DNA of 63,938 bases, the filler included, from Basidioascus undulatus (lineage: Eukaryota), in the NCBI GenBank assembly GCA_000826855.1. It is 5 parts of 5 records of this genome, joined end to end, with 100 filler letters (N's around TTAATTAATTAA, not from the genome) between each part and the next. Parts side by side here need not be neighbours in the genome. Positions count along the whole stretch, not along the records: positions 52,812 to 63,938 come from JTLS01001042.1; 4 more parts are not named here. One strand, 5' to 3'. Under the pieces are notes generated by a model that worked only from the letters and a program-made list of their open reading frames with translations, searched no databases and was not told the origin of the DNA. Shown here piece after piece: positions 1 through 63,938 of this stretch (positions within the stretch are counted from its first letter, which is position 1; every line of letters starts with the position of its first letter). The translations under genes and the position numbers were made by a program.

Positions 1-1590
1 TGAAAGTTGGGTTGAGGGTTGAGCGGCGAGAGAAATAGAGGGGGAGATGGACTTTTGGAAGAGTTGACGATGGTTGAGCGGATGCGCGGGGTGTCAGGTC
101 GGCTCTGGTCTTCCAGTCTGGCTTACTCTCACACACCGTCGATCGTCTTCCGCATTGTCGCGGCGTCGTCGGACGGACATCTCGGTCCCGCCTCTCGTGT
201 CCGCCTTTCGCACGCGTCAATTATGCCTCTCCTTCAAAGTTGCTACACCTTCCGTCCATCTCATTGATCAAAGCACTTATCGTTCACTTTCGCCGAGGTC
301 GTAGCGGTTCGACTACTCGATTCGTCCCGGTTGTCGAAATATTGCGGCAGCCGCCTTTCTGACTTCGCATTCTGTTTGTATTCAAAGGCACTCATCACAC
401 ATCTCAAGACGTCACGTTCAACTATTCCGACCAGTATCTTACCGCCCAATTTCGACCACCGATACACGAGCACCCCCGAAGGACTGCCCGCACAGGCGGA
501 TGTCACAAAAACCCGAGATCGTTCTGCCTGTAACAGCAGCCTAACAGACCATTCCCCTCACGACCACCCCTTCTCTAACCGCCTTCTTACCCGCTTGTTC
601 AATGTCATCAACCTACCTACTTACCCGCGTGAGGAGCCGCGGCAACCGCAAGCGCCACATTGTAACCACTCGCATCGCAGCCAGCTTTTGTTCGTTACAT
701 CCCCTCGTCGGTGTCTCGCCACTTGATCTATTTGTCAATGAGCTCCGCTATTGCATCGGCCTGGAATGTTGAGAATGATATATCAGACGCGCTCAAGCAA
801 CAGTGAGAGAAGCGCGAGTGCCCGCGGGACAACGTTCAGGATGAGGGGCCTCCCGCAGGAGGCGGCGGACTGTGGATTCGGCCCTTCTCAAAGGATCCGC
901 CTACAGCCGGGGGGGAGAGGGGGATCTTCCATTGCACGAAGTTGTTGGAGTGATGGAGCGCATCATTGCTTGGAGTGTCGTCCATGAATGACTGCCCTCG
1001 GTGTTGAGGACGTGAACGTCGCGTTGGTGCTGAATGGCAGGATGGGTGATTCTTGGCTAAGGTAAGTAAAGTGGACGGTTCAGTGAAGTGGTGTTCTAGG
1101 GTCTCTACCACTGCAACATAATATCTGTACAGGTGTACGCGAGCTGTGAGTGTGTCTTCGTATGGAGCATTGTGCAGCTCGCAGCGCTCCGGCACTGCAG
1201 CGCAGGCAATACACACACACACTGCCGAGTGCATCTCCCCCTCCTGTGATAACAGAGGTAACGCTCCTGGGTCTGCTGTCTCAACATCCGCCAAAGGTTT
1301 GGCGATGGGCTTTGATGCACAGCGTTGCGAGCAAGTTGCAGGAGGGCGCGGCTTCGGGCGGCTGAGGTCTTCGTCAGTCCGCACCGTGGTTCTGATAAAG
1401 ACGCGTAATCTAACGATTGCTAGGCATGATTGGACAGAACTATAATCGCTTTCATCGGCGCTCCGGGCAACAGATCACTAGCGTGGGACCACACGTGCTC
1501 TGGAGATAACGCACTTACGTTCCAGACAAGGCGCCTCACAATCGCGTAGCGTCCTTCCTGCCTCGTCTTCCTCGTCTCAACACCATCAAC

Positions 1591-4207
1591 ATGACAAGCC
1601 AGATACCTTCCAGAGATACCGAGAAGGGCGCAGACAAGGGTACCGATGTCAAGATCAGCGTCGGCGACGTCAGCGCAGACGTCGACGAGGCGCTCGCAGC
1701 GCTCGGCGGCGGCGAGTCGGAGAAGGTCGTGGTCACCACGGAGGACTGCAAGCGCGTTTTGCGCAAGATTGATTTGGCGCTGATGCCACTTATGTGCATT
1801 ACTGTTCTATGTGCGTACACGGTGCTGGTGTTTATGTGGGGATGATGCGCTTAGGAGCTGGGGAGCGATGATGGCGTAGTGCAATTTCTTGACAAGACCT
1901 CGCTGAACTATGCCAACCTCCTGCGCGCTATGATTGTACACTATTTCCTCTCAAATGTTTTTGCTGATTAATCTGTCTATAGGGGGATACAGGAGGACAC
2001 TCACCTCCATGGGCAGCAGTACAGCTGGCTGGGGTCGATTTTCTACTTTGGTGTACGTCCGTTCTCAGATATATTGTGTGCGAGGTCTCTCACGTCAAAC
2101 ATTCGATATCAAACAGTATTTGGGCGCTTCACCTATACACGGCTACTTCCTGCAACACTCCCCTCTCTCCAAGTACACCGCCCTCAACGTCTTCCTCTGG
2201 GGCGGTGCGCTCGCATGTCACGCCGCGTGCACGAACTTTGCTGGGCTGGTTTGTGCGCGGTTCTTTCTGGGTGAGCTTTCCATCAGAATTCTCATAATAC
2301 AGTGAAAGCTGAAGTCTCGGAATGCTCTTTTGAACAGGCGTGTTGGAGGCCGGGTGAGCAAAGACGCATAGAAACGCGGTCGATCTCACGAGCTGATGTT
2401 GGACTGCGACAGTATCACGCCTGCGTTCATCCTCCTCACGGGAAGGTTCTACCGAAGACAGGAGCAGGTGACTCGGACGGGAATTTGGGTCAGTGGAACA
2501 TACACGCTTGACAATCTCACCTCGCTGAACCGCTGGGTGCGGACACGACGCAGTTTTCGATGAACGGCTGGGCACAGAGTACGATTCCTCAGGATTGCTG
2601 CATAACAAGGGGATGGCTCATATCTCCCTATTGCCCTAGTTCTCGGAGGGGCGATCGCCTACGCCGTGCAAGTACAGCCCCCAGGCAAGCTGCGCGTGTG
2701 GCAGGAGCTGCTGCTCATCCTCGGCTGTACGTCTCCCATTTCACTTTACCCAGCCCGGTCTTCCAGCTGAGCAGCGTCCTCACTCTCCAGGCGTAACCAT
2801 GCTCTTCGGTGTGGTTCTGCTGTAGGTTGACCATAATTCTGCGCCCCTGAGCGGAGCCTTCTAACGCACAGGGCATCAGGTTCTGTCTCCCTTCCTCGCC
2901 CGCGACTACGCGGCTGCTGGATGTGCACGAGCGGCGGGTCGCCCTGGAGCGGATCCGGGAGAACAAGACGGGCGTGAATAACCCGCACTTCAAGATCGGC
3001 CAGGCGTTAGAGGCTTTCAAAGGTGAGGTTCTTTCGTGTGGCGGTCCAGATAGACAGTGTTGACGGATGGTCGGGCTGCAGACCCTCGGCTGTACCTCTT
3101 CACGTTCGGGGTGCTTTCCGCGAACATCTCCAATGGTGGGTCCCTTCTTTCTGTGACTCTAGTACCTGGACGTTCCCACCCAGGATGGCGTTCAGGCGGT
3201 GTCACCAACTTCGGAACGAAAATCATCGGTGCATTTGGGTTCGACCAGAAGCAGGTGAGCCTGTCAAATCAATTGCTCTTCCGCTCTGCGCTCTGCAACA
3301 ACTAAGCCAACCGACTTAATATAGAACGCCCTTGTGGGCATGTCCACCGGCGCATCCGAGATAGTCGCCATCATGCTCGGCATTGCCGTCGCCTCGCTGA
3401 CCAACTCACGCGTCATCCCCGGCGTGTTCGCATTCCTCGTCGCCATCTGCGGTGCGTCTCCCCTCACTTTCCAGACGCCAGGACCCGCTTATGCGGGTAG
3501 GAGTAGGCGGGGCAATGATGATTGGGATAGATGCAGAGAACAAGGCTGCGAGGATGGCTGGTGCGTTGTCCCCGCGATACCTTGAGAATCGACCAAACGT
3601 TGGCGACGTTGCATTGACTTTGATGCGGTGCAGGCTACGCACTCGTTTTCTTCTTCCCTGTCGCGTCGCCGTTCTACTACTCCTGGCTGTCCTCGAGTGT
3701 GGGAGGGACAACGAAGAAGGTATACCTCTTCCTCAGAATCATACCTTTCGCTATTCGGCTTGACAAGCATCACGTCGTGTGCAGATCATTTTCAACGTGG
3801 CGCTGCAGATGGGGTACTGCATGGGAAACGTGAGCACGGTCTCATTATTTGAAGGTGATTATCCGTTCTTCTGTTCACCACGCTTCCATTTACAGATCAT
3901 CGGTCCACAAACCTACCGCGCCTCCGACGCTCCCGTGTACACGCCAGCTAAGGCGACCCTAATCGCAATGTTCATCGTGTCCTCACTGTGCCTGATCGCC
4001 ATCTCGCTCGTCGTAAGTCTGGCACCTTGGCGCCCTGCCACGCTCATAGATTCATGGACAACGATTGACCAGTCCCGTTTGGGACAGCACCTGCTCTGGA
4101 ACCGAAAACGCGACGCCGCGGGAGAGACCGGCGAGGACGAGCCCGCGGACGTGGAGTTCCTGGACTGGACCGACTTCGAGATGCGCTCCTTCCGTTATCC
4201 CTACTAG
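1591..4207 (+). CDS. MFS transporter, allantoate permease (DAL5-like, anion:cation symporter) family; multi-exon
   Basis: Spliced exons give RVLRKIDLALMPLMCIT, QFLDKTSLNYANL, QQYSWLGSIFYF, LWGGALACHAACTNFAGLVCARFFLG, ERIRENKTGVNNPHFK, GNIIGPQTYRASDAPVY and a C-terminal FLDWTDFEMRSFRYPY*, all typical of this fungal family. Introns are short, about 50-80 nt. Confidence 0.9.
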
Positions 4208-6237
4208 GGGTGAAGGGGATAGAATAAGCATAGATGAAATTTCCCTGCTTGGGCAAGGCTTGATGTCCTCCTTCGATTTAGGTGAGAGACAAGTAGCGAC
4301 CAGGCCCTGACCGCTCCTCTCAGCATGCCCAGCAACCGGCAACGGCGTGACTCAACAAACTATCAGGGCACAGCAGAGTCTACGGACATGGCTAGTTGTT
4401 ACGATCGTTTGTGATTAGGATGCACGCTCCAGCCCGAGTGTCAGTTTGCCTTGCTCTCGTTCGCATGCTTTCCTCGATCATCTCTCATTTGCAGGTGGAC
4501 GTTTGTTCGTCCGCAAGAGGCACACCACCCCACAAGACTTTTCTGACGGCATCCTACGCGAGAGCCCGATCTGGCGCGAAGCAAGCGGCGTGCCGGTGGA
4601 GGCTCTTTGGGAGGGATACAACAAGGAGTCGTTCACATCTTGCAGTCCTCCGAGATTCAACCGGCTGACACCTGGCGTAATGCAGTCGACTCGACACGTC
4701 AGTGGAGCGCGTACCACTTGGCTAGTCTGGAGTTAGCATGCGAGAGATCCGCCAGAGAGTCGAGACAAGACGAGCAACTCGCGTACCTCGTCCATAGTCA
4801 CGCCCGCCGCTTCTCCCCTATCCTTCCAAGCGTTCGGAAGTGCGCGAGCACGCGGGACGAGCTAGTGCTCGAAGTTCAAGTCCTCCTCGACATTCCTCCA
4901 CTTCGAGAATGCCCTCACTACTTTGTACAGTCCCGTGTCCTGCAGGGCAATAAGGGTAAGCTGAAAGTTCCATCGTTGTCCGTATCGATGTCTCGCACCT
5001 TACGGCCCTCAACCGAGCGTTTTGGGAAGATTTTTCGAGGTTCTTGAGCTACAGGAGTCGAGATCTGTGAGCGCTTCGTGTGGGCCCCATGTAAATGCGA
5101 AACACACATACATGTTGATGACATTGGGACTCGAAAATGATAAAGTGCTTCAGTACTGCTCCGTGCATACGACTCGCCGGAACAAACACATGCATACCGC
5201 TGGACCGCTGCGGCCGGGGTTGACTGCCCACCTTTAGCACTCGCGCCGCCACTCGCGCACAGTTGCAGTGTCCGGAGAAGGAGAACCCTGCAAGAGTGCC
5301 GGAGCAGACGACATTCTGTTATGTTCCGTAGCTGTAGCTCGTAAAACGACGATGAGGAGGGAGAGGTGCGAGGCGAGGGATGCGGTGGATGGTAGTAGTC
5401 TCGAGTAGCGTGATGTGACCTGGCACAACATCCGTGTCCAAGGTCGCCGGTTTCTCCTCTGTCCGCTTGCGCTAGCACACTGGAGAAGCGTCGCGCTTCT
5501 CCCCTCATCACCAACGGAAAATTACACCGACAGGTGGAACATAAGCAGATTAAAATTTGCACTTTCAAGAACCGGGACGAGAGCGGTGACAGCAAGAGTC
5601 GGTGTGACACACTGCACACTGTCGACTAGCGGCCGGCGGGGCATAGAGAGAAAGGTCGAATGCGCGGCTTCGTAGGTAGAAAAAGCATCAGGTAGAACCG
5701 CAAGGCGGTTTAGATGATAACTAATCTGACAGAAAAGCTCCTGAGCCACTGGAGACCGCAGTAACGCAGGTAGCTGGGCGATATCCAGGCTCCGACGAGA
5801 CACGAGAAACGAGGAACTGCGGTTGCCCCGACGGCGACCAGGTCTAGGATGCACAGTTCGCAAGAATCCTCGGTACTTCGATAGACAGCCGAGGTCAATG
5901 GAGTACAGAAAGACTCGAGGATTCCTGGCAAAATGCGCAATGATGTTGGTGTAGGGGGCTTTAATAACTTGCGCTGGACGTTGACTATTTCTCTGCCCTT
6001 TCGCAGTCGCGAATCATCTCAAGTTGGCTGTCAACTCCAGCGAAAGCACACACAAAGGCAAATAGTTCAGGTAAACGAGTGTGATGCTTAAATGAGTGAC
6101 TGAAATGAACCGAATAGACCATGGAGTTACAGAGTAAAATAAAAGACATATCGGCATTAAGTTGACAAAGAGCGATCTAGGGGGCGTAAGAGGGTATGGA
6201 ACACCGAAGGGAAACGCGGGGACAGAGCAAAGTCGCT

Positions 6238-7718
6238 TCACAGCAGGTTCTGGAGGAGGACGACCGAGTCGACGTCGAGCCAGAGGAGCTCCTTGCCCCG
6301 GGTCCACGAGCCGTTGGGAAGGCGAGTCCACTCTTGCCGGGTCGAGAGGAGGTCGATGAGCACCTTGACGCCGAGGATGGCCGAGTCGCTGCAATGAAAA
6401 GTGGTGGGAGGGTTACTTCGAGGCTGAACAGGGGACACTAGAGGCAAAACGCACGTCCGGCGCCTGTAGCAGCCACAGCCGGGGACGAAGTCGTACTTGG
6501 ACAGGAGGAGCGTGACGATGACGTCGAGGTCGAGGTAGAGCGTGCCACTGAGGGTGTTTGAGCCATGTCAGAGTGATGTGAAGGAACGGAAGTAGTGTAT
6601 CGAAACGCACGGCCGGCAGAGAGTGGGCGCAACGCGGACGAGGAGCAGGACGATGACCTTGATGTCCAGGGAGTTGCACAGCCTGTGAGGAGGAACAGGT
6701 AAGTATCAGGCATTTTGAGGGAAGGGAACGAGGACTGAACGGACCTCGGGTCAGAGAAGAGGGACACGAAGAGGTCGATGTCGAGCGTGAGCAGGCCGTT
6801 GACAAGGACCTGGGCGTCGATATTGACGAGGCTGTCCCGGCTGGAAAAAGCAGGAGGAGGTCAGCCACAATGCGGAAATGATTGGTTAGATAGGGAAGGG
6901 ATGAACCGGATCTTATATTGGCCGTTCGTGTAGGTGAAGTGCTGGAGCACGGCGGCGAAGATCTTGATGTCGAGGAGGGCGTTGCCGCTGTCACCGTCTA
7001 CCTGCGTGAGCACCAGGCCAGCCAAGAGAAATTCAGAAGAGCAAGACTGACTTGGTGTAGCCACCAGGGGTGTACCAGTATCCGCCACGCTTAAGCACGA
7101 GGGCGAGGAGCTTCAGGTCGAGGAGCTGGCCGGAGCTTTTGAGGATAGGAAAGGGAGAGGAAAGTCAGACGTTGCAGGCGCGGCAGGCAGGGGTGGGAAG
7201 AGCCGACGTACGCATCCTGGTAGCACGAGCGGCATCCGCCAGGAACGGGAGTGTAGCACGGGTTGAAGACGTCCAGGTTGATGGCGACGTTAATGTCCAC
7301 GTCCAGAGCGACGACCACGGTGGCGTCGGCGACGACAGACAGGCCGAGGAGGTCGACTTTGATGTCAGCATCCAGAGCGAGGAGCTGGCCGTTGCTGAGG
7401 AGGCCCAAGTCCAGGCTGGCGTCCATATCAAGGAGACCGGGGATCTTGATGTCGGCGTCGAGGCCCAGGTTGAGCAGCGGGCTGAGGAAGAGAGGGCGGG
7501 AAGTCAGCATACGTAACACAATCGATCATGGCCCAGAGGAGGTAGACGTACTCGCGCTTCGCCACATCGCCAGAGGTACTGGGAAGTCTGGTACAGTACC
7601 TTCATTCAGCCGCCGAGATCCCAAACTCCAGAATAAGGAAAACTCACAAGGCAAGAGGGAGCGCGTTGCCGACAGCGGCGAAGGCCGCGAGCGCAGCGAG
7701 GGTGGACGAGGTGCGCAT
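6238..7718 (-). CDS. Secreted Leu/Asp/Val-rich repeat protein of unknown function; multi-exon
   Basis: ATG at 7718 gives the signal peptide MRTSSTLAALAAFAAVGNALP. A short exon follows ending GDVAKR (Kex2-like site), then LLNLGLDADIKIPGLL... through several GT-AG-bounded exons to ...VVLLQNLL* at 6238. Confidence 0.7.
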
Positions 7719-9031
7719 CGTGGGGAGTCGTAACGAGTGTGGGGGTCGTAGTAGGAGAGGAGGGATATTAGGCAAAAGGACGAGACTACAGAACTACAGA
7801 GCGAGAAGAAGAGGTCGTGAGGATAGGAAAGAGAGAGGGAGAGCTGGGCGAGGGCGGTCTTTATTCGCTCTGCACACCGTACGGTGACCGACCATCGGCG
7901 CGGGCGGATGCAGCAATTCGGACTGGATGAGCGCTAGCGAAGGGAATGAGGGGATGGGAACTGGAACGTCCGCCTGGGTGCTGTCTTGCCCAGCGACTAG
8001 CTGAGGAACAGGAAGGGGCAGTCAGGCCGGCATGTGCAGTGCAGTGCTGGACAAAATCCAGTCGCGAACGGGAACTGTGTGGCTGCTTGGCCTTGAGTTG
8101 TTCGCGCAAAGCGCTGCCTGAGGACCACGACGTATATTTGATCCCAGCGGCAGGAATCATGCTTACTCTTATCACGAAGAGTGCTGACTCTTGGTGGATT
8201 ACGACTGGCCGCGAAAGCACCCGGCTATGCGACTGGCAGTCGAGCGAAACGCAGGGGCAATCTGTGTCGGATGCACCTCGCGACCCTTGTCTGCAGCCAT
8301 GGCGGGGCATGCTTGGCTCAAAAAATCCTTATACATAATGAGAGAACCATGAAAAATACGAGGATCAGTCATGAAAGACCGCCGTGCCCAATCCAAGGTC
8401 ATCGCGATGGATGTGTCTATTGGTCGCGTCTGGCGGTTTCTGGCATGGATCTGCGGAACCGTGTGTCCATATATTTTGGGTCAAACATAGACCAACCAAT
8501 CGTAAGTTTTAGGATCATCGAATCAATGCGGAGCTAGGTCTCTAGTGAGCTACGTGCACCGTTGAGTAACCGACTGCGCCGGGGGTCGCACTGTCGCTTT
8601 CAAGCGCTGCCAGCGACGACAGTTCTACATCCACACCTGCGTCTGACCACAGGCAAGTTATCAGAAGGGCCAATTACTGGAAGGAATGGAAGGCAGGTGC
8701 AAGAATCCCCACTCTCCCTCCTGATGTGTCACACATCCATCTCCCCGTCAACCGAATCCGTCGCACGGCGGTACGGCGGCACGGCGACATGAACTTCCTG
8801 ACACTGCTCCAGGATCCAGTCGTGCTGACGACTCTAGAATTCGGAAAGCATGCATAGCATCGAGGGACAACACTCTTCCAGTCGCTTCGAGTCACACTGC
8901 AGCTCAGAAAGCCTCAGCGCGCACTCCCGAGAAATATCCACAACAATACATTTGGCATGCAAGCCATTCAGTCCTTTTCGTCCGTCCCAACCCACACCCA
9001 CACCCACGTCCCCTCCCTTCCAGCAAGATGC

Positions 9032-10446
9032 TCAATCCCTCGAGAACCGGCGGGGCGGGCTGAAGTCGCGCCTCCTGCTCCGCGCGCAACCACCCTCACC
9101 CCCATCAGCAACCGTCCATCCCGCTTTTGGACCACACAGAGATAAGCAAGGGACGCACCGGTCATCGTTCCAGCTCGGGCGGCGGTCCATCCCGCCCGGC
9201 CCGCCGTTCCCGTACCGGTCGTCCCTGCGCCCACCGCCGAAGCCACCAGAATCGCGCCGAGGCCCGTAGCCCGCGTCGCGCGGCGGGCCGCCGCGGGGGG
9301 GGCCGTAGCCGTCGTCGGCAGGCCTGAGCGCGCGGAAACATGCATCAGTGTGAGCGAGATGTGATGGGAGATCGGCATGCCGACGAAGAGGATGCGATGG
9401 AGAAGGAGCGAGGGAGGGCAGGGAAGAGGAAGACGTACCGCCTCCCCAACCCGTCATCATCACGCCCGAACCCGCCGCGTCCACCGCCGAACCCGCCTCG
9501 GCCGCCACCCCGCCCCGCAAAGCCCCCACCGCGACTGTGTGCCCCACGCATCCCGCCCCACGCCCTCAAGTCAGCAACCGCGCTCCCGCTTCTCCTCTCT
9601 CCGCACCAACTTGCCTCCAGCGCGGCTCCGCGTCCGCTTGGCCGCGCGCGCCGAACTCGCCGGGGCCGGGCGGGCCGCGCGCGAACCCGCGCGGGGGCAG
9701 GGACGCCATGTCGTCCGGCAGGACGACGTGGATGTCGAGGTAGTCGCCGACGACGAAGCGCAGCTCCTCCAGCGTCCGGTCTTGGTCCCGCGCTGCGGCG
9801 CCGGAGGCGTCCAGGGAGAGGTCGCGGATGACGAGGCTCCCTAGCTCCTTGGAGCCGAAGCGCCCACGCGTGGTGTCCATGAAGACGAGGCGCTGTAGGG
9901 AGGGTGAGCGGTCGCGTTAGCGCATGAGGGAGAGTGGAGACGCACGATTGAAAAGCGCGCTGCAGGACTGCGGTACGCCGGGGGGAGGACGTCCCTCAGG
10001 AGGAGGACGATCTCGCGGAGCGTCGCGTCCTTCCTGCATACACCAGCCGCACCTCGCAGGTCAGCATTACAAACTTACTACCACCACCAACTCGAACCAG
10101 CGCACCAAGTGTAGATCTACCCGCACGCCCTTTCACCATCAGCGACCCCATCCATCCTCCGGTGCTCCTTGCCGTGGACCACGCACCTGGTACTCATCCT
10201 GCACCGGCAGCTCGCGCTCAAAGTCAAGCAGATTGTGGTACCCATTAGTCTTGACGAAAGCACGAATGAGCGACGGGCAAGTCTGGTCCCAGCAGAGCAC
10301 CACCCGCACCACCATCAGCAAAGGCCCAAGACGAAGGAAGGAAGACGCGTTCGCGCCAGGGGAAGGGGGGACGGGGGTGGTACCTTCTCGCGGTCGACCG
10401 CGGGCTTGACCGTCGAGCGCGGCGCGTCTACGTCCATCGACGACAT
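9032..10446 (-). CDS. SAP18: Sin3-associated polypeptide SAP18 with RGG/RS-rich C-terminal tail; multi-exon
   Basis: VDREK|TCPSLIRAFVK, an 11-nt micro-exon (IYTW), DATLREIVLLL and RTLEELRFVVGDYLDIHV are SAP18 signature blocks. The tail is RGGGRGGFGGGRGG...RRRDFSPPRRFSRD*. Confidence 0.88.
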
Positions 10447-10889
10447 TCTGAGCGCAGGAGCGGGAGGGCCAGCAACAAGTGAGGAGCGCGAAAGACAGCG
10501 GTGATGGGCGAAGGCGAAGGTGAGCAAGCGGTGAGGCGGGCAGATGAGAGCGCGGAGTCTACTATACAGTACTGCGCTCGCTACTTGACGAGTCGTGGTC
10601 GCAACTACTCGCACGCAACTCTCCTCTGAGACTGCGCAACACGAACACACACATGCGAATGAGAGACAAGGAGAATGATGCAAGTGTGCTAGATCGTACA
10701 GATGTTTAGGCGTGCGCAGTCAAAGAGGTAAACAGGAGAGGGGAAACCGAAGAGTCGAAGCAGAGTGAGGGGGGGTGGTCGTGAAGCATCAGTGGGTACA
10801 AGTAGGGTAGACGAACTAGAGAAGATCAGAAAACGGGTGGAAAGGGAACAGGAATGGGAAGGGTATGTCCCTCTACATGCTCTATGGGA

Positions 10890-11715
10890 TCAACCATGCA
10901 GCGCGATCGCGGTGCGCCCGAAGGGATTGGGCGAGATGGACATCTGCTCGATGGACTGCCCCACCCACCCACACGCACACAGTTAGCTCCGCCCTTTCTC
11001 GTACGTCCCTGCCCACAGCCCTGCACACCCACCTTCCCCAGCATCTCCGCGTCCAAGTCCGCGTCATCCAGCGACGTCGCGAACCTGACTCCTGGCCGTC
11101 CCTCCCCCAGTCGATCCCTCCCCTCATCATCCTCATCCAGCACCTCCTCCCCCTCGTCCTCCTCTTCACTCCCCTCGTCCTCCTCGCCCGCGCCAATCGC
11201 CACCTCCCCCCACTCGCGATATATCCCGCGCAGATGCGCTCCGCTGCGGGGGAGCTTGTACGGGTCGAAGGGGAAGAAGGAGTCGAGCGCGGAGGTGGAG
11301 GGTGGGACGGGTTTCTGGATGGTCGGAAGGTGAGTTTGTGTTTTGGAGTTGTGGGAGAGAGGCGAATGAGGAAGGTAGGAAACGCACGGAAGGCATAGCG
11401 ACTCTCGATCTGGACGGGCCCGCCCGCGCGGCACTCGCACTCGCGCTCTCCCTCCGCACCGGCGGTGCGCCCTTGCCCGTCGCGGCCGTTGCCGCGCTCG
11501 ACGCGCTCCCACGCCTCGCAGGGACGGCGGGGGCGTAGCTGCTTGGTGGCGGGAGGGGGGGTACGAAGCTCTCCCTCTTCGGCTGAGCCTGGCTGGGCGC
11601 GCTAGCCGCGCGTCCGCGAGCAGCGAACAGCGGGCGCGGGGTAGACCCTCTCGAGCGGGGCGAGTCGGAATCGGACTCGGACTCGTCCTCCTCCGAGGCG
11701 GACGGCGGGTCGGGC
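10890..11715 (-). CDS. RRN3: RNA polymerase I initiation factor RRN3, 3' part only (5' end missing)
   Basis: LDSFFPFDPYKLPRSGAHLRGIYREW, an acidic stretch and a terminal exon SIEQMSISPNPF...* match the RRN3 C-terminus. The upstream exon runs into the CDC20 sequence at about 11715. Confidence 0.75.
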
Positions 11716-13115
11716 GACGTGCAGAGCGTGCGCTGGTCCGAGGACGGTGCGTACGTCGCCACGGGCTGGGCGGACGGGACGGTGCAGATCTGGGATGTCG
11801 AAAGTGGCTCAAGGTTGAGGAAAATGGGGGGGCATGCGGTGCGTCGGGGTGCCTTCCTCCTTCCTTCCCACCATCCTTCTCGCTCTGCTTCTGGTTATTT
11901 GGGTCATGAGGGAGAGGGAGAGAAACCACGCTGACGTGAGGGTGGAGCCAGGCCCGCGTCGGCGTCCTCTCCTGGTCCTCGCACATCCTCTCGAGCGGGA
12001 GCAAGTCCGGTGCGATCTTCCAGCACGACGTGCGCGTGCAGCAGCACAAGATCGACGAGCTCAACGGGCACGTGTCGGAGGTCACTGGGCTCGAGTGGAA
12101 GCCGAGCGACGGGTACACGTGGGTCCCCCTCCCCTCCCCCCAACCTCTTTTCTCCCGTCTCTCGTGCCGCTTCGACCGTCTGCAGTGTGGTTCGAAGAAG
12201 CTGATGTGGTGCGGTATGGGTTGGGGGAAATCAGGCTCGCGTCCGGCGGGAACGACAACGTCGTGAACTGCTGGGACTGGCGCGTCGGCACGGGCACGAG
12301 CGGCGACACGCAGGGGCGCAGCTCCGAGCCGAAATGGAGCAAACGGAACCATGATGCGGCGGTGAAGGTCCGTCGACTCTCCTTCTTCCTCTCTCCTCCC
12401 CTACACCTCCCTACCTATGTTATCGCCCTCACCTCGAGAACGGAACGGAGTGGAATGGGAACTGATGCGGCTTGGTGTGGTGTGGTGGGGATGGACGACA
12501 GGCACTCGCCTGGTGTCCCTGGCAGCCGTCCCTCCTCGCCTCGGGCGGGGGGACGGGCGACCACACGATCCATTTCTGGCAGTCTACTGTGCGTCTTCCC
12601 CTCACTTTCACCGGTTCTCATACTACTCCGACGACGCGCTGACGAAGTGGTGGGACCCGACAGACCGGCGCGCGCCTCAACTCGCTCAAGCTCGACTCGC
12701 AAGTCACCGGGCTGCACTTTTCGCCGTACTCGCGCGAGATCTTGTCGACGCATGGGTTCCCGTACGCTCTCCTCCCTCGTCTCCCTCCCTCTCCCTTTCC
12801 TCCTCCCTTCGCCCCGCCCTCACGCGTCTTGACGTCCTCGCGCTGACACGCCCCCCTCCCCGCAGCAACAACAACATCGCCGTCCACCTCTACCCGTCGC
12901 TCACGCCGATCGGATCCTGGCCGGCGCACGACGCGCGCGTCCTGCACAGCGCGCTCTCCCCGGACGGGACGTGCCTCGCGACGGCCGCGGGCGACGAGAG
13001 CCTCAAGTTCTGGCGCGTCTGGGAGGGGCGCAAGGTGCCCGGCACGGGCGGCGAGGGCGGGAAGAAGGGATCGAAGGGCACGGGGGCCGAGTGGTTGGAG
13101 GAGAGCGCGGGACGG
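11716..13115 (+). CDS. CDC20: CDC20/Fizzy WD40 APC/C activator, partial (5' end missing, 3' end cut by the contig end)
   Basis: [89 protein letters not shown] and [30 protein letters not shown]. Confidence 0.9.
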
Positions 13116-13215
13116 NNNNNNNNNNNNNNNNNNNNNNNNNNNNNNNNNNNNNNNNNNNNTTAATTAATTAANNNNNNNNNNNNNNNNNNNNNNNNNNNNN
13201 NNNNNNNNNNNNNNN
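13116..13215. other. Artificial contig linker (N44-TTAATTAATTAA-N44)
   Basis: Six-frame stop linker flanked by Ns; identical at four places. Confidence 0.99.
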
Positions 13216-14282
13216 GCTCGCCCACATCGTACCATCCCTTACACCTGCCCTTTTACCCTATAATCTCTCACCACCCCCACGCCCAATCCGGTCGCGGTCG
13301 CGGCGATGCGCCTCGTGCTGCGGCGGCGCTTATGGGGGGTGGTGCAGGCACGGGGTTCGCGGGCGTGCGCGTGCGGGGGTGGTCCGGGATGGGGGTGAAT
13401 ATGGGGAGGACGAATGATAAGGTTGTGCGTGTGGGCGAGGACGATGCGGAGTGGGTGATGAGGAGGGGCCGGGAGTGGGAGTGGGAAGGGGAGCAGAGCA
13501 AGGAGAGCAGAAAGGAGAGCCGCTTTGGGTTGGGCGGCGAGTCGGGCGTGATTTTGTACAGGGACACGAATAATGGCATTCTGGATGGGGGTCGAAACCC
13601 ATCTCACACGCCTGAATCTTCATAGCAGCCAAAGTTCTCAGCTCACAATACAGATCGACAAGAAAAAGGAATGGACGCACTCAAAGCTCCCCCTAACCCC
13701 TCCATAAGGGGCCGGCACTGCGGCAGCCCGCCCGACCCGTGAAGTCGGCTCTACACAGCCAGCAGCAGGCTACCACTATTCCGCTCAACGCATGTAATGT
13801 ACAGAAAAAGTTTGAGATATGTGAGATAGCCGAGCAAGCTAGGGAACGACGACGACGGCTGGCTGATGGGAAGATGCCGAAACGAGTGGTCGCTCGTCCT
13901 GCACCTCGCTGTGACGGTTATTGCAACGACTGCAGCGACCGCACTGATATTTCTCTGCCGAAAAACCGAGCATACAACGTTTTGTACAGACAGTTCTGAT
14001 GAATGATGGCGAATATCCCGAATGAATAAGTCTTTCAAAGCCTCTAAGCCTTTCAAGCCGCCTGCAGTAATCTGCACACCCTTCACAATGGGAAGCGGCC
14101 ATACATGCAGTGTCTCATTGATTGCACTACTCCTCTACCTCTTTCCAATAATCATGCTCCTCCTTTCAATACCTATCACCCCGAACGCCCCATCCAACGC
14201 CCGCCAGTCCAGCACCACAACGCCCCCCGACCGCAGTGTGCCAATCAGCGCGCACGGCAACGGACTTGAGTGATAGCGACAA

Positions 14283-14800
14283 TCCGGTCCCGGTCCGTCC
14301 CCCCTACAGTGGTCTATGTCTGGTCCAGTCCTGGCTCTAAATGTCGGTTCTCAGTCCCGTCCAGGACTGGACCAGGACGGACCGGGACGATATCAGTCCT
14401 CCAGCATACTTTGTTGGGGGCTTTTAAAGATGTGCTCGGGTGTTCTTCAGGTCGGAGTGCGCCTATTTCTAACTCTTTTAATAATAAAAAATTCTGGAAG
14501 TCCAATGAAGAGGAGAGTTTGGGAAAGACCAAGGCTTAGGCTGCCATGTGACAAGTGTCAGCGCCGGGAAGATAGCTGGCAGAGCTGTTGTCTGAAATGC
14601 ACCTTTTTCTGAAGCTGTACCAGATGGGATAGCTTATGCAATGGTTTACTTTCTCTGTGTGCTGTTGTCTTTTCGGTAGGGTTTCGGGAAGGCAGAATAT
14701 TCCATGAGGCAGGATCATCAACCGTCCCGTCCCGTCCTCCTCATCTACCATCAGGCCTCGGTCCAGTTCTCTCGTGGTCCTTGTCCAGTCCGTACCAATC
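14283..14800. repeat. Clusters of short GGTCC/GTCC/GGAC motifs, possibly DNA-transposon subterminal repeats
   Basis: 14283-14400 (ccggtcccggtccgtcc...cagtcccgtccaggactggaccaggacggaccgggac) and 14722-14800 (ccgtcccgtcccgtcc...ggtccttgtccagtccgtacc). No transposase or matching second end was recognised. Confidence 0.4.
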
Positions 14801-17800
14801 CAAGGCCGAATACGGCAGTTCAGGACCGGCTCGAGCCAGGACCTTGACTATTACTACAGCAACTCCGCCCAGATCCAAGTCGGCGGAGCTGCGTGTCGAG
14901 GTATACGGGGATGCCGAAACTAGCGGTGAGAAGAAGATGCGAGTTGGGCTCTAGCCCTGCACAAGCGCTACAGTGCAAAGCGGCTCCACGGGGCGGGTGA
15001 TGATGGTGCAGTTGGGTTCGACACCACCCCCCGGCCTCGTGCGCGAGGCAGCAGTATCCCTGCCTCCCACCGTCCCGCATAACTTCACGCAGAGAACGGC
15101 CCAAAACATGCTCAGGCGCAACTGAAGTCTCTCTAAGAGCCTTACAGTCAAGAGGCTCGGTGTACGCGCAAGCCACTGCAAGCCAGCGACCAGCATCGCC
15201 GCATGCACACGCAGTACGCGCCAGTCGCACAAGCAATCGATGTTCTTCAGCTGTTTCGTACAGTGGTGCAAAAGAGGTGGTGGTGTACAGAATAAGAAGC
15301 CCAAAAATATGGATAGTGTGCGCAGAAGCGCAATCGCAGAATCGCACCAGGACAACAGAGTAGCAGGGCAGCAGAGCAGGAGCGCAGACCTAGGAGCGCT
15401 GACCAGAGCGCGCAGGCAGCGCAACATTCAGTACCTGGTGCGGAGAAGAAGTTCAAAGGGAGGAAGATGGCTGAAGTATTGAAGTAGAAAACGGACGTAG
15501 CCTTAGAGATGTTTTCCGGCCTGCGGTTTACAATGCTGCCGGTGTCGGCTTGTCTGAAAGCCCGCCTCGCAGCGTCAGCCATCGGTCTCAAACGAGTTGC
15601 AGACGTAGAATCACAAGGACGAACATGCGGATCTTGAACGTCTCCGTCCTTGGGTAGTAGAGGATATCGATGATGGTGCCCATGGCCCACGAAGAGCCCT
15701 GGATGGGAAAGTTGGAGTCCGTCAACACAGCCAGGGATGGGGAAGGTGAACAGTGAAACGGATCAACGTGCCTGCTTGAAGTAGACCCGGTCCCCGCTAA
15801 CCCAACTGCCCCATCAGAACTCCTCAATTTCCGAGACAAGGAGACCCTCCCATTCGTACATAAGGATTGGGTTGGGACCAAAGTCGTACTGACGTCCACT
15901 TCCTCCCAGTCAGCCCCGCCAAGCAGCCGAACAGCGTGTTCAACGTACGCCCTGCTGCGCCATATAGGGAGCATACGAGTGGTGGGAGTTGTCGGAAGGC
16001 ATGGCGTGTGCGCTATAGACGATGAGCTATAGGTTTGAGTAGCGTTTGGTATTAAGAGAACACGAGGTGGCGACTGTGGTTCAAAATCAAAATGTGTCCC
16101 GCGCGGTATTTGAGGGAACGCATCGGGGGCAGTATTGCGCATGCTTTGGATCTTCATTGACAACAATAAGTTATCCCATGATATGGATACGGAATGAACT
16201 GATTAAATGTCAGCCGTGCTTGGCCGTTTGTCGCATTCGCATAAGCGTTGCATACCTGCCCCAAAAGCTGCCTGGGAAGCGAACAACAGAAGGGAGGAGA
16301 AGACACGCCGATCGCTGTCACGAGGAAACTGCCTCGATGCTCCGCCGAAGACAGGGACCGGCGTCCTCCAAACGGCTCCCGTCGCGGACCGGTGCACCAC
16401 ACGCCGCACTGCCTGCGGCAGATACCCCAAAGCGAAACAATTAGGATTCCTTAAAGTACTGGGGTCTCCAGAGTGGCCCTGTAAGAGAGGAGCCATACTT
16501 CGCAAATTATATGCCAGTCAATGCCAAAATGGAGATAATGAATGGACTTTTAGTTTCGGTCGGACGACGCCTGTCAACCCCTAGATCGTTATACAGACCT
16601 TGGTTCCATTAGATTTGGGCTGCAGTTGACAATCTTGCGCAAAAAGATGCGACGTCGGCTGATTCCGACAAAAAGTTACATCGCGTAACTGGAACTTGTA
16701 CTTCAGCTGGAGAGTACTGACGGCCACACGTCGAGGGCCGATCGTCTTCACAACTACGGCCTCTGTTGCATCAGAGAGGAAACAAGCATTAGTAGGGAGT
16801 TGCAGTCATGAGTTACAGGCTGACGATAGAATGACTGAGTATGTACAGGAGAAGGCACAATGATGGTCGCCGCAAAGTCCAGTGTTGATCCAGCTTTCAG
16901 ACTGTTCACGCAGAACAAGAGACAATATATATGAGTAGCTGGCGATCGTTCTGTGCCATACGCCTAAAAAGTGAATGTACATAAGCAAACGGTCATGGGA
17001 AACAACGTCGAGAGCCCCAACTTTCAGAAACCGGTCAAGGTAGGAGAATCGCATGGAGGATGGAAAGAGCCACGAAACAATGGGCAGGACCGTGGATGGG
17101 ATGTTCCGCCGCGTATTAGTGCTTGATTAGGATATAGGTCGGCCTTATCCCAATCCCCTCGATCAGACTCAAACCCGTGCTGAGGGAACTCAAGAACGGA
17201 CTACATACACGGTCTCGATCTCCCCGGAGTCCCTTCGGCTGTGTCCCCTTCCTGCTTAGCTACCGCGAAACCAACAAGTCCGGACGTCGACGCGGAACGC
17301 CGCACACTTGGATTTTCCAGACGTTCGTGCTACGGAAAAACAGGATGTCCTATCCACAATCATCTAAGCTTTCATGAGGACAAATTGTGAGGGCAAGCGA
17401 GTTGGCGCACCACTACAACGCCGTAGACCGCGACCAGCGGCTCTCCCGCTGCGTACTCGACCCTGTCCCCGCTGCTCATTATACCACGTCAGGAGAAGAT
17501 GCCTCCTAAAAGTACAGATCAAGTTTCCCACATCATGATCGGGTGTGGGCCGAGTCGGTCGGGACTGAGGAACTATAGCGGCCTGTCAGCTTTGACAGGA
17601 CAGCGTAGCGGCCCACGTGTTACATCGTCCCGCCTGCTCACCTGGGGGTTGGCCGCAAGCGAGATAATGTCGTCGTTTGAGGACACTGGCTGCGAAGACA
17701 TTTGGAGAGATGGAACCGCAAGATGGTTGTGAGAAACAAGAAGCAGGAGAGCTTGAGGTCTTTGAATTTGCTGCAACGGACTACACCCGAACGGATTGTT

Positions 17801-20699
17801 AACCACATGGAGCTTCTCGAGAGTCACCCATCCCTCCGCTCGGACCGATGGGTTGTTTGGGCAACTCGTCCCAATTAACCCTTCACTAATGACACGCGGT
17901 GCGCATACTTTCTGGCTGCCGTGCGTCCAAATTGGCGTTCCTGAATATTAGTTCAAATTCCCCGCCTGGCGGCAGAGCGTTCGTGGGTTGGCTACGATCA
18001 ACGGACTTTCGCGGACAGGTGCATGGGGGGAAGAGACGGGGAAAGATGTGGTGGAATGCAGCCGACTGTCGGCAAAGCATACAAGACTGCAGAAGATATA
18101 GGGGAATAACAGGGATAGACGATATGGACTCGTCCGTTGGGCAGACGTTATATCTTCGGATAGGCAAGTGGCCTTCTGTGGCTCTGCACACTTGTTCGCC
18201 TGAGTGAATGCGCGGCGATAAGCTTCACAGGGTGTATACATTATTATGTATACATTAGGGTACGAAAGTGAGGAAAAGGACCCCAAGTGGTTTGTTTCGA
18301 TGGAGATCGCCAGGGCAATTCACAGCATTGCACAGCAAGGTGCACGGTCGGTGTCTTTGTCTTCATTAGCTCCGCCTCCGAGTTTCAGGACCTTGGTCAC
18401 CGACTTCATCCAAGTATCAGTCCCGCATATACCCCCATAAGTGCGCATTATCTTTCAGGTACACAGGCTGCAGATCACCACTCCTCCCTTTTGCCACCTG
18501 TAAAACGGTAATTTCCCCAGAAGCGTGAATGCTGTCCCAAAGGTGAAGACCCTCCCAAGCCCTTGACGGCCCTTACCACTTGCAGTCCTTCAAGAAGTTA
18601 ATCAATTTACCACTTATTAGCTCTAAGACTATGATAGTACCAGGAAGAGGCGATGGATCGTGTAGACCAGTGAACAAAACTGGTCACCCACGTCGTGCAG
18701 CAAAATAAGCATTGTGAAGAAACAGAACCTCTCTGGGGACCTACCTGAGATATTTCATGCCTTCATGAGGTTCTCCGGCCGTCTATACTGGCCAGCCTGT
18801 GAGCACTCGGGCCCTTTTGGCAAGGAGCCCCCCTCTTTCCGCTTCCTTCGCATTTTTCTCCAGTCGGAGACAAACATGCGGTGGTACAAGCGGCAGGTGG
18901 CACGCTTGGAGCAGTGGGCCATGTGGCCGAATAGACCGCAGCAGGGCATGCTCGGAGTGGACATGGACGAGTTGGACAGTTCAAGCGATTCGGATGGGAT
19001 CAAGATTACAGATGCGATGTGGGACTTCGGTGTGCCTGAACGAGCAGGGGCAAGGACCGCATCGCACACTGACGTTTCCTGACTTTCTACGCGGTTCAGA
19101 TTGGCATTTTCCGGGGTACACGTCCACCTTTTGCGACGTCCAGCAGGCGCTGTTCGAAGCGGTCCAGTCTGGCGAGGCGCAGCGCGTCTTTCGCGTCGTT
19201 CCGGCAAGGGCGGACCTTCAGGGCATTTTCGCGGGGACGGGTCATGGTCCGTCGTGCTCTACTCTGCTTCTCACTTCTTAATAGCTAAGCCTTATCATTG
19301 GATCTCCGTAGGCGGCGACTATTCGCTTGAGGACGGTTTGCGATTCATGCAGAAACGCGGCGTTCTGTCCAACGCACTGTTTTACTACCCTGTCGGTTGC
19401 TCTTCCCTTCCTTTTCTGTCATACCTCTCAAGCTGAGCTGACTGAAAGAGAACTCTCTCACACCAACATGTCCGCTCTCGCCTATCCTGGCCACGTGGAG
19501 CTGCCGTCCTACCCCCTCGGTCCTCGGTCCTCGTTCTATCACCACCATTTCCTTTTCCGCGTCGTTCCTGTTCTTGATTTGTTGCTTGTTAATTCTCAAG
19601 TTCACCTGGTAGCCCTGACGGTATATCTCATATGCTTCGCTCTCGTCTGCTCCGAACTTTCCACTCTCCTCTCTTGGTTCTGTTTTCACCACAGCCGTGA
19701 CCGTATTCGCCTTGTCAACTTGTTTTCCGAGTACCATTGGTCTCCCCGTAGCATGTCCTCGAACATGAATACCGCCAAGCTTCAAATGCTCCCACCCGCT
19801 TGCCCTGCTTCACCTGTTTGAAACTACCATCAGCCTGGTTGAGGCTAAGCATATCGAAAGCGGCTGGTTCAAAAGAGATCCATCTGTGTGTCAGGATTCT
19901 CTGCCACCCATGGCAATGCATTGACGCGCCATATTCCTGCCATACTTGCAGCAGCTTCACCAGAGGTCATGTCACTTCTGAGAACGTCAATCTAACCTTC
20001 CTTCCCTCTGACAAATGGAAGAAGTCCGCAACATATGAGATCCTCAAACTGAACTATGGCAGGTTTTAGATGACCCTCTTGTGTCGCTGGCGCTGACGGC
20101 ACAGTACAGCAGCGCGGAATAGCGGAAAATCAGGTGTCTAGGGTCAACGTAAGACAGGGAAAAGCAAAGACTAATTGTATGTAACATCGCTATGTAAGAA
20201 TACGGGTCTCAGCTTGCCGCTTTCAGAACCTTCCATCGGATGAGCGGCACAGCAAAAATCAGCCGGGCGTTCGTCCGTTTGTGCAGCTGCGGTATGCTGC
20301 TCCCTGGCCACCCACCGCCACCATCACACCCTCCCGGCCCCTGCTGACCCCTCCCAATAACACCTCGAAACCCCCAGCATGACAACCCATTTTAACTCTG
20401 GGGCCAGGGGAAGGTACCCAGTTGCTTGCCAGATGGCCAGATGTCTTGAAGCTGGCCCCCAAGAGAGGCCCCAAGTTCAACTTGTGTGGGCAATGCAAGC
20501 AGGGTGCGCCTACATACCCTTTACCTCACCAACCTTCAAAACCGACACAGAGCGCTTTCTTGAGACTCACTGGAATATCCTGTCTGTCTCCAAGCTTCCT
20601 ATTGTTCTGTCGACTGTCAGCACGCGGATTGGCTGACGCACAAGGCCTCATGACGGTTGCAGTACCATTCATCCCACCATCCATGAAACTTTATGGTTC

Positions 20700-23600
20700 T
20701 AGAAACATGCCTATGGAGATATTATGAGCCTGAAGTACTTACAAGCCAGCCTCCCAGACCCGCTGCTCGCCACTCGGTATGCTTCCTGTCGCTCGGACGT
20801 GAAATCAGCCCTGCGCATGTTGGAGCCAGATTTCAGGAATTTTTTGGTACTGAAGGGCCTAATATCCTGTTCAAAAATCGCTCTTTCGAAAACATTCTGC
20901 CATCCGAAGCGGTTCATATCCCTGCCGAGTGTTTGTTTGCAGCAAGGTTAGATAGACTGCCCCGCGTTCCCTGGGCGCATGGTGCCGCCGGCTGAGGGTG
21001 AGAAAACGCTTTTGGATCGTGTTTTTAGGGCCTAAAATCTCTTGGTGCGGGGAGTTTCAGGCTTCAGCAACGTGACACAGTGAGGCAGCGTGAGATGCAG
21101 CGCTGGGCGCTGCTTGTTGAAACAATGTCGTGGCCTGGAGAGGTTAGCTTGGAGGTCGCGAGTGATGATCTGTGCCATACGTTGCTTGAACAGGTGTTCG
21201 AAACCTCAACCAGATGAGTGTTGTCCGTCTCGTGTTTCCCTGCGCCAAGCCCCTACCTACCGCACCCCGCAATCCCTCATCGTGTTTGCCTTTCCCCCAG
21301 TCATGCAGTTTCCCCTAGGGTTTTTCTTTAACTTCCCGGATAAAGTGAGTACCTTCGCTCTGGGAAGGCGGAGATGAAGAAGTTGATTCTGTGAGGTGCC
21401 TGTGTCTATGCTTGGGCCTTTCGCCGTCAGGGGTGGAGTTACACACCTTCTTCCGTCTGCCCGTGAAAGCTGGGCCTTTCTCTTTGGTTCAAAGATTGGG
21501 GAGCACGACATGACAAAAACGCCCAAGGTGAACATAAGCCTTGCAGCCGGAACGGCCCTGATCGCAAGTGCAATGGACGCGGCTGAGGCCTCCACGCATG
21601 AAGTTGGTGCCTGTCGCATTGGCTTTTCATTGACCTTAGAAGATGTCCTGTCCCTCACCACGTCAGATGACTATGCCCCAAGCTACAAAGCTGAGGCTCC
21701 GCCGAGGCTGTAAAGCTCACACTAAGCATCTACCCGTGACAAGAAAGCCCAGACACGATGCACCTATCCCTGACGTCTCTATTGATAAGCATTCACAGGA
21801 AAAGTGGTCGTTCTGCATCCGCCAAGCATGGCGAGAGCACTCCGAACGTCCGCAGGAGGCCTGGGAAGACAGCCTGTACAACACGGTTGTGTATGACCGT
21901 TCCCTCGAGCTTTATGACAACTTTGAGTGTGACTGGGTCCAGAGATTTTTGACTGTGTCTCACGCTCCCATCGGAAGCAGGAAGCCTGCGACGGCCCTCA
22001 ACCCCGTCGTCCTTGTTCCCGCTCCGATCCCTCTCCCCGCCTTGCAGGCCACGCTCCCCTCGGCGTAGAGACAAGGATGTATATGCGGATGTGCCGGTCT
22101 TCGTTGACTGTTCCTGGGACGGGTTAGGAGACCTGGCTCCTCGTCCTTCTAAATTACTAAGCATGCAGTCTGGCAGATCCCGGCTAGATGGACTGGATGC
22201 CGCAGTACACAGCTCGGTAGCGACAGCGAGTCAGAGGACTTGAACCTGTACTCAACTTCTTCTCCTTCCGATGCGGAGGATTCGAGGCTTTCTCCTGAGG
22301 GGACGATACATCTGACGATCTTTCTCATCTTCCAGTCTTATGGACCTCCTGCAAATGCCCACGGTTCTCTGGCGGCCTACAGGTAGGGTCCTCCAAGATC
22401 GCAAGGACGTCGGCCAACTTGATTGTGACACCACGCAAACCGCAGAACACAACGCCCAGAGACCTATGTGCGTTCACCGAGGGATCAGACCAACACGACC
22501 AACTAATGGGCCCGGTCCTTACGGACTTACATTAAAGTGACTGCGCGTGCCCCAAGACCCCTGTATCGCTCCCAGCGCTCAACTTCGGCGGTGCGTGACC
22601 TCCAGAGGAAGGTTCCTCGCCCAATCAAGATTGATGTCTTTGTCAACAGTCTTCCCTGCAGAGCTCTCGTGGACTTCGGGGCTGAAGCAGACCTGCTGTC
22701 CACGCGGCTGTCGTACATCCCAAAGAGGAAGGACTTCCCACTGGCGCAACAGATGATGCTGGATTTGGCACTTCCAGGATCGGAAGGAAAGGTAATATTT
22801 GGGACCTATGCATTGTTTGAGTATGAGAACATGCGTTGCAAGCGCTACTTCGACGTCGTAACGGGGCTGGTGACTGCGATGTGATTCTCGGACGCCTGCC
22901 ATCTACCAGTTCGGCATGATTGCTTCTTTGCATCCTCGGCGCCTCAATATTTCTCACGAAAAGCCTCAACCTATCGTGGGTCCTCAGTTGACCACATTCC
23001 CTTCAATCAGCGTAGTCCGGCTTGGAGCCGGATTAGACGAGCTCCGACGCCAGCTGCTGGAAGCCGCAGGCCAGCTTGTTCAGACTCCCCCTACCACCCT
23101 GCCCCAGCTCCGGGAAGTAAATCACCGGATTCCCCAAAGCGATAAAGGGAAACACTAGGTGTGCCCGCATAGACGAGTCAAATGCAACAATGCGGATAAG
23201 CCGCTGTTTCATAACAAGCTTCGAAGACAGTCGCTGGATCCCGGTGCAAAGTACCAATGCATCTCCCATGCTGGTGATCAGCTAAGAAGCCCTCCTCAGA
23301 CAGAAAACGCCGCATTTGCACTGCCATTGATCTGCGTGAGAATATTGTTAACACCTATAAAATGGCCACGCCTCTCCACCATAGATGTTGGTAAAAACCC
23401 CAGCTGCGGAACGGTCCTAGCTCAAGATTCGGGTTCCGAGATTCCGGAGGGCGAGAACACAATCATCAGTTCCGGAGACGGAGACGGAATCCGATAACTT
23501 GGGCACATCTTCTCTCGAGGCGCTGATCGCGCTGTCAACCCTGGGATTCAGTCTTTCACGAGAAGCCCAGACAGGCTACAAGGGAGATGAATTTTTCTCT

Positions 23601-24260
23601 AAGGTTTTAAAGCATCCTGAGAAGTTTAGGATATCCATTTAAAGAGAACCTCATCTTCCGAAAGTCTGGTGAAGAAGAGCCCGCGGTTCTTTGCATTCCC
23701 AGCGGCCTATTCGGAGGGCGAAAGGTGCGTGAGATCTTGATTGATCAAGCGCACAATGCATTGGCACACATGGGCTTCCGGAAGACACTCATATTTTTGC
23801 GTGAATACTTTTGGTCGCCTCGCATGGCCATTGACGTCAGGGCATTCTGCTGCTCGGCACCAAGTTGCTTCGCTCTTCCCCCTTCTACCTCAATTACGGC
23901 CAGATCCCGCATCTCCCTCTATGGACTTCCGATGCTTCTCCGTTTTTTGGCGTCGTAAAGTTTGGCGAGCAAATGAAGAAAGCCATTACCATCCCTCACG
24001 ACGCCATCATAGAGGCTGGCGTCAAGCGTCTACTTACAAGTCCCGCCGGGCGGCTCCATTTTCCAAGGGACAATGGGTGTACCTATCGACCAAGAATCTT
24101 TCTCTCCCAAAAAGAAAGGCGTGAAATCTGGTTCCTAGACTTATCGGCCCCCTCCAAATCCTGGAAAAGCTGTGCGACGAGGAGCAGACGTTTAAGGAGT
24201 TCTGCCTCGTTGTTGACCTCGTGGCCAATGACCGAGGGAGTGTAGCCTTGAACCGGCTTT
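20700..24260 (+). mobile_element. Degenerate Ty3/Gypsy LTR retrotransposon relic (boundaries approximate)
   Basis: Protease-like PIKIDVFVNSLPCRALVDFGAEADLLS (about 22620), LPQLREVNHRIP (about 23100), RT N-terminal remnant RICTAIDLRENIVNT (about 23310), integrase zinc-binding AHNALAHMGFRKTLIFLREYFWSPRMAIDVRAFC (about 23750), SPFYLNYG and GQWVYLSTKNLSLPK (about 24070). Many stops and frameshifts. Confidence 0.85.
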
Positions 24261-25205
24261 TGCGGCGTGACGGCTTTGGCTATCACGGTTACCTTTCCCT
24301 TGCCCTTGTCCTTGGGCAGGGGATGGATTTTACGGCTCTCAAGCTCAGACTCAACAGGAACTTATGAACGCAGGCAGACGGCGAGGATGGAGCATCAGAT
24401 TCATGCAATGAAGACGACTCCGGAGCGAGGGCAGCCTGCTTCTGAGCAAGCTTGGGGAAGAACTTGGGCGAGGTGAAAGGCAAACTGGTAGTCTGACGAG
24501 TATTGTCAGTAGGACTTTCGTCCTCGACCTTTCGGCCCGAGCTTTCGCCCTAGGGATAGGGTTGCAAGACGCGTCCGCCTTCCCGCTCACAGCCGCCTGG
24601 TCTTCCTCCGAGGAAAAGAAAGGCGCACCGGAATGCGTACTGCCCTTCTTGGCACTGAACTAGCGAGAGCGACATCTTGTCGTGCTTCCAGGGGTAGAGA
24701 GAGGAAGTACTCGGATAATCAGTCCGGGTACCAAGGGGCAGGCAGGTGTTTAACTCCAAGAAATTATAACGCTCGGATGAGCGCACAGCGGTTTGACTTA
24801 GCTGGAAACGGAAGACATGCGCACGCAGTCGCAAGTCGAGTGTCCAACAAGGTATTATAGCGTGGCGAGTCGGCTCATAGGTCGAGAGCTACGAGAGAGA
24901 GGAAAAGGATTAAGTGGTGAAAACAGGAACCGAACCGGACAGACACAACTATAAGAGGAGACCGAGAGAGAAACGACGGGACCGAGCGAAAATCGACTAG
25001 GGAGTTGCTGTCAGTTTGGAACAGATGCGAAGACGAAGGGACGGTGCTTAGGCGCACCTCACATAAACCCTCCTACGTCAGCACGGATGCAATCGCTCGC
25101 GCTCAGGTCGCGTTGCGCGCTGCTCCCTTCGCCTTCTCCACCAACCTCATTAATCTCAACGCCTCCTCCTCCCCACCCAGCCTTAACACTCGCACCACCG
25201 CCAGC

Positions 25206-26321
25206 ATGTCCACCACCTCTCCGCTCACCAGCGCCCCTCCCACCCTCGCAGCTGCGCTCAGTGCGTCCCTCCCCTCCTCTCCTCCCCCGCGTCTTCCTCC
25301 ACTGACTGATGCTGGGCTGGGCGGGTAGACGATTGCGAGATCCAGTTGGAATAGTGCGCTTTTTCTTGGGATGGTAGTGGTGTGGAATGGGAGCTGATGG
25401 GGCAGGTGGGTGTTGGGATTGGGGTGGGGGAAAAAGCGCCTCCCTCCGCACGCCGCCGCACTGCCCTTTGGGCATGTACGTCCTCCCCTCGCCGGGGGAT
25501 ATCAGGACGTGGCAGTGCGTTATCTTTGTTCGGCAGGGTGCGCTTCCTCATTCTCTTGTTACTTGCCCCATCTCCGTCCCCCATCCCCCATCCCGTTCAC
25601 TCTCCCGGCTCTCCTGTCCCGGACCATCAGCGAACCGAGAGCTGAACCCTCGCGGCCCGCTCCCCAGGCTACTACGCCTCCCTAACAGCGCGCTTCCTCC
25701 TCCTCCTGCCAACCACCTACCCCTCGCACGGCAGCCGCCCCGAAATCTTCTTCCACACGGACGTCTTCCACCCGCTTATCGACCCCAGTAGCGGGAAGTT
25801 CAACTTGGCGAAGGAGTTTCGGGAGTGGGTGTGCGTGCCTTCTCTTCCCGTTTCCCTTTCCCCCTTCCTGGCGCTCTCCCTGTTCCTCGTCTCCCTCTGC
25901 GGCCTTGCTAGAGCGAGTCCGCGGGTTTGCTGATTGTGTGAAAGGGGAGGGCAGGCCAAGGAAGAACTATATCTTCCAGGTGCGCTCCTTACCCTCCTTC
26001 CTCATCCCATTCCCCCCGCCTCCCATAGCGGCCTTCCTGATTGGATTTCGTTCACAGGTCCTGCACTACATTAAGCGCTCATTTAAGCATGCCCTCCTTT
26101 CGACCCTCTCCGAAAAGGACGCGTTCAACCGCGAGGCTCTGCGGATGTGCGTCCTTTCTCTTGCCCTTTCGCCCTTCCTTCCTCTCCATCGACTGTCCAC
26201 CCCTCTCTGTCCCCCCTTCTCCCCATTTCATTCATCCGGCCTTCTGCCACGCCCTGCCCCGTCCTCCTCCCATCCTTGTCCTTCTCCCACTTCCTCTTCC
26301 CCTTGTCCTTCGCCTTCCCAT
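25206..26321 (+). CDS. AKTIP/FTS (crossbronx-like) ubiquitin-conjugating enzyme variant; 3' end cut by the contig end
   Basis: HCPLGMYVLPSPGDIRTWQCVIFVRQG|YYASLTARFLLLLPTTYP...EIFFHTDVFHPLIDP...KFNLAKEFREW|RPRKNYIFQ|VLHYIKRSF gives a UBC fold lacking the catalytic Cys. Confidence 0.8.
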
Positions 26322-26421
26322 NNNNNNNNNNNNNNNNNNNNNNNNNNNNNNNNNNNNNNNNNNNNTTAATTAATTAANNNNNNNNNNNNNNNNNNNNNNN
26401 NNNNNNNNNNNNNNNNNNNNN
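26322..26421. other. Artificial contig linker
   Basis: N44-TTAATTAATTAA-N44. Confidence 0.99.
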
Positions 26422-29400
26422 CCGCCTCCGCGCCACCGCCCCCTCCGCCGCCAAGAAGCAAAAGTACAACCTCCGCTCCGTGACAGCCTCGTCCTCGACC
26501 AACAAGACCGCCGACAAGGACATGCCCAAGAAAGCCAGGTGCGTGCGCGATCTCTGTGTGAGGGAGGGGTATGCGGCTGACTGAGGGCAGGTGAACAGGT
26601 CCCCTACCAAGCCCCGCGGCAAGGCTGCTGCTCGCGTGGCTGACGAGCGTGAGTTCACTTCTTACAACGTTTGGTCCGAGGAATCAAACTGACTCCTGAG
26701 GATCACTGCAGCCTCCTCGAGCTCCCGCATCAACGACGACCTCGCGATGGACGAGGCCGAGTACTCGCACCCGTCGAGCTCCGAGCACGATTCCGACTCG
26801 GAGGGCTCGCACGACGACGACGCCCATCCCGAGGGCGGGGACGACTCGCACCCGTACGACGACGAAGACGACGACGGCGGGGAAGACGACATGCACGGCG
26901 GCGGGGGCGGCGGCGGGAGCGCGTCGATCTTTGCCGACTACCGTGCTCTCTCAGGCCTGATCCTCGGCCAGTCCGGGCGGTACAAGGCGATCCTCACCGA
27001 GCTCCGCGCGCGCCCGTACCCGCCGGGCACGGGCGACGGCACGCAGCTCATGATCGCCTTGCAGGAGCTCGCGGAGCTCCTGTCTGTCGCGACGGAGGAC
27101 ACCCTTGCGGGGTACTTCCAAGTCGAGGCGTTCGCGAAAGAGCTCATCGCTATCATGAGCGGCGAGCCGCCCGTCGTGCCCGCCAAGGGCGGAGGAGAGA
27201 AGCCGGGACAGAGCCAGCAGGACGCGGACTTGATGGCTGCGCTCGCGGCGAGCGGAGGGGGCTTTGGAGGAGATGGAGACGGAGAGGCGATGCTCCTCGC
27301 TTGCAGGTGCCTCGCTAACCTCATGGAGGCCCTCCCTGGCACCGCCCACTCCGTCGTCCATTACGGTGCCGTCCCCGTCCTCTGCTCCAAGCTCGTCGAG
27401 ATCCAGTTCGTCGATCTCGCGGAGGAGGCCGTCTCGGTGCGTCTCCCCCCTGCTCCCTCCTTCCGCCCTCTCTCCCATCTCGCGCTCCCGCTGACGTCGT
27501 CCGTTCCGCCCGCCTCTCCAGACCCTCGGCAAGATCGCAGAAGAGTGCCCGAACAAGATCGTTGCCGAGGGTGGGCTCGCGGCCGTGCTGAACTACCTCG
27601 ACTTCTTCAACTCGCACGTGCAGCGCACCGCTCTCACCGCCGCGGCGAACTGCTGCCGCTCCGTGTCGGTCGACAACTTCAGCATGGTGCGCGATGTGGT
27701 GCCGATCATCCGGAACGTGCTCGGGTACGCGGACCAGCGGCTCGTCGAGCAGGCGTGCCTGTGCGTCGTGCGCATCATCGACAGCTACAAGGCCCGCCCG
27801 GACCTCCTCGAGCAGCTTCTCGAGGACGGGTCCCTCGTCGGCGCCGTCATCGCACTCCTCCTCCCCACCGGCGGCGCGGGCGGGTCCCCACTCATCTCCA
27901 GCGGGACCTACACCGCCCTCTTGCGCGCTATGGCCACTGCCGGGCGGAGCAGCCCCAAGGCCGCGATCGCCCTGCTCGAGACCAACATCGTCGACACGCT
28001 CTACCACATCCTTACGGGTGTGCTGGTGCCGACGGACGTCGATCCCGCGCAGAAGGCGCTCGAGGACGGCGCCGCGCCCGGCGAGGGAGGGCTGGCGGAC
28101 ATGGTCGTACTGGAGAATCTGGCGAGGAGGCCGAAGGACCAGGTGGACGAGGCACTCAGTCTCGCGCTCGAGCTGCTGCCGCCGCTACCGAAGGGTGCGT
28201 CTTCCTCTTCCACTTCCCTTCTTGCTTTTCCTTCGCCTTTCGCCTCCCCTCCGCTTGGTTTTCGTATCGAACAGACCGAGCGCTGACTGGGTCGGATGGT
28301 GTGCGCAGGCGGCGTGTTCGATGCCAAAGCGTACCTCGGCAAGGCGTTCAAGGGCAAGGGCAAGGAGGCCGCGCCGGCGCCCGCCTCCACGTCCGCGTCG
28401 ACTTCCGAGGAGGCATCCTCCGCCGGCCCGTCGTCCACTGCCACCGCCGCCGCCGCCACGGACGTCCCCGAGCCAATCGTCGAGGCCGCGCTGTCGCGCT
28501 CGAAGGCGAAGGAAGCCGCGCGCGAGGAGGCGCTCAAGAAGCGCGTCGAGATGCTGCGCGCCAAGCCCGCGCTCGTCGTGCGCTTCATGAGCCTCATGGT
28601 CCCCGTCTTTGTCGAGGTCTACGCCGCCAGTGTCGCGCTCCCCGTCCGCAACAAGACGATCTCGTGCTTGCTCAAGGTCGTGGCCTTTGCGGAGGCGGAG
28701 GGGCTGCGGGACTTGCTCAGGGTGCGTTGCGTTGAAGCCGAGGAGGAACGGCATGCTGATATTGAGATGGGCGGACCAGTTCATCCCCCTCGCCAGCTTC
28801 CTCGGCGGGATCCTCTCCTCGCGGGACCACCCGACGCTCGTCACCGGCGCGCTCCAGCTCGTGGAGCTCCTCGTCGACAAACTCCCGGACGTCTACCGCG
28901 CCGCGCTCCGCCGCCAGGGCGTCATGTACGAGATCGAGGTGATCGCGTCCGAGCCGCTCTTCGCCGAGAAGAAGGACGCTGAGCGCGCCGTCAAGAAGGA
29001 GGAGGACGCTGAAGACGCCGCCGCGGTCCCTATCCCCATCCCCATCCCCTCCCCATCCCCGCGTGACCCCCAGGACGCCATCGTCGCCCGGGCGCGCACG
29101 CTCCGCGACAAGCTTGCGGCTGCGGCTGCAGCCGCGTCCGACCAAGATGGCGGGCACGACGAGGCGAAGGAGGCGCTGGAGGGGATCCGCAGCATGGTCG
29201 ATGCGCTCAATGATCCCGGCAGGGGACGCGAGGACGTCGAGAAGCAGCTGGCGCAGCTCGCGGAGTGGTTCACCCGCGACGATCCGATCTCGAGCTTTGA
29301 ACTGCTGAGGAGCGGGCTCATCGAGGGGCTGCTCAAGTTCGCTACCGAGGGAACGGGCAAGGGTGCGTTTCATTTCTATGCGAACGTCATGTTGGCGACG

Positions 29401-32400
29401 TCTCCGGGAACAGCGGCTGACCGGATCTGCTGGGTAGCAGTCTCCTCCGCCCAGCGTCACCGCCTCCTCTTTAAGACGTTCTCGTCCGTCAAATCCAACG
29501 CGCCCGGCTCGGCCACCGCGCTCGCGTCGCTCGTCAAGCGCCTGCAGGAGAGCCTGAGCCGGCTCGAGCCGTTCGACGTCGTTTCCGCTGCTCAGAGTGC
29601 GGGTGGCGATGGTTCGTCTTTCCTTTTCCTTTTCGCTTGCCCCGAAAAACGAACGTTGTGCGCTGATGCTGGGAGGTTGTGTGCGAACACAGAGTCCCGC
29701 CGCAATGCGACGTCCATGCTCGCGCGGCAGCTGCGCCTGCGGCTGATCGCGGACGACCCGGAGCTGGCGAAGGCGATGCCGACGATGGTCGTCTCGATCC
29801 ACGCGATCGCGAGCCTCCAGGCGCTCAACGACTACCTCCGCCCCCGCATCTCAGCCCACCTCGCGTCCGCCGCCGCCGGCGGTTCTGGCTCGCGCTTGTC
29901 CGGCGTCCTCGCTGCGCTGTCCGCTGCGGCGGGCATCCCGGCTGGCGGTGCGGGTGAGGAGGCGGAAAGGACGGAGCAGGAGCAGGAGCATGGGGAGGAC
30001 GAGGACGGCGCTGCGCCCGGGCCGACTGGCCGGCGGCGTAGTGGACGGCTGAGCGGTAAGGGCCTGGGGAGCTCTATGGAGAGCGGGGAGGCTAGAGAGA
30101 AGGAGAAGGAGGAGAAGGAGGGCGAGGGTGAGGGCGAGGGCGCCGCGCCCGGTGCTGCTTCGGCTTCGGCGATGCATGCCGACGAGCCGGAGCACCACGC
30201 TGAGGGCGAGGGCGAAGGCGAAGGCGAGGGAGACGGGTTCGACGAAGAGATGATGGATGATGAGTATGATGAGGAGGAGGTATGACGAGTGGTGGCAGGG
30301 GGACGGGACAGGGGAGAGGACTCGGGAGCTGACTCGTGAGACGGTGGGTGGATGGACAGATCTACGACGAGGACTTTGAGGAGGAGATGCAGGGCGGGAG
30401 CGGGAGCCCGGAGAAGACAGTCAGCTTGGACGTGGCACCTGGTGCGTTAACGGTCTTGCGTTGTATTGGGCTGTTGGAGGAGACGGACGCTGACGTTCTT
30501 TTCCTTCTTGTCCGACCGCAGACGGCTCCAAGATCGAAGCCAAGACGCCGGACGGCACGCGCGTCTCGACGCCCACGCCCGGTCCGTCGACGTCCAAGGC
30601 GAATGGCAGCGGCAGCGGCAGCGCCGGCGGTGTGGCCGCGGGCACAAGCGCGAGCGCGAGCGGGACGCCGTCGAAAGGCTCGTACGCGGCCATGCTCAAG
30701 TCCAAGCCGTCCGATTGGCACCTCGAGTTCCGCCTCGGCGACGACATCGTGCCCATGGACTCGACCATCTACGGCGCCGTCCACCGCTTCGAGAACCGTA
30801 CCGGCGCGGGCATGCACCGCAATGTCTGGAGCAACGTGTACACGGTCAAGTATAAGAAGGTTCCTGGGCCGGCGCCGGCGACGAGTACGTCTTGCTTGAT
30901 TCTTTGGCTGGCTGCGCATATGTCAGCGGTTGCTGACGGTCGGACTCATTGAACAGAGGACGCTCGTGCCAGTCCCGACGCGGCGACGCGCGCCGAGTCC
31001 GCATGGGACAGCCTGCCCGCGTCCATCCCGTCCGAAGCCGCGCACGCGCCGATCCTCCAGCTCCTGCGCGTCCTCCACGCGCTCTGCTCGGACGCGAACG
31101 ATGAGCGTGCGGCGGAGCAAGAGAGCGCCGTCTCGCACGTCGGCTCGCCCGCCGGCGGCGAGACGTCGTTCGTCAACAACAAGCTCACGGCCAAGCTCAG
31201 CCGCCAGCTTGAGGAGCCGATGCTCATCGCTTCGTGCGTGCTTTCCTTACGTCCTCCGCGGTGGGTACTGATACTTCGGGGGAGATGCAGGTCTTGCCTG
31301 CCAGAGTGGTCGCTAGACTTGCCGAGTACGCGCTCGCTTTGATTCTCAGCTCGGGTTGCGCAATGTGCTGACCTCTCTGTTGCAGCCTATTTCCCCTTCC
31401 TGTTCACCTTCCAGACACGCTACGCGTTCTTGCAAGCCCAGAGCTGGGGAGCCGCTCGTCTGATGTGCGTGTCTTCGGTTGCGATACCTTGTCGACTGCT
31501 GCTGATCTTCCGCCATTCCCGTCTACAGCACCAAGTGGCAGAACGAGGCGTCGCGCTCGCAGGACTCGCGCCGGAACGACCCGTCCGCGTACTACCTCGG
31601 TCGGCTGCAGCGCCAGAAGGTCCGCATCTCGCGCGAGTACCTGCTCGAGTCAGCGATCAAGGTGTTCGAGCTCTACGGCGGCTCGGCGACGATCCTCGAG
31701 ATCGAGTACTTCGAAGAGGTCGGCACCGGTCTCGGCCCGACGCTCGAGTTCTACTCGCTCGTGAGCAAGGAGTTCGCCAAGAAGGAGCTCAAGCTCTGGC
31801 GTGGCTCGGACGACACCGCCGACGGCGACCCTAGCCCGTTCGTCTTTAGCGCGACCGGCCTGTTCCCTGCGCCGATCTCTGAGGCGGAGGCGGAGAAGGA
31901 GAGCGGAAAGTGAGTGGTGGACTGCTCGGAGTTTCAAGTTGGGCATAGGGCTGATCGCATGTGCGATTTTGCAGGAAACGCCTCGCGCTGTTCAAGCTCC
32001 TCGGACAGTTCCTCGCGAAGGGATTGCTCGACTCGCGCATCATCGACGTCTCGTTCAACACCGTCTTCATGAAGCTCGTCCTCGGCCGGACCGTCCCGCT
32101 CACGCTTTCGACTGTCAAGGTGAGTCCTGTGCCGCCTGTTCGACGCATGACTAGAGTCGCTCACACATGTCCCCTTCGCTTTCCAGCTCGTCGACCGTTC
32201 CCTCGGCAACTCGCTCGAGCGTCTGCAGGAGTTCGTCGATGTTAAAAAGACCATCGAGGACGACGAGTCGCTGGTGCGTAGTTTCTGGTTGAGGCTTGTC
32301 TGACGTGCTGTTGCTGACTGTCAGTTTTGCGCATCCAGTCGGCTGAGCAGAAGACCGCCGCTGTCGAGGATATCGAGATCAACGGCGCCAAGGTCGAGGA

Positions 32401-33271
32401 CATGTCGCTCGACTTTACGCTGCCCGGCTATGCCGACTACGAGCTCACGGTGCGCTTGCTCGTCCCCTCGGTCCTTCAGCTTACTGTCCAGCGGCTGACA
32501 TGTCTGGGTTTTCCTGCAGCCTGGGGGCACTGACCGCGCCGTCACGATCGAGAACGTCGAGCAGTACATCCAGTTCGTCATTGAGACGACGCTCGTCAAG
32601 GGCACGCAGAAGCAGGTCGCTGCACTCCGCTCGGGCTTCTCGCGCATCTTCCCAATCAGCGACATGGCCATCTTTGCTCGTAAGTCTGTGCCTCTTCTTT
32701 CGAGAGAGGCGAGTGAAGCTGATTTGTGCCACTTGCAGCTGAGGAATTGGCCACGCTGTTCGGTACGGCTGAGGAGGACTGGTCTATCGAGAGTGCGTTG
32801 CGGAGCCTCTGCACCCACCCACCCCAGACGATGCTGACCGAGTGTGTCAACAGCTCTCGGCGAGGTGATCAAGGCCGACCACGGATACAACGCCGACAGC
32901 CGGACGATCCGCTACCTCGTCGAGCTCATGTCCGAGTTCGACCAGCCCGCGCGGCGCGAATTCCTGTCCTGGGCGAGCGGCGCGACCAAGCTCCCCGTCG
33001 GCGGTTTCCGCGCCCTCTTCCCGCCGCTCACCGTCGTCCGCAAGCCCGTCGACGGCGGCTTGACCGCGGACGCGATGCTGCCTAGCGTGATGACCTGCGC
33101 GAACTGTGCGTTCCGTCTCGTTTCGTGATTCAGCGATTCGACGTGACATGCTGATTGTCTTCGTGCTCTTCCACAGACCTCAAGCTGCCAGAGTACAGCA
33201 GCAAGGACGTCCTGCGCGCGAGGCTGTCGTACGCTATGAAGGAGGGATCCGGCAGCTTCAACCTTTCGTAA
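26422..33271 (+). CDS. UFD4: HECT E3 ubiquitin ligase UFD4/TRIP12; multi-exon, 5' end cut by the contig start
   Basis: ARM region (LQELAELLSVATEDTL, MLLACRCLANLMEALP, LNYLDFFNSHVQRTALTAAANCC) and HECT domain (GRLQRQKVRISR, LEIEYFEEVGTGLGPTLEFYSLVS, LPSVMTCANYLKLPEYSS, GSGSFNLS*). Confidence 0.95.
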
Positions 33272-33819
33272 TTTCATCGCATCCGTCCCTTTCTTCCATT
33301 TTTTCTTGCAGTTCGCATCTCTGCAGCTTCCCCTCTGTCGCTACTACCGCATGCATGGCATTTTCGCCTGACCTTCTCCCCTCCGCAAACTTCCACACCG
33401 TCCCCCATTTCATCTTTTTCGTCGCATTATCTGCTCTTTTAGTAGTCTGTAGTACGCGTCCGTCTGTGATCTCTTTTTCAAGCAACAAATGCGCTTCGTG
33501 AGAGTGTTATTTCTGTGGGCACACGATGATCCTGCTCGGGCCTGGCATCATGACAGCCGTAACGGCAGCGCTGCCTCGCTTTATGTTCCCACACGTTATA
33601 TCCAAGAAACATTTAATAGTTGAGGGACCAAGAAGCTGTGTCGCTTGCATTGTCGTAGCGTGACGGCGCGGCTGTCTCGGGAAACGGAGCATGCTCGCCG
33701 CGCCTTGCTCGGACTCGGGAGTTCGGACCCTTGCCCTCGAACCGCCAACAGCTCTCCTCCTGCAACCTGCCGCACCAAGGTCTTTCTACACCCTTCAAAA
33801 AACCACCCGAGCTACCATG

Positions 33820-34900
33820 ACTTCTCCGTATTCTTTGCCTGGGAGATCTGCTCGCGCATCTTCGGCTTCGCGACCGCCGACGACGAGCAGTTCGATGTTC
33901 CGAATGCCGCTCTGGACATGAAGCTGGCTCTTGTCCAGTCTCCAGGGACTTCCGTGTACGCTAGTTCCGCTCCTAAGAAACCTGAGTCCTACACCTTTCC
34001 AGATCTGACTGCCATGCCGAAGCTGTCGGAGCTCATACCCTACTTGTTTACCAGCCCCGAATTATATGTTTAGAAAGAGAGCTGTGGATATAGGGATCTT
34101 CTGGCTTTGCTGCAGCGTGATCGTTGTCGGTTCGTCCTACGTCCTTCTCTTGCTCTGCCTTCTCGAGGGCCCCTCCCTCCATCCCACCCCCCCGCATCTT
34201 CACCCCAATCCAAACCATCTCAGCCAAGAGATAAACAAACACTGACCCCCCCAGAGTACTACTCCACAGACCTGTTTTTCAAGTTCTTAGACGTGATGTG
34301 GACACACATGTTCGAGTCGAGCCCCCTCAAAGTCACCTCCGCCTGGTTCCTCATGAGCTACCAAGGTTTCATCCCCACTGTGTGGTATAAGCCACTGACG
34401 ACCATTATCCTATATTTCCTCCAAGCCTATTTGTGGCTATTCTTCGGGGTTATGGCGGCCATTATCTCTGGAATGCTTATCTGGTTCGGCATCTGCGCTC
34501 TCCGCCGTGCATCTCTCGTTTTTTGTAACTTACTCTTGCGGCTCCAAAACTGACTTGACCTGCAACATAGCCGATCCGGAAATTTGTGCCAAGCGTTGGG
34601 TCTTGTTGGATACCTTTCTCATGGGTGTGGAGTTGCCATCGGTGCGTCCTTTCCTTGGCCTCCCCCTTGTTTTTCCGCAATGCTTCATGTTACGAGTGTT
34701 TTGAGCAAGCTTTAACCTCGGGAAGAAACTCATAGACTTGTACTTGACGGTGATGGGCGCCATCATGGACGACGACAACGCGCCGAATTACTCGCCTGAT
34801 TATTCGCCCGCGTCCAGCAGGAAATCGGAGGTTGAACTTTGATGCGTGACCATGGAGACGGGTGGGAGAATTTGCGCAATTGACTGAAGATACGAAGTCT
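33820..34900 (+). CDS. Hypothetical membrane protein, possibly degenerate; exon structure uncertain
   Basis: Coding-like segments including a hydrophobic stretch LTTIILYFLQAYLWLFFGVMAAIISGMLIWFGI and gtgcgt-type donor sites. No family recognised. Confidence 0.3.
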
Positions 34901-35385
34901 TGGAAGATGCATTTCAATGCTTTACAGGGAACTGGTCGTGCGCGCGGTAGATCCGGACCCGCCTCGGAGAAGTACTTTGCGTCTGGGATCTAGGAAGCGG
35001 CTGTAGGGACTGCTTGGTGTTGAGATTTTGAATTCGTGATCAAGGGTGACCAGTTCACGTCCTGCCACATCTGTTGCTTTTTATTCTCGTCGTGTTGGCC
35101 GCGCGAACGACTGTGAGCGAGGCTGGCCAGGCCTTGCAAGCCCGCAGTCGTTGGCCGCACAACGGTCCGAAGGGCGGTTGCGCTCGTCCTGTGGCAGCTG
35201 AGACACCGTAGGTGGGGCTGACCTGTTCCGGCTGTGACACACAGACACACTTCCCCATTCGCAAGATAATCAAAATTAGAGATCTACAGTAAGTTGAGGC
35301 AAAATTACAAGGTGATATCAGAGATTCAGATATTGGTTTCGTAGATCAGTAAGACGACAGGCCTTCCCCTCCTCCTCAGCGAACA

Positions 35386-36400
35386 TCACAGCTGCCGCTC
35401 GACCCAAGCCCAGCTCGCTCCCTCCGCCTCGTACCGGACTACCCTCAACCTCAATCGTTCCGGTGTCCTCCGTCCGGCGATCCTGCTCAATCCTCTACCC
35501 ACACGTGTCCTCCGTCCAAACCCTCCGCCTAGCTCCACAGTCTCGAGAAGTGGCAGTGCAGCGGACCACGCGCCCCCGACGCCGAACGCTCGTTCGCGCT
35601 CGCGCGTGCGCCAGGAGCGCCATTGGTCGAGGTGGAGAAGGGGCGAGGGCTCGGGGTCGGAGTCGGAGCCGAGATTGGGCCGAAGGGAAAGCGAGAGATG
35701 CTGCAGGTCTTGCAGCGGCGCGAGGGAGGTCACAAAGTCTCGCTGCGGACGAAATCACGGAGGTACTCATCGCAAGGTACCCAGCGAAGGTATATGGAAC
35801 TGGGGTGGGATGAACGACGTACCGGACTCTCGGCCACCTGCAGCGGTTGTGTCTTCCCCCAAATCTCCAGCACGCACAGATCGCCCAAGCACTCCCCGAC
35901 AGTCTTCAGCAGCTCCAGCCCAATCCGCTTCACCCTCATCCGCAGATAAACCACCCGCACATCGTTATCGCTCAACAAGTGTATGAGCTCCCTCGCGTCC
36001 GCCTCCTCGAGCGCCCCGCCGTGCTTGAGGCGCTCGAGGATGAAGTGGCACGTCGTGGGGAGGTTCGGGATCGGCGTGTCCGGTGGGTGGAGCGAGACGG
36101 TGAATGCTGGGCAGAGCGCGATGAGCGGGAGGTTGTGCGCTGGGTGGAGGGAGGTGGGGAACCGGTTGTCCGGGTGTGCGGACGGGGACGATAGGAGTGG
36201 GAGACGGGGGAGCGGCAGGGACAGGAGGTGCGAGATGGCTTTGGGCGACTTCATGAGCGGTTTCGAGGAGGCAGCTGAGAGGCATCGAGGGGGATGCTGA
36301 GGAGACATCGCCGCGGGCTTTTATGGAGCGAATTGAGCTCCTCAACGTTCCAAGGTGCTTGGGAAGCACATGAAAGTACATCGCTGCTCCAAACGTACAC
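35386..36400 (-). CDS. Hypothetical LRR/F-box-type protein, 3' part
   Basis: Leucine-repeat-like segments LELLKTVGECLGDLCVLEIW, LAPLQDLQHLSLSL and ALPLLETVELGG, ending LRVVRYE...WVERQL*. The 5' end is unresolved. Confidence 0.4.
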
Positions 36401-37251
36401 GAGGCCGGGAGAAAAGGTAGCGGAGCACGCTCACTGCCGGCCGCAGCCGCGCAGCCGCTGTGACACTGCCGTACCGAAATCCATCAGAACATCAGAACGT
36501 TGCGGAACACCCTCGGCATGTGTCCGGCAGTATGGACTTGGTTATCCGGACGAAGTAGTAACTCACGCAATGAACAACTCTGAATGCAAGAGAGCCAAGC
36601 TTATCGTAGGTCTTGGTCAAGGTCAGGAGGCTGTAGCCTGAGGGGCGTTCTGCGTTCAACGTTTATTACAAAGGTGTCGGCCCGGTCGCAGATCCGAAAG
36701 CCGGCTTCCGGTAAACTACAATATATAAAAAGAAAAACACGGCAGTCATATATTGTGACACGCTTTTCATGAAGTCGTTGAACCCAGGTAGACGACTCCA
36801 TAGCATCCACCCCAGCTGCAGTGCCACCAGCGAAGCGCCTCTCTTGGATGCCCAAATCTCTCGAATCTTCGTTTTGGCTCATATGCCCCACCTGAATGCT
36901 ATTTTTGTAAAAGAACTCGACGTACTTGATCTGTCCGCAGGTGCCGTCAGGCTGCTCCGGAGATATGGAGCTATCTCTGCCGTCGTTCTGGTCACTGAAC
37001 CTGAGAGAAAGGTGCAGATTTGCCCACAGTGCCTTGCTTGTTTCTTTACTTTACACACAAAAGAGTTTACAGGGCGGTGTATCACAAAGCCGTTGTTGGT
37101 GTATGTATGACTAGGCGAAACTGCACCACACGGCGCCTGGCTGTCAATCCTTTTCGGCCCGCTCTACCATCCATGCCATGCCATGGAGCGGTTTGGTGTG
37201 CCCCTTGCCCGCCCTTGCTGTTAGATTCCCGCTCGTCCTCCAACGATCCAA

Positions 37252-38269
37252 TGCGTTCGGCGACACCCCCGGAGGATGCGGAATGGTGGCGCTCCACTTC
37301 GAAACTGTCCTCGCCCAGGCGGTGGAGCACAACGACCCGGATGCGCTGGGTCTCCCGTGTGAGGGTGGATCCCAACAAGTACGACTATCACGCCCGCAAT
37401 GTCACCGAGCAGGAGCGCGGATTGGAGAGGACCGGGGAGACGCGGGAAACAGCATATGCTGCCGTAGATGGCGGAATCATGATGGGCTCAGGTGCGTGCG
37501 GGACCACAACTTGTGCCGGAGTGGCGGAAGAGCATTCAGATGAACTGAATCAGCCGATTTATGTTCGATACAAGCATCAGTCGAAGTGCCCGACCTCGAG
37601 GAGCGGGTTAGTCAATTACGCCGTAGGCTTGGAGATGCTTGCTGAAGACCAGTGATCAAAATGCTCGTTGGCGAATGACTTCCATGCACGGTGGACCAGA
37701 GCAACGCTGCATTCCGTTCGGTCGACGTATAGCTGGCTTTCATTCTCTGTTCGTCGTGCCTTACTCTCGCTCCCATATCGGCCATCTACGCACTCAACCG
37801 AGCTCAAGTGGCGCTTCAGATGAAGTGGTATGTCGCATACCCTGCTTTGCTCAAAGCTCAAAGTGGGGAGTCTGCTGAGCACGTAGGGGACAGGTACGGA
37901 ATTGCTGAGCGCGAGGCGGGCAAAGCGCGCTGGAACGACCCGGGCAGCGTCAAGGCTCATTTTCGGCGTGGACGTGCACAGAGGATGATGGGGAGACTGG
38001 AGACAGCACGAACCAGTCAGTCGCTCGCGATCGCATGTTTCCCTCGAACCCGCGCAATCTTTTCTGGACTTTCTCTTGAACCCCGTCAAACCTGCCCCAA
38101 TACAGACCTCGAGTCCGCTCTTTCCTCCGGTCCGGCGAACCGATTCATTTTGGCCGAGCTGGCACAACTCACCGTGCTGGAAGGCATGAGTGCCAAGGTG
38201 CTGGTGGTGGGTGGAAGAGCAGTACCGCAGCCGGGAAGACCGCGCTCACAGCGCGTTCATGCGCGATGA
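37252..38269 (+). CDS. TPR-repeat protein, possibly degenerate
   Basis: NDPGSVKAHFRRGRAQRMMGRLETART|DLESALSSGPANRFILAELAQL matches the TPR consensus (KA.FRRG.A...LG...A..DL..AL...P.N). Confidence 0.6.
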
Positions 38270-39516
38270 GGAAGCGAGGAGGGCGGCCGTCGTGGAAATT
38301 CTTCTGGCTGTGGGGGAGCCTCAAGCAGCGGAGACGGTGCGCAATTGAAGGAACGGAAGCGAGCGCTGCTATTGAGGTCCGACGGTGTAGGGTGCACGGG
38401 TGACGTAAACAAGACGAGTAAATTTCTCTATTGCGGCTGTACTTCATGGTTTATGATGTGCGCTCGCGGGCTCGCGGTAACTGCGTCCGGTATGAAGCGA
38501 GCACCTGTGCCAGTGTATGTGTTCAAGGACGTTGCTGCGCAAGCTCTGGGAAACATCGGACTCCAAGAGAGCTCCAAGGTATTGTGAAGAAAGTGGGTCG
38601 GCAGGAGAAGTGTTTCCAGGAGAACCATGTGGTGATTGATCGGTATCGCCGCAACGAAAGGACTCGCGAACGGCGTTCTTCCAATACGTGACATTTGCCC
38701 ACAGCTATTCTTTTTTTTTCACGGGACAAAGAAATCACCATTTTTTGGATGTTCCAAGGAATCCGTTTAAATTGTTCCAGTTCCACTGTCCAATCGAGGA
38801 TAGTACTGGCCACTCGAGGCCTTCGAGAAACATCGGAGGTAGAAATCAAGCTTGGGCGGGCGCCTGGTAGTCAACAGTTCCAGAACAATTGGATAAGGTA
38901 CACAATGAAGGTAAGTTGGAAACTGGAGACTGGAACAAGTTCCTCAAAGGATACCTTTGCTTCGGGCGGCAGCTGAAGCTCAGAACACCTTCGAGCCTCC
39001 TCCCTCAAGCCTTGCCATTATTAGGTTCCTGTCCAGCCGCTCAACGGTAGAGAGTTAACGGGAGGCTAGCAGGCCTTGGTGCGTTTCACGTCCAGTCTCG
39101 GTAAGGTGTGGGTGAAGTCTTCAGCGAAGACAAAGAATCGTCAGAGAGCGACAGACGATTTGCAGTCTCCAAGGGCGCTCAACACCGATCCACGCAAATG
39201 TTCGTCTGTTGAGCACTGTGGTCGCGATGAGCTCCTGGATTCCCAAGACCAACGCGCGTCGTGGAGGCATGCTGGCATGCCATGGCAAGGTCTGGCACTG
39301 CCATCCTCGCACCCAACACCGCACTTCTGGGATTGTGTGGGGTTTCCAAGCGCACGTAAAGCCCTCAACTGCTTGAAGGTTCCATCTGATAAATAAATCT
39401 ATCTCGTATTCTTCAACCCCCACTTCGCACTCCTCGGATCCTTCTCCTTCTGCCGACTCGCATCTGCAGCCCCCACAACCCCCCACCTCCCCGGGCCCAA
39501 CGTCCCATCCATCAGC

Positions 39517-39616
39517 NNNNNNNNNNNNNNNNNNNNNNNNNNNNNNNNNNNNNNNNNNNNTTAATTAATTAANNNNNNNNNNNNNNNNNNNNNNNNNNNN
39601 NNNNNNNNNNNNNNNN
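39517..39616. other. Artificial contig linker
   Basis: N44-TTAATTAATTAA-N44. Confidence 0.99.
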
Positions 39617-41009
39617 GGGGAGGAGAGGGAGGAGGAGGAGGGCGGTGAGGGAGTGGAGCGTGCAGAGGGGGGAGGAGCGGATGTGGGGCGCGGAGGACCA
39701 GGTGTGCAGGAGGCGGAATGTAAGGCGGGCGAGCGCTGCGTCCCAGCGCCACGTCCATCAGCACCAAGCGAAGCGCAAGAGAAGGACTCTGAAAGACGGA
39801 GAACGAGACGCACCCTCTTCGCCCGCAACTCCCTCGCCCAGCCACCTCACGACGGTTCTCCCAACGCCCAAGCCCCAGACCGTCCCCCCCAGCAGAACGC
39901 GCTCCACCCCCACATCCCACAGCCCCTTCTCCTCGTTCTCTCCAGGGTCGCCAAACACCTCCCGCAAGAGCCGCGCGGCCAGGGCGACTTGGTTCACGGA
40001 GTCGAGTCGGGGGGAGAGGGTGTGGAAGAGGGCGGAGAGGAGCGGTGCGAGCAAGGAGGGCGCGAGGGAGAGATGCAGGGCGCGGAGGAGCTTGAAAAGG
40101 GGGGGTGGGGGATCCTGTGCCGAGTGGGGCGTGAGCTCGCGAAACAAGGAGAGGGAAGGGAAAAGGCAAGACGCACGGAGAGGTCGTGGACCAGCGCAGG
40201 GAGGACGGTGTTCCAATACGGTGACCCGCTCTCGGTAGAGGAGACGAACCCAGTCGACACCAGCTTCTGGAGCGGGTACGCCAGCGCCGCAAGCTGGAAG
40301 CTCACTGTCGACCCTCCGCGCTCCGTACGCTCGCGGACGAGGTCCAAATGCTGCTTCGCCAAGCCCGCTAGGAACTCCCTGTGCCGCACACAAGACTCAC
40401 AGGTTCAGAATCACATGCATGGGCGATAAAATACACGAAGGAGACGGACCTGTCCCTCAAACCCTGCGGCACTTCCACCGCCCCCACACGGCCCGCAGCG
40501 TTGGCCACCCTTACCGGGAGCGCAACGAGCAGATCCACCGCTCGCTCCCACTCGTCCTGCCCCCCTCCGTCCCCTGCACCGCCCATAGTAGCCTCCCACA
40601 CCTCCCTCAACCGCACCGCTCCCCCTTCCAGAACCCTCAACACCCCCTCAACCTCCCTCCCCTCCCCCGCCTTGCTCAGCGCTAGGCTCACGCTCCGCAG
40701 CCCCGCGAGCCCGACCGCGGCAGTCACGCCGGGGAAGAAGAAGTCCCGCGTGATGTTCGCGACGTCCGAGGGGGAGAGGTGGGGGATGAAGTCGAGGAGG
40801 AGGGAGGAGAGGAGGAGGGCTTGCAAGGAAGGAAGGAAGCGGGAGAGGGTGTAGGTCCGCTCTTGCGGGGGCGGGGAGGAGAGGAGAGAGGGGAGGGGCG
40901 TGAGGAGGGAGAGGAGCGTGGGGACGTCTGGGGGGCTGGATTGCAGGGCGGTGAGAGTACTTTGGAGAAGAGAGCGGTGTGGGGAGCGTTGGGAGGAGGA
41001 GGAGGACAT
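39617..41009 (-). CDS. TEL2: Telomere length regulation protein TEL2/TELO2, 5' part (3' end cut by the contig edge)
   Basis: Helical-repeat N-terminus with EWERAVDLLVALPVRVANA, LAYPLQKLVSTGF and GRTVVRWL, resembling TEL2 N-terminal blocks. Confidence 0.65.
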
Positions 41010-41485
41010 GCTGGGATGGTGAACGGCGGAGGGCAAGAGAGAAGACGCGACTCGCCCGAGCTGGGGTTCCTTGACGACGCTCGAGCATGTTCTTTATTTC
41101 ACTTTGCACTGACTTGTTCAGACTCTTCATACTTCGTTTTTTTTTACATTATATTGTCTGCACCGTCGCACTCGGATTCTAACACATCGCCTCAGCGTGA
41201 GCGAGAACGACGATAAGGCAACCTGCGCTGCCTTCCTCCCTCAGCTTCTTCATGCTGCTGCCCTTCTCTGCGCTACTATATTATGAGGATTTTCTCTGTC
41301 CCCATCACATGCATTCTTCCAAGTTCACAACTTCAAACGCCGACCAGGCTTCGTTGGAAGCTGTTCACCCAAAGTGGAGGCACCCTATCGCCCCGATTCT
41401 CACGCCCTGATCTCCTCATCATCCTCATCAACATCCTCCTCTCGTTCTGGTTCTCCTCGTACACCCAACTCACGACTCGCACAGC

Positions 41486-42535
41486 ATGGCCGCCGCCACC
41501 GCCCGACCAGCCCTGTCCGTCTGGGTAGACTACGTCTGTCCCTTCTGCTTACTCGCTGAGGAGGCAGTGTTCAAAGGTCCGTCTTCCCTACCTCCCTTCC
41601 TCCCTTCCTCCCCTTCCATTTCCCCGTCCTCCCACTTTCCCCCTCCCACTTTCCCCCTCTCCTCCCTCTTACCCACCTTTCTCGCTATTTCCGTCCTTCC
41701 CTCCTCCTCCCTTCCCCCCTCCCCGACCTCCCTAAAGCAATGACTGACGCTGCCCCGCCCGCAGTCGCCCAATCCCACTCCCTCCCCATCACCTGGCAGC
41801 CCTTCGAGCTCCGCCCCTTCCCCACACCCACGCTAAAACCCGAAGACCCGTATCTCCCCACCGTCTGGGCGCGGAGCGTCTACCCTAGTGCAGAGCGCTT
41901 GGGGGTGCCCATCAGGCTGCCCAGTGTGTCGCCGCAGCCTTATACGCACACGGCTTTCGAGGGTGCGCTTCCCTGACCTCTTCTTGTTCCTCCTTCGCTT
42001 CCTCTTCCTCCGCTTTGGGTTACTTATGATTGATGACGGGCGGGTAACAGGATTCCAGTACGCAGACAAGCACGGCAAAGGCACAGAGTGGACGATGGGG
42101 ACCATGCGCGCGTTCTTCCAACAAGACCGGGACATCGGGAAGATCGACGAGGTACGTCCACTCTTCATATTCTTCCCGCCTTTCATTCCTCCCTTCCCTC
42201 GACCTTACCCCAGCTGAACCCTCCAACCGGGGCAGCTCGTCGACATCGGCCGCTCCATAGGCCTCGACCCGGCCGAGCTGCGCCAGGCGCTGGAGGACAG
42301 GCGGTATCAGCAAGCGCATGTCGAGGCGCGCGAGAAGTGCGTTCTCCCGTTAATCCTTTGCTTTTCTACAGCTAGAAAATAAACTGATGGAATACTGGGC
42401 GGGACTGGTAGGGCTTACGCCCGCGGCGTCCGCGCGGTGCCGACGATCGAGTTCAAGGGGCGCGTCTTTTCGGGCGTGCCGAGTGTGGGGGAGCTGGAGG
42501 GGTTTGTGAGGGAGGGGCTGGGGGAGGGGAAATAG
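41486..42535 (+). CDS. DsbA/FrnE-family thioredoxin-fold oxidoreductase (bacterial YwbO-like); 5 exons
   Basis: SVWVDYVCPFCLLAE (CxxC), WQPFELRPFPTPTLKPEDPYL, SVYPSAERLGVPIRLPSVSPQPYTHTAFEG, RAFFQQDRDIG and GVRAVPT (cis-Pro). Four GT-AG introns; TAG at 42533-42535. Confidence 0.9.
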
Positions 42536-43734
42536 ATTGGAGGGGATGAAACTGTGCGGGAGTGTGCGGGACTAGATGGCGTTGTGCGCTTGCCTGCCCT
42601 TGGTGAGAGCTTCGTTGAAGCTGCATGAGGGTTTTCTCAGTGGGTTGAATAGTCTACTTACACTCGCAGCAAGACATTTTCAGCCGCTCTGAAAGTCGAT
42701 TCTGTTCGGACTTCAGAGGCTCGTGGTGCGCCTGCTCCTCTGCCGGCCGTGGGCGAGCGGCGGCGATGCAAAGGTACTGCACTGGAACTGACGACAGGTA
42801 GAGAATGGCAATTAATCTGACTTTCCTACTGTCCCGAAATTACGCTTTGAATACTGCAAGCTGGAAAGCACCCCATGTGCAAGTTCAGGGCTGTTCAGTC
42901 GGAAACTGTTGGTCCTTAGGCGGAATCAGGGACCCTCCAGCTCCTCGAAAGCGACAAGATAACCAAGACCAAAATTCAAGCTGCTCACTGAACCCAAGTC
43001 TAGGCGCACGGTTCGTGAAAGGGAAGAGATGAGCGGTCCGGTTTCGACCGCGATGTTGCATCGGTGGAGAGAAGACCACCGTGACTCAGTGGACAAGTAC
43101 ACGGCGCATTGTCTTCCCCGCCCGAACACGAGATACCGGTGGTCGAGGTTTATTGTAAAAATAAAACAAAGACAGAAATGATGTGTGGTCTCCTGGTAGA
43201 GCGGATGACGCGTCATCGGCTTCCAGATTTGCTGCGTCGTCGCTTCGCTGTCCTTCACACGTTCCTATGCGACTGCCTGTACTCGAGTGAAACTCACTCG
43301 CCTAGGATGTGGTAAAGCCGAGAACCATCAATAAAATTCCTCCAGGACAGTGGGTGATATTTTCAATAAGCCTCCCCAACTTTCGTACGGTGCTGAACGT
43401 CAGCGACCTGGCGTATTCCCTCATGCACCCGCCCAGCCCATTCAACTGAATGGTCTCTCCGCGACAACCGGACCCGACTTTCACTATCAATCACACACTC
43501 CGAAACGACCTCACATACGCGGCAATGCATGCACAAGCTATCTGTTGACGAGCAAAAGAACAGACAGAGATTCCGACCAGCGGGAGAAAGGAACCAGGGC
43601 GCCCTGCGCCATTCCAGTCTCAAAGGAAAACACGTCAAGCAGCAGCGGGAGCAGCACCGCATTCTTCACTCGGTCGGGAGGCGGGTTAGACGCGGACGAC
43701 AGGACCTGGTCCAGCCAGGCCTGCCACGGCGGCC

Positions 43735-46700
43735 TCACCAGCTGAACATCCTGTGAGACTGCAGGTGAGCTGGAGCATGTGGAGGAGGGGGAGAAGGAGA
43801 GGATTACACACTCGGAGTGGATATGCACCCCCCCAACGTCCTTCATTAGCCCCGTGTCGAGCCCCCCCACGGCCGCGCGGACGCTGCGGACGACAGGCGC
43901 GGGCCCGCACACGCCGACGCTGACGCCGTGCGGGCAGCCCTCTTTGCGGGCGGAGGTCACGACACCCTGGAGGGATACCGATATTAGGAGTGGGTAAAGG
44001 GAATGGAGGGAGGGAGGGAAGAGGAACCTCGATGATCGCTGCGATGGAGGGCCGCTGGGAGTAGAAGTGCGCGTACTTGTGCGGAAGGAGGTCGGAGAGG
44101 TTGGGCCCGCGGGAAGGAGGGCGAGTGATCTATGAGGGGGGCGGGGGAGGTGATTGGTCAGTCGGAGTGTCCGCAGGAAGACTCGAGAAAGAGTAAAAGG
44201 GAGTGTACGTAGACAGAGAAGTGCAGCTCGATCGGCGAAGTTTCAGCCTCGACAAGGAGGTCGTTCAGCTCGTCCTCGAACACCTCGAAAGTGGCTGTAT
44301 GATCGAAAAGGACATTATCAGCCCTGCCGTTGGAAGCGTGGACCAGGAACTTAGGAGGACGTACCGACATCCCGAACGACCCAAACGATCTCGAGCATCT
44401 CGGTGCGGCACTTATTGCGTTTGCTCAGCCGGATGAGGTCCTCCGCGCAGGACAGCGCGAAGGACAGCCCCGAGCCGGCGGCGAGGAGGAGGACGGAGGT
44501 AGAAGTGCCGAATGAGGTGTACATGGGTCCGCCTGTGTAAAGTGAAGGCAGGATATGTCAGATCTGTTTCCTGAGTAGCTAAATTGCGCGAAGGAAACGG
44601 ACCGTAGGGGCCCTCGACTATCAATCGAGGTCAAACGAAGTCAGCGCCTTGTCTTCCCCTTCCAGTTCAAAAGCTACTCACCCCAAACCCTCGTTGTAGC
44701 CGCAAACGAAGTCTTCTCTCCCCTCGACGCGCCCTTGCGGGTCTCAGCGAGCTCAATAAGCCGGCCAGTCCAGTCCCCAGCGCTCTTGACGACGAGGCGG
44801 AGGCCGTCCTCGCCCCCTGCGGCGCTCGCAATAGTGATCGGGTGCTTCTCGATGACCGCGCCCCCGAGGATACCACCGAGGCCGTGCACGCGGAGATAGA
44901 CTGCGAGGGGCGGAAATCGTCAGGTAAAGACAGGCTGGAATGAGGGCGGAAGAAGACATACGGTGCTGGCCGGGCTCCTGTAAGGCGGGGATGACGGACG
45001 TTACCAGAGGAGATACGATTAGTAGAAGGGAGAGTGGGACACACCCAGCCACCGCGGATGGAGGGGATCGTCAACGTCGTGTAGCCAGCTTGGGAGTGCG
45101 GGCGGATGTGCGCGGTTGCGATGCGAGTGCGGGCGGCTCGGAGCACCAGGTCAACTGGGCCAGAGATGTCAGTCAACTTGGCGTCTTCTGGGGTGGAAAC
45201 GTAGAGGGGGAAAGATTGACGGAAAGCTTACGGGAGTAGGCGACAATGCAGGGGATGATGAACCAGTTCACGGAAGGAACGCTGAAAGGAAAGAGGGTTA
45301 CAGAAAGCGCGGGGGAGTACCTAGGATAAAGACGGACTGGTAGCAGACGGCGACCTGAAAAAATGATTATCGTTGTCAGACGCGTGCGACGAAAGACAGC
45401 GACTGCGAGCGCTTACGAGGAACATCCAGAAGCCCACCAGCTGTCTCCCGCGCTCATCAGTCTCGTGTTGCTCACGATCGTCGATCTGAGATTATAAGAG
45501 AAACACACATGGCTGTACCCTGCATTTCCAAGTTTTCAAGTCAGGACGCGTTGACGCACTCGGACGAAGGTGAACGTACAGAATAGTGAGTACGCATGGC
45601 GCCTAAAGAACGGGATCGACAGCGCGGCGCTGCATCAAGGACCCAGGGAATCAGACATGTTTACCATCTCGATTGGAAGTTTTGAGACGTACGTGAGCAG
45701 GATCCCGAACTCGGCAATGACCGCGGCCTGGTTGCTCGGGTACAGAAGCTTCTTCATGATCGTGTTGGACTTGATCCACATGTTCACTATACGACGAGGT
45801 ATGATCGGAGGTGCTATTATGGTTAGATTCATGTAGCGAGGATGGCTTGTAGATGAAATGAAAGTACGGACGGAAGCCGATGGTGTGGATGAGGCTGAAG
45901 ATGAAGGAGAGGCGGCCGAGACTGTTGGACGCCACCCATACTTCAGCATCCCGGAAAAAAACAATCAGGATACTATTTTGTACAGGCGATGAAGGGTGTT
46001 GAGCTGATTCAAACAGCCAGTCAGTCCGCGTCTTCTCAGAATACCAATTGGAGAGAAGCCCGAGGCTCACCTTCTCGTAACCCCATCCCCCCATAGCGCC
46101 AACAATACTACCTCGCGTCATCAGAACGAGACTCCCCCACCTCGATTTGAAAGGATGCCCACGAGTTCTTCAGCCCCAGCCCCACAATAGCCGGACAGAG
46201 TGCTACCGAGATCCACCCGCTGCGGCGGGGGGAGTCGAGCTGGTTGATGTTGCCCCATGCGAGGACTACGACGGAGCTGTGGGTAGGATTCTTCCTGAGC
46301 TGACACTTTTTGGGATGCGGAGAAAAGAGAGGGGATCTTACGCTGCCAGAGAGACTGCGAGGATAAACGCTTGTGCGAGCGTGATTGAAACGCCCGGAAG
46401 CCTGGCCCATGCCCGTCTCAGCTCCTTCGCCTCGCCCCCTTTTAATGTGAACCTCAGATACGCACGGCGTGTGAGCCAGCGGGCGAACAGGCGCGATAGC
46501 GCGCAAGAAGCCAGATGGCTTGGGCTTGCGCCCCGCGACCCTGTAAAGGGCGTAGGTCGGAAGGGGTGCGTTGGTGCGGTCAACCGAGCCGCGGCGGAAG
46601 AAGGAGGAGCGGATAAGGCCCCCGTTGATCAGCCAGCTGCAGATGGTCGGGAGACGAAGAAAGAAGGCGACCTGTAATCAGGTGGTCAACGACGTCTTCG

Positions 46701-46829
46701 CGTCTTCCTCGAGACGCTCGATATGAGGGTGGTACACACGCCAAGGAGAGCAGCGAAGAAGTAGTTCAAGTACAGAGAAAGCTGGAAGCCGGACGGCCCA
46801 TCAGGAGCGGTGGCGTGGCCCGCCGCCAT
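43735..46829 (-). CDS. Ferric/cupric reductase (FRE/NOX family); multi-exon
   Basis: RRSGWISVALCPAIVGLGLKNS, GWGYEK, LGRLSFIFSLIHT, FAD-binding HPITIASA and VKSAGDWT, IEGPYG, NADPH-binding VGVCGP, C-terminal VHIHSE-MFSW*. Confidence 0.88.
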
Positions 46830-48376
46830 GGTCGCTCAGGGATTGGGCGTGTCTTGTCGTGCTGATTTGAGCGAGTGTGGGAGATTGCGAAAGATCGAGA
46901 AGCCGAATGAACAGCTGAAAGAGGTACCAAGAGAATGATCGGAGAGGAAAGGGCGTGTACAGAGGAGGGAACTTGGAAAAACCGGAAAGTGGAATAAGTC
47001 AGAGAAAAGTGCGGCCTGCGCAACGAGGATGAGGACGACGGGGGCTGGAGTGGAGTGGAAAGAGAAGAAGGGGGAGCGGGTCGGTCTCTGATAGTTGATT
47101 TCCCCGGCGGAGCCGTCTCAATTCCGTGAAAGAGCACGGCAGAGCCGCTGCGGAAAACTTGAGTGCCACACGTCGTAGACGGAGCACCCCCGACGCTCGT
47201 CAGAAGTTTTCCTGGACACTGCGCCGCGGGCTGTTGATACGAAAGTACTGGGAACCTCAAAGCAATATCAAAAGGGTTATGTCGATGCGTAGCCTGAAAT
47301 AAACAACCTCGTGATATCATCTGCGTTTCGGAACAAAAGACAAGGGAAGAGAAGAGCGGCTTCTTTGTGCCCATTGACTGAGACGCAGCGGGCCGCCCTG
47401 TCTGGAAGGGGCAGCGCTGTCATCGGGGAAATGAAGCAGGGTGCTTGGGGTGACGAGAGGCTGATGAGCGACTCTTTCATGTGCATGTCTAAGAAATGGT
47501 ATTATCAGCGTATGACTTTGAATCACCTCTAGGACGTAAAGTCGGTAAGGTGAGGTCATCCGTAGGCGCGGTGAAGCAAGAGCACAGCCGGGTGTAACAG
47601 AATCTGTCGCAGCGCAGCGGCGCTGAAACCTTTCCCAAAGACTTGCCTCTCTTGCCGGGTTTGACTGGGGATAGAATTTGTGTTCCCTAATACAGCACAC
47701 AGTGACGGTAAAGGCCTGTAACGAGCAATACAGTGACAATAATGGTTTGGTGGAAGGCACGAAGGACGCCCGTTGGACGATCAAAATGGCGGCAACTGCG
47801 TGTCGTGCTTGTGTCACGCAGCAATTCCTGATTCTAATACCTCCTTTGTGCATAAATAACCATGCATAATGGCCGTGGGAGACTCGAGAGTGGTGTTTGC
47901 TTGCTGTAAGGCACCCGGAATTGCGGCAGGGGTCAGCGATTCCGAGTTTATATGTCTGCTGATGAGAATCGCAGCTTGATGTTCCTTAATATTCTGAAAC
48001 ACTTTTGATAAAGGAAATGCTCAATCCACCTGATATGTACGCAAATCAGCGTAGTTGCTGAACACAAGCTCGAAGCAGGAACCGCTGTCGATACATCCTC
48101 TTTCATGGCGGTGGGACCTTGGTAGCTTAGCTGACAATGCACTCCAAATATCGGTAACGTCCACAGCAATGGTGAAATTTATATTATGTAGTATGCTTTC
48201 GGCAACTCCGAAAAAGGAGGCCAGTTGAGGACACAAGTCAGGCGGCACTTTCCGATGCAGTTAGGCGCCTTATCGACAGAACGACAGTTTTCGCTTCCGG
48301 GAAGCCTTCGTCCAAAGACCACAAAAAACATTCCTCTTATTTCCGCCAAGCAGAATGGTATCAATGCTCGCACAAG

Positions 48377-48598
48377 CTAAACCCGCGCTCGTACAACCGC
48401 TCGTTGACATCCTCCGTGATGTTCGAGCGCTCCTCCATAAGCTTCTCTATGCTGCTTAGCCTCCTCGACCGACATGAGCCACCGCGGACCCCCCTCTTCC
48501 TTGCGCTCCTCGTACGAAAGTTCTCGGACTTTCTCGCAGATGAGCTCGAAGACGTCCGCGGGCAGGCGGAAGCGCGAGAAACGCGCGCGCGGTTGCAT
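48377..48598 (-). CDS. F-box-like N-terminal segment of a hypothetical or degenerate gene
   Basis: MQPRARFSRFRLPADVFELICEKV fits the LP.E/D....I...V F-box start. Downstream exons are unresolved. Confidence 0.4.
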   Translation of the reverse strand: MQPRARFSRFRLPADVFELICEKVRELSYEERKEEGGPRWLMSVEEAKQHREAYGGALEHHGGCQRAVVRARV

Positions 48599-48959
48599 GC
48601 GGATCTCGCGAAACCGTCGTGAAACCGTCAGAACGTCGGATATGCACGTTCTCGGGTACGTAGGTAGCGGGTGGGGTGCGGTGTACGTAAAGGGGGACTG
48701 CGGTGGGACGTCGGACGTGGAGAGGATGCGCTTGGTGGGATCGACGAGGAAGAAGGCCAGGATCTTACGGTGGCCGGGCTTCGTACGGTCTGCGAGTGCA
48801 AACGGCGACAGGCCGTGTTACAGCCCGTTGGGGAAGCAGACGCAGCGCTCCTCGGGCGTCGACACACTGCCGAGGTACTGGTTGGCGGCACCAAGACGCC
48901 GTACAGGTGACTAGAGGTACACATTGCGCTGGATCCCAGTGTCCATGCATGATGAAAGC

Positions 48960-51130
48960 TTAGAGTGTGCCAAACCAAGGTGTTGCGTTGGCCAAAAATC
49001 TACCTCGAACTTTGCGAAAACAGTTTAAGGCTGAGGCGAGAAGAGATTCACACGGGCTTTCGCCACAAAACAGTACAGGCACGCAGATAGTGTGACGAGG
49101 GACTGGGGAATAGGAATGGTTCGACAAGTGTTGGTGGCTAAGGAGGTGCAAGCGGGTATGGAAAAGATGGTCTGCCCTCATGATCGTCCCACAGCCTCGC
49201 TATACGGGGAGTTTGGCGCAGCGCGCCGGCCAGCCATCGATCTGGTCCATGTGGTCGAGCAGGCGTTCGATGATGTCCATTGTACCCAGGCTCGAGTGCC
49301 AGGCTGCTGCCCCGGAACGCGTTACAAAGCGCGTCAGCAGCAGAATGTCCATGATGACCGCGACGCCGTTGTAGATGTACTGCGGCGCGTGGCGCAGGTC
49401 CATGGACGCGGCGGTGGAGATGAAGGCGCCATTGGCAAAGATGAGCTTCCTGCCTGCGATGCCGTACGAGCGCTTGCGGAATGAAAGCGCGAGAGACGAG
49501 GGCAGGAGGTGGATGGCGATGGTGAGGCGGGGCGCGAGGAAGCTGTGAATGTTGAACGAGCTGAGGAGAAGCAAGTCGAGGCATGCTTGATTGGACCAAA
49601 GGTCCCTGTAGGATGGAGTCAGCAGTTGATCACCCAAAACGTCAATGCCTGCACGATGCACCTCTCAGTCCCTCGGTCTCCGCTCTCCAGCTCTTCAAGA
49701 ACGCGTCAAACCTTTGAGAGCTTCAGCTCCTCTTTGCAGGGAGTTCCCCACAAACTTGCTGTGTTCAATGGTCCGAATCGCAGCAACAAACGCCTGCTGG
49801 CTCAACAAGGACCTTGTTCTCCAGCACGAGAACGTGATCTATAAAGTTGTGCGTTGTCGTAAGCGGGGAAGCGAGGTAACGCGGCGCAAAGATATCGTCG
49901 GCAGGTGGAGAGGGCATAGGCGGAATGAACAAATTGGGCGCGTAGAACATGCTCAAGCTGCAGGACGGTGGAGTGAGTTAGCTATTGCGAGCTTTGAAAT
50001 CCAGACAAATGAACATACAAGAGATCGAGGTTGCATAGACTGCATCACTAGATTGCGACGGAGACTATGAGTTCGAGTTGCGAAGGAGATTGGATGGAGG
50101 GCTGTTCCCTCCTTCAAATTGTGCACCCGTCCAACCCATTTCCACGCCCATAGCGACGGCGATCTTGACCAGCGCGTACGGCTCGTGCGTTCGGCGCGCC
50201 GACGTGTGGTCCTCGGGCGGGGACGGCGATGTCCCGACCAGTGCAACTGCAAGGAGTGCGAATATGTTGGCATATGACGGAGTGGGTTAGAGGCCGCCAG
50301 CTTGGAGATGGGATTCGAGAAGCGCGTGCAAGCGCTCGAGCGTGCAGGGACTGACGGGTGATGTCGGGTGGGCCGGCGAGAACTGCAGTATGGAGGAAGG
50401 CTCTGGAAGTGAGAGTGGCATTTGACGTAAAAGGCTGAAGAAAGTGGAGGTAGTATCGTGCAAACTTGCAGGAAAGGGGCATCAGCTCTGCTGTTAACAT
50501 TATCTTGACATGGTTCTGCGAAGACTACGCACATTTGTCGGCCATCCTCGTACGACTGTGTATTCTGCACCTGAAGTACAAATGACGCGGGCGTAGCCCA
50601 CATGAGAGAGTCCTCCTGTGCGTCATGGAGCGTGAAGCTCTCGCCGTAGTCAGGCGTCTCGACGGCGAGCGCTGAGGGCGGCCGCAGCGAGTCGTACGTC
50701 GACTCATCTAGCGTGTGCGGGACAGCGGACCTTCGCGGTAGACCGCGGGTGGGCAGGCGAGGCCAAGGCCAACATTGTGCGTCGCGAGAACGGCTTCAAC
50801 ATGAGCGAGGCGCTGCTTGATCGAGCTCAAGGTAGACGGCGCTGGCGGGCATGACAACGGTGGTTGTTCCTTCATCGTCACTTCATAAGTTGTTCGTGCG
50901 AGACCCGCATGGTGTTTCCGGCCAAGGGAGAATGCGACACTTGCCTTGACGGACCAGCAACCGCCGGCTGCACTGGCTTGGCTCCCGCACTTGACAGCAA
51001 CGTCTTCCTCCTCCAACGAACACCCAATCTGTAAGACAGAGCACCGGTGATACTCTCAGCCCCGTACTCGTCCTCGAGCTCGCAGCGCGACTTTTGCCTT
51101 ATGGCAACCGGGGCTGGACGAGCAGAGGTG
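48960..51130 (-). pseudogene. Degenerate Zn(II)2Cys6 fungal transcription factor
   Basis: Across two frameshifts the cluster reads GCHKAK-SRCELEDEYGA-EYHRCSVLQIGC, followed by the coiled coil LSSIKQRLAHVEAVL and helical TF-like segments with stops. Confidence 0.5.
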
Positions 51131-51662
51131 AGCGTCGGTAAGTTCCCGTACGGGAGTGAGCAAGATCGTGACGCGTGTGAAGTTCGAATTGAGAATCGAA
51201 TTGAGAATTGAGTTCGACATTGGACTTCTGCGTGAGTGGGTCAACAAGCATGGAATTCGACTTCGCAGGAGGTGGTTGGCAAACGAGTTATGTTACAGTT
51301 CGAAGTTCCTGTGTCGTCTCGCCGCCTCGCTCGCTCGATCAGATGGTCTTTTCGCTCCCCTCAGCCGGGTCGATTACTCCAGTGAACTTGAAATTGTTCA
51401 TTCAGCACATGTCTTTCGAATTATTATACTTTCATCATCCTTCTTCCTCAAAACACACGCGCCGCGCAGTCTGGCTCATTTCCCCCATCAAGCACGTGAA
51501 ACCGCGCGCTCAGTCAGCACGGCGCACTGCGTCTTCGCCATAACCTCTCCATCTTTCGTCTTCCCCTGCTCCCTTCCTCTTCACCCAGTTAACACACCCC
51601 TCACCCCTCACCCGGCAACCCTTTTCCTTCTTTCCCCATTCTCACCCTGAGCCCAACGCACG

Positions 51663-52711
51663 ATGGGCGCGCTCATGTCCACCGCGTCCGCGCCGCCCGC
51701 GCTCGACACGCTCCTCGTCACCAACATCTCCCTGCCCGACGCGCTGCTCGACCGGCTGAGGGGGCTGTTTAAGCATGTGCTTTATTATCCGGATGCGAAG
51801 GAGGTGCGTCTTCCCTCCCCATCCCCACCGACCTGCCTTCCTCCCTCCCCTGTCCTCCCTCTTTCCACTCGCCTTCCTCCACCCGCGACTCTAGAAACTC
51901 ACTCCGGCGGCGAAACGCAGATTGACCCCTCCGACCTCCGCCGCGCCACAGTCCTCTTCGGCTTCCCCCCCCTTCTCTCTTCACGCGCGGAAGTGCCCAA
52001 CCTGTCCTTCGTGCAGCTCACCTCTGCTGGTGCGGACCGCGCGCTGGAGAGTCCCATCTGGAAGGACCGGAGCAACCGGCCGAGGCTTGCGAGCGCGAGT
52101 GGGGTGCACACGGGGGCGATACCGCAGGTCCGTTGGAGCGAGGGGAGGGAGGGGAATGGGAAGAAGAGAGGGAGAGGGAAGGCTGATGCGAGACGGGGAT
52201 GGGTAGTATGTCATTGCGACGACGCTGGCACTGTTCCACAAGCTGCAGGAACAGATCTTGATCGCTCAGGTGAGCGCCCTTCCTTCCCTTGCCTTCCCCC
52301 GGGGCTAATCCCCTCCTCCCCAGAACGAACACCGCTGGGCGACGCGCGAAGAGATCGCGGGCGACGGATCGCCGCTGTTCATCCGCGAGCTGCGCGGTCG
52401 AACGTTTGGGGTGCTCGTGCGTCTTCACCAATCCCCCTCCTCCATCCCTCTCCCCTCTGCCTCTCCTTCCCCCCCCTTCCATTTCCTTCTCTTCCTGTCG
52501 CTCATCGCTCGCGCGCTCCGGATCGAAGGGATACGGCCATGTACGTCTTCCCCAGACAACCTGAAAAGAAGAAAGGGAGGAAGTATTGATGTGCTCGGGG
52601 GAAACCGCAGATCGGCCGCGAATCAGCCCGCCTCGCCACAGCCTTCGGCGCGCGCATCATCGCCGCCACGTCCGACGGGCTCCCCAAGAAGCAGGAGGGG
52701 TTCATCTTCCC
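51663..52711 (+). CDS. D-isomer-specific 2-hydroxyacid dehydrogenase; 3' end cut by the contig end
   Basis: VPNLSFVQLTSAGAD, LASASGVHTGAIPQ|YVIAT and RELRGRTFGVL|GYGH|IGRESARLATAFGARIIA (Rossmann GxGxxG split by introns). Confidence 0.88.
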
Positions 52712-52811
52712 NNNNNNNNNNNNNNNNNNNNNNNNNNNNNNNNNNNNNNNNNNNNTTAATTAATTAANNNNNNNNNNNNNNNNNNNNNNNNNNNNNNNNN
52801 NNNNNNNNNNN
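52712..52811. other. Artificial contig linker
   Basis: N44-TTAATTAATTAA-N44. Confidence 0.99.
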
Positions 52812-53158
52812 CTCTCCTTCTCCCCTGCATTTCTCTTTTTTTTCTTTTCTTTTTTATTTTTTTATAAAAAAAAATAAAAAAAAAAAAAAAGTCAGGCCAA
52901 GGGGCAGGGGAGCAGAGCCTTCTCTTCGAAGGCGAAGCCCATTAGGGGCAGGGAAGAAGAGCACTGCATTTTGAAGCCTTCCGGAGAGCAGGGAAGAGAG
53001 CAGCGCATCAAAATGCAAAGATGCAGAGAAAGCAAAGGGATGAGGGTGCCCTATAGGTATCCGATGACGGATCCGACTGGTGTGAGCCGGTCGGTTGTAC
53101 TCGCAGTACAGAACGGTGGCGAGTATGCTGAGTTGAGTGCGATGTTGCATGCCGTGTG

Positions 53159-54610
53159 ATGCTACTGACGTTGGTACTGATTCCGCTGGTGACGGCTGGA
53201 CTGATTGCACTGGGCTGGCAAGCTGAGCTGTGGTCAGAGCGAGCCAATTTTGTTCTGGCTCTACTGGGGACGACTGTGACGTTTACCGTGTCGATCGTGC
53301 TGTGGCTCCGGTTCGATGACTCGTTTGTTGGCTACCAGTTCGTGCAGGAGACACTGACAACAAGTTTTTGCTCGTTGCACTTCGGTGTCGATGGTGTCGG
53401 ACTTGTGTTCGTACTGCTGACGACTCTGACTATGCCGATTGCTGTACTATCATCGTGGTCAAACGTGAGCCGACAGACGGGGCTATACTTGGTGCTACTT
53501 CTGGTACTGGAGTCACTGCTGGTTGCGGTGTTCACTGTCACTGATCTGTTGCTCTTCTACATTTTTTTCGAGTCGGTTCTGATCCCACTCTTTTTTATTG
53601 TGGGGATCTGGGGCGGATCTGGTCGTGAGCGAGCGGCGTTCCTGCTCTTTCTCTACACGCTTGCTGGCTCGCTCTTCATGCTGCTTGGGATCCTGGTCGT
53701 CTACAGCCACGTCGGTTCGACTGACTTTACTATGCTACGACTGGCCGGGATCGCGCCTGAGTGGCAGACTGTGCTGTGGCTCGCCTTCTTTTTGAGCCTG
53801 GCAGTCAAGACGCCACTGGTACCGTTCCACATCTGGCTGCCACGAGCCCACGCCGAGGCCCCGGTTGCCGGTAGCATTATCCTAGCTGGTCTGATCCTGA
53901 AGCTAGCGACGTACGGTTACATCCGTGTGCTACTCGAGCTGCTCCCTGATGCGACTTCGTACTTCCAGCCACTCGTACAAACGATCGCTGTAATCACGCT
54001 AGTCTACTCATCACTGGCCACACTACGCCAAACTGACTTCAAGGCACTGATTGCCATGAGCTCGGTTGCCCACATGGCAGTCGTCATCCTGGGACTGTTC
54101 AGTAACACTCTTCAGGGGATCGAAGGCGCCTTGGCTCTCAGTCTCGCTCACGGTTTGGTTTCACCCGCACTTTTTGTACTGGTCGGTGCTGTGCTCTACG
54201 ACCGATTCCACACCCGGGTCATCCGATACTACCGCGGGGTCACTGTTTACATGCCGCTCTTCTCGGTAATCTTTTTCCTCTTCACACTCGCAAACGCTGG
54301 AACCCCGTTGTTCCTGAACTGGAGTGGGGAAGTCATGGCACTGATGGGTGCATTCCAGCGTAACCCTGTTCTAGCTGCGCTTGGTGCATCAGGTATCGTC
54401 TTCTCTGCAGCCTACTCTATCTGGCTCTACTCTCGGATTAGCTTCGGAGCTTGGAGCAACTACTTGTCACACACAACGGACCTTTCACGACGTGAGTTCG
54501 CTGTGCTCTTCCCACTTCTCGTACTGACACTAGTACTCGGTATCTGGCCTAACGTAATCCTAAACAGCCTGCACGCTACAGTTACCACACTACTTTACGC
54601 TGCTGGATAG
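53159..54610 (+). CDS. nad4: Mitochondrial NADH dehydrogenase subunit 4
   Basis: Intronless 483-codon ORF with FYIFFESVLIPLF, AVKTPLVPFHIWLPRAHAEAP, LILKLATYG and SSVAHM; TAG stop. Confidence 0.97.
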   Translation: MLLTLVLIPLVTAGLIALGWQAELWSERANFVLALLGTTVTFTVSIVLWLRFDDSFVGYQFVQETLTTSFCSLHFGVDGVGLVFVLLTTLTMPIAVLSSWSNVSRQTGLYLVLLLVLESLLVAVFTVTDLLLFYIFFESVLIPLFFIVGIWGGSGRERAAFLLFLYTLAGSLFMLLGILVVYSHVGSTDFTMLRLAGIAPEWQTVLWLAFFLSLAVKTPLVPFHIWLPRAHAEAPVAGSIILAGLILKLATYGYIRVLLELLPDATSYFQPLVQTIAVITLVYSSLATLRQTDFKALIAMSSVAHMAVVILGLFSNTLQGIEGALALSLAHGLVSPALFVLVGAVLYDRFHTRVIRYYRGVTVYMPLFSVIFFLFTLANAGTPLFLNWSGEVMALMGAFQRNPVLAALGASGIVFSAAYSIWLYSRISFGAWSNYLSHTTDLSRREFAVLFPLLVLTLVLGIWPNVILNSLHATVTTLLYAAG

Positions 54611-55268
54611 TAACTTCCCCCGCATCACTTCTTCTTCTCTGCCGTATCGACCGCTCCGCTCTCTCTTCCGGCTCCCCTTACCCCCCCACCGCATTCTACT
54701 CCGCAGGACTGATGCAGGGGTCCGTAGGAGAGAGCAACGCATCAAAATGCTGAAGAAGGAGCAGAGCAGAGCAGTCGGTACGGCAGAGCAGAGCCGGAAG
54801 ATAGATGCAGGGAGAGCTTTTCATTCCCCTTTCCTTATCGTCTCACGATAGCAGAACTTGGTCACTGCACGTATTCGCCAAGCGTTATGACAGCGTACAT
54901 GTTTTCCCTGCATCTTCTCTCCCCGCTCTCCCTGCATTTTGCTTCGAAGGCCAAGGGGGGGGAGCAGTCCGTAGGGGAGTACCTCTCCTCTTCGCATCAG
55001 AATGCAGAGGGCAGACTAATAAGTTAGAGTCTGCAAGAGGTACGGATGCGGTGGGGGGAAGTCAGCACACTGCTCTACACTGCTGGATAGTGACTTCCCT
55101 GCATCTTTGCATTTTGATGCGCTGCTCCCAATGAAGGGGAGCGGAAATGCGAAGGGAGAGCTTATCACTCCCCTTTTATAGTCGTCTCTGCGAAGCGATA
55201 GACAATAGCTTAGTCGGTCACTCTTATTGTCTCACGATAGCCTGGAGTAGTAAAGGAAGCACGCTGCC

Positions 55269-55339
55269 AAGCCCATAGTTCAGTGGCAGAACGGGCAGCC
55301 GATAATTGCCAAGCAGAGGTTCGATTCCTCTTGGGCTTA
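55269..55339 (+). tRNA. trnI: tRNA-Ile(GAT)
   Basis: Acceptor AAGCCCA/TGGGCTT, D stem GTTC/GAAC, anticodon arm GGCAG-CCGATAA-TTGCC, T arm AGAGG-TTCGATT-CCTCT. Confidence 0.92.
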
Positions 55340-55723
55340 GCGCTGACTGACGGCTGTGTCTGGCCTAAGTCGAGAACTTGCTCTCCCCCCCCGCCCTACG
55401 GACTGCATCAAAATGCGAATGCAGAAGCATCTCTCTCTCTAACCCTAATAAGTAAGAGAAGGCGAAGCCGGCTCCTCTTACCCCCCACCGCATTCTCTCT
55501 TCCGTACCGACTGCTCTCCGAAGGAGGAGCGGAGAAGAAGAACTGATGCAGGGGTCCGTAGGAGAGAGCACCGCATCAAAATGCAGAAGAAGCGACACCA
55601 AGTTACGCCGAACTCCGAGTGCGTAGCTGTAGCTGTAGCAGTAGCAGTAGCAGTAGAGAAGGGTACAGCTACGTTATTGTCTCACGATATGTGCGACCGT
55701 GGCCACAGCGCATCAAAATGCAG

Positions 55724-55795
55724 AGAGCCCAGAGGGAGTCGAACCCTGAGAGTACGAGCTTGCAACTCGCCTGCTGACCGTCAGCTTCTAGGCTC
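55724..55795 (-). tRNA. trnC: tRNA-Cys(GCA), non-canonical fold
   Basis: Minus strand reads GAGCCTAG AA GCTG-ACGGT-CAGC AG GCGAG-TTGCAAG-CTCGT ACTCTC AGGG-TTCGACT-CCCT CTGGGCTC T. G1-C72 and U73 fit Cys identity. Confidence 0.85.
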
Positions 55796-56392
55796 GCTTG
55801 TGTCGCACTCTCTTCATCCCCCCTACGGACTCCGCTCTTCCTCTGCATTCTGATGCTCTGCATTCTGATGCGCTGCATTCTGATGCGGAGGAGAGGAGCA
55901 CTGCATCTTCTCTAACCCTAATAAGTTAGAGTGATGCGCTCTGCCGTACCTCTCCTCTTCTTCCAGCTCCCCCTGCATTTTGATGCGGGGGGAGCAGGGA
56001 AGAGGGAGGGCAGACTGCTCTCCTTCTCTGCGAAGCCCTGCATCTTCTCTTACTTATTAGGGTCTTACTTATTAGTCTTACTTATTAGGGTCTTACTTAT
56101 TAGTCCTTCGGAGAGAGAGAGTGATGCGAAGGGGCGGGCTTCTTCTTCCAGCCCTAACCCCTGCCGTACCTCCCCTCTTCTTCCAGCTCCCCCTGCATTT
56201 TGATGCGGGGGGAGCAGGGAAGAGGGAGGGCAGACTGCATCAAAATGCGGAATGCGGTGGGGGGTAAGGAGAGCAGGGAAGAGAGAGCCGGAAGAGAGAA
56301 GGGGGAGGGGAGTGTCGCGTCGGTTCGGTGTCGTCGTCGTCGTTGTCGTAGTAGTCGTAGGCTTCGATCGCGGTTACAGGTACGCCGTCCGG

Positions 56393-57049
56393 CTAGTTGT
56401 GGTACTCGGACTCAGGCGTAGTGTGCGAGACCTGGTCAAGACAGAGTGCGATCGGTCCGACCATGCCGAGCAGTAGCAGGATGCTGCCAAGGATCAGCCA
56501 GACTGCACCGTACGTGTACAGACCGTGTCCGATGGCCTCCAAGTTAGTAAATTCGAGTACGGTGCTGTCGATAGCGGCTGATGAGAACGCTTGGTGTACG
56601 GTCTCAGCGGCTCCGTTGGCGTGACCCGACTGACTGACGCCGAAGATCGCCTGCTGAAGTGACGTGTACAGTCCAAGCAGTCGGTTCTGGCTGGCAGTCT
56701 CGGCTAGACTTACTGGTAGCACACTGATCAGTTCAAAAAATAGTGTTGCACCGACGATCAGTCCGAGCGGCAGGTTCTGTGTGTACTCACGTCCAACTTC
56801 GATCAGTTCAACCAGTTGCAGGTTCATCATCATGACCACGAAAAGGAACAGCATCGCGATAGCGCCAACGTACACGATCAGGTAACTCAGTCCGACGAAT
56901 CCGATCCCGAGCAGTACCAGGTAGCAGGCACTCATAACAAATGTGCCGATCAGGAACAGCACTGAGCTCACTGGGCTCTTGGCGGTAATGACCAGCAATC
57001 CGCTGACAATCGCACCTGTAGCAACCAGGTCCAGTAGTACGGCGTTCAT
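56393..57049 (-). CDS. nad6: Mitochondrial NADH dehydrogenase subunit 6
   Basis: VITAKSPVSSVLFLI, YLIVYVGAIAMLFLFVVMMMN, IGHGLYTYGAVWLIL and LLLGMVGPI. ATG at 57049, TAG stop. Confidence 0.96.
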   Translation of the reverse strand: MNAVLLDLVATGAIVSGLLVITAKSPVSSVLFLIGTFVMSACYLVLLGIGFVGLSYLIVYVGAIAMLFLFVVMMMNLQLVELIEVGREYTQNLPLGLIVGATLFFELISVLPVSLAETASQNRLLGLYTSLQQAIFGVSQSGHANGAAETVHQAFSSAAIDSTVLEFTNLEAIGHGLYTYGAVWLILGSILLLLGMVGPIALCLDQVSHTTPESEYHN

Positions 57050-57421
57050 AATATGTGTGGACAATCCTGCCCGCCCAATCAGGCTGGCGAACCCTTAAGG
57101 CCTCCGCGAGGTACTGACGTCTGAGCACTCGGCCATGGCCAGGCAACAGACATTGCTGAAGTCTTGCGCTCAGTCCAGCTCATGCATGGTTTCGAGCCAG
57201 CTGAGCTCTGAGCTTGGTTTTTTTTTGGGTATTTACCCCAAAAAAAAAAGACACACCGCACTTCCCTGCATCACTCTTTTTTATTTTTTTTGTTCTTTTT
57301 TATTTTTTTTGTTTTTATTTTTTTTATTAAAAAAAATAAAAAAGAAAAAAAAAATAAAAACAAAAAATCATAAACAAAAAAAATAAAAAAGTCATGCGAG
57401 GGGAGAGTAACGCTGGTAGTC

Positions 57422-57492
57422 AGCCTCTGCCGGGAATTGAACCCAAATCCTACCGTTAACAGCGGTACGCTTTACCATTAAGCTACAGCGGC
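57422..57492 (-). tRNA. trnN: tRNA-Asn(GTT)
   Basis: GCCGCTG..GCTT-AATGGTA-AAGC..TACCG-CTGTTAA-CGGTA..TTGGG-TTCAATT-CCCGG CAGAGGC. Confidence 0.92.
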
Positions 57493-58511
57493 CTCGACAG
57501 TGCTGTACGGTACAACGTGCACCGCGCTACCTATAGCTGACCGGTAGTATCGCTCTCTTCTTCTTCGCCCCCTACGGCATTCTGACTCCCCTACGGACTG
57601 CAAGAGGACCCCTCTTCTCTCCCCTACGGACTGCAAGAGGACCCCCACCGCATCCGTACCTCCCCTCTGCATTCTGATGCGTGGAGGGCAGACTCTAACT
57701 TATTAGTCGGTACGGAGAGAAGATGCAGCGCATCACCGCTCTAACTTATTAGGGTAAGAGCAGAAGATGCAGAGAGGGGAAGCGCTTCTTCTTCTTGTGC
57801 TCCGCTCCTTCCGCTCTTAGGAGCAGAGCAGTCGGTACGGCAGAGCAGTCGGTACGGCAGAGCAGAGCCGGAAGAGAGATGGGGGGCTCCTTCTTCCCCG
57901 AAGGACTGCTTTTTCTCTAACTTATTAGTCTGCCCTCCACGCATCAGAATGCAGAGGGGAGGTACTCCTTCTTCTTCCGGCTCTGCTCCTTCTTCTTATG
58001 CTCTTAGGAGCCGGAAGAGAGAGCGGAGCAGAGCGCATCACTTCGAAGATGCAGAGAGAGAAGAGCGTGGAAGAGAGCAGACAGGGGAAAAGAAAAAGAA
58101 GGACTGCCCTTATTTTTTTATTTCATTAGTGCATTGCTTTTTCTCTTTCGGGTCCTCCCCTCTGCATTCTGATGCGTGGAGGGCAGACTAATAAGTAAGA
58201 GAAGAAAAGTGGATGCGGGTGGTAGAGTATTCAAAGCGTAGTGCTCCATTGTCTCACGATACTTGCTGTTATTTTAGCCTTTGCCAGCCAAAAAAGGGTG
58301 CTGACAGCTTGATTGCTGTCAGGCTAAAGGTAGCCTTCTCTCTCTTCCGGCTCTGCTCTGCTCTGCTCCTAAGAGCGGAGCGGAGCGGAGCAGAGAAGAA
58401 GAAGCCCTGCATCTTCTCTTACTTATTAGGGTCCGTAGGAGAGTGATGCCCTCCCTGCATTCGCATTTTGATGCAGATCCCAAGGGGGGGGGGGAGAGCC
58501 TATTCGGTCCT

Positions 58512-58582
58512 GGAGAATTAGCTGAGTGGTTTAGCGCGCATCTTACACGTGCGATACGGCGGTTCGATCCCGTCATTCTCTA
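58512..58582 (+). tRNA. trnV: tRNA-Val(TAC)
   Basis: Acceptor GGAGAAT/ATTCTCT, anticodon arm CGCAT-CTTACAC-GTGCG, T arm GGCGG-TTCGATC-CCGTC. Confidence 0.93.
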
Positions 58583-58746
58583 CTGTGCTGAGTAACAACG
58601 CCGCCAACCGACCGTACGATTCCAGCCTGTGCTGAGTCGCCGATAGTACCTGTCGCAGGGCTGTCGACACTGAGTCCGAGTGCGCTGCTGCTGACTGTCC
58701 GTGACTGGTTCAGTAGTACGCCGCTGAGTGCTGAGGCGAAACGACC

Positions 58747-59511
58747 ATGACAGCCATGCTATCACAACTGTTTCTGACGCCGGTGTTGTGCGACGCTCCG
58801 TACCCGTGGCAGATCTCGTTCCAGGACGGTGCGAGCCCGACATTCGAGGGAATCACTGAACTGCACGACTCCATCTTTTTTTACCTGGTAGTCATCGCTG
58901 TCGGTGTCTTCTGGGCACTGGGTAGCACTATCCTGAACTTCAACTCAGCCAACAACGGCATCGCGTACAAATACGCCAACCACGGCACTTTGATTGAGCT
59001 GGTATGGACTATCACGCCAGCCCTGGTGCTGATCGCCATTGCGTTCCCTAGCTTCAAACTGCTGTATCTGATGGATGAGGTTATCTCGCCTAGCATGACC
59101 GTCAAGGTCGACGGACACCAATGGTACTGGAGCTACGAGTACTGCGACTACCTAAGCGAGGGTGGCGAAGCGCTTGAGTTCGACAGCTACATGGTGCCTG
59201 AGAGCGACCTGGAACTTGGCCAGCTGCGACTGCTTGAAGTTGACGCCCGAGTCGTCGTACCGGTTGACACACACATCCGATTTATCGTGACTGCCTCGGA
59301 CGTTATCCATGACTTCGCCGTGCCTTCACTAGGCCTTAAAATCGACGCCGTACCCGGCCGGCTGAACCAAACGTCAGTGCTAGTACAGCGTGAAGGCACG
59401 TACTACGGTCAGTGCTCAGAGCTGTGTGGTGTTGGACACGCGTTTATGCCGATCGTGATCGAAGCAGTATCGCTTGAGAAATACCTGGCCTGGCTCGACT
59501 CGCAGTTCTAG
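58747..59511 (+). CDS. cox2: Cytochrome c oxidase subunit 2
   Basis: DAPYPWQISFQD, GHQWYWSYEY, DVIHDFAVPSLG and the CuA motif CSELCGVGHAFM; TAG stop. The start could be the second ATG at 58756. Confidence 0.98.
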   Translation: MTAMLSQLFLTPVLCDAPYPWQISFQDGASPTFEGITELHDSIFFYLVVIAVGVFWALGSTILNFNSANNGIAYKYANHGTLIELVWTITPALVLIAIAFPSFKLLYLMDEVISPSMTVKVDGHQWYWSYEYCDYLSEGGEALEFDSYMVPESDLELGQLRLLEVDARVVVPVDTHIRFIVTASDVIHDFAVPSLGLKIDAVPGRLNQTSVLVQREGTYYGQCSELCGVGHAFMPIVIEAVSLEKYLAWLDSQF

Positions 59512-59782
59512 TCGCAGGCCCTGACTCCCCTACGGTTGCCAGCCAACCTTAATATCGCTTTATCTTTCTCCTCCGCATCAGAATGCAGCGCATCACCGCT
59601 CTAACTAATAAGTAAGAGCAGTCCGTAGGGGATGCAGCGCATCACTTCGAAGATGCAGAAGAGCACAGTTGCTGCTATATCGTGAGACAATGTTTTGCTC
59701 GTATCCGTAGCGCATCACTCTAACTTATTAGGGTAAGAGAAGATGCAAAGGGGACTCCAGGCTGCTGCAGTCAGTCGATTGA

Positions 59783-60223
<441 letters not shown>

Positions 60224-60224
60224 G

Positions 60225-60307
60225 GCGAGCATGCCGGAATGGTATACGGGTCTCACTCAAGCTGAGATGGTCACACGACCGTGAGAGTTCAAGCCTCTCT
60301 GCTCGTA
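60225..60307 (+). tRNA. trnL: tRNA-Leu(CAA)
   Basis: Acceptor GCGAGCA/TGCTCGT, anticodon arm TCTCA-CTCAAGC-TGAGA, long variable arm GGTC-ACAC-GACC, T arm GAGAG-TTCAAGC-CTCTC. Confidence 0.93.
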
Positions 60308-60486
60308 GTCGTTGCAGGCCTGGCTCGTATGCTCTTCCTCTGCCTCTTCTCTCCGTACCGACTAATAAGTTAGAGTGATGCGCTTCTTCTTCCGGCTCTG
60401 CTCCTTCTTCCGCTCTTAGGAGCAGAGAAGAGAGAGCGGAGCAGAGCGCATCACTTCGAAGATGCAGAGAGAGAGGAGAAACGACC

Positions 60487-60560
60487 GGTAGTTTTAGCTC
60501 ACGTGGCAGAGCGCCGGTATGTGGCACCGGAGGCACCTGGTTCGAGTCCAGGATTCTACC
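60487..60560 (+). tRNA. trnH: tRNA-His(GTG) with encoded G-1
   Basis: G-1/C73, D stem GCTC/GAGC, anticodon arm CCGGT-ATGTGGC-ACCGG, T arm CCTGG-TTCGAGT-CCAGG; two U-U mismatches in the acceptor stem. Confidence 0.9.
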
Positions 60561-60562
60561 CT

Positions 60563-60982
60563 GATCGCTAGCAGCCCACAGCTCTGAACCACTGGGCCAG
60601 TCCGATCGACGGTCAGTACCGACCCGGTCAGCTGGCTTGGAAAGTCCGACGCTGACTCAGGCTTCAGATCACAGCAGGAGCTGAGCCAAGTCTACAGTGA
60701 GTGCCGAACCGTTCAGTCCGCCCCCCCCCCTCTCCCTGCTTTAGAAAGCGCATTACTTCTTCTTCTTATGCTCTTAGGAGCCGGAAGAGAGATGCAGTGC
60801 TCCTCTTCTTTAGAAGAGAGAGCGGAGGGGGGGGAGAAGGAGTGTGCTGGACACTAAATTAAGCACGTGTCGCCTGGTATCGATCAGGCAGCGGTTTGGA
60901 AGCCGAACGCGGAGCGCAGCGCTGGTTTCAGTTTACTCAGGTCACACAATTTGGCTTACTCGGAGCTACCAGGCTAGCGATC
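60563..60982 (+). ncRNA. rnpB: Mitochondrial RNase P RNA
   Basis: CR-I GGAAAGTCCG (60639) and CR-V ACACAATTTGGCTTA (60944) can pair as P4 with a bulged U. Terminal helices GATCGCTAGC/GCTAGCGATC and AGCTCTGA/TCGGAGCT (P1), P2 CTGGG/CTCAG, P3 GCCAGT/GCTGGC, and CR-II-like AAGTCTACAGTGAG are also present. Confidence 0.88.
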
Positions 60983-60985
60983 GCT

Positions 60986-61059
60986 GTCGGAATAGGCTCA
61001 AGTGGTTAAACCATACCGCTCATGACGGTAATTTGACGGTTCGAATCCGTCTTCCGGCC
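60986..61059 (+). tRNA. trnM: tRNA-Met(CAT)
   Basis: Acceptor GTCGGAA/TTCCGGC, anticodon arm TACCG-CTCATGA-CGGTA, T arm GACGG-TTCGAAT-CCGTC. Initiator versus elongator is not resolved. Confidence 0.9.
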
Positions 61060-61879
61060 AGGTTGCAGTCTCTCCCCGCATTTCCGCTCCTCTCTCTTCC
61101 GTACCGACTGCTCCGCTCTCCTTCTCTGCATTCGCATTTTGATGCAGATGCGCTGCATCTTCTCTTACTTATTAGTCGGTACGAGAGTGATGCCCTCCCC
61201 CACCGCATCAGTTCTTCTTCCCTGCCCCTAATGGGCTTCGCAGAGAAGGCTCTTCTCCTCTACGCATCAGAATGCAGAGGAAGAGCATAGAAGAGAGAAT
61301 GCAGTGCATTACTTCTTCTTCTTATGCTCTCTAACCCCCCACCGCATCTGCATCTTCTGCTCCGGGGGAGCGGAAATGCGATGCAGGGGTAAGTGGAGCC
61401 GGAAGAGAGATGCAGTGCTCCTAAGAGCGGAGGGGGGGCAGGCTTCGCAGAGCAGAGCCGGAAGAGAGAAGTGGCGACTGCAGTATCGTCTCACGATGTT
61501 TACTACTGCCTCGGCTCTGTCTCATCACGGTTACGACTGTCGGATCATTTTCACGATACACGTGTACTGAGTGCTTGCTATCCTATTGTCCTACGATGTC
61601 TACTCAGGCTCTTCCATCGCTTTTTGCTTTTTCTGCGAAGCCCCACTAATGTCTTCTTCTCTAACCCCCCCTGCGGCGTACCTCTTGCAGACTGCATCTT
61701 CTCTAACTTATTAGTCGGTACTCCCCCTACGGACTGCTCCTCCCCCTTCGCATTAAAATGCAGGGAGAGCGGAGAGAGAAGATGCAAAGGGGAGGACTAC
61801 AGTACGACGGTCTGGCTGCACTGACTGTTGCATCGTCTTACGTTGTCGATGCCGATGCCGGAACACCAGGGGAGTCTGA

Positions 61880-62026
61880 CTAGAGTTTAGTTACAAGTAG
61901 TCGGCTGACTTGCAGTTCAACGAAGTGTGGCAGCACGTAGGCGGCGAACACGTAGTACAGCAGTCCGATCGCACCGAAGGCGAAGAACAGCTGGTTAACG
62001 AAGAAGAAAGGGAGTAGCTGTGGAAT
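61880..62026 (-). CDS. atp8: ATP synthase subunit 8 (48 aa from ATT; alternative ATG at 62050)
   Basis: (I/M)[12 protein letters not shown]...[19 protein letters not shown], matching the canonical fungal MPQL.PF.F.NQ start; TAG stop. Confidence 0.93.
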
Positions 62027-63289
62027 TGTATGGTTAGAGTCGCTGAGCATCACACCCAGGCTGACGAACCGTAATGGTTCGTAACTCAAGCCGAGTGATC
62101 GAACGATACTCGGAGCTCAGTTACGAGCTTGATGAGTTGCTAGTCGACCGTTTACAAGGTTTCGTAGTGGGTCGACTTCCTTTAGAACACGTCTGCTTTC
62201 TCCTACCGCTCTTACCCCCCCGCATCTGCATCTTCTGCTCCGGGGGAGCGGAAATGCGATGCAGGGGGGTTAGAGCACAGCATCCCTTCCCTAACTTATT
62301 AGGGTAAGACTGCATCTTCTCTTACTTATTAGGGTCTTACTTATTAGTCTGCCCCTCCCCCTCCCCCTCTGCATCTCTCTTCCCTGCTCCCCCCGCATCA
62401 AAATGCAGGGGGAGCTGGAAGAAGAAGTGATGCGCTGCATTCTGATGCGAAGAGGAGAGGAGAGGAGAGGTACGCTTCTTCCGCTCTTACTTATTAGGGT
62501 CCGTAGTCCTTCGGAGAGCACTGCTCTCTCTCTCTTCTGGGGAAGAAGAAGCCCTGCTCCCTAACCCCCCCCGCATTCTCTCTTCCGTACCGACTGCTCT
62601 TCTTCCGCTCTCTAACCCCTGCATCGCATTTCCGCTCCCCCGGAGCAGAAGATGCAGATGCGGTGGGGGGGTAAGGGGAGCAGAGCGCATCACTCTAACT
62701 AATAAGTAAGAGAAGATGCAGAGAGAGCCTTCATTGGGAAGAAGAACTGATGCAGGGGGGTAAGGAGCATCGCATCAAAATGCAGAAGGAGAGCGGAGGG
62801 GGGGGGGCGGATTGACTAACAAACAAGGCATCGTGCGACGATAGGACATCAACCCCCGGAGCACTGCATTTTGATGCGCTGCATCTGTCTTCCGGCTCTG
62901 CTCCCCTTACTTATTAGTCTAACCCCCCTGCATTCTCTCTTCCGGCTCCACACCCCTTCGCATCTGCATCAAAATGCGAATGCAGGGAGAAGGAGAGCAC
63001 CGCATCACTCTTACCCCCCCGTGGGGGGGTTAGAGAAGATGCAGAAGAAGAACTGATGCGGGGGGGTAAGAGAGAGCCGCATCAAAATGCAGAAGAAGAA
63101 GTGATGCCCACTGCTTGACTTTTTTTTTTGTATTTGTTTTTATTTTTTTCTTTTTGATTTTTTTTTATAAAAAAAATCAAAACAAAAAATAAAAAAGAAA
63201 AAAAAAGAGAAAGCGAAGTGAGAGGGAGGGGCGGCTGCATAGCGCATCAAAATGCAAAGGGGAGTTAGTCTGCGATGCAAAGCGTTAGG

Positions 63290-63583
63290 CTACGATTGCA
63301 CCGGCAGATCTTCGAAGGCGTGGAACGGCGTCGGTGACGTCAGTGACCACTCAAGGGATGATGCAGTAACGGCGTTCGACTCGAACTGTGGCGTGCTCTG
63401 GAAGTACGAAGGGACAGTCCAGTGGTTGCCTGTTACTGGTTCACCGTTGGCAAAGATGTCGTATACGATGTACACGAACAGCCCAGTGGCTACAACTGAG
63501 ATCATTGAGCCGAAGCTTGAGATGGCGTTCCAAGCAGCGAAGGCGTCAGGGTAGTCAGGGATACGTCGAGGCATACCGCTTAG
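63290..63583 (-). CDS. cox1: Cytochrome c oxidase subunit 1, terminal exon
   Basis: LSGMPRRIPDYPDAFAAWNAISSFGS...SSLEWSLTSPTPFHAFEDLPVQS*. Homology stops abruptly upstream of 63583. Confidence 0.95.
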   Translation of the reverse strand, partial: LSGMPRRIPDYPDAFAAWNAISSFGSMISVVATGLFVYIVYDIFANGEPVTGNHWTVPSYFQSTPQFESNAVTASSLEWSLTSPTPFHAFEDLPVQS

Positions 63584-63938
63584 CAAATCTCTCAGGTTAC
63601 TTGTCGCGCTTCTTATGCTCCGCCGTACCTCTCCTCTTTGGAGGGCAGACCGCTCCGCTCTCTAACCCCCCCCCGCATCAGTTCTTCTTCTCTGCTCCTT
63701 ACTTATTAGTCGGTACGGTTAGAGCCTTCATTGGGAAGAGAGAATGCAGGGGGGTAAGGGGAGCAGAGCAGTCTGCCCCTCCCCCTCTGCATTTTGATGC
63801 GCTGCATTCGCTTTTATCTTCCGGCTCTTCCTCTGCATTTTGATGCGCTGCATTTTGATGCGCTGCATTTTGATGCGCTGCATTTTGATGCGCTGCATTT
63901 TGATGCGCTGCATTTTGATGCGCTGCATTTTGATGCGC
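63584..63938 (-). other. 3' end of a probable group I intron in cox1, invaded by repeats
   Basis: The expected HFLG codons are replaced by ...GAGATTTG, ending in G (omega-G) directly before CTA AGC GGT ATG. The intron core is not visible in the window. Confidence 0.6.
63834..63938. repeat. Tandem array of seven 15-bp units TGCATTTTGATGCGC
   Basis: Perfect copies run to the end of the window; the same unit is dispersed through the mitochondrial spacers. Confidence 0.97.

Follow-up and report, generated by a model that had tools for sequence, protein, structure and literature searches.

An 11.1-kb mitochondrial contig lies in the window (the whole stretch of 63,938 nucleotides that was analysed), and its reading frames lack TTA, ATA, AGA, AGG and TGA and all end in TAG. 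The question raised by this locus is whether these codons, with TAA as a sixth, were given up together in a newly reduced genetic code, or whether the gaps have different origins.

Identity and gene content of the mitochondrial contig

Only positions 52812-63938 of the window, the fifth of five joined contigs, are mitochondrial (53.1% GC). Linkers of the form N44-TTAATTAATTAA-N44 occur at four places and indicate artificial joins between the contigs. Pfam matches were obtained for five of the six genes (nad4, nad6, cox2, atp9 and a fungal-type atp8) and seven tRNAs were detected (Table 1), and the gene identities and coordinates agreed with those of a first-pass annotation made from the sequence alone. 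The Pfam search gave no match for the last cox1 exon, which was recognised by tblastn (52-63% identity to the atp8-adjacent exon of relatives). The contigs of runs X5 and X6 exit the window at 63583 and continue with ...LTFFPQHFLG, joining the cox1 exon, and the intron part found in the window is closed by tandem copies (7.1) of the 15-nt unit CTGCATTTTGATGCG (63833-63938). In atp8, an ATT was found at the usual position of the start methionine.

Several gene neighbourhoods of the contig recur in loci of the clade, namely trnH-trnM(CAU), atp9 near trnL, and atp8 beside the last cox1 exon, the latter as in L002, L004, L005 and L015. The nad4 gene was closest to Ustilaginales (66-69% identity), with a branch length in the nad4 tree of 0.78 compared to a median of 0.06. 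The contig is a piece of basidiomycete mtDNA whose lineage forms a long branch close to Ustilaginales. Its GC content is far higher than that of the 16 related loci (34-45%). The sample consisted of six reading frames on one contig and comprised 1178 codons, out of a total that is probably 4000 or larger; this is approximately one fourth of the genes usually present, and about three quarters of the mitogenome lie outside it.

Table 1. Features of the mitochondrial contig, in coordinates of the window.
Feature	Position	Strand	Evidence
nad4, 483 codons, TAG stop	53159..54610	+	PF00361 1e-73
tRNA-Ile(GAU), ATY reader only	55269..55339	+	ARAGORN; RF00005 60.1 bits
tRNA-Cys(GCA)	55723..55795	-	ARAGORN only; absent from Rfam output at E<=0.1
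nad6, 218 codons, TAG stop	56393..57049	-	PF00499 3e-29
tRNA-Asn(GUU)	57421..57493	-	ARAGORN; RF00005 62.6 bits
tRNA-Val(UAC)	58512..58583	+	ARAGORN; RF00005 56.7 bits
cox2, 254 codons, TAG stop	58747..59511	+	PF00116 1.5e-60, PF02790 3.8e-31
atp9, 70 codons, TAG stop	59783..59995	-	PF00137 6.6e-16
tRNA-Leu(CAA), class II, long variable arm	60225..60307	+	ARAGORN cloverleaf; RF00005 47.7 bits
tRNA-His(GUG)	60488..60561	+	ARAGORN; RF00005
tRNA(CAU)	60986..61059	+	ARAGORN; RF00005
atp8, 56 codons counted from upstream ATG, TAG stop	61880..62050	-	PF05933 6.9e-17
cox1 last exon, 97 codons, TAG stop	63290..63583	-	tblastn to relatives' atp8-adjacent exon
cox1 intron, 3' part	63584..63938	-	ends in tandem repeat at window end

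The best matches of the tRNA(CAU) were the His-adjacent CAU tRNAs of relatives (68-73% identity), in which the His-Met pair is kept. On this similarity it is probably the elongator Met tRNA, and would not be a lysidine-type Ile tRNA. The only Ile tRNA in the fragment has the anticodon GAU. The 11.1-kb fragment contains no trnW, no Arg tRNA and no second Leu tRNA, and also no reader of its own 176 CTN codons; as the CTN-reading tRNA is therefore outside the fragment too, these gaps are uninformative on the tRNA set of the whole genome.

Codon usage in the fragment

The sense codons with a count of zero in the six frames were TTA, TGA, ATA, AGA and AGG, and no others. This count confirmed the hand reading of the first-pass annotation, although a zero among 1178 codons bounds the frequency of each codon only to less than about 0.25%. 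Using the fragment's own third-position A:G and A:C:T ratios as the null, the probability of the observed absence was 2e-15 for ATA (74 Ile codons), 3e-5 for TGA (22 Trp codons) and 0.002 for TTA (13 TTR codons). A-ending codons were common in the other boxes, as had also been annotated, with A present at 175 of the 695 four-fold sites and with 13 CAA, 16 GAA and 5 AAA codons.

At sites where AGA is present in at least 30% of other fungi, the window had CGN in 21 of 23 cases. Sites with ATA in other fungi were most often ATC in the window, and those with TGA were TGG in six of six. In-frame TGA at tryptophan, the feature of translation table 4, the mould mitochondrial code with its trnW(UCA), was seen at none of the 22 Trp codons, and TGA as a stop, as in the standard code, was seen at none of the 6 stops here or the 16 of a complete relative. 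TGA seems to be out of use both as a sense codon and as a stop.

Absence of ATA, AGA, AGG and TGA in related mitochondrial genomes

In the 16 related loci (10,004 aligned codons), AGA and AGG were absent, ATA was found twice and TGA ten times, with nine of these TGA codons in L039. The corresponding numbers in 64 other fungal loci (39,773 codons) were 2086 ATA, 776 AGA and 213 TGA. The Ustilago-like locus L001, which is AT-rich like Ustilaginales DNA and unlike the contig (34% GC, GC3 0.15), shared these gaps; none of TTA, TTG, ATA, AGA, AGG and TGA was found in its nad4, nad2 and nad1 genes read from the first ATG, and its intron ORFs contained a few of the codons that its core genes avoid. 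In the complete 24.7-kb relative (G002:C11, about 172.7-197.5 kb, 40% GC), the 4246 codons included no AGA, AGG or TGA, with five ATA, nine TTA and one TTG. It encodes Arg(UCG), Trp(CCA) and Ile(GAU) tRNAs as well as two with CAU, and it retains a TAA-like Leu tRNA remnant. Two adjacent Trp tRNAs, UCA and CCA, were present in L015-L017.

The first-pass annotation had treated the six codons as one reduction and had proposed the comparison with related mitogenomes as a measure of its novelty. Of these gaps, that at TTA appears to be lineage-specific, but those at ATA, AGA, AGG and TGA do not, being common to the whole clade at 34-45% GC; because AT-rich relatives lack these four codons just as fully, their loss did not take place in this genome. 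Judging from the sequences compared, these four gaps are a trait of the clade, inherited and linked to a small set of tRNAs, independent of GC richness. ATA and TTA are rare, not absent, in the complete relative, and the L001 intron ORFs make use of them, so some decoding may exist, and the term 'unassigned' used by the annotation may be too strong.

In the mechanism proposed here, this inherited part would form a first layer, in which the core genes of the clade would avoid the four codons whatever the base composition. The tRNA set would contain a single Arg tRNA (UCG, a CGN reader), a single Ile tRNA (GAU, an ATY reader), in several clade members a Trp tRNA with CCA that reads TGG only, and no additional CAU tRNA for ATA. 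As there would be no efficient decoder for ATA, AGA, AGG and TGA, selection would keep them out of core genes. A paper on U. maydis mitogenomes describes 22-23 tRNAs, with duplicates only for Met, Leu (both UAG) and Ser, and says of its usage chart that every codon combination is represented, which runs counter to this first layer (PMC13028006). A partly similar pattern is described in the text on Rhodotorula taiwanensis, a basidiomycete yeast of a different subphylum with 41% GC in its mtDNA; ATA and AGG were unused in 15 typical genes and TGA was found once compared to 73 TGG, while every codon was in use in the intron ORFs, and the text cited neither reports AGA or TTA as unused nor describes a C34 Leu tRNA (PMC3633354).

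Leucine TTG codons and tRNA-Leu(CAA)

The UUR leucine codons of the fragment were 13 TTG and no TTA, whereas the CAR, AAR and GAR boxes used both A and G (34:56). The usage in relatives was 299 TTA versus 6 TTG, and the TTG sites of the window aligned mostly with Leu in these relatives. The sole UUR-box tRNA in the fragment has the anticodon loop CU-CAA-GC, and its annotation as a CAA tRNA was borne out by ARAGORN and RF00005. Its identity to the UAA and UAG types of trnL in fungal mitochondria was 59-73%, the best matches being 73% for the UAA type and 71% for the UAG type; in several relatives, the neighbour of atp9 is trnL(UAG). The CAA anticodon was found in none of the 31 Leu tRNAs (17 UAA, 14 UAG) of 80 fungal mitochondrial loci. 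In the Ustilaginales compared (U. maydis, PMC13028006, and L001), both Leu tRNAs are UAG and TTR is entirely unused, unlike the contig with its TTG codons and trnL(CAA). Both TTG>CTG and CTG>TTG exchanges were seen in environmental relatives, and none of the 26 coding differences listed for them, of which 23 were synonymous, created a missing codon.

G-ending codons accounted for 24% of the fragment compared to 1-10% in relatives. With the 53% GC of the contig, a GC-directed compositional pressure fits the loss of TTA only and fails for ATA, AGR and TGA, which are missing in AT-rich relatives too. On the sequences at hand, TTG-only usage with trnL(CAA) appears to be lineage-specific.

This would form the second layer of the mechanism. 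A general shift to G-ending codons would have converted the few UUR leucine codons to TTG, and with C in place of U as the wobble base of the UUR tRNA only UUG would be read and TTA would be undecodable, which would represent the disappearance step in the Osawa-Jukes codon-capture scheme. The same compositional shift would account for the TAG-only stops, and a change in release-factor specificity would be unneeded. The combination of inherited gaps with a lineage-specific TTA-to-TTG change is the favoured explanation, with a probability of about 0.68. It would imply that no second UUR tRNA is encoded elsewhere in this genome and that C34 of trnL(CAA) is unmodified and does not read A; the direction and order of the codon and tRNA changes are likewise presumed. 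A modification of C34 extending its reading to A, as in other tRNAs, is conceivable for trnL(CAA).

The choice of codon within two-fold purine boxes in the clade tracks position 34 of the one tRNA serving the box, with only AAG used in L009, which carries trnK(CUU), and only NNA elsewhere. Most other clade loci encode lysine via AAA only, and L009 and L010 via AAG only (13:0 and 6:0). Like the contig, these two loci of the same clade employ a two-fold purine box through its G-ending codon only, with a C34 tRNA in L009; unlike in the contig, the box is lysine, the GC content is 40-42% and G-ending codons are otherwise still avoided, at a fraction of 3-5%. As far as sequence can tell, the AAG-only relative with trnK(CUU) is a parallel case to the TTG-only usage with trnL(CAA).

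In codon capture, as outlined in the text cited, compositional pressure drives a codon out of the coding sequences, and its cognate tRNA is altered or disappears, with AGA and AUA in Micrococcus luteus and CGG in Mycoplasma capricolum as examples (PMC4695839). By analogy, the change of TTA to TTG with U34 to C34 would suit the first step of this scheme. It differs from the scheme in that only TTA fits GC pressure, ATA, AGR and TGA being already unused against the bias of the relatives. For the bacterial examples, codon unreadability was proven in vitro. The base composition of the contig has a counterpart in Candida subhashii, whose mtDNA is given in a review as about 53% GC, with a GC3 of 66% and non-coding DNA that is likewise GC-rich, and as the sole GC-rich mtDNA known in fungi as of 2012 (PMC3438683). 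Unlike the source of the contig, Candida subhashii is an ascomycete yeast; its genome is linear, compact and free of introns.

Alternative explanations

The absence of TTA might be a sampling effect, with TTA codons and a U34 Leu tRNA located in the unsampled part of the mitogenome (three quarters) and trnL(CAA) present as an extra copy that assists in reading the more frequent TTG. This is unlikely, but it is the alternative that survives best. Only 13 TTR codons were available, many necessary tRNAs (e.g. the CTN reader) are outside the fragment, and the complete relative has both the Leu tRNA remnant and nine TTA codons; the paired Trp tRNAs of L015-L017 also make a UAA/CAA pair of Leu tRNAs conceivable. 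However, the P value of 0.002 was obtained from the other two-fold purine boxes, in which both codons occur, the usage of such boxes in the clade follows the single tRNA, and a CAA Leu tRNA alongside a UAA one was found in none of the 80 loci.

A new code of this genome's own, in which all six codons including TAA were freed together and UAG became the sole stop, is improbable. It would agree with the in-frame absence of all six, with trnL(CAA), and with TAG as the stop in six of six reading frames, as had been annotated, but four of the six codons are equally absent in AT-rich relatives. The absence of TAA concerns six stops, with a probability of 0.058 under the local A:G ratio, which is not significant, and the relatives use both TAA and TAG; TAA was the stop in 13 of 16 frames of the complete relative and in 9 of 19 nad4 genes. 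TAA also predominates as the stop in U. maydis, with 13 of 14 in the text of the paper (PMC13028006). Nothing suggests that TAA has lost its stop meaning, and the earlier proposal of UAG as possibly the only stop was not sustained.

It is very improbable that GC-biased mutation simply removed the AT-richest codons, with decoding irrelevant. The contig is GC-rich, and what it lacks are codons rich in AT or ending in A, but four-fold sites were just 52% GC with 25% A, and relatives with GC3 down to 0.15 also lack ATA, AGA, AGG and TGA. The missing triplets were common off-frame within the six genes (45 and 32 TGA, 16 and 5 TTA, 13 and 3 AGA in frames 2 and 3, respectively) and in the 7 kb of spacers (AGA 33 and TTA 13 per 1000), which indicates avoidance at the codon level and not in DNA composition. 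Base composition as the whole cause is contradicted by these counts, the four-fold sites and the low-GC3 relatives, in agreement with the earlier judgement that GC bias alone was inadequate.

A nuclear copy of mtDNA or an assembly artefact, in which case the codon counts would be uninformative on decoding, is hardly credible: the window does link the contig to nuclear-like contigs and repeats break it, but the joins are artificial linkers, the six frames are open with Pfam-grade conservation, the seven tRNAs fold normally, run X2 reproduces the unique parts of the contig without differences at a depth of about 450-550, and the environmental relatives differ mainly synonymously.

Implications

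What appears particular to the lineage in this codon usage is that TTG has taken the place of TTA, alongside a leucine tRNA with C34. A code of 59 sense codons, in which the inherited lack of decoders would be combined with the loss of UUA by a U34-to-C34 change in the only UUR tRNA, is given an even chance, and this loss of UUA would follow a shift, rare in itself, of the mitochondrial DNA to high GC. If true, this fungal mitochondrion would represent codon capture at an intermediate stage in nature and, together with the trnK(CUU) relative, would indicate that wobble-base switches repeatedly flip the readable codon of two-fold boxes in this clade.

Composition and gene content of the mitochondrial contig

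The window is made up of several joined contigs and is no single molecule: its five pieces (1-13115, 13216-26321, 26422-39516, 39617-52711 and 52812-63938) are parted by four identical artificial linkers. Only the last piece, of 11,127 bases and with a GC content of 53.1%, is mitochondrial. No tRNA and no mitochondrial gene was detected in pieces 1-4 (52-67% GC), which look nuclear and have no bearing on the codon finding.

The genes identified in the last piece are listed in the table. The intron-exon boundary of cox1 was set at 63583/63584 by contigs from two environmental sequencing runs (X5 and X6), which exit the window at this point and run on, in reverse complement, as LTFFPQHFLG, the cox1 stretch upstream of ...GMPRR. 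As these runs are labelled metatranscriptomic but carry the flag 'probably DNA', the junction may represent either spliced RNA or an intron-less relative. At the usual place of the conserved fungal start methionine of atp8 (MPQL...), an ATT codon was found (62024-62026); the sole ATG is located 8 codons upstream, implying an N-terminal extension or an ATT start. Seven tRNAs were predicted by ARAGORN, namely Ile(GAU), Cys(GCA), Asn(GUU), Val(UAC), Leu(CAA), His(GUG) and one CAU tRNA, and six of them passed the Rfam tRNA model. The leucine tRNA with a CAA anticodon, already noticed in the first-pass annotation, was recovered by both methods (Rfam score 47.7 bits).

Features located in the window and in related mitochondrial sequences
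Feature	Sequence	Position	Strand	Remarks
Artificial linkers (four, identical)	window	13116-13215, 26322-26421, 39517-39616, 52712-52811		44 N, TTAATTAATTAA, 44 N
nad4	window	53159-54610	+	Pfam
nad6	window	56393-57049	-	Pfam
cox2	window	58747-59511	+	Pfam
atp9	window	59783-59995	-	Pfam
atp8, fungal-type	window	61880-62050	-	Pfam
cox1, last exon	window	63290-63583	-	52-63% identity to the atp8-adjacent exon of relatives
T-run/A-run palindromes	window	52830-52890, 57277-57391, 63115-63220
15-nt tandem repeat	window	63833-63938		CTGCATTTTGATGCG, seven copies
trnK(CUU)	L009	7679-7751
Tandem Trp tRNAs (UCA + CCA)	L015	773-987
Tandem Trp tRNAs (UCA + CCA)	L016	7692-7872
Tandem Trp tRNAs (UCA + CCA)	L017	6222-6394
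Complete clade mitogenome (L081, L196, L197)	G002:C11	~172.7-197.5 kb (172,700-197,500)		~24.7 kb, intron-poor, 40% GC
tRNA-like gene, anticodon CCU	G002:C11	174826-174900		Rfam score 37.9 bits (low)

The spacers of the contig total approximately 7 kb and consist of short GC-rich modules, along with three T-run/A-run palindromes of considerable length. No Pfam family was detected in 21 ORFs located in spacers or overlapping genes in other frames. The modules (54611-63938) include palindromic cores of the GCATCAAAATGC type, CTTACTTATTAG units and the 15-nt tandem repeat, and their summed depth in run X2 was up to ~10 times that of unique genes, indicating that they are scattered across the mitogenome and interrupt its assembly. 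A 22-nt spacer repeat was present at five sites in the contig, and no exact match to it was found in the metagenome, genome or viral contig collections. The T-run/A-run palindromes have arms of 50-110 nt that are 72-85% complementary, in GC-rich surroundings; each borders a block of genes, and reads seem to be cut at these places. The palindromes may serve as signals for processing or termination, or as origins.

Codon usage in the mitochondrial contig

Codons were counted in the six genes after correction of the gene ends, giving 1178 sense codons from about one quarter of the mitogenome. TTA, TGA, ATA, AGA and AGG, and no other sense codons, had zero use, as the first-pass annotation had described from a reading by hand. 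Its judgement that GC bias alone was inadequate to explain the gaps also held: base composition was ruled out as the cause, since the four-fold sites were 52% GC with 25% A, A-ending codons were common (CAA, AAA and GAA accounted for 34 of the 90 codons of their two-fold boxes) and the missing triplets were frequent off-frame and in spacers, with TGA found within genes 45 times in frame 2 and 32 times in frame 3, and AGA present in spacers at 33 per 1000. With the contig's own third-position ratios as the null, the probability of observing no ATA among 74 isoleucine codons was 2e-15, that of no TGA among 22 tryptophan codons was 3e-5, and that of no TTA among 13 TTR codons was 0.002. All six genes ended in TAG (P = 0.058). 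The avoidance is thus real for all five of the sense codons, but for TAA it is weak. Of the proposal that UAG is possibly the only stop codon, the six TAG stops stood and the loss of TAA did not gain comparable support.

Non-use of ATA, AGA, AGG and TGA in related mitochondria

The best matches of the nad4 protein were from the Ustilaginales (Ustilago maydis, Sporisorium reilianum, U. bromivora and Macalpinomyces) at 66-69% identity, with none closer; these relatives are ~87% identical among themselves (mean column identity). A quick nad4 tree placed the window on a long end branch (0.78), with no sister settled. For comparison, 80 fungal mitochondrial loci around nad4 were collected from a scan of metagenome contigs, and the GC content was 45% or lower in every one. 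Two candidate GC-rich relatives were rejected. The locus L081 (50.9% GC) proved to be a 40% GC mitochondrial stretch with bacterial flanks of 67% GC. The other, L115 on contig G001:C6 (best segment 68%), falls outside the clade and belongs to a mitogenome of 36% GC that carries trnR(UCU), trnW(UCA) and trnL(UAA). The latter contig (L115, L191-L193) is a 52-kb fungal mitochondrial contig of 36% GC within a bacterial genome bin, with plasmid-like polymerase ORFs, several frameshifted genes, and free use of TTA, ATA, AGA and TGA.

The six proteins of the window were aligned to each of the 80 loci, and in-frame codons were counted. The 16 closest loci (34-45% GC; 10,004 codons), members of the related clade, contained no AGA, no AGG, 2 ATA and 10 TGA codons, nine of the latter from a single locus (L039). 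In the other 64 loci (39,773 codons), ATA occurred 2086 times, AGA 776 times and TGA 213 times. The gaps in these AT-richer relatives indicate that the non-use of ATA, AGA, AGG and TGA is inherited across a group of basidiomycete mitochondria. The earlier reading of a reduced code in the window was therefore correct in that the gaps are real, but four of the five are clade-wide and not this genome's own.

A Ustilago-like locus of the clade (L001), whose nad4 is identical to a protein clustering with U. maydis, has a GC3 of 0.15, and its nad4, nad2 and nad1 coding sequences contained no TTA, TTG, ATA, AGA, AGG or TGA; when nad2 and nad1 were read from stop to stop, all such triplets were upstream of the first ATG. 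The LAGLIDADG, GIY-YIG and maturase ORFs of this locus used these six codons sparingly. A study of U. maydis mitogenomes reports 22-23 tRNAs, duplicated only for Met (2), Leu (2, both UAG) and Ser; at odds with such non-use, it states that every codon combination occurs in its usage chart (PMC13028006). For the 15 typical genes of Rhodotorula taiwanensis, ATA and AGG are described as unused and TGA as used once, with all codons used in intron ORFs (PMC3633354).

A complete mitogenome of the clade was found in contig G002:C11, a 402-kb contig with 67% GC flanks in a bacterial genome bin, where it was most likely embedded by misassembly in a chimeric long-read assembly. Frameshifts were present in its cox2 and nad1 genes. 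In 16 reading frames (4246 codons), there were no AGA, AGG or TGA codons, while ATA (5) and TTA (9) were scarce but present, TTG was used once, and the stop codons were 13 TAA and 3 TAG. Among its tRNAs are Arg(UCG), Ile(GAU), Trp(CCA) and Leu(UAG), as well as two with a CAU anticodon and a damaged UAA-like leucine tRNA. A tRNA-like gene with the anticodon CCU (Arg, AGG) sits beside the zero AGA/AGG count of this mitogenome. In these sequences, the non-use of ATA, AGA, AGG and TGA accompanies a minimal tRNA set, independently of GC content.

TTG usage and the trnL(CAA) gene

The UUR box of the window comprised 13 TTG and no TTA codons. Among the relatives, the box was absent in four loci (L001, L009, L010 and L012), and was otherwise nearly all TTA (299 TTA, 6 TTG). 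The TTG sites of the window mostly matched a leucine of the relatives, for example at nad4 codons 5, 384 and 436. G-ending codons made up 24% in the window versus 1-10% in the relatives, indicating that the change from TTA to TTG belongs to a general shift. Among the 35 base differences listed, of 70, between the window and related environmental sequences, 23 of the 26 coding differences were synonymous and none of the 26 yields a missing codon; exchanges from TTG to CTG and from CTG to TTG were both seen.

Across the 80 loci, 455 tRNAs were predicted; 31 of them were leucine tRNAs, 17 with UAA and 14 with UAG, and no trnL(CAA) was among them. The trnL(CAA) of the window folds as a normal class II tRNA, has the anticodon loop CU-CAA-GC, and is native in type, with 59-73% identity to fungal mitochondrial leucine tRNAs. 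Its best identities to the UAA type (73%) and the UAG type (71%) are too close to settle its origin, and the synteny of its neighbourhood points clearly to neither ancestor.

It is less likely, but conceivable, that a second UUR leucine tRNA able to read TTA is encoded elsewhere in the mitogenome. Paired isoacceptors do exist in the clade, as Trp(UCA) and Trp(CCA) occur together in L015-L017, and since the contig lacks even the leucine tRNA reading CTN codons, the tRNAs missing from it prove nothing. The other two-fold purine boxes of the window use both A and G, so that some TTA would be expected to remain if a U34 leucine tRNA were present. In the core-gene parts of L015-L017 that were covered, TGA was used once at most despite Trp(UCA), and GAG was favoured over GAA (28:5, 13:5 and 14:4, respectively). 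In L009 and L010, all lysine codons were AAG (13:0 and 6:0, respectively), and most other clade loci had AAA only; together with the trnK(CUU) of L009, this is a second wobble switch within the clade.

Proposed mechanism and significance

The observed codon counts, anticodons and comparative pattern are most likely explained by a mechanism with two layers, one inherited and one specific to the lineage. In the inherited layer, the organelle would encode no efficient reader for ATA, AGR and TGA, and the core genes would have been kept free of these codons for this reason. In the lineage-specific layer, GC pressure would have turned TTA into TTG or CTN, and the wobble base of the UUR tRNA would have changed from U to C, leaving UUA unreadable. 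We infer for this layer that no second UUR tRNA is encoded and that C34 is unmodified; which leucine tRNA gene was ancestral to trnL(CAA) is likewise a matter of inference. The loss of UUA would then correspond to the disappearance step of codon capture, as the theory is summarised in PMC4695839, and the TAG-only stops would be a product of the same drift. The observation made in the first-pass annotation was thus confirmed, and its interpretation was partly supported.

Full-text searches found no paper reporting that Ustilaginomycotina mitochondria leave ATA, AGR and TGA unused across the clade, nor any on a fungal mitochondrial trnL(CAA), which does not prove that such literature is absent. 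Published genomes already show the clade-wide part, and its surprise is modest. A GC-rich mitochondrial genome is unusual for a basidiomycete, and very few fungi with mitochondrial DNA of this kind are on record; a 2012 review named Candida subhashii as the sole one (PMC3438683).

Genetic-code change is proposed to start from unused codons whose matching tRNAs have been lost or altered, and few natural cases show compositional pressure, a vanished codon and a changed anticodon side by side. Two causes can be told apart in this one genome, an old, composition-independent loss that may be linked to a minimal tRNA set, and a recent flip from TTA to TTG, which would be GC-driven, with a C34 tRNA. 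For the annotation of these mitogenomes, TGA should not be assumed to encode tryptophan, nor should any reading of ATA or AGR be assumed.

Follow-up and report, generated by a model that had tools for sequence, protein, structure and literature searches.

Fungal mitochondrial RNase P RNAs generally retain the helices P1 and P4, with CR-I and CR-V as conserved regions, and some of them are reduced to P1 and P4 (PMC3790967). RPM1 of Saccharomyces cerevisiae needs protein for its activity; the partner, Rpm2, occurs in budding yeasts only (PMC3790967). In basidiomycete mitogenomes, the RNase P RNA gene, rnpB, was formerly considered absent (PMC3790967). Reports of it exist for Microbotryum lychnidis-dioicae, Schizophyllum commune, as well as Ustilago maydis (PMC3942027), for Sporisorium scitamineum (PMC4466345), for Hannaella oryzae, where the gene is 211 bp long (PMC8193148), and for Malassezia slooffiae, in which trnH, rnpB and trnM lie together and for which the authors proposed a recent acquisition (PMC10113387). 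An earlier note on the DNA studied here described the gene as rarely reported in basidiomycetes. The rarity stands, yet at least six species are named in the portions of the literature cited above. In the literature that we searched, the Seif et al. structure papers excepted, we found no description of trnH-rnpB-trnM synteny as a general arrangement.

The locus that we analysed lies between two tRNA genes on one contig of the window, by which we mean the whole stretch of DNA that was analysed, 63,938 nt in length. The features that define it are as follows.

60488-60561 (60560 by Rfam), plus strand: tRNA-His (gtg), found by ARAGORN; 45.5 bits with the Rfam tRNA model
60563-60982, plus strand: candidate mitochondrial rnpB, 420 nt including a 125-nt repeat insertion, recognised by motifs, helices and synteny
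60986-61059, plus strand: tRNA-Met (cat), found by ARAGORN; 44.1 bits with the Rfam tRNA model

It is highly probable, judging from sequence and predicted pairing, that 60563-60982 is a genuine mitochondrial rnpB of the fungal type. The earlier note's proposal of such a gene between trnH and trnM is upheld by the combined signature of CR-I, CR-V, P4 and P1, by related contigs with compensatory changes, and by the synteny in M. slooffiae. As such, the gene is an ordinary further member of a known family, beside the reported basidiomycete genes. It shares with the M. slooffiae gene its position between trnH and trnM in a basidiomycete mitochondrial genome. However, the M. slooffiae mitogenome has ~30% GC and carries rnpB inside a large inverted repeat, whereas the present gene has 57% GC and a repeat insertion; this comparison is by description only (PMC10113387). 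The other basidiomycete genes, likewise compared by description, resemble it as sporadically annotated mitochondrial RNase P RNAs, although the 211 bp of H. oryzae contrast with 420 nt here, or ~295 nt without the insert (PMC8193148). RPM1 is similar in being encoded between two tRNA genes and in retaining P1 and P4, but its neighbours are tRNA-fMet and tRNA-Pro, and it is extremely A/U-rich and far more reduced (PMC3790967).

It is important to note that the window is not one molecule. It consists of five contigs joined by four runs of N, each with the linker TTAATTAATTAA mid-way; the linker 12-mer starts at 13160, 26366, 39561 and 52756, and the last run of N occupies 52712-52811. Contigs 1-4 carry nuclear-type genes, namely RRN3, a TRIP12-like protein and CDC20-type WD40 repeats; a protein atlas search with one ORF from these nuclear contigs gave no usable match. 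Contig 5 (52812-63938) is the only mitochondrial contig of the five. It encodes nad6, cox2, atp9 and seven tRNA genes (by ARAGORN), in addition to the following two genes.

53156-54610, mitochondrial contig: nad4-type antiporter subunit
61883-62026, minus strand: atp8, an ORF of 48 codons matching the Pfam fungal ATP8 family with E = 4e-17

The atp8 ORF has ATT at the position of the family's start methionine, so that its start codon is either this ATT or a TTG 63 nt upstream. The gene content (nad4-type, nad6, cox2, atp9 and ATP8), together with the relatives of cox2, identifies contig 5 as both mitochondrial and basidiomycete. Organism names are attached to 10 of the 120 best cox2 relatives listed, and eight of these 10 are basidiomycetes: Rhizoctonia three times (80-82% identity), Jaminaea, a Ustilago-like entry, Sporobolomyces, and Cryptococcus twice; the remaining two have bacterial labels, which are most likely contamination.

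The mixture of gene types in the window might suggest that the locus is a nuclear copy of mitochondrial DNA, or part of an assembly chimera, and not a working organellar gene. However, because N linkers separate the contigs, the mixture is an artefact of concatenation and not a nuclear insertion, and the mitochondrial ORFs are intact. In sequencing run X2, a copy that diverges from 60548-60675 does occur at a depth of 25, but the X2 contigs that match the locus itself have depths of ~515-690. We therefore regard a nuclear or chimeric origin of the locus as very improbable. The divergent copy lies on a 2109-nt contig, where it comprises the trnH end and 113 nt from the start of rnpB and is distinguished by four substitutions and a 5-nt deletion, and it may itself be a nuclear copy of mitochondrial DNA.

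With 53% GC, the mitochondrial contig is unusually GC-rich for a fungal mitogenome. Its protein genes have 52-55% GC, and the high value is not due to repeats alone. Within this GC-rich genome, two long imperfect palindromes of T-runs and A-runs (57276-57391 and 63114-63218) form very AT-rich islands, which may be candidates for an origin or promoter. The contig stops within a perfect tandem repeat of a 15-nt unit (63833-63938; 7.1 copies), which runs off the sequence.

Returning to the candidate gene, the catalytic-core architecture is visible in the predicted RNA: a long P1 closes the ends, and is followed by P3 and P4, with a probable P2 ahead of P3. The signature elements are the two conserved regions that contain the strands of P4.

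60639-60650, plus strand: CR-I, containing the P4 5' strand (60642-49)
60944-60958, plus strand: CR-V (ACAnAA, then 3 nt, then a P4 3' strand of the GGCUUA type), with the P4 3' strand at 60950-57

The P4 proposed in the earlier note (AAG-U-CCGA with TTGG-CTT) is present, with 7/7 standard pairs between 60642-49 and 60950-57 and, at U60645, the bulged U that is universal in this helix. CR-I has 10 consecutive bases that are the same as in the annotated E. coli rnpB, with which the candidate also shares the CR-V pattern, the bulged-U P4 and, with its probable P2, the order P1-P2-P3. The distance from CR-I to CR-V is 305 nt. The CR-I/CR-V pattern matches once in the 63,938 bases of the window; 100 shuffles gave no match. 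We also used a strict descriptor, built from E. coli rnpB and the relatives described below, that consists of a regular expression for CR-I, another for CR-V, and 7/7 P4 pairs, with the two regions 150-450 nt apart. This descriptor recovers the annotated E. coli rnpB and the bacterial rnpB in L109; in the window its single match is the present locus, and 300 Markov replicas of the window yielded none.

A second stretch resembling CR-I, at 60896-60910, does not have the bulged U. Between it and the P4 3' strand (60950-57), 8 pairs are possible, and a minimum-energy fold computed without constraints makes use of them. It may represent a competing fold or a partial internal duplication.

Relatives of the locus were sought by a cox2 protein scan of metagenome contigs, which yielded 80 loci at 59-83% identity. 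ARAGORN finds trnH in 11 of the 80, and in six of them trnM comes next on the same strand. The trnH-trnM spacers are 293 nt (L006), 292 nt (L014), 287 nt (L017) and 412 nt (L034) long; those of L042 and L044 measure ~1.2 kb. L006, L014, L017 and L034 pass the strict descriptor. In L042 and L044, P4 is of a variant form that contains a small internal loop, and so it is in L082, a locus from a genome collection with 1219 nt between trnH and trnM; the distal part of the variant P4 has two compensatory changes between L082 and L042. A fifth sequence of the L006 type, L083, has an altered J2/4 motif. Among other loci, L013 provides only the 5' half before its contig ends, and L057/L058 and L065/L068 have trnH without an adjacent trnM, L057/L058 with stretches that by eye resemble CR-I and P10/P11. 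A scan of viral contigs revealed no relative.

Three observations on these contigs deserve mention in their own right. L083 (1-20757) is chimeric, changing from ~70% GC bacterial to ~40% GC mitochondrial DNA near 9.6 kb. Fungal-type mitochondrial DNA is present in public genome bins that bear the labels Alphaproteobacteria (L083) and Saccharibacteria (L082). The spacers of L042 (10250-11437) and L044 (10298-11506) hold variant genes expanded by repeats, including a G-run of ~20 nt that is similar to the G-run palindrome found as an insert in the gene of the window.

The four loci that pass the descriptor share with the window the flanking tRNAs and their strand, CR-I and CR-V, the bulged-U P4, the position of P2 (a probable helix in the window), a P9-like hairpin, and a P1 that ends close before trnM. 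They differ in their GC content (26-40% over the whole locus) and in a leader of 26-43 nt before P1, whereas the RNA of the window starts flush with trnH. Conservation of P4 in relatives, the lack of which the earlier note would have counted against the gene, holds in all four spacers: when the window and E. coli are added, 6/6 sequences have 7/7 standard pairs. Changes on both sides of a pair occur at three of the seven positions (x2, AU/GC; x3, GC/AU; x7, AU/GC), in a set of six sequences that represents few independent lineages and was selected by motif. CR-I starts 78 nt from the start of the RNA in the window, and 63-79 nt from it across the six sequences.

In evaluating these similarities, it is important to consider that a repeat-rich and highly structured spacer might resemble rnpB by chance. 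The spacers of this contig are rich in GC-rich palindromes that fold well. The region itself has a predicted fold of -183.7 kcal/mol (z = -5.33), a value matched by 0/100 shuffles, but this is partly owed to the inserted palindrome. However, the pair of motifs is missing from the shuffles and replicas reported above, and recurs with covariation at the trnH-trnM position in unrelated, AT-rich relatives. Moreover, among the matches listed for repeat modules, none lies within 60563-60982 outside the insert's own copy, and the descriptor matches only once. A chance resemblance is thus extremely improbable, and we continue with the reading of the locus as rnpB.

The helices P1, P2 and P3 were assigned as follows.

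60563-60587, plus strand: P1 5' strand, with an outer part (60563-72), an inner part (60580-87) and a 7-nt internal loop between them; inverted repeat 10/10, and duplex
60591-60596, plus strand: probable P2 5' strand, 3 nt after P1 and abutting P3, pairing with 60927-60932
60597-60634, plus strand: P3 hairpin, which is clear, although its base could pair with either 60631-34 or 60921-25
60927-60932, plus strand: probable P2 3' strand, upstream of J2/4 (60933-60949)
60960-60982, plus strand: P1 3' strand, with an inner part (60960-67) and an outer part (60973-82); inverted repeat, and duplex

P1 comprises 10 + 8 bp, i.e., 18 bp, with a duplex energy of -30.6 kcal/mol, and its 3' strand begins 1 nt after that of P4. 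The corresponding distance is 0-2 nt in 6/6 sequences, and P1 ends 0-3 nt before trnM in the mitochondrial sequences, this short 3' distance holding in all relatives. The borders given in the earlier note are exact, in that the outer part of P1 is a perfect 10-nt inverted repeat (60563-60572/60973-60982), and its spacing is also correct: the RNA begins 1-2 nt past trnH and stops 3 nt short of trnM.

The earlier note had labelled 60580-87/60960-67 as P2. This 8-bp helix is present, but the label is wrong; because the helix is nested in P1 and has its 3' strand downstream of that of P4, it represents the long P1's inner half. E. coli rnpB and the relatives have the 3' strand of P2 upstream of their ACAnAA motif. 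The pairing of 60591-96 with 60927-32 (4 Watson-Crick and 2 G-U pairs) matches the position of P2 in these sequences, and its 3' strand resembles those of L042 and L082. We prefer it as P2 on account of where it lies with respect to P1 and P3, and of this likeness to the relatives' 3' strand, but we consider it only probable because other pairings compete. The alternatives that we set aside were 60588-90/60940-42 (3 bp), AACCA/UGGUU (5 bp), and an 11-bp extension through 60597-601/60921-25. In the relatives, P2 is a six-base self-complementary word that occurs at both sites in L006, L014 and L083; in L017, one base is changed on each side in comparison to L006 and L014, and pairing is kept. 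Since the predicted P2 3' strand is upstream of the P4 3' strand, P4 would cross P2 and form a pseudoknot.

Two features were delimited in the middle region, between the strands of P4.

60672-60701, plus strand: P9-like tetraloop hairpin (60672-75/60680-83) and the conserved block after it, from the alignment with relatives
60717-60841, plus strand: inserted imperfect palindrome of 125 nt, in a peripheral helix of the specificity-domain region, from its arms and repeat matches

The P9-like hairpin (60672-83) has four pairs and a purine-rich tetraloop, with a compensatory change in L006. Over 60672-60701, counted from the alignment rows, 22/30 positions are identical to L014. The earlier note had called 60688-60701 a CR-II-like block. 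The block is indeed present and conserved in relatives, but CR-II is a tentative label for it. Its counterpart in the relatives spans a P9 hairpin together with the 5' strands of two more helices. The L006 group has a P7-P11-like cruciform in its predicted fold, with several compensatory pairs, and a CR-IV-like stretch that is apparent by eye. When the middle region of the window was mapped onto the relatives' P7-P11 fold, there was no match, and no partners for the relatives' P10/P11-like strands were found in the window's gene. With respect to bacterial class A RNAs, the gene has no RF00010 match, no CR-IV-like motif was seen by eye, and P6, P13/P14 and a P15 loop with the CCA-binding motif were not recognised in it. 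Beyond the P9-like hairpin and conserved block, the middle region appears to be lineage-specific.

A long helix (60704-13/60890-99) encloses three hairpins, one of which is the palindrome at 60717-60841. The palindrome that the earlier note placed at 60721-60840 is real; its arms can be drawn as 60721-37/60817-33 and as 60714-30/60828-44. The insert shares modules of 15-34 nt with 22 other sites of the mitochondrial contig, and with 0 in the 52.7 kb of nuclear-type contigs. Because the modules recur in the mitochondrial contig only, the insert is a copy of a dispersed repeat of the mitochondrial genome itself. This modular family of GC-rich palindromic repeats fills the spacers over 54621-62949, e.g., at 57989-58022, 61306-61330 and 61395-61422. 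In run X2, the summed contig depth is ~19,000 over 60320-60400, compared to ~525 over genes.

Contigs from two other runs, X4 and X6, whose libraries are labelled METATRANSCRIPTOMIC and which we rated as probably DNA, cover the locus at 60657-60767 (X4) and at 60657-60725 and 60856-60980 (X6). Contig ends at 60978-60980 are uninformative about the end of the RNA, because they are common to the DNA run X5. One X6 contig joins 60725 to 60827, whereas an X4 contig covers 60657-60767 continuously and with no differences. The insert may accordingly be polymorphic, but this stays a hint because it depends on a single metagenome contig with 34 letters on the shorter side.

In a search of the whole window with all 4227 Rfam families, no RNase P family matched at the gathering score. 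Even at E<=10, the RNase P families had no match on 60400-61150, on the part before the insert (60562-60722) or on the part after it (60842-60985), while E. coli rnpB scored 318.6 bits in an identical search (RF00010). The earlier note would have counted the lack of a covariance-model hit against the gene. There is indeed no hit, but the test is too strict: the Rfam RNase P models also found no match on the relatives L006, L014, L017 and L034. Because the relatives are missed while E. coli rnpB is found, we attribute the result to the models. The MFannot paper similarly states that many rnpB genes are absent from records, and that fungal rnpB requires several taxon-specific models. An nhmmer profile of the four relatives did not match the window at E<=10, and homology to the relatives therefore rests on short motifs, layout and helices. 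A MAFFT alignment of the whole RNAs is usable in the 5' half only, the 3' half being misaligned by the insert, and the pair tables for P4, P1 and P2 were accordingly made by script and not from this alignment.

Such observations raise the possibility that the locus is a decaying remnant, in which the inserted repeat and a remodelled specificity domain have disabled the gene, while another enzyme processes tRNA 5' ends. The 125-nt repeat inside the gene, the weak P2, the unpartnered P10/P11-like strands, and the absence of a covariance-model or profile match would all agree with this explanation. However, the intact CR-I, CR-V, 7/7 P4 pairs, bulged U and 18-bp P1 are unexpected under decay, and the insert sits in a peripheral helix. 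In addition, fungal mitochondrial RNase P RNAs that are reduced to P1 and P4 exist, and PRORP is described as generally absent from fungi, so there is no obvious replacement (PMC3790967). Hence, we consider decay unlikely, and return to the interpretation of the locus as a genuine gene.

How might such a gene be expressed? Co-transcription of trnL, trnH, rnpB and trnM is likely, since trnL(caa), trnH, the RNA and trnM share a strand. In fungal mitochondria, mature ends usually arise by tRNA punctuation (PMC3790967). Cleavage by RNase Z behind trnH would set the 5' end of the RNase P RNA, and cleavage by RNase P before trnM would trim the 3' end of the enzyme's own RNA. Because P1 begins and ends so close to the two tRNAs, these cuts would release the RNA nearly at its closing helix. 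The released RNA, together with one or more nuclear-encoded proteins, would then cut the 5' leaders off mitochondrial pre-tRNAs. The earlier note had envisaged catalysis free of protein. We found no support for this claim, and such activity is unlikely for the RNA of the window: the mitochondrial RNase P RNAs of yeast, prasinophytes and jakobids were inactive without protein (PMC3790967), and P6, P13/P14 and a P15 loop went unrecognised in the present RNA. That a GC-rich, strongly paired RNA keeps some activity without protein would be a bolder, and much less likely, extension.

What goes slightly beyond earlier reports is the recurrence of the trnH-trnM slot in divergent lineages, the unusually high GC content, and the repeat inside the gene. 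Given that the trnH-rnpB-trnM slot recurs in several divergent lineages, inheritance is favoured over a recent gain. We tentatively suggest, at somewhat less than even confidence, that basidiomycete mitochondrial genomes have long carried trnH-rnpB-trnM as a conserved module. If this is true, the patchy distribution of rnpB in the phylum would largely be an annotation gap, and many trnH-trnM "spacers" would hide the gene; likewise, the 57% GC copy would show that the specificity-domain region tolerates a mobile mitochondrial palindrome. In many fungal clades, mitochondrial RNase P has yet to be identified (PMC3790967). A GC-rich basidiomycete rnpB and several unannotated trnH-trnM relatives provide seeds for a lineage-specific model, and the insertion offers a natural experiment on what the RNA can do without. 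The rule that we suggest, to look between trnH and trnM, could show whether the absence of rnpB from basidiomycete mitochondria is real.
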